Notes: generated by a model not told the origin, from the sequence alone. Counted from the first letter of the stretch, positions 1 through 32,000 are shown. The stretch is DNA of 32,000 bases from Gemmata obscuriglobus (GCF_008065095.1 NZ_CP042911.1:4350001-4382000), one strand, 5' to 3'. A program made the numbers and translations.

Positions 1-1139
1 ACCCCAAGTGTGAGGCCGAGCGCGAGCCCCATCAGCAGCTCGCGCCGTAGCACCCGCTTCCAGTCGCGCGGGCGGGCGAAGCCGAGCGCCATCGCCCGTG
101 TCACCAGTGTGGCCGCCTGGGTGCCCGAGTTGCCGCCGGTTGAGATGCAGAGCGGAACGAACAGCGCGAGCACCACTACGGTCGCGATCAGTTCCTCGAA
201 AAACTCCATCACCGTGAACGTTGCCAGTTCGGCCACGAAGAGCACCGCGAGCCACTGGACGCGGCTCCGCCACACCCGGTAGAAACTTGCGTTCAGGTAG
301 TCGCTCTCGATCGGCCCGACCGCCGCCTGGCGCTGTAAGTCCTCGGTGGCCTCCTCGCGCACCACGTCGAGCACGTCGTCGTGGGTGACGATGCCAAGGA
401 GCCCGAACTGCTCGTCCACCACCGGCGCGGCCAGAAAGTCGTACCGGGCAAACAGTTGCGCGACCTGCTCCTGGTCCTCGTCGTGCCGGAGCGTGACGAG
501 GTCCGTTTCCATCAGCTCGCGGATCAGGGCGTGCCGGGGGGCTAGGATTAGGTCCCGCAGCGACACCACACCTAGCAGCCGGCGCGGCGCGAGTGAGCCG
601 TCGCCGCGCCGGTTCGGGTCGTCCAGGACGTAGATGTAGTAAATGGTTTCGCGGTCCGGGGCTTCCTGTCGGAGCTGGTCGATGGCCTCGGCGGCGGTGA
701 GCGTGCCCGGCAGCCAGGCGTAGTCGGTCGTCATCAGCGCGCCGACCGTGTTCTCCCCGTACTGGAACAGCGTCGCGATGTCCTTGCGGTCGGCCTCGGC
801 CACCAGCCGCATGACCGATTCCGTCACCCGCCCCGGGAGCCGCCGGAGCAGGTCCACGCGGTCGTCGTGCGACATCTTCGAGAGCAACTCGCCCATCTGC
901 GGGCGGGCCTTCTCGGCCATCAGGACCTGTTGGGCCGGGGTGAGGTACTCGAACACCGACGCCTGCGTCCGGATGTTCGCGTTGCTGATGACCTCCCAGA
1001 TCTGCTCCGGGCTGAACTCGTCGTCGAGCGCCTCGGCCACCGTCGCGGGGTGCAACTCCTCGCAGAACTCCCGCAACCCGATGGCGTTCTTCTCCGCGAG
1101 CATCATCCGGATCTCGGGGCTGAACAGCGGGTGAACCAT
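1..1139 (-). CDS. mgtE: Mg2+ transporter MgtE (3' end runs off the left edge)
   Basis: My reverse translation from the ATG (complement of 1137-1139) gives MVHPLFSPEIRMMLAEKN... It has an N-domain, two CBS-like segments (LLGVVSLRDLI, LLGIVTHDDVLDVV) and a TM region with FVPLCISTGGNSGTQAA. It is absent from the ORF track because there is no stop in the window. Confidence 0.88.
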   Translation of the reverse strand, partial: MVHPLFSPEIRMMLAEKNAIGLREFCEELHPATVAEALDDEFSPEQIWEVISNANIRTQASVFEYLTPAQQVLMAEKARPQMGELLSKMSHDDRVDLLRRLPGRVTESVMRLVAEADRKDIATLFQYGENTVGALMTTDYAWLPGTLTAAEAIDQLRQEAPDRETIYYIYVLDDPNRRGDGSLAPRRLLGVVSLRDLILAPRHALIRELMETDLVTLRHDEDQEQVAQLFARYDFLAAPVVDEQFGLLGIVTHDDVLDVVREEATEDLQRQAAVGPIESDYLNASFYRVWRSRVQWLAVLFVAELATFTVMEFFEELIATVVVLALFVPLCISTGGNSGTQAATLVTRAMALGFARPRDWKRVLRRELLMGLALGLTLG

Positions 1140-1202
1140 CGGGCACCAGTGCGGAGTTCGGAGTGCGGGGCTCGGAACGAAGGCCGGGTCGGGTGCGGTT
1201 CC

Positions 1203-2075
1203 TTACTCCACGTCCCGCGTCCCGCATTCCGCGAGCGAAAGGTTGTCGATGAGCCGCGTGGTGCCGAGGAACACCGCGACCGCCGCGACCGCGGGGCGGT
1301 CCAACCGTGCGAGGGGCTGGACCGTTTCGGCGTCCACGACGCGCGCGTAATCGACCCGCGCGCCCGGTATCGCGGACAGTTCGGCGTGAAGCGCCGATTC
1401 GAGCCGGGCGGCGTCGACCTCGCCGGCCCGGACGCGCTCACGCGCCACCCGAAGCGCCTGCTGGATGCGCGGCGCGACGGCGCGCTCGGCGGGGCTCAGG
1501 TAGCGGTTGCGGGAACTGAGCGCGAGCCCGTCCGGCTCGCGCACGGTCGGCTCGACGCGGACCCGGACCGGCACGTCGAGGTCCCGGACCATCTGCACGA
1601 TGATGCGGGCCTGCTGGTAGTCTTTTGAGCCGAAGAACGCCACGTCCGGCGCCACGATGTTGAACAGCTTCAGCACGACCGTACACACGCCGCGGAAGTG
1701 CCCGGGGCGGGCGGCTCCGCACAGGTGGTCGCCGAGCTTGGCCACGTCCACGGACGTGACCGCCCCTGCGGGGTACATCTCTGCGACGCCCGGGGCGAAA
1801 ATCAGGTCGGCGCCGGAGCCCGCGCACACCCGCTGATCGGCTTCGAGGGTGCGCGGGTATTTGGCGAAGTCTTCGTTCGGCCCGAACTGGGTCGGGTTCA
1901 CGAAGATCGACACCACCACGAAGTCGGTCGCGGCGCGGGCCGCACGCACCAGGGCCGCGTGCCCTTCGTGGAGCGCGCCCATCGTGGGCACGAACCCGAC
2001 GGTCTTGCCGGCGGCGCGAGCCCCGGAGACGGCGTTCCGCACGTCGGCGATGGTCGGTGCAATGGGCGTCAGCAT
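1203..2075 (-). CDS. panC: pantoate--beta-alanine ligase
   Basis: The 290 aa ORF has the PanC signatures VPTMGALHEGH, VSIFVNPTQF, FGSKDYQQ and SSRN. Confidence 0.93.
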   Translation of the reverse strand: MLTPIAPTIADVRNAVSGARAAGKTVGFVPTMGALHEGHAALVRAARAATDFVVVSIFVNPTQFGPNEDFAKYPRTLEADQRVCAGSGADLIFAPGVAEMYPAGAVTSVDVAKLGDHLCGAARPGHFRGVCTVVLKLFNIVAPDVAFFGSKDYQQARIIVQMVRDLDVPVRVRVEPTVREPDGLALSSRNRYLSPAERAVAPRIQQALRVARERVRAGEVDAARLESALHAELSAIPGARVDYARVVDAETVQPLARLDRPAVAAVAVFLGTTRLIDNLSLAECGTRDVE

Positions 2076-2117
2076 GGTTTGTGCCTCGTGGCCCGGGCCG
2101 TCCCGTGCGCGATTCGA

Positions 2118-2681
2118 TCAGGCGAGCGGCGAGCCCTGCGTCTGGAGAACCATTGAGAGGTACGAGCGCGGTTCCTGTTCCGTTAGCCCGAGTTCGGTCG
2201 CCGCAGCCAGCAGAACGGTTTTGGCCGCGTCGTATTGCGCCTCGTCGGCGAGAATTTCGAGCTCCACAAACGCGCCCACCCCGTCGACCGTATCGAAACA
2301 GGCTTCCAGGTCGAAGCCGTCGCGGGCGAACTGGTACACCCGGCGCTTCTTCTTCACCGTGGTAACCGGCGTGTAGCCGAGCGCCACCAGGAGGCGCTGC
2401 ATGTCCGCGGCGGCGGTGTCGCCGTCCCCGAGCGGGACCTCGATCTCGGGCCGGGTTTTCGTCTCGGTGTCGCGCCGCGGCCCTTTGTAAGTGAGGCAGT
2501 TCTTGGGGCCGATACGGCGCAGCCGGAACGCCTCGTCGGACGCCTTCAGGTCGCGGTCGGGCGCCTGAAAGTACAGGTCCAGGTCGGTGCGGTCCTGGGC
2601 GAGCGTGGCCCCCCATTCGAGGAGCGTGGCGACGGCCGCGGTGCGGTCGGCGTTCCGGTACTTCACTTCGACTTCGAGCAT
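2118..2681 (-). CDS. CYTH-domain protein (class IV adenylate cyclase / CyaB-like)
   Basis: I trimmed the track ORF 2118..2780 to the internal ATG (complement of 2679-2681). The product then starts MLEVEVKY, the ExExK CYTH signature, and is about 187 aa. Confidence 0.72.
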   Translation of the reverse strand: MLEVEVKYRNADRTAAVATLLEWGATLAQDRTDLDLYFQAPDRDLKASDEAFRLRRIGPKNCLTYKGPRRDTETKTRPEIEVPLGDGDTAAADMQRLLVALGYTPVTTVKKKRRVYQFARDGFDLEACFDTVDGVGAFVELEILADEAQYDAAKTVLLAAATELGLTEQEPRSYLSMVLQTQGSPLA

Positions 2682-2773
2682 GTGACCCTTCAAGCCTCTG
2701 GGGGCGCTCCCGCTGGCTAACATATTAGTGGTACAGTAGGGACGGACATCCGCGAACCGCAGGAGCGTGAGGC

Positions 2774-3085
2774 GTGCCACACAAGATCAGCGTCGCGAAA
2801 GTGGCGGACATCCCGGACGGCTCCAGCATCGTCGTGAACGTCCGCAAGACGGACATCGCGATCTTTAACGTGAAGGGCGCCTACTTCGCGGTGGACGACC
2901 TGTGCCCGCACATGGGCGCCTCGCTGTCGGGCGGGTTCGTCGAGGACGGGTGCGTGACGTGCCCGTGGCACTACTGGCGGTTCAAACTCGCCGACGGTGC
3001 TTGGGCCGACAACCCGAAGGTGAGGCTCGGGGCGTACCCGGTTCACGTGGACGGCGACAGCGTGCAACTGGAACTGCCGGATTGA
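2774..3085 (+). CDS. Rieske [2Fe-2S] domain protein (NirD-like small subunit)
   Basis: GTG start, 103 aa. It has the Rieske ligand motifs CPHMG and CPWHYW. Confidence 0.8.
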   Translation: MPHKISVAKVADIPDGSSIVVNVRKTDIAIFNVKGAYFAVDDLCPHMGASLSGGFVEDGCVTCPWHYWRFKLADGAWADNPKVRLGAYPVHVDGDSVQLELPD

Positions 3086-3120
3086 CCAGCTCTTGTTCGT
3101 GACCGAAGGGGGGGCGACAC

Positions 3121-3612
3121 ATGGGACGCGCACGGTTTTGGTTCGCGGCGGTACTGCTCGGGCCGGCGTGCGCGTTCGTGCCGGTCGCGCAGTCACAGCC
3201 GGCACAACCCGCTCAGTTCAAAAAGGCGGCGCCGAAGCTCGAACCGGTTGCCGACACCAAATTGCTTATGGAAGGTCTGGCGGACCCCAACGTTCGCGCG
3301 CTCGGAAAGCTGTTCGCGGCCACGCCGAAGGACGCGGAAGCATGGGCGTTCGCCCGCGGACAGTCGCTGCTGTTGGCAGAACTGGGCAACCTGTTACTCA
3401 TGCGCCCGCCGCGAACGAAAAAGGGCCTGGAGCCGTGGCTCGCGCACGCCGCGGACCTCCGCGAACAGGCGGGTGCGCTCGCCAGAGCCAGCGCGGCGAA
3501 GGAGTACCTCCCGGCGCGGGCCGCTCTGGCCGGCGTCGCGAACGCGTGCAACCGGTGCCACCAGTCGTTCCGGGTGGGGGTGCGGGTGGACCCGTTTCCG
3601 GAGGACCGGTAG
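3121..3612 (+). CDS. secreted c-type cytochrome (cytochrome c'-like, C-terminal haem site)
   Basis: It has an N-terminal signal-like segment (FWFAAVLLGPACAFVPVAQS) and a single CNRCH (CxxCH) motif near the C-terminus. 163 aa. Confidence 0.62.
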   Translation: MGRARFWFAAVLLGPACAFVPVAQSQPAQPAQFKKAAPKLEPVADTKLLMEGLADPNVRALGKLFAATPKDAEAWAFARGQSLLLAELGNLLLMRPPRTKKGLEPWLAHAADLREQAGALARASAAKEYLPARAALAGVANACNRCHQSFRVGVRVDPFPEDR

Positions 3613-3754
3613 CGGTGGCTGCTTGACACGCGGTTGCCGGCATCCTACTTTGAGCGCGCTCCGAGGCCAAAATTCGGTCCCGTCGCGGGCGAAGTATCTG
3701 CAAGTCGCCGCACGGCCCCGCGCACCCCAGTCCCAAACCGAGAGCCGTCCCAAG

Positions 3755-4636
3755 ATGTCCAGCTCCACGAACCCGGAATCCTCCCCGCCGGTCGGGTCGC
3801 TCCCCCGCCCGGTCCCCAAGAAGCGGGAGATCAAGCTCATCAGCCACTCGATGCTGTTCTACTGGTGGCCCATCTGGCTGCTCGGGTTCCTGTTCGCCGT
3901 CTGGACGTGGAACGAGGACCACCGGCTGGCGATCGTCCCGCCCGGCTCGAAGGTCACCATCGTCGAGGGCGGCCCACAATCCGATACGACGGCGTACAAG
4001 ATCTCGGTGAAGAACCCGACCACGCAGTCGCTCGAGAAGGCCCGCGATGCGACCGAGAAGGCCGGCGCCGAGCCGTCGTTCCGCACCCGCGTGTCGCGGC
4101 ACGCGTGGATGGGGCCGCTGTTCTGTGTGGTGCTGCTGCTGACGGTGGTCATAACCAACGTGCAGTTGCGCGGCCTGTGGTCGTTCCTCGTGCTGCTCCT
4201 GATCTTGGTGGTGGCGCTGCTGATCACCCTGATCCCGGACGGCTGGGAGAAGCTGCTGAGCACGCTGAACGGGCTGCACATTTACATCAACATGGCCGGG
4301 TACCTGTTCATCGCGACGGTGGTGTTCATCCTGTGGGCCGTGTCGGTGTTCCTGTTCGACCAGCGCACCTACATCATCGTGACCCCGGGACAGATCCGTG
4401 TGTGCGAGCACGTGGGCGCGTCGATCCGCACCTTCGACACCACCGGGCTGTCGTTCGAGAAGCAGCGGGACGACATGTTCCGCCACTGGCTGCTCGGGTT
4501 CTTCTCCGGTGACCTGATCGTGCGGACGTCCGGTGCCGAAAAGGAGACGATCCGGCTCCCGAACGTTCTGTGGATCGGCTGGCGGCTGGAAGAGGTCCAG
4601 CAGTTGCTCGCCGAGAAGGCCACGGTGGCGGCTTGA
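3755..4636 (+). CDS. integral membrane protein, function unknown
   Basis: I trimmed the track ORF 3248..4636 to the in-frame ATG at 3755, where protein-like sequence begins (MSSSTNPESS...). It has about 4 hydrophobic helices (FYWWPIWLLGFLFAVW, LFCVVLLLTVVI, FLVLLLILVVALLITLI, YLFIATVVFILWAVSVFLF). Confidence 0.6.
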   Translation: MSSSTNPESSPPVGSLPRPVPKKREIKLISHSMLFYWWPIWLLGFLFAVWTWNEDHRLAIVPPGSKVTIVEGGPQSDTTAYKISVKNPTTQSLEKARDATEKAGAEPSFRTRVSRHAWMGPLFCVVLLLTVVITNVQLRGLWSFLVLLLILVVALLITLIPDGWEKLLSTLNGLHIYINMAGYLFIATVVFILWAVSVFLFDQRTYIIVTPGQIRVCEHVGASIRTFDTTGLSFEKQRDDMFRHWLLGFFSGDLIVRTSGAEKETIRLPNVLWIGWRLEEVQQLLAEKATVAA

Positions 4637-4653
4637 GGCCGGCCAGAAACTCG

Positions 4654-4695
4654 AACACGGGCGGCGCGATCGTGGTCGCGCCGCCCGTGTTTGTT
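4654..4695. terminator. bidirectional hairpin between convergent genes
   Basis: AACACGGGCGGCGCGA (4654-4669) pairs perfectly with TCGCGCCGCCCGTGTT (4676-4691) across a 6 nt loop. It is followed by TGTT. Confidence 0.55.
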
Positions 4696-4723
4696 AACCG
4701 CCCGCTCTGCTTGCTCCCTTAAC

Positions 4724-5215
4724 CTACTCCTTGATTTCTTCCTTCACCAAGTTGATGTAGAAAGTACCCTTCTTCTCCTCGACCTTCTTGGCCAGCAGGG
4801 CCTCGGCTTCGACCTTCTGGTTGTACGGGAACTTTTCGACCACCTTGCTGCCGTTGTCGAACACCACCCACACGGCCCGGGTGCGGACCTCCTTCGCGAC
4901 CCGCGTGCGCTTGGTCGGAGCTTTCTTGGTGGCGGCCTTTTTGGCGACCTTCTTTTTCTTCTTCTTCGGCTTTTCGTCGTCATCGTCCCCGGCGTCGTCG
5001 TCCCCGCCGGCGTCGCTGTCGAGATCCGCATCTATGTCAACGTCCGCGTCGGCATCGACTTCCGCTTCGGCGTCGACCTCCGCGTCCTCAGAGTCCTCGT
5101 CCTCGTCTTCCTCTTCCTCTTCGACCTCTGTGCCCTCGGTCTCTTCCTCCCGCTGCCGCGCCTCCAGCGCCTCGGCCTCGCGCCGCAGGTCTTTCCGGCT
5201 CCGACCCCTCGCCAT
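4724..5215 (-). CDS. hypothetical protein with an acidic D/E tract, a lysine-rich tract and a small C-terminal domain
   Basis: I trimmed the track ORF 4724..5281 to the ATG (complement of 5213-5215), giving MARGRSRKDL... It has a long EEEEDEDEDSED / DADADVDIDADLD region, then KKKKKKVAKK. Confidence 0.5.
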   Translation of the reverse strand: MARGRSRKDLRREAEALEARQREEETEGTEVEEEEEDEDEDSEDAEVDAEAEVDADADVDIDADLDSDAGGDDDAGDDDDEKPKKKKKKVAKKAATKKAPTKRTRVAKEVRTRAVWVVFDNGSKVVEKFPYNQKVEAEALLAKKVEEKKGTFYINLVKEEIKE

Positions 5216-5305
5216 GTGCGCCCCTCCGAACGAAATGCGTATTGCAACCGTTAAGCTAAGTGACGGTGAGGGAACTGACAAGGTTCGCCCCCCCGCCGGG
5301 GCGGG

Positions 5306-6358
5306 TCAGATCCACCGCTTCCAGCGGAAGAACACGACCGACGCCAGCCCGGTGGCCAGCATCGCCGCCAGCGCGACCGGGTATCCGTACTCCCACTCCA
5401 GCTCCGGCATGTGCTTGAAGTTCATGCCGTACACGCTGGAGATCAGCGTGAGGGGCAGTATGGTGGTCGAGATCATGGCCAGCACCTTCATGACCTCGTT
5501 GAGCCGGTTCGACACCGCCGCGAGGTGCGTTTCGCCCATGTCGCTCACCATTTCGCGGGCCGCCTCGATCAGCTCCGTGTACCGCACCAAGTGGTCGTAC
5601 ACGTTGCGGTAGTAGACGATCTCGCGGGCCTCCACCAGCTCGAACTCGCCGCGGATCAGCCGGGCCAGCACCTCCCGCTCGATGATGAGCGTCTTCCGCA
5701 TCCCGGTGACCACCCGCTTGAGCCGCAGAATGCGGTGGATCAGCTTGGGCGACGGGTTAGTGAAAATGCGCGCCTCCAGGTGGTCGAGCTTGGTCGCCAC
5801 CCACTCGACCACCGGGGCGTACTCGTCCACCATCGCGTCGAGCACGATGTGGAACACGTAGTCCGGGCCGCGCCGGGCCGAGTCGCCGTGTCGCGACAGG
5901 TACCGGTGCGCCGTTTCGATACAGGCGAGCCGCTCCAGCGAGTGCGTGATGAGGACGCTGTGCGACAGCACCGCGCTGAGCTGCGGGCGGTGCCGGTGCA
6001 GCAGCCGGGACGCCGACGGCAGCCGTTCCGCGCCGGGCGGGCGCCCGGCGCCGGCGGCCATCGCGACCAGCCCGGGCGGGAGCGGGTTCACGATCACGAA
6101 CAGGTAGTCCGGGAACTCTTCGACTTTCGGGAAGTGCGCGCCGCGGTCGGGCTCGCGGCGGATGCGGGTGACGTCCTCGAGCGACAGCGGGTGAACCGGC
6201 AGGAACTTCTGGAAGACCGCGGCCTCTTCCTCGGGCGTGGGGTCGCTCAGGTCGACCCAAACGAACTCGTCCGCGGCGATGCCGGCGGCCGATTCGGGCA
6301 GCCCCTCGGGGCCGGTTTCCTTGCAGGACGAGCCGTTCCAACGGCGGACGGTGATCAT
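5306..6358 (-). CDS. corA: CorA-family Mg2+/Co2+ transporter
   Basis: 350 aa. It has the YGMNF signature (VYGMNFKHMPE) followed by a final TM helix at the C-terminus. Confidence 0.9.
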   Translation of the reverse strand: MITVRRWNGSSCKETGPEGLPESAAGIAADEFVWVDLSDPTPEEEAAVFQKFLPVHPLSLEDVTRIRREPDRGAHFPKVEEFPDYLFVIVNPLPPGLVAMAAGAGRPPGAERLPSASRLLHRHRPQLSAVLSHSVLITHSLERLACIETAHRYLSRHGDSARRGPDYVFHIVLDAMVDEYAPVVEWVATKLDHLEARIFTNPSPKLIHRILRLKRVVTGMRKTLIIEREVLARLIRGEFELVEAREIVYYRNVYDHLVRYTELIEAAREMVSDMGETHLAAVSNRLNEVMKVLAMISTTILPLTLISSVYGMNFKHMPELEWEYGYPVALAAMLATGLASVVFFRWKRWI

Positions 6359-6528
6359 GGGGTTCCGGATGCGAATAACTGAATCGGCACGGCCCGGGTT
6401 GCGTCTAGATTCCTATGGAGCGGCGCGGGGAACGGCGCGGGCGCGAGAAGCGCCTTGTAAGTCGCCGCTCTGGTGCGGGTAGAATACGCGGCGTCCGGTC
6501 CGACCTTGCCCGCACGCGTACCCCCGAC

Positions 6529-7122
6529 ATGGCACCCGCCGCGCCCCACGCCCCCGCGATCGCACCGACCGACGACGCGCTGCTGGCGCGGTTCGCGGCC
6601 GGCGACCGTTCGGCGCTCGACGACCTGTTCCGTCGGTACCGGGGTGTGGCGTACCGGGTGGCGTATCGGCTGCTGGGGTGTGAGGCCGACGCGCTCGACG
6701 CGGTCCAAGACGGGTTCGTGAACGCGCTCACGCACCTCGATCGCTTCGTGGGCCGCAGCTCCTTCAAGACGTGGCTGCTGCGGGTGGTGTGTAACGCCGC
6801 CCACGACATCGGCCGACAGCGCAAGCGGAACGAGCGGATGCCTCAAGCGCCGGCTCAGTTCTCGTTCGATGAGCTCCGGGCGGCCGACCCGCCCCCCGCC
6901 GACGGCGGACTGGTTCGGGCCGATTTGCGCCGCATCCTTGATGCGGCGCTCGCCCGGCTACCGGAGGTTCAAAGGCGGACGTTCGTCTTGCATGTCGAGG
7001 GCGAGTTGACCTATCGTGAAGTGGCCGACGCGCTGGGGATCTCGATCGGCACCGTGATGAGCCGCCTGTTTTACGCACGCCAGAAGTTGAAGGAACTGCT
7101 CGCGGGTTACCAACAGCCATGA
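6529..7122 (+). CDS. ECF-type RNA polymerase sigma-70 factor
   Basis: The in-frame ATG at 6529 gives MAPAAPH... Region 2 (LFRRYRGVAYRVAYRLLG...DAVQDGF) and a region 4 HTH (LTYREVADALGISIGTVMSRLFYARQKL) are present. Confidence 0.85.
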   Translation: MAPAAPHAPAIAPTDDALLARFAAGDRSALDDLFRRYRGVAYRVAYRLLGCEADALDAVQDGFVNALTHLDRFVGRSSFKTWLLRVVCNAAHDIGRQRKRNERMPQAPAQFSFDELRAADPPPADGGLVRADLRRILDAALARLPEVQRRTFVLHVEGELTYREVADALGISIGTVMSRLFYARQKLKELLAGYQQP

Positions 7123-7682
7123 CCACCCTCCCGAACGACAACCCGAACCGCCCGGACCCGTTCGGCGGGTACATTGCCGGCGCGCGCGAGGCTGTGGACG
7201 CCGTTCGCCCGGACGAGCCCAGCGAGGACCAGTGGCGCGCTGTGCTGGGCGGTGTGCGCGTGGGGCTCGCCGCCGCTACCGAGCCGGCTCGTTCCGCGCC
7301 CCCGCGCTGGCACCGCACCGCGCTCGTGGCCGGTGCGGTGGCACTCGCGGCGGTAGCCGCCGCGGTCGTGTGGGTTCCGTTCGCGCCTGTGGTTAACCCG
7401 GCCGGCGTCACCAAGTCGGGACCTGTGGTTCCGGTCGGGCCGGAACCGCCGGCCGACCCCCTGGCAGGGTTCGATGTACTGCCGTTGGCGAGTGCCGAAG
7501 AGGTGGACCTGCACCGTGTGCCCGGTTCCGGTTGGCTCCCCGTCGGACATGACCCCCTCCCGGCGGCGCTTGTTCTGGCAACCAACCAGGACATCGAACT
7601 GGACGATCCCGATTCGACGTGGTCCCAGGTGACGCCATCGCCCGGAGACGCGCCGGTGATTTTCGCATCAAAGCCCAGGTGA
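7119..7682 (+). CDS. putative anti-sigma factor (single-pass membrane protein)
   Basis: It has an ATGA overlap with the sigma gene stop. One TM helix is present (ALVAGAVALAAVAAAVVWV). The call rests on position and topology only. Confidence 0.45.
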   Translation: MTTLPNDNPNRPDPFGGYIAGAREAVDAVRPDEPSEDQWRAVLGGVRVGLAAATEPARSAPPRWHRTALVAGAVALAAVAAAVVWVPFAPVVNPAGVTKSGPVVPVGPEPPADPLAGFDVLPLASAEEVDLHRVPGSGWLPVGHDPLPAALVLATNQDIELDDPDSTWSQVTPSPGDAPVIFASKPR

Positions 7683-7685
7683 CTC

Positions 7686-8123
7686 ATGTCCGCCGTGCTG
7701 GCCGCGCTCCTGTTCGTCACGTGCCAGGCCGAGCCGCCGGTGCGTGTCACGGTCGTGATCGTTCTGGCGACGAACCAGAACGCGGTCGTCGATGCGAAGC
7801 TGAAGGACCTTGCGAAGGAAGTGCAGAAACGCGACCCGAAGCTGACCGGCTTCAAACTGGTCGCGACCGAATGCAAGTCGATCCCGGTCGGTGGGTCCGA
7901 GGTCATCACGCTAACCGACAAGCAGGAACTCAAGATCCAAGTGGACAAGGCGAAGGACGCGAACGGGCGGATCAGTATGACCCTCAACCCGCCCGCTATG
8001 GACTCGGTCACCTATGCGTGCGCGTGTGAAAAGTTCTTCCCGGTGGTCACGCCGCACCGCACGAAAGCGGGCGAACAACTCATCATCGCGGTGATGGCAA
8101 AGCCCTGCACGTTGAAGAAGTGA
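7686..8123 (+). CDS. hypothetical secreted protein or lipoprotein
   Basis: 145 aa with a hydrophobic N-terminus (MSAVLAALLFVTCQA). It lies directly downstream of the sigma/anti-sigma pair. Confidence 0.4.
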   Translation: MSAVLAALLFVTCQAEPPVRVTVVIVLATNQNAVVDAKLKDLAKEVQKRDPKLTGFKLVATECKSIPVGGSEVITLTDKQELKIQVDKAKDANGRISMTLNPPAMDSVTYACACEKFFPVVTPHRTKAGEQLIIAVMAKPCTLKK

Positions 8124-8600
8124 GGCTGCCCGGTCTTGAGTTGGTTTCCTGTCGTCGGGTACGAATGGGGTTGTAGCCATGGGGGCCGAGTTCGTTCCTC
8201 CTGGCGGCTGTGGTGCATGAGGCAACTTCGGAGGGTCCGAACCCTGGGTTCAGGTTTGCGGTTGTGGTTAGATAGTTCGCAGGCAATTACACCTGCCACC
8301 GTGGCGGCCACCCACGCTCCGCTTGCGTGGCTACGGCATCTGTTCCGTCGCAAGCCGGATCACCGGACTGGCCCGGCTGCGGATCGCAAGCGGAAACGAT
8401 CTTTGCGTAAAAGTATATCGCTTATCGAATCAATTGTGCGATCGCATTTTATGTCATTTGGGTGGTGTCTAACGCGTCATTCCTGCAATCGATGGTAGCA
8501 GAAGTTGGCCACCCAATCACCGCCCGCAGAACTTTGCCTTATCACTTTATTAGCCAGTCGATCGCAATTTTGTTATAGTGAGTGTGCGTTGAATAGCTGT

Positions 8601-8637
8601 GCAAACAAAAATGCCCCGGCGGACCTCCCGCCGGGGC
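8601..8637 (-). terminator. intrinsic terminator downstream of the integrase gene
   Basis: The minus strand reads GCCCCGGCGG-GAGGT-CCGCCGGGGC (10 bp stem) followed by ATTTTTGTTTGC. Confidence 0.55.
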
Positions 8638-8731
8638 GGCACTCTGGGGAAGAGTTTTTCCCTTAGTTGCAAAGCGTTTCAATTGATGCGGTTGCGATAG
8701 GCTTTCTGCATCTCGCCACCTTATCGCCACT

Positions 8732-9823
8732 TTACGGAACTGGTTTCGCCGCATCAAGAAGGGCCTGCATTCCGGCCCCGACACTGGCACCACTCGGTCG
8801 CGCGTAGATCCGCAGCACCGTCTCGGCCGTGTCCCCGAGGTAAGCCGCAACGTCGGGGATGCCGTAGCCGGCCGCGAGCATCCGCGTCGCCACCGTGTGC
8901 CGGCACTTGTGCGGCGCGCGGTACTTCAGGCCCAACCGGTTGAGTAGCCGAATCCACGCCTTACGGACGTTGGACTTGGACTGTCGGCGCCCGGCGGGGG
9001 TGGTGAACAGCGGGCCGTCGGTCCGCGTGCCGATCGCGCTCACTAGGGCAGGGCGGGCGTCCGCCGGCACCTCGATTACGCGAATGCTGTTTGACGTCTT
9101 CGCCGGTCCGCGTTCGCGCCGTGCGTCCTGCGTTTGGGTGATGGCGATCGTGCCTGCGGCGGGATCGAAGCTCGTGACATCAAGAGCCAAGGCCTCTCCC
9201 ATCCGGCACCCGGTCGCGGCGTACAGCGCGCACGGGTACGTTGCGGGCCGCTGGACCGCGTCGGCGATGATCCGATTAAGATCCGCAACGGTGAACGGGT
9301 CGAACACCGCCTTGGGTTGTGGCGGGCGCTTGACCTTCAGGATCGGATTGTCCGTGATGAGCCCTTCGTACTTCGCGGCGTTCAGAGCGGTGCTGAGCGC
9401 CGCGAGGTAGGTGCGCCGGGTGCTCGCACTCTTGAGGGTGGCGGTCCACTTCTTGACGGCTTCGGTGATTTGGAGGTGCGTCAGGTCCGTCAGGCGGATG
9501 TGCCCCAGGGTGGGGACGAAGTACAAGTCGGTGGCAGTTTTGCGCACGTCCTTGGTACGCTGACGCAGCTCCGTGCCTTCGAGGCTCTTGAGCCAGCGTT
9601 CCAGCCACGCCTTCAGCGTAATTCCCGAGCTGGGCGGCGCGACCTCTTCGAGCTTCTTGACCAGGCCGGCTTCCGTGGGGTCGGACCGCTCGACGTAGTG
9701 AGGGCTACCGTCCGGCTTCTTGCCGACAATCACTCGCGCAATGTAGACCTGCTTCGATTCAGACCAGAAGAACCCGCCGGTGCCTTTGGGTCGCCGCTGG
9801 CGGCCTTTCTTCTTCGGGGGCAT
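8732..9823 (-). CDS. int: tyrosine-type site-specific integrase (phage integrase family)
   Basis: 363 aa. Catalytic motifs are present: ATGCRMGEAL (Arg), HKCRHT (His-x-x-Arg) and LRIYARP (Tyr). It has an N-terminal arm-binding-like segment and a SAM-like core-binding region. Confidence 0.9.
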   Translation of the reverse strand: MPPKKKGRQRRPKGTGGFFWSESKQVYIARVIVGKKPDGSPHYVERSDPTEAGLVKKLEEVAPPSSGITLKAWLERWLKSLEGTELRQRTKDVRKTATDLYFVPTLGHIRLTDLTHLQITEAVKKWTATLKSASTRRTYLAALSTALNAAKYEGLITDNPILKVKRPPQPKAVFDPFTVADLNRIIADAVQRPATYPCALYAATGCRMGEALALDVTSFDPAAGTIAITQTQDARRERGPAKTSNSIRVIEVPADARPALVSAIGTRTDGPLFTTPAGRRQSKSNVRKAWIRLLNRLGLKYRAPHKCRHTVATRMLAAGYGIPDVAAYLGDTAETVLRIYARPSGASVGAGMQALLDAAKPVP

Positions 9824-9829
9824 AGGCGA

Positions 9830-10132
9830 TTACTCCCCATCCTGCTCTCGAAGCTCGGCGAGTTCGCGCTCAACGATCTCGCGAAACTCGCGATTTACCA
9901 TCTCGCCAAGTTGGTGCTCGATGAACTCGCCGACTTTCATTCCCTTGCTTTCCGCGACTCGCTTCAACCTCTTCTGAAACACAGGTTTCAGCCGCACCAT
10001 GTTGCTGGCAACGCTCTCGGTTTTACCGACGACCTGGTCGGGGACATTTGCTTTCTGCCCTGTCGACGGCGGCGTACCAGAGGATTTGTTCGCAGTTTTT
10101 TTGGGCTGTTTAGCCACGGGTAACCTCGCCAC
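9830..10132 (-). CDS. small DNA-binding protein, ribbon-helix-helix-like (candidate repressor)
   Basis: 100 aa, ending 7 nt upstream of int. The segment VRLKPVFQKRLKRVAESKGMKVGEFIEHQL fits a strand-helix-helix pattern. The fold is inferred by eye only. Confidence 0.45.
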   Translation of the reverse strand: MARLPVAKQPKKTANKSSGTPPSTGQKANVPDQVVGKTESVASNMVRLKPVFQKRLKRVAESKGMKVGEFIEHQLGEMVNREFREIVERELAELREQDGE

Positions 10133-10318
10133 GTATCCCCCTCACCCGAAACGCTTTCGGGCATTGTCTACAAGTCTACATGAATACCCTTCCCCACGCC
10201 ACTTCCTATTAGTTCGCAACTCCAAGCTTGATCTTTTGCGTCACAAGTGTTAATCGTATACGTGAAGACGTTGATGATTGTGGCAAAGTTACTTTTGCAA
10301 AGTAAACGATAAGGGGCG
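10133..10318. promoter_or_regulatory. divergent promoter/operator region of the element
   Basis: This is a lower-GC 186 nt gap between divergent small regulator genes. It contains the 17 nt perfect palindrome CCCGAAACGCTTTCGGG (10145-10161) and tandem GTCTACA repeats (10166-10172, 10174-10180). It also has the palindrome CGTATACG (10255-10262) and GCAAAGT repeats (10283-10289, 10297-10303). An AAGGGG SD lies before the ATG at 10319. Confidence 0.45.
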
Positions 10319-10531
10319 ATGACGATGAGCGTCAACGACCAAGGGCGAATGGTGCCCGCTAAGCTCCCGTTTTGGCTCAAGCAAATGGCGCAGGAGATTG
10401 GCAGTCGCGAAAAGCCAGTGAAGAGCGTGGGTGAAGTCCTCGCGGTGCTTTTCGGCGACCAGATTCGCAAGCGCCACGCATCGCTTCCAAAGCTGGGGCA
10501 GGCGGCCGAAGTAGCTGTTGGGGGCGAATAA
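10319..10531 (+). CDS. small regulator-like protein (Cro-position, RHH-like)
   Basis: 70 aa, first gene of the rightward operon, with an SD (AAGGGG) 2 nt upstream. The call is based on position and size. Confidence 0.4.
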   Translation: MTMSVNDQGRMVPAKLPFWLKQMAQEIGSREKPVKSVGEVLAVLFGDQIRKRHASLPKLGQAAEVAVGGE

Positions 10532-10533
10532 CC

Positions 10534-10791
10534 ATGCCACGCCGCGCCCCTGTTCTCACGCCGGTTGATCCCACACCCGCGGCTCTCACCCCTGACCAGT
10601 TGGTTGCGGATGGTGTGGTGAAGAAGCATGAAGCGATGCGACTTCTCGCGTGCGGCGAGACGCGTTTGCATGAGTTGATCCGAGCGAAGGCGTTTCCCTC
10701 TTGGAAAGAGGGTCGCGACCGCGTGTTCCCCCTTGCTGGGTTACGAGCGTACCTCGCGACTCGAGCGCGCCAAGAAGGCGCGGTCACCTGA
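10534..10791 (+). CDS. xis: excisionase-family helix-turn-helix protein
   Basis: 85 aa. The segment EAMRLLACGETRLHELIRAKAFPSWKEGRDRVFPLAGLRAYL matches the HTH_17/excisionase pattern as I know it. Confidence 0.65.
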   Translation: MPRRAPVLTPVDPTPAALTPDQLVADGVVKKHEAMRLLACGETRLHELIRAKAFPSWKEGRDRVFPLAGLRAYLATRARQEGAVT

Positions 10792-11008
10792 GAGCACCCG
10801 TCCGGGGTCGAGTCCGCCGTGTTGGGCGACCGGCCGTGACTCCCCCGGGCGGGCCAGACACACCGGGCCGGGGTGCGCGAACGGACGCGCCCCGAGCTGG
10901 GAGCGAGGTGCCAACTGCGGGTGCTCCACGGCGTCGGTCGCCGCACCCTCCACCCGCAGACGGCGGCCCCGACCCGGTTTGACACACGAAACACTAAGGA
11001 GCGCGGCC

Positions 11009-11236
11009 ATGGCACTCGGGCGGGTGAGGGCGGACCGCGGCGTCCCCGGGCGAACGAGCCGGAATCCGGGCGCGGTCGTCCGGCTGACGCGGATGGCGAC
11101 CGGCCAGGGCATCGGGTGGCTGACGCTCGACGAGGCCCGGCTGCTCCTGGGGGAGCTGCAGGTGGCGGTGCGCGGGATCGAGACGGAGCAGACGGCCCGG
11201 CGGGAGGCCGGGCGGGCGCAGGAGGCGCGGTCGTGA
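11009..11236 (+). CDS. hypothetical protein
   Basis: The ATG at 11009 is preceded by AAGGAG (10996-11001). 75 aa. Its stop overlaps the next start (GTGA). Confidence 0.4.
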   Translation: MALGRVRADRGVPGRTSRNPGAVVRLTRMATGQGIGWLTLDEARLLLGELQVAVRGIETEQTARREAGRAQEARS

Positions 11237-11478
11237 ACACGCTGCTGGTGGCCGTGCTGGTGCTGGCGATCGCCGGCGGCGCGCTGATCGACGTGCGGCT
11301 CGCGCTGTGGGTCTGGGCCGCGTGGTCCGACCACCGCGCCGAGCGCCGGGCGAGCGACCTGGTGCCGCACCTGGAGCGGGCGCACCGGCAGCTCCGCGAC
11401 CAGAACAAGCGGCTCCGGGAACTGGAAGCCCAGGCCGCCCAGGTGCAGCAGCACCTGTGGGGAACGAACCAGAACTGA
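11233..11478 (+). CDS. small membrane protein with a C-terminal coiled-coil
   Basis: The GTG at 11233 is coupled to the preceding stop. It has a TM helix (LLVAVLVLAIAGGALI), then RQLRDQNKRLRELEAQAAQVQQ. Confidence 0.42.
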   Translation: MNTLLVAVLVLAIAGGALIDVRLALWVWAAWSDHRAERRASDLVPHLERAHRQLRDQNKRLRELEAQAAQVQQHLWGTNQN

Positions 11479-11693
11479 GACACGCGCCCGCCGGGTGCTG
11501 ATTCTCCCGCTAGGGACGGCGGGCGTCGGGAGGGTGATGCCGCCACCTGATTCGCGGCACCTCGAAGCGCCGGGTTGGCGCTGCCTGCTCGTGGTCGGTG
11601 CGACCCGCCCGCACGGAGCGTTGCGGGGCGCAGAACGGGAGCTTTTCCTAAGAACCTCGCGGCACGGACCGGCCGCTCACCGGAGCACGCCTC

Positions 11694-12072
11694 GTGCAAC
11701 TGTACACCGACTCGTCCGACACGCACCCCCTGGCCGAGGGCGACCTCGTGGACGTGGGGCGCGCGATCCTCTCGCAATGCACCCCGGAGCAGCGGGCGGA
11801 GATCCTCGCCCCCGCCGCCCCACCGCCCCACCGCCCGGCCGACGAGCGCCGCCGGTACCGGGCGGAGGAGCTCCAGGCGGCCCGGGTCGCCCTGGACCTG
11901 CCCCGGCTGCGGGTGTGGGAGCCGGACGCCGAGTCGCGGTACGACGGCCCGTACGTGCCGCTCACGCGCCGGCGGCTACGTGTTCGACCCGACCGAGGGC
12001 GATCTGGTCTCCGAGACCGAGGCCATCCCGTTCGTCCCCGCCCCGGACGACGCGCAGCTCGCGTCCGCCTGA
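11694..12072 (+). pseudogene. hypothetical gene whose coding frame shifts near 11965-11975
   Basis: Third-position GC is high in the 11694 frame up to ...CCG CTC ACG CGC. It then switches to the frame that ends at 12072 (GGC GGC TAC GTG TTC GAC CCG...). The second frame has no start codon there. Confidence 0.35.
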
Positions 12073-12107
12073 CCCGCGTTCCCCTTCAACCCTCGACGGA
12101 GAGCCTC

Positions 12108-12398
12108 ATGGTGATGCCGAACGCCGACGCGCCCAAGCCCGAGGGCACCCCGCACCCTCCGGACCGCTCGACCGCCGAGCCGGCGTTCCTGGCGCTGGTG
12201 GCCGTGAGCGCGAACGTGATGCACGCCAAGACGGCCGCGCTCGAGGCGTGCCGGTGCCCGCAGTGCCTGCTGCTGGCGAAGCAGGCCCGGGTGAGCGCGT
12301 TCCTGCTGAGCGAGACGCTCCGGGCCGCGGTCACCGGCGACACCACCGGCCTCGACCTGGTGCTCGCCAAGGTCGCACAGGTTCAGGCGAAGACGTGA
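12108..12398 (+). CDS. hypothetical protein
   Basis: The in-frame ATG at 12108 follows GGAG. GC3 is high from here. The 96 aa product contains CRCPQC. Confidence 0.42.
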   Translation: MVMPNADAPKPEGTPHPPDRSTAEPAFLALVAVSANVMHAKTAALEACRCPQCLLLAKQARVSAFLLSETLRAAVTGDTTGLDLVLAKVAQVQAKT

Positions 12399-12433
12399 CC
12401 GGTTCGGCCGGGCGGGGCGCATCCGCTCGGTTT

Positions 12434-12505
12434 CGCGGGGTGGAGCAGTGGCAGCTCGGCGGGCTCATAACCCGCAGGTCGCAGGTTCGACTCCTGCCCC
12501 CGCGA
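12434..12505 (+). tRNA. tRNA-Met (CAT anticodon), initiator-like, CCA not encoded
   Basis: Folded by hand. The acceptor CGCGGGG pairs with CCCCGCG, and the D arm is GAGC-AGTGGCA-GCTC. The anticodon arm is GCGGG-CTCATAA-CCCGC, the variable loop AGGTC, the T arm GCAGG-TTCGACT-CCTGC and the discriminator A. Confidence 0.85.
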
Positions 12506-12546
12506 CTGTGGTGTGTGAGTTCGTTTCCACGTCCCGAGGCCCTGTC

Positions 12547-14079
12547 ATGGGTATCCTCTCGTCCGTCACCACGACCGCGCCGAACCTGCCGCCCCGGTTC
12601 GTCATGTACGCCCCCGAGAAGGCGGGCAAAACCAGCTTCGGCGCGCAGTGGGAGAACCCGCTGTTCCTGATGACCGCCGGTGAGACCGGGCTGCTCACCC
12701 TCATCGAATCGGGCCAGGTGGGGCCGACCGCGCACCTCCCGTCGTCCGAGGAGAACCCGACCGGGTTCCTGAAGTGGGACGACCTGACCGACGCCGTGCG
12801 GGCCGTCATCAACGAGCCGCACGACTACCGCACGCTGCTGGTCGACACGGGTAACGGGGCCGAGAACCTGCTCGCCCAGCACGTGTGCGACACGGACACC
12901 GAGTTCCTCGGCAACTGGGGCGAGTTCAACTCGTTCGGCCGCGGCGAGCGGCGGTGCGCCCCGGTCTGGGCCGGCTTCCTGAACCTGCTCGACCAGGTGC
13001 GGGTGCGGCGCCGGATGGCGGTGGTGCTGCTGTACCACTCGAAGGCCAAGCAGTTCAACAACCCGACCGGCAAGGACTACGAGCAGTGGAAGCCGGAGGG
13101 GTACGAGCGGCTCTGGGGGCTGACCCACAAGTGGGCCGACGTGATCGGGTTCTACGGGCTGCGGGTGCAGGTGAACAAGGACGATAAGGCGTACAAGGAG
13201 GAGCGGTACCTGCGGGTCCAGCCGTCCGCGGCGATCGTGGCCGGGAACCGGTACGGGCTGCCCGACGAGGTCACCAGCGCGCCGAACGCGGTGGCGCTGT
13301 ACCGGGCGTTCGACGCCGAGTACCGCAAGGCCAAGGCCCGGGGCGTGACCGCCCGGAAGTGGTCGAAGGAGGAGTTCTCGGCGCTGCTGACCCGCAAGGG
13401 CAAGACGTGGCGCAACGCGCTGAGCTGGATCGACAAGTCGTTCGGCACCACCCACCTCGAAGCGAAGCCGGACTTCGCCAGCGTGTCCGCGGAGCACGTC
13501 GCGCTGTACGCCGCGTGGCTCGGGAACCAGCCCGACGCCCCGCCCCCGCCGCCGCCGGCGAGCCCGCCCCCGCCGCCCCCTCCCGGGCCGGTGCCGGCGC
13601 CCGCACCCCTGCCGGCCGCGACCGACGACGTGGAGGGTGAGGATCGCTCGGACCCTACCACGGGGGCGACGAGGACGCCTACTACGACGGCGGCCACCCC
13701 GAACGCCCCGCTGAACTCGACGACGGCAGTGGCCAAACCCACGACCCTAACGACTGACCCTGCCCCGAAACCCGCCCCGGCGTTCGGCCGCCGGTTCACC
13801 GCGCCGCCCGCTCCGGGGGCCGATGTCGCGGAGCTGCTCGCGCTCATGCACCAGCTCGACCTGTCGTGGCCGGAGATCCGCGACCGGGCCGAGGGCAAGG
13901 GCGAGGAGATCGCGGCGGCGTGCGGGATCTACGGCACCCCCGGCCTGGTGCTGCCCGAGCTGGCGCTGTCGCTCCGCACCCGGCTCCGCACCGAGCTCGA
14001 GGTGCGGGTCGCGGAGAAGAAGTCCCGGGCCGCGAAGCGGGCGGCGAATAAGGCCGCCAGAGAGGCGGTGGCGCTGTGA
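12547..14079 (+). CDS. RecA-like ATPase (AAA_24 / Sak4-like) with a proline-rich linker and C-terminal extension
   Basis: I trimmed the track ORF 12448..14079, which starts inside the tRNA, to the ATG at 12547. Walker A (YAPEKAGKTSF) and Walker B-like (TLLVDTGNG) motifs are present. A PPPPPPASPPPPPPPGP tract follows. Confidence 0.7.
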   Translation: MGILSSVTTTAPNLPPRFVMYAPEKAGKTSFGAQWENPLFLMTAGETGLLTLIESGQVGPTAHLPSSEENPTGFLKWDDLTDAVRAVINEPHDYRTLLVDTGNGAENLLAQHVCDTDTEFLGNWGEFNSFGRGERRCAPVWAGFLNLLDQVRVRRRMAVVLLYHSKAKQFNNPTGKDYEQWKPEGYERLWGLTHKWADVIGFYGLRVQVNKDDKAYKEERYLRVQPSAAIVAGNRYGLPDEVTSAPNAVALYRAFDAEYRKAKARGVTARKWSKEEFSALLTRKGKTWRNALSWIDKSFGTTHLEAKPDFASVSAEHVALYAAWLGNQPDAPPPPPPASPPPPPPPGPVPAPAPLPAATDDVEGEDRSDPTTGATRTPTTTAATPNAPLNSTTAVAKPTTLTTDPAPKPAPAFGRRFTAPPAPGADVAELLALMHQLDLSWPEIRDRAEGKGEEIAAACGIYGTPGLVLPELALSLRTRLRTELEVRVAEKKSRAAKRAANKAAREAVAL

Positions 14080-14345
14080 GCTGTCCGACCTGCGCGCACA
14101 CGATGCAGACCGTGGTCGAGGCGGTGTTCTGGTGCCCCCGCTGCGGCTCCCTGCGGCTCGGGCCGGTGGGCGCGGCGGGCACCGTCGACCTGGAAGCCCC
14201 CGCGCTCGTCGCCCGCTGCCGGTCGTTCGTGGCCCGGGTGTGCGAGGACGTGGGCCGGTTCTCCGGGGCCGCCCAGTTGGTCGACACGCTGCACCGGTGC
14301 GGCGTCATCGAGTCGATCAACGCGCCCGAGGAGCGCCCGCAATGA
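14076..14345 (+). CDS. small zinc-ribbon protein
   Basis: GTGA overlap with the upstream stop. The CPTC...CPRC pair lies in the first 25 residues. Confidence 0.5.
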   Translation: MSCPTCAHTMQTVVEAVFWCPRCGSLRLGPVGAAGTVDLEAPALVARCRSFVARVCEDVGRFSGAAQLVDTLHRCGVIESINAPEERPQ

Positions 14346-15043
14346 AGCGGCTCAACCTCAGCCAGGGCTCCGCCGAGTGGCTCGCGTGGCGCCGGGAGGG
14401 GCTGGGCGGCAGCGACATCGCCGCGATCCTGGGCATCTCGCCGTACGAGGACGCGACCCGCGAGGCGGTGTTCAACGCGAAGGTCCACGGGATCGAGCGG
14501 CCGCAGAACGGGGCCATGTACCGGGGCACGGTGCTCGAGCCGCACGCCCGGGCCGCGTACATGGACCGCTGCCGGTGCAACGCCCCGCCGGTGTGCGTCG
14601 AGCGCCCCGACCTGCCGTGGGCGCGGGTCAGCCTCGACGGGCTGTGCGGGAACGGGGCCCGGATCCCGAGCCAGCTGGAGGAGTGGATCCTCGAGCTGAA
14701 GTGCCCGGGCTGGGAGACGCACGACCTGGCGCTGAACGGGATCGTCCCGGAGCACTTCGAGGTGCAGTGCCAGTGGCAGATGTTCGTGTGCGGCCTCGCC
14801 CGGTGCGACTTCGCGAGCTTCAACCCCGGGAAGCGGTTCACTCCGGGCAACGCTCTCCGGTGGAATAAGTGGTCGAACAAACCGGTGAATGATCGCCCCC
14901 CGCGCCCGGCGGAGTGGCTGGCGGTGGTGCCGGTCCCGCCCGACCCGGACCGCCAGCAGTGGATCCTGGAAGCGGCGGCGAAGTTCTGGTTCGAGGTCAC
15001 GGCGGCGCGGGCCGCGTTCGATCGGGAGGCACGACGGGCATGA
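14342..15043 (+). CDS. YqaJ-like viral recombinase-domain exonuclease
   Basis: ATGA overlap with the upstream stop. The N-terminus (QGSAEWLAWRREGLGGSDIAAILGISPY) is typical of YqaJ/lambda-Exo-like PD-(D/E)XK proteins. LELKCP is also present. Confidence 0.8.
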   Translation: MKRLNLSQGSAEWLAWRREGLGGSDIAAILGISPYEDATREAVFNAKVHGIERPQNGAMYRGTVLEPHARAAYMDRCRCNAPPVCVERPDLPWARVSLDGLCGNGARIPSQLEEWILELKCPGWETHDLALNGIVPEHFEVQCQWQMFVCGLARCDFASFNPGKRFTPGNALRWNKWSNKPVNDRPPRPAEWLAVVPVPPDPDRQQWILEAAAKFWFEVTAARAAFDREARRA

Positions 15044-15420
15044 GCAACGAAACCACCACCACCACCGCGCCGGAGCAGTGGGCGGTCGTCGAGCTGAAGG
15101 GGCACGTGCGGCTCGCGGGCCGCCTGTCCGAGGTGGAGATGTTCGGCACCAAGATGGGCCGGCTCGACATCCCGGCGGCGGACGGGTTCACGACCAAGCT
15201 GTTCCACGGGTCGAGCGTGTACGCGATCTCGTTCGTGGACGAGGCCGCGGCCCGGGCCGTGGCGGCCGCCAACGAGCACGAGCCGGTGCGCCCGTGGGAG
15301 CTGCCGAAACAGCTGCCCGCGGCGAGCGCGATCGACGTGAGCGGCGGGCCGAGGCACCACCTCGACCTGGACGACGGCGACGAGGGCGACGACCTGGGCG
15401 CCGACCGCCCGCTCTTCTGA
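15040..15420 (+). CDS. hypothetical phage protein with an acidic C-terminal tail
   Basis: ATGA overlap with the upstream stop, 126 aa, high GC3. The acidic tail (DLDDGDEGDDLG) and its position after the exonuclease would suit an SSB-like role, but no motif was recognised. Confidence 0.45.
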   Translation: MSNETTTTTAPEQWAVVELKGHVRLAGRLSEVEMFGTKMGRLDIPAADGFTTKLFHGSSVYAISFVDEAAARAVAAANEHEPVRPWELPKQLPAASAIDVSGGPRHHLDLDDGDEGDDLGADRPLF

Positions 15421-15451
15421 CCGCGTCCCGCGTTTTGCCCACCTGACTTCC

Positions 15452-17929
15452 GTGCCGAGGCCCGCCGTGTCGCACGCCGAGAACCCGCTCCTCGCCGCCG
15501 CCCTCGACTACGCCGGCCGCGGCTGGCGGGTGGTGCCGCTGCACGCCTGCGTCGCCGACGAGCGCCGCACCGACGGAGCAATCGGGTGCTCGTGCGGGAA
15601 CCCGGAGTGCGGCAGCCAGGGGAAGCACCCGCGGCTCAAGGCGTGGCAGAAGGAGGCGTCCGCGGACCCGGCCCAGGTGGGCACGTGGTGGGCGGCGTGG
15701 CCCGAGGCGAACGTCGGGGTGGCGCTCGGCCCGGAGTCCGGGGTCGTCGCCATCGACGTGGACACGAAGGCCGGCGAGCAGCTGGTCAAGGAGCTCGCCG
15801 GCGACGCGGTCGAGCGGACCGTGCTGTTCCGGACGGGCAAGGGGCACCGGCTGCTGTACGCGGTCCCGGCGGACCTGCCGGCCCCGCCGGTGACCCGCGT
15901 GGTGCAGCTCGGCGGGTCCGAGGCGGTGCGGTTTCAGAGCACCGGCGGGCAGTGCGTGATGCCGCCCAGCTTGCACCCGAGCGGGAGCTTTTACGAGTGG
16001 GTCGAGGGGCGGGACCTGGCCGCGTGCCCGGTGGCCCCGATGCCCGACTGGCTGATCGCCGAGATGTGCCGGCCGAACAGCCCGGAGTGGACCGACCAGG
16101 GCGCCCGCGAGGCGTTCCTCGAAGGGAAGGACTTTAACCGGGACGCGGACTGGTACCGGGACGTGCTGGAGCCGGCCGGGTTCACGCCGGCGGGGCAGGC
16201 CAACGGGGTGATGCGGTTCACCCGCCCGGGCAAGCGGGCCGGGATCTCGGTGACCGTCGGGCACTACCGCGCCCGCGACGGCTCGCCCGCGCTGTACGTG
16301 TTCTCGGGCTCGATCCCGGGGCTCGACGCGGGGCGGTGCTACGACAAGTTCGGCGCGTTCGCGAAGCTGCACCACGGCGGCGACTTCACGAAGGCCAGCG
16401 CCGCGATCGCGCAGCAGGGGTTCGGGCGGCCGAAGCGCGAGGCCCCGGCGGCCCCGACCGCGACCGTCAAGCCGGCGGCCCCGGCGGAGTGGGAGCACTT
16501 CGTCCCGCTCGAGTCGCCGATCGACGAGGCCCCGGCGTTCCCGCTGCACGCGTTCCCGGCGGCCGTCGCCGAGCACGTGTGCGCGGTGGCCGAGTCGGTG
16601 TACTGCCCGGTCGACTACCCGGCGCTCGCCACCCTGGCGGCCGCGTCGGCCGCGATCGGGGCCTCGTACGTCGCCAAGGTGAAGGCCGATTTCTTCCAGG
16701 GAGCCGGGCTGTTCTGCGCGCTGGTGGGGGACCCGAGCGCCAAGAAGTCCCCGCCCATCAAGCACGTGATCCGCCCGATGCAGAAGGAGCAGGCGGACCG
16801 GGTGGAGAAGATCCGGGACGAGTACGGGGACGAGCTGCCCGAGATGTACAAGGAGGGCGAGGGGGAGCTGTTCGTCTCGGACGTGACCGTCGAGAAGCTC
16901 GGCGAGATGCTCCAGCGCCAGCCCCGCGGGCTGCTCCTGTACAAGCCCGAACTCGTGGGCTGGCTCCTCGCCCAGAACCAGTACAAGGCGAAGGGGGTCG
17001 GGTCGGACCGGTCGTTCTTCCTGGAGGTGTACGACTCGGAGCCGATCACGGTGCACCGCAAGGGCGGGGCCGCGATCCACGTGTCCCGCCCGTCGCTCAC
17101 GATGGTCGGGGCCACCCAGCCGGACGTGGTGCGCGAGTTCTTCGACCGCCGGGACGGGCTGGCCGAGCGCATCCTGTGGGCGTACCCGGCCGCGCTGCCG
17201 CCCCGCGGGGAGCGGTTCTACGAGGTGCCGTTCGCCCTGTCGAGTCAGTGGGGGCAGGTGCTGAAGAACCTGTGGTGCATGACGATGGAGCCGGCCGGCC
17301 TCGGCAAGAAGCGGCCCCGGGCGCACGTGCTGCCGCTGTCCGACGCGGGCCGCGAGGCGTGGCGGGCGTACACCGACCGGCTGGCCGCCACCATGTCGGA
17401 CCCGGACTTCCCGCCGTGGATGCGGTCCGCGTACGGCAAGTTCGAGGGCTCGGCGGCCCGGCTCGCGCTGGTGCTCCAGCTGCTCGCCCTGGCCGGCTCG
17501 GACGCCGCGGACCCGCCGGCGTGCATCGAGGCGCAGTGGGTGACGGCCGCGGCCGAGATGGTGTTCTACTTCGGGGCGCACGCCCGGCGGGTGCACCGCT
17601 CGTGCGGCGGCGACCCGCGGCTCGACGGGGCCAAGCGGATCCTGCTGTGGCTCCGCGACCGCCGGCAGCCCACGTTCAAGCGGGCCGAGCTGTTCGACAG
17701 CCTCCGGCGCAACCCGATGTTCCGCAAGCCCGAGGACCTGAACGCCCCGCTCCAGCTGCTGGACGCGCACAACGCGATCCGGGTGGTGCCGCCCCCGGCC
17801 GAGCGGACCGCGGGCCGGCCCCCGACGCCGGTGTACGAGGTCAGCCCGCAGGTGTTCACCTCGCCCGACGTTTCTCGGATTGTTCGGATTGATCGGGCCG
17901 GTCCGGAGCTGGAGAGCGAGGCCGGGTGA
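15452..17929 (+). CDS. bifunctional primase-polymerase (PrimPol) fused to a DUF3987-type helicase-like domain
   Basis: 825 aa. The N-terminus has GWRVVPLH...GKHPRLKAWQ and VVAIDVD (PrimPol pattern). The central and C-terminal region (GDPSAKKSPPI, LLLYKPELVGWL, SFFLEVYDSEPITVHRKG) resembles DUF3987. Confidence 0.82.
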   Translation: MPRPAVSHAENPLLAAALDYAGRGWRVVPLHACVADERRTDGAIGCSCGNPECGSQGKHPRLKAWQKEASADPAQVGTWWAAWPEANVGVALGPESGVVAIDVDTKAGEQLVKELAGDAVERTVLFRTGKGHRLLYAVPADLPAPPVTRVVQLGGSEAVRFQSTGGQCVMPPSLHPSGSFYEWVEGRDLAACPVAPMPDWLIAEMCRPNSPEWTDQGAREAFLEGKDFNRDADWYRDVLEPAGFTPAGQANGVMRFTRPGKRAGISVTVGHYRARDGSPALYVFSGSIPGLDAGRCYDKFGAFAKLHHGGDFTKASAAIAQQGFGRPKREAPAAPTATVKPAAPAEWEHFVPLESPIDEAPAFPLHAFPAAVAEHVCAVAESVYCPVDYPALATLAAASAAIGASYVAKVKADFFQGAGLFCALVGDPSAKKSPPIKHVIRPMQKEQADRVEKIRDEYGDELPEMYKEGEGELFVSDVTVEKLGEMLQRQPRGLLLYKPELVGWLLAQNQYKAKGVGSDRSFFLEVYDSEPITVHRKGGAAIHVSRPSLTMVGATQPDVVREFFDRRDGLAERILWAYPAALPPRGERFYEVPFALSSQWGQVLKNLWCMTMEPAGLGKKRPRAHVLPLSDAGREAWRAYTDRLAATMSDPDFPPWMRSAYGKFEGSAARLALVLQLLALAGSDAADPPACIEAQWVTAAAEMVFYFGAHARRVHRSCGGDPRLDGAKRILLWLRDRRQPTFKRAELFDSLRRNPMFRKPEDLNAPLQLLDAHNAIRVVPPPAERTAGRPPTPVYEVSPQVFTSPDVSRIVRIDRAGPELESEAG

Positions 17930-17992
17930 GTTCCGGACCCCGCCGAACTATCCGAACAATCCGAGAAACGCCCGCCCCACGGACCCGGACCC

Positions 17993-18580
17993 ATGCCGAC
18001 GACCTACACGATCGCCGACGACGAGGTGTGCGCGCTGCTGGCCGAGGTGATGGGCTCGTGGCACCAGGACCTGCGGGACGCGGGGGTGAAGGTGGCGTGC
18101 CTGTTCGCGGCCAACGACAAGGGGCCGGCGCTGAAGCACGGCGGGTACCCGGTGCTCGCGTGCATCAAGATCGTGTCCCTCAAGGACCGGGTGACCAAGG
18201 CCCACGACGCCGAGCTCCTGATCGACGCGGGCGCCTGGAACGACCTCCGGTACGGGCAGCGGGTGGCGACCCTGGACCACGAGCTGAGCCACATCCGGCT
18301 GAAGAACTTCTGGCGCCGTCCGGTGCTGGACCGGGACAACCAGCCGACCGGGCAAACCGAGGTGGGCTGGGAGTCGGACGACCTGGGGCGGCCGGCGCTG
18401 AAGTCGGTGCCCGGGGACTGGTCGGCGGGGGACGGGTTCGCGGCGGTGGTGGCCCGGCACGGGCGGGACGCGATCGAGTTCCGCAACCTGGCGACCTGCA
18501 CCCGCGAGGCCGAGGCGGCGCTCGCGGCGGGGCAGGCCGCGCTGCTCGAACGGGCCACGCGGCCCGGAGGGTCCCTCTGA
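17993..18580 (+). CDS. putative phage metallopeptidase-like protein (HExxH)
   Basis: 195 aa with a single LDHELSHI (HExxH) motif. Confidence 0.5.
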   Translation: MPTTYTIADDEVCALLAEVMGSWHQDLRDAGVKVACLFAANDKGPALKHGGYPVLACIKIVSLKDRVTKAHDAELLIDAGAWNDLRYGQRVATLDHELSHIRLKNFWRRPVLDRDNQPTGQTEVGWESDDLGRPALKSVPGDWSAGDGFAAVVARHGRDAIEFRNLATCTREAEAALAAGQAALLERATRPGGSL

Positions 18581-18888
18581 TGGTCGCCCCGCGCAACACC
18601 CCGATCGACGGCACCCCGTGCCCGCAGTGCAAGCGCACCCGCGACGAGCACGGCTCGTGCTGGAAGTGCTTCACCCGGCCGTGCGTGCTGTGCGGGCTGG
18701 ACACCGGGAGCTGCCTGATCTCCTCGTGCATCGCCTGCCAGCGGTTCCTGCCGGACGCCCCGGAGCCCGCGCCGTGTCCGACTCCGACTCCCTGTTCGGG
18801 CTCTGGGTCCTGTGGTACCGGGCCGGCCCCCACGAGCGGTGGCGGGTCCACGGCACCGGCTGGTCCCGACCCGCTGCCCTGGTGCTGA
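18580..18888 (+). CDS. cysteine-rich (multi-CxxC) small protein; 3' part overlaps the next gene
   Basis: The ATG overlaps the upstream TGA by 1 nt. CPQC, CWKC, CVLC and CIAC motifs are present. GC3 is high only to about 18775. Confidence 0.4.
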   Translation: MVAPRNTPIDGTPCPQCKRTRDEHGSCWKCFTRPCVLCGLDTGSCLISSCIACQRFLPDAPEPAPCPTPTPCSGSGSCGTGPAPTSGGGSTAPAGPDPLPWC

Positions 18889-18980
18889 TGGACCGCGGCG
18901 GGGACTGGTTCCTGCTCGAGGAGGGCCGCGACCCGAACCGCCGCCCGCGCCGCCGCAAGAAGAAGAAAGGGCCGCGATGA
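18774..18980 (+). CDS. hypothetical protein with a basic tail
   Basis: The GTG at 18774 follows GGAG (18762-18765). GC3 switches to this frame here. The product ends RRPRRRKKKKGPR. Confidence 0.4.
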   Translation: MSDSDSLFGLWVLWYRAGPHERWRVHGTGWSRPAALVLMDRGGDWFLLEEGRDPNRRPRRRKKKKGPR

Positions 18981-19228
18981 CGACCTTCAAGGTGCACGAG
19001 CAGCACGAGGACCGCGACGACGCGATGGTGCTGGAGGCGGAAACGCCCCGGCACGCCGCCGACGAGTACGCCCGCCGGTTCATCCGGCGCGAGCTCGAGC
19101 GGTGGGGGCCGCAAGTCATCTGCCCCGACTACGTGATCCTGGTGCGCCGGCCCGGGGGCCGGCCGACGCGCTTCGTCGCGTACCCCACGCCGGGCGGCGA
19201 CGTGGCGGTCCGCACCATCCCCGATTGA
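18977..19228 (+). CDS. hypothetical protein
   Basis: ATGA overlap with the upstream stop, 83 aa, high GC3. Confidence 0.45.
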   Translation: MTTFKVHEQHEDRDDAMVLEAETPRHAADEYARRFIRRELERWGPQVICPDYVILVRRPGGRPTRFVAYPTPGGDVAVRTIPD

Positions 19229-19255
19229 ACCCCGAACGGAACGCAGGAGCCGGTC

Positions 19256-21463
19256 ATGGCCAAGAAGACGAACCCCGCTGCCGCGCCGGCCCCCGAGGTG
19301 CGGGCGCCCGCACCCGAGCGCCCCCCGGTCGGGCCGCCGGCGACGTTCGGGCCGGAGATCGTCGAGGACGTGCCGCTCGCGGCCGTCGCGCCGTGCCCGT
19401 TCAACGTGCGGCGGCACTTCGACCCGGCGGACCTCGCGTCCCTGGCGGACTCGATCCGGGCGCTCGGGCTGAAGGAGCCGCTGCTGGTGCGGCCCGTGGG
19501 CCGGGCCGGCGGGCCGGCCCCGGAGTGGAACGGGTACTCCTGGATCTACCTCGGCGAGCCCGCCTACGAGCTGGCCGACGGCGAGCGGCGGTTCCGGGCG
19601 CTGGCGCTCATTCATCAGGCGGGCGGGGATATCGGGATGGCCCCCCGGCCGAACGAGATCCCGGTGATCGTGCGGCCCATGACCGACGAGGCGGTGCGGG
19701 CGGTGATGCTGGTGAGCCGCGAGCAGTCGCGGGACCTGCGGACGAGCGAGCTGGTCGCCGGGTACACGGCCCTGGCGGTCGGGCGAACGGTCGAGCAGCT
19801 CGCGGAGTTCCTCGGCCGCAAGAACGAGATCGCCCACGTGCGGGGCGTGCTGAAGCTCGCCCGGCTGCCAGAGTGGGCGCTGGCCGCCATCGATGCCGGG
19901 AAGCTGAAGCCAGCGTCCGCGGTGCTCGTGGCCGGGCTGCACAGCGAGCCGAGCCGGAAGCGGGCCGCCGCGTGCGCCATCCTGGGATGGCACCACCCCG
20001 ACGACGAGGTGGACGCGCTTATCGCCGACCACTTTGACCGCGGCGAGGACCCGACCGAGGCGGACGATTGGGATTACGACGGACCGCTCACCTACCGGGA
20101 GCTCAAGGACCTGCTCGCGTCTGACTTCCAGCGGGAGCTGAAGTCGGCCCCGTTCCCGCGCCAGGCCCTCGACCTGCTGGAGGGCGTCGGCAGCTGCGAC
20201 GCGTGCCCGAAGCGGGCGGGCAACGACCCGGACGCGGTGGAAGCCAAGGTGCGGGCCGACATGTGCCTGGACCCGGAGTGCTACCGGGCCAAGGAAGAGG
20301 TGTGGAACACGCGGGTGGTCGAGGCGGCGAAGGCGAGCGGCAAGACGATCCTCCCGAAGAAGGACGCCGAGAAGCTGTTCAACCGGTACGGCGACGACTC
20401 CCTCGCCTACCGGTCCGGGTACGTCGACCTGGCCGCGACCTGCTACCAGGACAAGGAGAAGCGCACGTACGGGGCGCTCCTCAAGGGGCACGTGGCCGAC
20501 GACCAGGTGGCGATCGCGGTCGGGCCGAAGACCGGGAAGCCGTTCGAGCTGGTCAAGGAGGACCTCGCCGACACGGTGCTGAAGGCGAAATACAAGATCG
20601 GCGAGCGGCCGGGCACGTCCGGGTCGAACGACAAGTGGCTGAAGGAGCAGCGGGAGCGGAAGAAGAAGGCCGAACTCGGCCGGGCCGCGGCCGCGGTCGC
20701 GAACGGGCTCGTCGCGGCCCAGGTCAAGGAAAAGCTCCCGCCGGGCTTCCCGGTGTTCCAGGGCGGGGTCCCGCTCCTCCAGCAGGTGGCCGCGACGGTC
20801 GCGAGCTTCGGCGGCTCCGAGGTGTGCCGGGTGGTGGCGAAGCGCCGGGGCCTCCCGCTCAAAGACCCGCACGCGCACCGCGAGGCGGTCTCCGCACTCG
20901 CGTTCACGCTCGCCGAGCCCCGGGACCTGATCGCCCTGGTCGCCGAACTGGCCGCCACTTACCGCACCATGAGCTGGGCGAGCGAGTACGCCCGGGACAA
21001 CGTCAGCAAAGAGGAGCGGGCGTTCTTCGCCGCGTTCGGCATCGACCGCAAGACGCTCACCCAGGACGCCGCGGCCGAGAAGAAGGCCGCGAAGGCCTCC
21101 AAGAAGAAGGACAAGAAGAAGTCGGCCGGGGGCGGGGTGCCGGCGCCCGCACCGGTCGCACTCACTACCTGGGACGGCGTCCCGAACTTCCCGGAGCAGG
21201 CCGCCGCCCACCTCGCGACCAAGGGCGTGAACACCGTCGCGGACCTCGACGCGGTCGTGGAGCGGCTGAAGCGCGGGGACGGGGGCGCGGCCCGGCCGAA
21301 CGGGGCCGCCAACCGGTACACCGCGCTCAAGGAGCTCGGGGTGCCGCCCGACGTGGTCTACCAGGCCGGCGACGCGCTGGTGGACTGGGAGGGCGCGAAG
21401 GGCGCCCCCGCGGCCGCCGCGGCCCCGAAGCCGAAGGGCAAGCGGAAGGCGGGTGCCGCATGA
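19256..21463 (+). CDS. ParB-like nuclease (ParB/Srx N-terminal) domain protein, large
   Basis: 735 aa. The N-terminus has PFNVRRHFDPADLASLADSIRALGLKEPLLVRP and LADGERRFRAL (ParB box pattern). A Cys cluster (CDACPKR...CLDPEC) and lysine-rich tracts are also present. Confidence 0.72.
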   Translation: MAKKTNPAAAPAPEVRAPAPERPPVGPPATFGPEIVEDVPLAAVAPCPFNVRRHFDPADLASLADSIRALGLKEPLLVRPVGRAGGPAPEWNGYSWIYLGEPAYELADGERRFRALALIHQAGGDIGMAPRPNEIPVIVRPMTDEAVRAVMLVSREQSRDLRTSELVAGYTALAVGRTVEQLAEFLGRKNEIAHVRGVLKLARLPEWALAAIDAGKLKPASAVLVAGLHSEPSRKRAAACAILGWHHPDDEVDALIADHFDRGEDPTEADDWDYDGPLTYRELKDLLASDFQRELKSAPFPRQALDLLEGVGSCDACPKRAGNDPDAVEAKVRADMCLDPECYRAKEEVWNTRVVEAAKASGKTILPKKDAEKLFNRYGDDSLAYRSGYVDLAATCYQDKEKRTYGALLKGHVADDQVAIAVGPKTGKPFELVKEDLADTVLKAKYKIGERPGTSGSNDKWLKEQRERKKKAELGRAAAAVANGLVAAQVKEKLPPGFPVFQGGVPLLQQVAATVASFGGSEVCRVVAKRRGLPLKDPHAHREAVSALAFTLAEPRDLIALVAELAATYRTMSWASEYARDNVSKEERAFFAAFGIDRKTLTQDAAAEKKAAKASKKKDKKKSAGGGVPAPAPVALTTWDGVPNFPEQAAAHLATKGVNTVADLDAVVERLKRGDGGAARPNGAANRYTALKELGVPPDVVYQAGDALVDWEGAKGAPAAAAAPKPKGKRKAGAA

Positions 21464-21621
21464 CCCTGATCCTGCGCGTCGTCGAGCCGGCCACGCCGGT
21501 CGACCTCGGGGCGGCGGGCGTGTGCCGGGTGGGGCTGGCCGAACTGGTGGGCGCCTGGGGCCGCGGGCCGGTCCGGCACGTGGTGTACCTGGGCGACTGG
21601 AACGTGGGGGCCGCGGCATGA
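21460..21621 (+). CDS. hypothetical small protein
   Basis: ATGA overlaps at both ends, 53 aa. Confidence 0.35.
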   Translation: MTLILRVVEPATPVDLGAAGVCRVGLAELVGAWGRGPVRHVVYLGDWNVGAAA

Positions 21622-21863
21622 GCCTGAACGACCTGATCGCGGCGCTGGGCCTGGTCCTGCCGACGATCAATTGCAACCAGCCCCGGGCCGCGGTGCTGCG
21701 GGACGTCCGGGCCGGGCTCGACGCCGCGCTCCCCAACTGGCGCGAGGTCGCGGCCGCCGACGGCCGGATGCAGCACTTCCGGGCCACGGTGCAAGCCCCA
21801 CACGGCGGCCCGGTGCACGTCGGCCTGATCCTGTGGTCGCGGACGGAAACGGGGGACGAATGA
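21618..21863 (+). CDS. hypothetical protein
   Basis: ATGA overlaps at both ends, 81 aa. Confidence 0.4.
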   Translation: MSLNDLIAALGLVLPTINCNQPRAAVLRDVRAGLDAALPNWREVAAADGRMQHFRATVQAPHGGPVHVGLILWSRTETGDE

Positions 21864-22714
21864 GCAAGGTCACCGCACTCGCACCGTGGTTCGGCAGCAA
21901 CCGCACCCTCGCGGAGAACGTGGGGGCGGCCCTGGCCGGGTGCCGCTGGGTCGGGGTGCCGTTCGCCGGCGGCATGAGCGAGCTGCTGCACATTCAGGCG
22001 CCCACGGTGGTAGTGGGGGACTTGCACCCCCACGTGCTGAACCTCGCGGCCGTGGTCGCGAACCCTTGCCTCCGCGCCGAGTTGGTCGAGCGGCTTGACG
22101 GACTGCCGTACCACCCCGATGTCCTCAAAGCGGCTCAGCAGCGGTGCGCCGAACGGGAGGGGGCCTTCGACGACGGTTGGTTCGGTGAGGGCGGCTTGAT
22201 CGGGAACAGCGTGGACCTTGATTGGGCCTGTGACTACTTCGTGTGCGCGTGGATGTCTCGCAACGGCTGCGCGGGCACTCGGAACGAGTTCACGAGCTCC
22301 TTCAGCGTTCGCTGGGACGCCGGCGGCGGGGATTCCGCGACCCGGTTCCGCAATGCAACGGCCGGACTCGTCGAGTGGTCCGCGATCATGCGGGCCTGCA
22401 CCTTCGTGCGGCTGGACGTGTTCCAGTTCCTCGCCGCGGTCAAGGATCTGGCGGGGCACGCGCTGTACCTCGACCCGCCGTTCCCGAAGGTGGGCGACGC
22501 GTACAAGTTCGGCTTCGGCGAATCGGATCAGCGGCGGCTCGCGAAGGAGCTCGCCGGCTTCAAGACGTGTCGAATCGTGGTGCGGTACTATGACCACCCG
22601 CTGATTCGCGAACTGTACCCGGAACCGCTGTGGACCTGGCACCGGTTCACCGGGCGGAAGCAAACCAATGCGGCGGCGAATGAGGAAGTGCTCCTGGTGA
22701 GGAACGCGGCATGA
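21860..22714 (+). CDS. DNA N6-adenine methyltransferase (Dam / D12 class)
   Basis: 284 aa. It has PWFGSNRTLA near the N-terminus, an AdoMet motif (VPFAGGMSE) and a catalytic YLDPPFP (DPPF) motif. Confidence 0.72.
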   Translation: MSKVTALAPWFGSNRTLAENVGAALAGCRWVGVPFAGGMSELLHIQAPTVVVGDLHPHVLNLAAVVANPCLRAELVERLDGLPYHPDVLKAAQQRCAEREGAFDDGWFGEGGLIGNSVDLDWACDYFVCAWMSRNGCAGTRNEFTSSFSVRWDAGGGDSATRFRNATAGLVEWSAIMRACTFVRLDVFQFLAAVKDLAGHALYLDPPFPKVGDAYKFGFGESDQRRLAKELAGFKTCRIVVRYYDHPLIRELYPEPLWTWHRFTGRKQTNAAANEEVLLVRNAA

Positions 22715-22881
22715 TGATCAAGATCGAGAAGATCCCGCAGGGCGTGCAGGTCACCGTCACCCCGAGCGGCGCGAAGAAGCCGGTCACGTTCGTGATCCAG
22801 CCCGGTCAGCTGGGGTTGATCACAGAGATGCTGCGGACCGCCATGAGTGCCGAGACCTTCAAGTTCGAGCTGCAGCTATGA
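22711..22881 (+). CDS. hypothetical small protein (below the ORF-track size cut-off)
   Basis: My own translation gives MMIKIEKIPQGVQVTVTPSGAKKPVTFVIQPGQLGLITEMLRTAMSAETFKFELQL. ATGA overlaps at both ends. Confidence 0.4.
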   Translation: MMIKIEKIPQGVQVTVTPSGAKKPVTFVIQPGQLGLITEMLRTAMSAETFKFELQL

Positions 22882-23720
22882 GCGAGCGGGCCGGGTTCCT
22901 CAGCGCGATCCTCGAGAGCCCCGCGGACGACACCGCGCGGGCCGCGTACGCGGACTGGCTCCGCGAGCAGCCGGGGGCGTTCGACCGGCTGCACGGGCGG
23001 TTCCTGTGGGCCGGGCTCACGCTGGCCCGGTTCCGCGGCCAGGAGGTGGTCGAGGACGGGATGTTCTTCGACGCCCTGAGGGACCAAGCCGAGGCGGCGC
23101 CCGAGGTCATCGCGGTGCAGTTGCAGCACGTACTCGGGTGGGGCTGGAACGCCACCGAATGGGCCTGGGACAACGAGACCGCGGCCCCGGACCGGATCCA
23201 CGTGGCGACGATCCCGCCCAAGGTGGCGAACGAGACCCCGGCCGAGCGTCGGGAGCGGCGGCGATCGGGGCGGGCCCGGACGACCGCGGCCGGTTACGAG
23301 CGCGGGTGCCTCACGTGGGTGCGGGTCCGCGCCAAGCAGTGGGAGCTCGCGGGCGAGAAGATCCTTGGGAGTTGTCCGCTCCAGCGGGTCGAACTGCTGG
23401 AACTGCCGGGGCTGGTGCTGAGCATCGAGAGCGACGACGGCTGGCGGTTGCGTGGCGAACTCCGGCCGCCGTTGACTCAGCGCCTCGACCGGGCGGGCAC
23501 GGCGGCCGCCCCGATCGAGGCATCGGAGCCGGATCGGATGGAGGAGGGCTTCGCGCGTGACAAGTTCGTTCGGCGGTTCGCCCACTCCACCTGGGCGGTG
23601 CTCACGCGTCTGCACTTCATGGCCGGGTTCGCGTGGCCCGGGCCGCTGCCGGAAAGCATGATGGGACCCGGCCCGTACGTCGGAGTCGATCCTTCGCCGG
23701 AGTTGCTCGGAGGGATTTGA
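22878..23720 (+). CDS. TIGR02996 (repeat-companion) N-terminal domain protein
   Basis: The N-terminus (FLSAILESPADDTARAAYADWLREQ) matches the Gemmata-type TIGR02996 pattern as I recall it. The rest has no recognised motif. Confidence 0.6.
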   Translation: MSERAGFLSAILESPADDTARAAYADWLREQPGAFDRLHGRFLWAGLTLARFRGQEVVEDGMFFDALRDQAEAAPEVIAVQLQHVLGWGWNATEWAWDNETAAPDRIHVATIPPKVANETPAERRERRRSGRARTTAAGYERGCLTWVRVRAKQWELAGEKILGSCPLQRVELLELPGLVLSIESDDGWRLRGELRPPLTQRLDRAGTAAAPIEASEPDRMEEGFARDKFVRRFAHSTWAVLTRLHFMAGFAWPGPLPESMMGPGPYVGVDPSPELLGGI

Positions 23721-23831
23721 TCCGCACCACATCTCGTTCACCCGCAGAGCCGGGCACCCCAGCGGTGCGCCGGCTCGCGTTCGTTTCATGCCCCCGCACC
23801 TCTCGTTTCGCGCGCCACGTGCGTGAGTCCA

Positions 23832-23897
23832 GAGGCCCTATAAGGGGTCTTAAGAGAGTAATTTCTTACCACTCAAAATATCCCTTATAGGGGCCTC
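23832..23897. promoter_or_regulatory. AT-rich inverted repeat upstream of terS (candidate terminator / late-operon control / pac-related site)
   Basis: GAGGCCCTATAAGGG (23832-23846) pairs with CCCTTATAGGGGCCTC (23882-23897) with one bulged G. The pair flanks a 35 nt AT-rich loop in an otherwise very GC-rich element. Confidence 0.45.
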
Positions 23898-24014
23898 CCC
23901 GCCCCCGGCTCGCACTTCGCGCGTGAATCGAAACCCCGCCTTCCCGCGGCTTTCATCCGGGCAACCCGGGGCGGCATCATCAGTAGCGGAAACAAGAGGA
24001 TTCTGGAGCCTCCG

Positions 24015-24626
24015 GTGGCGGGCACGGGCGAGGACAAACTGAGCGCCCGGCAGGAACTCGCCATCGTGGCCCTGCTCGGGTCGTCCACGGTCAAAGGGGC
24101 CGCCGAGCAGGCCAAGGTGTCCGAGGCCAGCCTGTTCAAGTGGCTCAAGGACCCGGCGTTCAAACAAAGATTATCGTATGTTCGCAAGATAGTTACGGAT
24201 CAGGCGTTCACCGCGGTGGGCACGGACCTGCAGGAGATCGGGCGGAACGCGGTGGCGACGATCAAGCGGAACCTGGGGCCGCCCGCGCCGCCGGCGGTGC
24301 AGGTGCGGGCCGCGACGGTGGCCCTGGACAAGCTCGCCAACTGGCAGATGGTGGCGGACCTGCAGGAGCAGATCGAGGGCCTCAAGGCGCAACTGGCGGG
24401 GCAGGCGCATGGCGAGCATCGCGAGCCTCCGGGCGCAGGTGGCGAAGCTGCGGGCGCAAGCGGCGGCGCGGATGCGGTGCGGGTCGCGGGAGACGCTGGA
24501 GCGGCTGCGGGCGGACCCGACGCTCCCGTTCACGGCGATGGGGTGGCGGCCGGACCCGTGGCAGGCCCGGTTCCTGACGAGCCCGGGGAAGCGGGAGTCG
24601 CTCCTCTGTTCCCGCCAGGCGGGTAA
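24015..24626 (+). CDS. terS: terminase small subunit-like HTH protein (3' 218 nt overlap terL out of frame)
   Basis: The GTG start follows GGAG. The HTH-like segment is RQELAIVALLGSSTVKGAAEQAKVSEASLFKWLKD. It lies immediately upstream of terL. GC3 drops after about 24409. Confidence 0.5.
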   Translation: MAGTGEDKLSARQELAIVALLGSSTVKGAAEQAKVSEASLFKWLKDPAFKQRLSYVRKIVTDQAFTAVGTDLQEIGRNAVATIKRNLGPPAPPAVQVRAATVALDKLANWQMVADLQEQIEGLKAQLAGQAHGEHREPPGAGGEAAGASGGADAVRVAGDAGAAAGGPDAPVHGDGVAAGPVAGPVPDEPGEAGVAPLFPPGG

Positions 24627-25269
24627 GAGCACCGCGACCGCGGCCCGCGTCGTGCGGGAGGCGCTCCTGTACCCGCGGGCCGACTGCCTCGTGTTCTGCC
24701 CCACGATGCGGCAGAGCATGGAAATGCTCCGCAAGGTGCGCGACTTCTACCGCGCGCTGGGGAGCCCGGTGGCCGAGCTCGCGGACACGAAGACGAGCCT
24801 CGAGCTGGCGAACGGGTCGCGGGTCATCAGCCTGCCCGATTCGCAGGAGGGCGTGGTCGGGTTCAGCGCGCCGCGGCTGGTCGTGATCGACGAGGGGAGC
24901 CGGGTCAGCGACGAACTGTACAAGAGCGTCCGCCCGATGCTCGCGGTGTCGAAGGGCCAGTTGCTCACGCTATCGACGCCGTTCGGGAACCAGGGCTGGT
25001 TCTTCGACATCTGGGACGACAGCGCCGAAGGGTTGAAGCGGCGGTCGAAGCTGCACGAGCCGTGGCAGCGGACCGCGGTGCCGGCGAGCCAGATCCCGCG
25101 GATCACGCCCGAGTTCCTGGAGGACGAGCGGGCCGAGCTGGGCGAGCGGTGGTTCCAGCAGGAGTACTTCCTCCGGTTCCTCGACTCGATCGACGCGGTG
25201 TTCAGTCAGGCGGTGATCCACGGGGCCCGGTCCGAAGGGATCGAGCCCCTGTTCGACCTGGGGGCGTAA
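24409..25269 (+). CDS. terL: terminase large subunit, ATPase domain only
   Basis: 286 aa. Walker A (CSRQAGKST), Walker B (RLVVIDEGS) and the coupling motif (LTLSTP) are present. It ends just after the QQEYFLRF hinge-like segment. Confidence 0.8.
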   Translation: MASIASLRAQVAKLRAQAAARMRCGSRETLERLRADPTLPFTAMGWRPDPWQARFLTSPGKRESLLCSRQAGKSTATAARVVREALLYPRADCLVFCPTMRQSMEMLRKVRDFYRALGSPVAELADTKTSLELANGSRVISLPDSQEGVVGFSAPRLVVIDEGSRVSDELYKSVRPMLAVSKGQLLTLSTPFGNQGWFFDIWDDSAEGLKRRSKLHEPWQRTAVPASQIPRITPEFLEDERAELGERWFQQEYFLRFLDSIDAVFSQAVIHGARSEGIEPLFDLGA

Positions 25270-25288
25270 TGAATGTCGGCCGAAGTAT

Positions 25289-25573
25289 TTACTTCGTGTT
25301 GTAGAGACCGGAAGCGGTCTTTACATTGTCGAGCAGGCATTTGTCCTCACTGCCACTGACGAGGCCGATGATGGCACCGACCACACCCCCGACGACCGTT
25401 CCGACAACCGGAACAACGGAACCGGCCGCTGCTCCGGCCATCATGCCACCCATCGCACCGAGCTGTGACCCGAGAACACTGTGGGCGGCCTGATCGGCGG
25501 CTTCGTCGCCACCCCGCTTCCGCTCCGCCTCAATGATCTCGCGAGCCTGATGGACTGCGCCCCAGAACGGCAT
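25289..25573 (-). CDS. glycine-zipper membrane protein (moron inside the split terL)
   Basis: I trimmed the track ORF to the ATG (complement of 25571-25573), which has a strong AGGAGGAG SD. The product has GAMGGMMAGAAAGSVVPVVGTVVGGVVGAIIGLV. GC is visibly lower than the surroundings. Confidence 0.6.
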   Translation of the reverse strand: MPFWGAVHQAREIIEAERKRGGDEAADQAAHSVLGSQLGAMGGMMAGAAAGSVVPVVGTVVGGVVGAIIGLVSGSEDKCLLDNVKTASGLYNTK

Positions 25574-25900
25574 AGCTCTCCTCCTAAACATTGACTTCGA
25601 TGCTAGATCGAAGTCAGATAATCGAACCGAGTTGGCGGGTCTCTGTTGCCGCCAACCACTACCCATTGTTACGCACGCGAGGTGATTTTATTTATGAAAT
25701 CCATCTACTCATTATAATCTCATAAAATATGGCATTGCCCCTCTAGGGCGATAAAAGTCAGGCCAGGTGGCTGATTCCAGTGCTCGGCAGTAGTTGGCCC
25801 ATCGCACCACACCATTCCATCCGGGCAACCCCCTCCCGCACACTGGGCTCGTCTGGTGCGGGCGCCCGCACCTCCGCTCCGTCCGCCGAGGGCCCCGACC

Positions 25901-26305
25901 GTGCCGAACGTGAAAGCGATTCTCCTGGCCGTTCTGAAGGGCGCCGCGTGCCTGTTCGTGCGCTCGCGCCTCGACAACGTGGTGTCGCCCCCGAGCACCT
26001 TCACGCCCCCGTCCGTCATTACGCCCACCGTGGGGCGGGTGGTGTGGTTCTTCCCGGCGGACCGCGCCCCGAGCGATCAGCCGCTGCCGGCGCTCGTCGC
26101 CCACGTGTGGAGCGACACGGTGGTGAACCTCGCGATCTTCGACGCGAGCGGTAACCCGGTGCCGAACCCGCCCACGTCGGTGCCGCTGCTCTCCGCGAGC
26201 AGCGTGCCTCCTGGCGGCGGGCCGTACTGCACCTGGATGCCGTACCAGCAGGGCCAGGCCGCGAAGACCGATGCCCTGGCGAAGCAGCTGGCGGCGCGGT
26301 CGTGA
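25901..26305 (+). CDS. hypothetical protein with an N-terminal hydrophobic segment
   Basis: The GTG at 25901 follows GAGGG. The product begins VPNVKAILLAVLKGAACLFV..., and GC3 is high. The start choice is uncertain (track start 25856). Confidence 0.42.
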   Translation: MPNVKAILLAVLKGAACLFVRSRLDNVVSPPSTFTPPSVITPTVGRVVWFFPADRAPSDQPLPALVAHVWSDTVVNLAIFDASGNPVPNPPTSVPLLSASSVPPGGGPYCTWMPYQQGQAAKTDALAKQLAARS

Positions 26306-26402
26306 ACCCGAACCCGCCCACGTCCGACCCGGACCGGCGGGCGGACCCGTGGGGCCGCGACGACGGCCGGCACGATTACGACGTGGTTCCGAGGGGCGGG
26401 CT

Positions 26403-27134
26403 GTGGGAGTGAACCCCGAGAAGCTGTTCAGCGGGCTCGACCTCGGCAAGGCCGCGGACTTCAGCGTCCTGGCCACGGTCGGGCGCCGCAAGCTCGACCG
26501 CCCCGTGGCGAAGCGGCGGTTCAGCTACTCGGTCCGGTGGCTGCAGAGCTGGGACCTGGGCACGCGGTACACCGCGACCCGGCCCGGCGAGCGGTCCGTG
26601 ATCGGCGACGTGAAGGCGCTGTACGAGCAGCCGGCGCTGACGTGGACGACGCTCGCGGCGGACTACACCGGCGTCGGCATGGCGGTGATCGAGCAGGTCA
26701 TGGCGGCCAAGGTGAAGGCCCGGTTGCACCCCGTGTGCATCACCGCGGGCCACTCGATCAGCACGCCCGACGAGACCAAGGACCGCTCCTGGCACGTGCC
26801 AAAGAAGGAACTGGTCTCGACGCTGGTCGTGCTGCTGGAGAACGAGCTGCTCAAGTGGCAGGCCCCGAACACCCGCGGGGCGCTGCCGCTGATCGGGCGG
26901 TTCGAGAAGGAACTGCAGGCGTTCCGCGAGCACGTGACGAAGTCGAAGAACGTGACCTTCGGGGCCGAGCAGAGCCAGCACGACGACATCGTGATGGCTG
27001 TTGCGCTGTGCTGCTGGCTGGCGGAGCACAGCGGGGGCGGGGACGCGGCCGGGATCGGCGTGCCCGACGAGCGGGACGCGAGCGCGGTGGGCGGGGCGCC
27101 CGCCGGCGTGTTCGCCAGCGGGAACGGGGTGTGA
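26403..27134 (+). CDS. terL: terminase large subunit, RNase H-like nuclease domain only
   Basis: The GTG at 26403 (or 26409) follows GAGGGG. The motifs GLDLGKAADFSVLA and QHDDIVMAVALCCW fit the terminase nuclease acidic residues. The stop at 27132-27134 sits at the junction with the attC-like repeat. Confidence 0.72.
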   Translation: MGVNPEKLFSGLDLGKAADFSVLATVGRRKLDRPVAKRRFSYSVRWLQSWDLGTRYTATRPGERSVIGDVKALYEQPALTWTTLAADYTGVGMAVIEQVMAAKVKARLHPVCITAGHSISTPDETKDRSWHVPKKELVSTLVVLLENELLKWQAPNTRGALPLIGRFEKELQAFREHVTKSKNVTFGAEQSQHDDIVMAVALCCWLAEHSGGGDAAGIGVPDERDASAVGGAPAGVFASGNGV

Positions 27135-27141
27135 GGGGCGA

Positions 27142-27188
27142 TGCGTCGCAAATCAGCCGGCGGTGTCAGGTGCAGCGCCGGGTTCGGC
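27142..27188 (-). repeat. attC-like site A, truncated (R''-L'' arm and part of the loop only)
   Basis: TGCGTCGCAAATCAGCCGGCGGTGTCAGGTGCAGCGCCGGGTTCGGC matches the right (+ strand) half of the other copies. The left arm is replaced by the terL 3' end. Confidence 0.75.
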
Positions 27189-27220
27189 TCGACAACCGGT
27201 GCTTGGCGCGGCCCGTCGAG

Positions 27221-27790
27221 TTAAACGGCCATTTGAACGGTAACGCCACGCCTGCTGAGCTCGTTCACGAACGAGAGCAGCGCACCTTGGTCGAACGCTA
27301 CATGCACGAGGCAGAAGGTCACCTGCCGACCGTTCCTGTCGGTGACGTGCATCCGCCCCTTCTTGATGAACCCTACCATGCTGAAGCCGTCAGCTCGCGC
27401 GAGGAGTTGTCCCGAACCGTTTTGCAGTTCGCCGACGGCGACGGCCCTCAACTTGTCTGTGTGGTATCGTTGCTCGATGAAGCGACCGGCCAAGCCACCT
27501 GGCGTTAAACCTCGAATGATGACCTCGTCCTTTCGCAGGCAGAGCCGGCACTGCGACAGGCAGGAGACCAAGTACCGGACATACCAGACTGTACTCAGCA
27601 GGACAACTGGAGCGGTGATCCCGTTAACGATCGGTCTGACCAGATCGGCTCGTAATCGGCCGTCGAAAACGATCCAGAGGCCGCCCCCGACAAAGAGGTA
27701 GTACATGACCAAGACGATCAGCCACTCCGGCCGAAGCTGCGCCAGGAGGCCAAGGAAAATTTGTGCGCGGGTGCGAGCAAAAAAGCTCAT
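27221..27790 (-). CDS. cassette ORF 1: membrane protein (about 3 TM) with a soluble C-terminal domain, unknown function
   Basis: I trimmed the track ORF 27221..27862, whose first 24 codons lie in the repeat, to the ATG (complement of 27788-27790) after AAGGA. It has hydrophobic segments (WLIVLVMYYLFVGGGLWIVF, ITAPVVLLSTVWYV). Confidence 0.55.
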   Translation of the reverse strand: MSFFARTRAQIFLGLLAQLRPEWLIVLVMYYLFVGGGLWIVFDGRLRADLVRPIVNGITAPVVLLSTVWYVRYLVSCLSQCRLCLRKDEVIIRGLTPGGLAGRFIEQRYHTDKLRAVAVGELQNGSGQLLARADGFSMVGFIKKGRMHVTDRNGRQVTFCLVHVAFDQGALLSFVNELSRRGVTVQMAV

Positions 27791-27832
27791 CTCACGTCCT
27801 TTGGTCCGCCTCCTCGACGACCCGCCTTTGCC

Positions 27833-27923
27833 GCCGAACATACAGCTCACCTGCACCGCCATCTCCGGATGAGCAATGCGTCCCGAATCAGATGGCGGTG
27901 TCAGGTGCAGCGCCGGGTTCGGC
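27833..27923 (-). repeat. attC-like site B
   Basis: GCCGAAC (27833-27839) ... GTTCGGC (27917-27923), 91 nt, with the shared stem, bubble and bulge architecture. Confidence 0.8.
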
Positions 27924-28439
27924 TGCCTTTTGCCTAGAAGCTAGGAAAGAGCGCACGAACGCCGCCTGTCGCTGGACTCCGACGTTGGGATGCGTCGCCA
28001 TTGCTTCCAGAATTTGACCGCAATCTTCGGGGTCTGCGAGGCCGGACCAGAGCAGTTGGTCAACGATCCCTGCACCCCACACCTGCACGCCCTCATCTTC
28101 ATCGCCGAGGAATTCAGCCGCCCAAGCGATCCCTCTTCCGTCGGCAACCATCCGAAGCAGCTCGACGGCTGATCTTCGGGACTCTGCGTCCGCCTCACTG
28201 CGAGCAATCTCCAGGCACCGCTCCATCGCTGATAACGGCTTTAAGAGGGCAAGCACTGAGCGGGCCAACTCGCTGCCCGGTGCGCCCGCGACGTAATAGT
28301 CCACGGCGGATCGAAGGGAATCAACACCGACGATCAACTCCAGCGCTTGACGGCCCAAGTCCGAGCCGCCACTTTCGCCACCATCACGAAGAGTGCCGAG
28401 TTTCTGGGCCAGAGCGTGCCAATCCACCAGCCCCACCAC
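27888..28439 (-). CDS. cassette ORF 2: helical-repeat (HEAT-like) protein, unknown function
   Basis: The GTG (complement of 28437-28439) follows CAGAGGG. The ORF reads into attC-like site B and stops there, with the tail AEPGAAPDTAI. The HEAT-like impression comes from repeated helical segments only. Confidence 0.5.
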   Translation of the reverse strand: MVGLVDWHALAQKLGTLRDGGESGGSDLGRQALELIVGVDSLRSAVDYYVAGAPGSELARSVLALLKPLSAMERCLEIARSEADAESRRSAVELLRMVADGRGIAWAAEFLGDEDEGVQVWGAGIVDQLLWSGLADPEDCGQILEAMATHPNVGVQRQAAFVRSFLASRQKAAEPGAAPDTAI

Positions 28440-28454
28440 GGAAGCCCTCTGGGT

Positions 28455-28546
28455 GCCGAACATAAAGCTCACCTGCACCGCCCCCTGCCAAGGGAGCGAT
28501 GCCATCCAAGCTACATGGCGGTGTCAGGTGCAGCGCCGGGTTCGGC
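28455..28546 (-). repeat. attC-like site C
   Basis: GCCGAAC (28455-28461) ... GTTCGGC (28540-28546), 92 nt. Confidence 0.8.
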
Positions 28547-28552
28547 GTGCCT

Positions 28553-28897
28553 TTACTCCGCGCACAGGAAACCCGCGGCCTGCCACGCCGCAAAGCTCTG
28601 GGCTACTGGCTCAAAGCAGTCCGGCGTCATTGCCCCCATGCCGACGCTGTGGACCTGCCCGTCCGCGAGCGACAGCACGAGCGCGACCCCGCCGCTGTTG
28701 TCGCCGATCATCAGGTGCCCTGGGCAGTACGCCCGCGACTCGTGGGTGTCATTCCGCTCCATCACGGCGGTGCGACCGTACACCAGCGTCCGCCCATTGG
28801 CCGCGAGGAACGACACGGCGGTGCCCGCTAGGAAGGAACGGTACGGCTCCGGCAGCGGTCGCCCGAGCCATGTCTCGACCTCTTCCAGCGACTGCAC
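28553..28897 (-). CDS. cassette ORF 3: SMI1/KNR4 (SUKH-1)-family protein, immunity-protein-like
   Basis: The GTG (complement of 28895-28897) follows GGAGGG. The segments LEEVETWLGRPLPEPYRSFL, LMIGDNSGGVALVL and SFAAW follow the SUKH pattern. Confidence 0.62.
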   Translation of the reverse strand: MQSLEEVETWLGRPLPEPYRSFLAGTAVSFLAANGRTLVYGRTAVMERNDTHESRAYCPGHLMIGDNSGGVALVLSLADGQVHSVGMGAMTPDCFEPVAQSFAAWQAAGFLCAE

Positions 28898-28915
28898 GCC
28901 CTGCGCCCTCCGGTG

Positions 28916-29004
28916 GCCGAACAAATAGCTCACCTGCCGCGGGGTGAGCGAAACGGTCAGGAAACGACGCATTTGACGCGGTCAGGTGCAGCGCCGGGTT
29001 CGGC
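28916..29004 (-). repeat. attC-like site D
   Basis: GCCGAAC (28916-28922) ... GTTCGGC (28998-29004), 89 nt. The inner stem differs in sequence (CCGCG/CGCGG) but still pairs. Confidence 0.78.
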
Positions 29005-29024
29005 CTCTTGGGCGCTGCATGTGG

Positions 29025-29375
29025 TTAACCGACCGGTCCCTTCGTCGGCGGGACCGGGTCGGGGGTACATGGCGAGCGGGTGAGGGCGGTTGTGAGTCCA
29101 CCGCCGATGCGGTAGAGGAGCACCGCGAGGTCGCGGGCACCGATCCCGGCGCACGCCAGCAGCAGAGCGGACAGCAGCCACACAACCACTGACTCGGACG
29201 AGAAGAAGAACCGCTCAAGAGCGGCAGCCCACCACTGGGCGCTGCCGCTCGGGGACACACCCGTCATACTTGCGAAGGCGAAGGCTACGACGAGCGGCCA
29301 CCCGATCGCCGCGGCCATCATGGCGGCAAGGAGCAGCCGCGCGACCAAGAAGCCCGAGCTAACGTGCTTCGTCAT
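29025..29375 (-). CDS. cassette ORF 4: small membrane protein (about 3 TM)
   Basis: The ATG (complement of 29373-29375) follows CAGAGG, giving MTKHVSSGFLVARLLLAAMMAAAIGWPLVVAFAF... Confidence 0.5.
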   Translation of the reverse strand: MTKHVSSGFLVARLLLAAMMAAAIGWPLVVAFAFASMTGVSPSGSAQWWAAALERFFFSSESVVVWLLSALLLACAGIGARDLAVLLYRIGGGLTTALTRSPCTPDPVPPTKGPVG

Positions 29376-29391
29376 CGCTCTACCTCTGCTT

Positions 29392-29504
29392 GCCGAACGA
29401 TGAAGCTCACCGGCCCGGCCGCGACGCCAGTGTGCGGCAGAGACGCGCAGGGAGCAACGGGAAACAGACGACGTGGCCGGGTCCGGTGCAGCGCCGGGTT
29501 CGGC
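29392..29504 (-). repeat. attC-like site E
   Basis: GCCGAAC (29392-29398) ... GTTCGGC (29498-29504), 113 nt. The stems carry compensatory changes and the loop is longer. Confidence 0.78.
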
Positions 29505-29513
29505 CTCGGCCAC

Positions 29514-29876
29514 CTACACGTCGCGGTGAAACAGCCGCCGCACCTCGGCCTCGTACTCGGCAGCCAACCCGAACTCCTCCGGTTGCCGGGTGTGGTTGCC
29601 GAACAGGTCGGCCATCGCGATCCGCCACGCTCCCGCGTGCGTCATCAGCCCGCGCTTGTCCATCGGCTCGTAGTGAAACCGTGCCACGCTTCGGCGGTGA
29701 GCCTCGTCCGGCTCAACACCGCCGATCTTGACGAGCACCCACGCGTACAGCTGCTGCTCGGCCTCCAGGTACGGGACGTACTCCGCGTCCGGCCACCAGT
29801 CAACTGGGCGAGTTGCCGCCGACTCCGCTCGCTGGCGGACTCGGGTGAGCCAGTTGTCCGGCTGCGGTTCCGCCAT
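29514..29876 (-). CDS. cassette ORF 5: hypothetical protein
   Basis: The ATG (complement of 29874-29876) follows CAGAGGAG. The 120 aa product starts MAEPQPDNWL... Confidence 0.5.
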   Translation of the reverse strand: MAEPQPDNWLTRVRQRAESAATRPVDWWPDAEYVPYLEAEQQLYAWVLVKIGGVEPDEAHRRSVARFHYEPMDKRGLMTHAGAWRIAMADLFGNHTRQPEEFGLAAEYEAEVRRLFHRDV

Positions 29877-29894
29877 CCGGTGGACTCCTCTGTG

Positions 29895-29985
29895 GCCGAA
29901 CAAATAGCTCACCTGCACCGCCATCACCGGATGAGCAGTGCGTCACAAATTAGATGGCGGTGTCAGGTGCAGCGTCGGGTTCGGC
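29895..29985 (-). repeat. attC-like site F
   Basis: GCCGAAC (29895-29901) ... GTTCGGC (29979-29985), 91 nt. Confidence 0.8.
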
Positions 29986-30441
29986 GTGCCTCTGCTCCGG
30001 AGGCAGCCCGCCCTGATGCCGGATGAACGCCAGTCCCGTGGGATCGTAGTACCCCGGCGCGTGGACGCTCACGCTGTCGAACGTGAAGCCCTGGTCGCCG
30101 TCCTCGTCCGACACGCAACTCCGCCACAGGCCCATGCGCAGATCGGGGAAGTAGTACGAGTGCCGCCCTGGCCGGTACACTTCTGGCGCCAACCCGAGCC
30201 GCTCGGCGATCTCGGCGATGACCTCGTCGGCCCCGGCCTCGAACAGGTCGATGCCCTCGAACGATCCCCAGTGCTTGGGCGATTCGACGAACGCCACCAC
30301 CGGTGGATCACCGCGGAAATCCACCCGGATGTCGCGATCCTGGTCGAGCAGGGGTTGTACTTCCGCGCGGGTCATGCCCAGCCGCACCATGCCGGCGAGC
30401 GACCGGATGCCGATGTGCGGGACCACCTCATCCGCTGCCAT
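29950..30441 (-). CDS. cassette ORF 6: hypothetical protein
   Basis: The ATG (complement of 30439-30441) follows CAGAGGG. 163 aa. It reads into attC-like site F and stops there, with the tail AEPDAAPDTAI. Confidence 0.55.
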   Translation of the reverse strand: MAADEVVPHIGIRSLAGMVRLGMTRAEVQPLLDQDRDIRVDFRGDPPVVAFVESPKHWGSFEGIDLFEAGADEVIAEIAERLGLAPEVYRPGRHSYYFPDLRMGLWRSCVSDEDGDQGFTFDSVSVHAPGYYDPTGLAFIRHQGGLPPEQRHAEPDAAPDTAI

Positions 30442-30455
30442 CAGCGCCCTCTGTT

Positions 30456-30546
30456 GCCGAACATACAGCTCACCTGCACCGCCATCACCGGATGAGCGGT
30501 GCGTTCCGAATCAGATGGCGGTGTCAGGTGCAGCGCCGGGTTCGGC
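30456..30546 (-). repeat. attC-like site G
   Basis: GCCGAAC (30456-30462) ... GTTCGGC (30540-30546), 91 nt. Confidence 0.8.
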
Positions 30547-30634
30547 TCGCCTTGCTCGGGACTGAATCGGCCGCGCCCCGTCAGCAGAGCCGCCAAATGA
30601 GGCAAGCGACACCGCCGGTCAACGTTACGCCGGG

Positions 30635-31045
30635 TTAGGACTCTGCTTGGCTCCACTCAGCCAGCGCCGCCCCGGCACGCCGCAACTCCGCCCGCACGAC
30701 GCTCAGCGTGGCGTCCGTTTGCCAGCAGCAGGCGTCGTCGGAGGTCGAGCCCATGTACACGCCGAGCAGCACCCGGCCGTCGTCCCCGGCCTCGGCCCGT
30801 AGGGTAAAGTCCTCCCCGCTCGCCGTCCACTGCCGCTCGCGGCCGGCGGCGACACCCGCCGCCGATATGAGGAAGTCGCCGAGCTGTCCCATCCCAGGGA
30901 AGGCGGGCTCGGCGTCGGGATCAACGGACACGGCGGCCTCGAACGCCGTTCCGCGGAGCCACGCCACCAGTACGCCCGGCAGGTCTGGGTCGGGCGACAG
31001 CGACAGCGACATACCCGCCGCCTCAGCGATAGTGACGACCGCCAC
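30635..31045 (-). CDS. cassette ORF 7: hypothetical protein
   Basis: The GTG (complement of 31043-31045, or 31049-31051) follows GGAGG. About 136 aa. The stop lies 88 nt before attC-like site G. Confidence 0.45.
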   Translation of the reverse strand: MAVVTIAEAAGMSLSLSPDPDLPGVLVAWLRGTAFEAAVSVDPDAEPAFPGMGQLGDFLISAAGVAAGRERQWTASGEDFTLRAEAGDDGRVLLGVYMGSTSDDACCWQTDATLSVVRAELRRAGAALAEWSQAES

Positions 31046-31068
31046 GAGCACCTCCGGGTGCCTTTGGT

Positions 31069-31159
31069 GCCGAACGAACAGCTCACCTGCACCGCCACAT
31101 CCCGAGCAGCGATGCGTCCCGAATCAGCCGGCGGTGTCAGGTGCAGTGCCGGGTTCGGC
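31069..31159 (-). repeat. attC-like site H
   Basis: GCCGAAC (31069-31075) ... GTTCGGC (31153-31159), 91 nt. Confidence 0.8.
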
Positions 31160-31170
31160 GTGTCCCACAG

Positions 31171-32000
31171 TTATTCTGTGCGGAAGGGCCTACCAGCCTC
31201 GTAGAGTTTCAATCGCGCCTGCATGGCCTTCCGTTGTTCATCCGCCTTGGGGCCGAGCAACTCGATCGCTTTCTTTTGCGACTTGATTGCCTCATCGAAC
31301 TGACCAGCCTCCGCGTAGGCGGCCGCCACCGTATCAAGGCACTCCGGTCGCTTTCCTCCGGATTTCTCATTCGACTTACTGGCGTATTCCAACGCCTTCC
31401 TGCCGTCGCGGAACTTGGGGTCGGGGCACGTTGCCAGCTGCCACGCCCAACTGTTGAGGAGGTTGGGATAGTCGGGATCACGCGTCAGCGCCTTCGCGAA
31501 GTCGGCCTGGGCATTGGCAAAGTCTTTCAGCGCGTGGCGCGCTTGGCCCCGCCGGTAATGCACCATTTCCATCTCCGGGTCGAGCCGCAGAGCCTCGGTG
31601 TAATCGGCCACGGCCTTAATGCTGTCCTGCTTGTACCACTGGTAGGCGCGGCCCCGGTAATGATGTGTGTGCGCCAGACACTTGTCTTTGCCGTCTCCGT
31701 TCCTGGAGAAATCGGTGCCGCCTTCGATCACCTTGGTGTAGTCAGCGATGGCCTTGTCGTACTCGCGCAGGGACTCATAGGCGAGGGCGCGATTGAACCG
31801 AGCACTGAAGCCCTTGGGATCGATCACCAGGATCTTCGTCAAGTCGGCCACCGCCTTCGCATACTCTCGCTTGTCGAGAGCGGGATGGCCGGCGTAGAGC
31901 GAACTGCGGCTGAAGTAGGCTTCCACGAACTGGGGGTCGAGTTCGATGGCCTTTGAGTAATCGGTAATGGCTTCGGTGTAGCGCCTGTTCTGCTCGTGGG
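31171..32000 (-). CDS. tetratricopeptide (TPR) repeat protein, 5' end beyond the right edge
   Basis: It has repeated 34-residue units (A..Y..AI.LDP...A...RG). My translation shows the frame stays open upstream of the track start (…HEQNRRYTEAITDYSKAIELDPQFVEAYF) to the window end. The stop lies 11 nt from attC-like site H. Confidence 0.75.
   Translation of the reverse strand, partial: HEQNRRYTEAITDYSKAIELDPQFVEAYFSRSSLYAGHPALDKREYAKAVADLTKILVIDPKGFSARFNRALAYESLREYDKAIADYTKVIEGGTDFSRNGDGKDKCLAHTHHYRGRAYQWYKQDSIKAVADYTEALRLDPEMEMVHYRRGQARHALKDFANAQADFAKALTRDPDYPNLLNSWAWQLATCPDPKFRDGRKALEYASKSNEKSGGKRPECLDTVAAAYAEAGQFDEAIKSQKKAIELLGPKADEQRKAMQARLKLYEAGRPFRTE

Follow-up and report, generated by a model that had tools for sequence, protein, structure and literature searches.

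The right-hand part of the window (the whole stretch of Gemmata obscuriglobus DNA analysed, 32,000 nucleotides long), from position 27134 to 32000, very probably belongs to a very large integron cassette array of the chromosome, whose distal end, far from the promoter, it forms. The repeats that divide it are true attC sites, the recombination sites of integrons, and each comes after one small gene. A repeat search and nhmmer over the whole window locate seven full copies of 89-113 nt and an eighth, truncated copy, all in one orientation. The preliminary description had placed the full copies at the same positions, but the truncated one, which covers only positions 1-55 of the nhmmer model, begins at 27133/27134 and not at 27142, its similarity setting in at the stop codon that ends the upstream gene. 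Between each pair of copies ORF calling returns one minus-strand ORF, as described earlier, so that eight minus-strand ORFs, one per interval, alternate with clustered and co-oriented attCs:

27134-27188, minus strand: terminal truncated attC of cassette C1 (nhmmer, repeat search), keeping R'', spacer, L'' and most of the loop
27221-27790, minus strand: cassette C1 ORF, 189 aa, ATG at 27790, N-terminal hydrophobic segments, no family match
27833-27923, minus strand: attC, predicted crossover between A27838 and C27839
27888-28442, minus strand: cassette C2 ORF, weak HEAT-repeat similarity, stop codon inside attC 27833-27923
28455-28546, minus strand: attC, predicted crossover 28460/28461
28553-28879, minus strand: cassette C3 ORF, SMI1/KNR4 (SUKH-1), PF09346, 26.2 bits against a cutoff of 25.4
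28916-29004, minus strand: attC with divergent stem CCGCG/CGCGG (compensatory changes), predicted crossover 28921/28922
29025-29375, minus strand: cassette C4 ORF, small hydrophobic protein, no family match
29392-29504, minus strand: attC of a long class (~112 nt), stem variant CCGGCC/GGCCGG, predicted crossover 29397/29398
29514-29876, minus strand: cassette C5 ORF, 120 aa, no family match
29895-29985, minus strand: attC, predicted crossover 29900/29901
29950-30441, minus strand: cassette C6 ORF, 163 aa, stop codon inside the attC, identical protein in the second array (see below)
30456-30546, minus strand: attC, predicted crossover 30461/30462
30635-31051, minus strand: cassette C7 ORF, weak DUF6228 similarity
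31069-31159, minus strand: attC, predicted crossover 31074/31075
31171-32000, minus strand: cassette C8 ORF, TPR-repeat protein, 311 aa in the full contig, its N-terminus lying past the window end

Two of the ORFs terminate inside the repeat and the others 6-88 nt before it, the spacing first reported. The terminal attC lacks the L'-R' arm with the AAC cleavage site and abuts the stop codon of a phage terminase-nuclease gene. The proposed shift of the cassettes towards A/T-ending codons holds only in part, GC3 being 0.64-0.86 in the cassettes and 0.81-0.98 in the flanks.

The canonical attC anatomy comprises the R' and R'' boxes, an unpaired central spacer and extrahelical bases, the latter at position 16 and, as a conserved T, at position 23/24 of the L'' arm, across from the AAC arm, with 6 bp of stem between them (Nivina et al. 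2016, PMC5027507). On the bottom strand, R' (5'-RYYYAAC-3') pairs with R'' (5'-GTTRRRY-3'), the spacer measures 5-6 nt per arm without conserved sequence, the terminal structure is variable, the length lies between 57 and 141 bp, and structure is conserved over sequence. Read directly, the sequence of all seven full copies opens with GCCGAAC (R') and closes with GTTCGGC (R''), the ends originally noted; R' has a purine, G, in fourth place, where RYYYAAC has a pyrimidine. Folded as single-stranded DNA, the + strand of every full copy adopts the structure that had been predicted for it: a 7-bp terminal helix, an internal loop and a long stem with single-base bulges (fold z-scores from -2.1 to -5.6). 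The bulges, a T and a C on the 3' arm, recur in every full copy as claimed, the C at position 16 and the T at position 23 from the 3' (R'') end, with the 6-bp CAGGTG between them. The base at bottom-strand position 16 is thus C, where G is usual. The internal loop is the expected 5x5 bubble in six copies, but it is 6x5 in the copy at 29392-29504, whose 5' arm spacer has 6 nt; the bottom-strand 5' spacer varies in sequence (ATACA, ATAAA, AAATA, GAACA and others). The lengths fall within the 57-141 range and the loop is variable among the collected copies. The bulged arm faces the AAC triplet of the + strand, which makes the + strand the bottom one and assigns the ORFs to the top strand, in agreement with the initial assignment; the bottom strand folds better than the top by only ~0.8 kcal/mol on average.

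The stem also shows covariation. Among 134 distinct family copies, 11 stem pairs carry compensatory double changes (306 cells), and 92.5% of stem cells are paired, compared with 25-41% in slid-partner controls. The R-box helix is paired in 98.9% of cells and its AAC/GTT triplets hardly vary; on the top strand, G16 never changes and A23 is kept in at least 90% of copies. An independent published covariance model, that for Planctomycetes attCs (Ghaly et al. 2021, PMC8352920), was also applied through its emission probabilities at 34 conserved positions. On those 34 positions only, the seven copies score 33.5-37 bits, exclusively in the minus-strand (ORF-sense) orientation; nothing else in the window matches, and the maximum in 20 shuffled windows is 21 bits.

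Beyond the right end of the window, the array (CP025958.1) runs for at least another 24 kb. It comprises 48 or more attCs in a minimum of 28.8 kb; they are co-oriented throughout and ~85-95% identical to one another, and two IS insertions interrupt the series. The search for paralogous arrays proposed at the outset leads to a second array on the same chromosome, 0.8 Mb away, with at least 41 attCs and permuted, near-identical cassettes: those common to both arrays are 99.0-99.8% identical and differ in order, with breakpoints inside the attCs. Called genes in both arrays lie almost entirely on the top strand. Immunity genes of the SUKH/SMI1-KNR4 and Barstar types abound in the arrays, the SMI1/KNR4 (SUKH-1) class of C3 occurring four times in this array and once in the second.

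A complete integron has an intI gene encoding the IntI-specific domain, with attI and a Pc promoter adjoining the first cassette, while a CALIN has at least two attCs and no intI beside the cluster. Neither intI, attI nor Pc was found in the window, nor in the next 24 kb on its upstream (right-hand) side, which is indeed where they are to be expected, as had been noted. With three Gemmataceae IntI proteins as tblastn queries against these 24 kb, the best E value is 0.09; over this distance the cassettes simply continue and the upstream edge lies still further. With no intI found over these 24 kb, two readings are left: a CALIN, or a sedentary chromosomal integron of great length with its intI further off. 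The best 120 homologues of a Gemmata IntI include none recognised from G. obscuriglobus, which may have no close intact IntI.

It is possible, if on balance somewhat improbable, that the sites are true attCs of a fossil CALIN, frozen in a genome devoid of functional IntI, with the permutations between arrays arising from homologous recombination of ~90% identical attCs or from old activity. Besides the missing intI and the composition of the 120 homologues, the distance of 0.8 Mb between the arrays favours this possibility, since at most one of them can adjoin a single intI; the IS elements within the array and the truncated terminal attC are signs of decay, and half of known CALINs reside in genomes without IntI (PMC4889954). 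Against it, the near-identity of the reordered shared cassettes indicates recent exchange, the full stem pairing and invariant R boxes in ~90 copies suggest ongoing selection, and the intI search covered 24 kb only, the upstream end of both arrays lying further. A more elaborate scenario appears unlikely: at least two giant arrays (90 or more attCs) without a linked IntI, and possibly with none in the genome, whose cassettes are shuffled by a transient trans-acting integrase or by attC-attC homologous recombination, and in which the cassettes without an ORF, about one quarter of the total and filled with tandem 101-nt GC-rich units, would be a new type of non-coding cargo.

Outside G. obscuriglobus, the exact R''-spacer-L'' 24-mer is found in 76 DNA stretches, almost all from Gemmataceae; chance is excluded by this recurrence together with the 256 distinct full-length copies. 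In the related Gemmataceae loci L006, L026, L051 and L007, the 24-mer lies 0.7-1.6 kb downstream of integron integrases scoring 368-449 bits on TIGR02249 (cutoff 265), the feature of a complete integron, and in the first three of these intI shares the orientation of the cassettes, its transcription running toward them. That the repeats could be REP/BIME- or MITE-like intergenic palindromes unrelated to integrons is very improbable. The window copies are indeed GC-rich imperfect palindromes, intergenic and very abundant in one genome, but at 78 of the 79 loci with matches all copies share one orientation, and the dispersal in random orientation named in the preliminary description as the contrary case is not seen. 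The repeats are regularly spaced, at a median of 545 nt, enough for a single short ORF in each interval; their bulges have a geometry specific to attCs and their AAC/GTT ends are conserved, the 34 positions of the published attC model agree, IntI genes adjoin copies in relatives, and neither target-site duplications nor transposase-type ends are present. Every testable element of the attC reading (anatomy, covariation, partial model score, IntI adjacency in relatives and permuted paralogous arrays) was borne out.

Transcription terminators or mRNA-stabilising 3' stem-loops in an operon-like cluster offer an extremely improbable account of the hairpins, despite their stable stems and their location 0-88 nt after each ORF stop: no T-run follows the stem, conservation falls on the unpaired bulges and the AAC/GTT ends and not on how strong the stem is, two ORFs end within the hairpin, and ORF-plus-hairpin modules are permuted between loci. 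Such a role could coexist as a secondary function. It is scarcely credible, too, that the sites serve the phage-type tyrosine integrase encoded at 8732-9823, or the adjoining prophage, instead of IntI: this gene, the only tyrosine recombinase in the window, lies 17 kb to the left and a phage-derived region abuts the truncated attC, but its product scores 24 bits on TIGR02249 (cutoff 265) and matches phage integrase phrog_1, the end of the array that it flanks is the distal and thus the wrong one, the junction is located in the hairpin loop and not at the AAC crossover point, and the second array and related arrays have no such phage neighbour.

In the integron reading, each unit would be a mobile gene cassette, consisting of one promoterless minus-strand ORF followed by its attC. 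When the + (bottom) strand becomes single-stranded, each attC would fold into a hairpin, the shape of which (R box, unpaired spacer, L box, and flipped-out C16 and T23) would be read by IntI, a tyrosine recombinase. Recombination between two attCs would excise the cassette as a circle, and recombination between attI and attC would re-insert it beside the integrase gene and promoter. Cassettes this far along the array would form a silent stockpile unless equipped with promoters of their own. What the data show is the anatomy and stem covariation of the sites, their one-to-one alternation with ORFs, the tie of this attC family to IntI in relatives, and the reordering of cassettes between the two arrays; that recombination continues in G. 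obscuriglobus, and which integrase carries it out, is inferred.

Among known systems, the array resembles the sedentary chromosomal superintegron of V. cholerae with its VCR attC sites: tens of co-oriented cassettes, attCs highly similar within the array, cargo dominated by short ORFs that are functionally unknown or belong to the immunity/antitoxin type, duplicated cassettes, and IS elements inside the array. It differs in its planctomycete host of ~68% GC, in the GCCGAAC...GTTCGGC ends with bottom-strand extrahelical C16 and T23, and in the presence of at least two large arrays per chromosome with no intI linked so far. The lack of a nearby intI, the IS elements within and beside the array and the occurrence of more than one cluster in the genome recall CALINs; these are mostly small, with a mean of 5 attCs and only 6.6% exceeding 10 (Cury et al. 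2016, PMC4889954), whereas the Gemmata array has at least 48 and an upstream edge beyond the DNA followed. With the Planctomycetes attC class (Ghaly et al. 2021, PMC8352920), the sites share the 7-bp R box, 5-nt spacer, 3 bp, unpaired top-strand G16 and stem, as well as a similar L-box core (G-Y-T / G / C-A-S-C ... G-S-T-G / A-R-C). The consensus of that class is GCCUAAC...GUUAGGC (PMC8352920), whereas the Gemmataceae sites carry G and C at the fourth and fourth-from-last positions (~5-7% frequency in the published model) and a much longer conserved stem. The co-orientation of intI and cassettes at L006, L026 and L051 resembles the inverted IntI group of the Treponema denticola type (PMC3607928, PMC4889954), a likeness that holds for the relatives only and not for this array.

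The element type is well known, and G. obscuriglobus has not been specifically described as a host before. With this finding, well-characterised integron biology reaches a planctomycete of large genome and high GC, and an attC family specific to Gemmataceae is defined. Recognition of these attCs would also improve annotation, as gene callers start ORFs inside them ("MAVQVS..."), sometimes in the wrong frame. Neither array has been fully traversed, yet minimum counts of 48 and 41 sites already place them among the larger known. Rich in immunity genes, they offer a natural setting in which to ask what is stored in sedentary integrons, and in which to test whether arrays of this size can last and keep shuffling when no integrase is linked to them.

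The evidence supports reading window 27134-32000 as the distal stretch of a large integron cassette array whose attC family is specific to Gemmataceae. A repeat search and nhmmer over the whole window find exactly eight members of one repeat family, in the same orientation throughout, as the preliminary description had claimed in reading them as an integron cassette array.

Repeat copies in the window
27134-27188, truncated copy
27833-27923, full copy
28455-28546, full copy
28916-29004, full copy
29392-29504, full copy of the long class, with a 6x5 internal loop
29895-29985, full copy
30456-30546, full copy
31069-31159, full copy

All seven full copies start with GCCGAAC and end with GTTCGGC. 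Folded as single-stranded DNA, the + strand of each forms a 7-bp terminal helix, then an internal loop of 5x5 nt (6x5 in 29392-29504) and a long inner stem whose only interruptions are two bulged bases on the 3' arm, a C and a T; a variable loop caps the stem. Fold z-scores against shuffles range from -2.1 to -5.6. The minus strand folds in mirror image, which puts the bulges on its 5' arm. The architecture proposed earlier is thus recovered in every full copy; the description of the repeats and cassettes was accurate, apart from small corrections to where the truncated copy begins, to one spacer length and to how strong the codon bias is. Across the family alignment (A1; loci L012, L014, L021, L044 and others), lengths are bimodal, at ~89-92 nt and ~111-113 nt. 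Both classes are interleaved within the same arrays, each with its own conserved stem and loop sequence.

In the bottom strand of an attC, R' (5'-RYYYAAC) pairs with R'' (GTTRRRY), the central spacer of 5-6 nt is unpaired, and the total length is 57-141 bp; near L'', extrahelical bases at position 16 (usually G) and 23/24 (a conserved T) flank a 6-bp stem, and these bases face the AAC-bearing arm in the bottom strand but share that arm in the top strand (Nivina et al. 2016, PMC5027507). Counted from the 3' end, the + strand window repeats carry bulges C16 and T23 with 6 bp (CAGGTG) between them, and the AAC on the 5' arm. Because the bulges lie opposite the AAC arm, the + strand is the bottom strand, which leaves the ORFs on the top strand, the arrangement of functional cassettes. 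The repeats depart from the published definition at only two points, with C rather than G at position 16 and a purine at R' base 4.

An alignment of 134 distinct family members, drawn from the window, the two G. obscuriglobus arrays and other Gemmataceae, shows standard pairs in 92.5% of cells, against 25-41% when partners are slid by 1-3 columns. Changes occur on both sides in 11 of the 18 L-box/stem pairs (306 cells), with compensatory stem variants such as CACCGCC/GGCGGTG, CCGCGA/TGCGCGG and CCCGGCC/GGCCGGG, and both bulged bases are conserved. The R box shows no covariation because it is essentially invariant. Sequence kept where the integrase would bind, with only structure kept farther up the stem, is the attC pattern.

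The same layout is found in a covariance model that Ghaly et al. 2021 (PMC8352920, supplementary file 3) derived from 188 planctomycete attCs and whose consensus is GCCUAAC-AAuGC-GUU-G-CAgC ... GCUG-AaC-(spacer)-GUUAGGC, with position 16 unpaired. Scored by emission probability at the model's 34 conserved positions, along both strands of the entire window, a narrower procedure than a full Infernal search, the seven full copies reach 33.5-37 bits, in the minus-strand (ORF-sense) orientation only. No other window position passes on either strand, and the maximum over 20 shuffled windows is 21 bits. Rfam at the gathering threshold returns no attC match in the window and three array loci, only a tRNA.

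Each interval between repeats holds one minus-strand ORF, whose stop codon falls within the following repeat or precedes it by 6-88 nt, in agreement with the positions first described. This reading relies on the collection's gene calls rather than a longest-ORF test, which is uninformative because the 68% GC genome gives long open frames on both strands. Gene callers start ORFs at ATG/GTG inside attCs (window 27833-27862 and 29895-29927), giving a recurrent N-terminus 'MAVQVS(C/Y/F)xFG...', and the seventh cassette, C7, is publicly annotated as a wrong-frame 131-aa ORF (30703-31098); these are annotation artefacts due to attC sequence.

Numbering the cassettes C1 to C8 from left to right, Pfam identifies C3 as SMI1/KNR4 (SUKH-1) and C8 as TPR repeats, with weak similarity of C2 to HEAT and of C7 to DUF6228; the remaining window cassette proteins have no family match. 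A PADLOC scan of the eight is negative for known defence genes. Array cargo outside the window includes additional SUKH genes, a Barstar homologue, an alpha/beta hydrolase, a PsbP-like protein and homologues of ribosomal protein S21. Small, often immunity-type, mostly unknown proteins are likewise the typical cargo of sedentary chromosomal integrons. In the second array described below (stretch L001), the S21 homologues occupy two cassettes (3311-3565 and 15783-16037), and a Barstar-family RNase inhibitor lies at 7830-8432. Cassettes of 450-550 nt that share ~80% identity and lack a convincing ORF form a paralogous family; each holds 2-3 tandem copies of a ~101-nt GC-rich unit, with no Rfam match. 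The family accounts for ~11 of 48 cassettes in the window array (among them, beyond the window, L084 357-571, 1335-1524, 8071-8381 and 10712-10925) and ~13 of 42 in the second, with many in L001.

Cassette protein matches place the window, reversed, at ~3.63-3.65 Mb of G. obscuriglobus CP025958.1. Through the successive stretches to its right (L004, L081 and L084), the array runs unbroken to at least window-equivalent 55,961 and past the end of their DNA, with 48 or more attCs, every one in the same orientation, spread over at least 28.8 kb. A search for paralogous arrays, proposed at the outset, reveals a second one at 2.81-2.83 Mb of CP025958.1, with at least 41 attCs. Two DDE_Tnp_1 transposase IS elements lie inside the window array. 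The one at L084 6549-7694 lies inside a non-coding cassette, where it is bounded by clear terminal inverted repeats (GGGCAAACGCACTCAATCC) and has duplicated 13 nt of its target (GGTGGCCCGGGCA); the array therefore carries on past the insertion.

Elements within the window array and blocks shared with the second array
L084 6549-7694 (window-equivalent ~48.5-49.6 kb), IS element 1, DDE_Tnp_1 transposase
L084 11076-12233 (window-equivalent ~43.9-45.1 kb), IS element 2, DDE_Tnp_1 transposase
Window 28452-28937, SUKH cassette, 99.8% identity to the second array
Window 29892-31159, C6 and C7, 99.05% identity to the second array
Beyond the window, three cassettes, 99.25% identity to the second array
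Window 28553-28879, SUKH copy
L081 2522-2866, SUKH copy
L081 9542-9886, SUKH copy
L081 15135-15479, SUKH copy
L001 10566-10910, SUKH copy (second array)

The two arrays have three blocks in common. In the second array these form one contiguous run, (C7 C6)(SUKH X Y), and the window array has the order (SUKH' X Y)-TPR-(C7 C6)-C5-C4-(SUKH), with the order breakpoints falling inside attCs. Such permuted blocks would be expected from cassette excision and re-insertion by attC x attC recombination; homologous recombination between the ~90% identical attCs could also have produced them. The SUKH/SMI1-KNR4 cassette, with four copies in the window array and one in the second (~95-100% protein identity), is a case of within-array cassette duplication.

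At the distal end, the array adjoins phage-derived DNA. Host genes (MgtE, PanC, CYTH, CorA and an ECF sigma factor) occupy window 1-8.1 kb, followed at 8.7-27.1 kb (8732-27134) by a phage-derived block encoding a phage-type integrase, AAA_24, YqaJ exonuclease, Prim-Pol/DUF3987 primase, metallopeptidase, ParB and methyltransferase. Its large terminase is split over two genes, 24409-25269 and 26271-27134, each a full-length profile match (phrog_7579 and phrog_27743), separated by a lysin-like ORF on the minus strand (25289-25666) and one further phage ORF. The block has no portal, capsid or tail genes and is therefore a truncated remnant or satellite. The block also contains a tRNA-Met (CAT) gene at 12434-12506, 2.6 kb away from the integrase, which may be phage-borne or mark a former integration site. 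The terminase-nuclease gene ends (stop codon 27132-27134) in immediate contact with the loop of the last attC (27132-27188 with this codon included), which lacks the L'-R' arm and hence the AAC cleavage site, so C1 is not excisable through its own site. Lying in the hairpin loop and not at the AAC crossover, the junction looks non-integrase-made; its position suggests deletion or illegitimate joining.

The upstream walk through L004, L081 and L084 toward intI, the integron integrase gene, and its integration site attI meets only further cassettes and the two IS elements, and three Gemmataceae IntI proteins used as tblastn queries detect no remnant of an integrase in the array stretch right of the window. 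The tyrosine recombinase at 8732-9823 was rejected as intI, scoring 24 bits on TIGR02249 and matching phage integrase phrog_1. None of the best 120 homologues of a Gemmata IntI is on a contig of about the G. obscuriglobus chromosome size (roughly 9 Mb), a hint that a close intact intI may be absent from this species.

A scan of one genome per species finds the 24-nt R''-spacer-L'' motif in 76 stretches, nearly all from Gemmata and other Gemmataceae (Zavarzinella, Limnoglobus, Frigoriglobus, MAGs). In four of them (L006, L026, L051 and L007), the first attC is preceded at 0.7-1.6 kb by the gene of a protein that reaches 368-449 bits against the NCBIfam "integron integrase" model TIGR02249 (cutoff 265). 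This upstream gene shares its strand with the attC top strand, which is the known "inverted integron-integrase" arrangement (PMC3607928; PMC4889954). Since the family adjoins IntI genes in these relatives, it is used by real integrons in Gemmataceae. Together with the anatomy, the covariation and the partial Planctomycetes-model scores, this supports the initial identification of the repeats as attC.

The 24-mer also occurs in MAGs labelled Alcaligenaceae or beta proteobacterium (L007, L069, L025 and L032), accompanied by an integron integrase in L007 and L069 (frameshifted in L069); transfer of cassettes or integrons across phyla would explain these, as would mis-binned contigs. In IMG/VR, the scan finds a single lone attC of the family, at 2729-2819 of a contig classed there as viral (L083, IMGVR_UViG_2600255093_000004). 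It has a degenerate R' (CATTCGGC) and follows one ORF; the contig lacks an array and does not resemble the phage block of the window.

Integrons and CALINs (attC clusters without an integron integrase) are well known, Planctomycetes included (PMC2426708; PMC4889954; PMC8352920), and a literature search found no paper describing integrons in Gemmata. An intI at the upstream end would make the window array a complete, inverted-type sedentary integron; with none there, both arrays would be unusually large CALINs.
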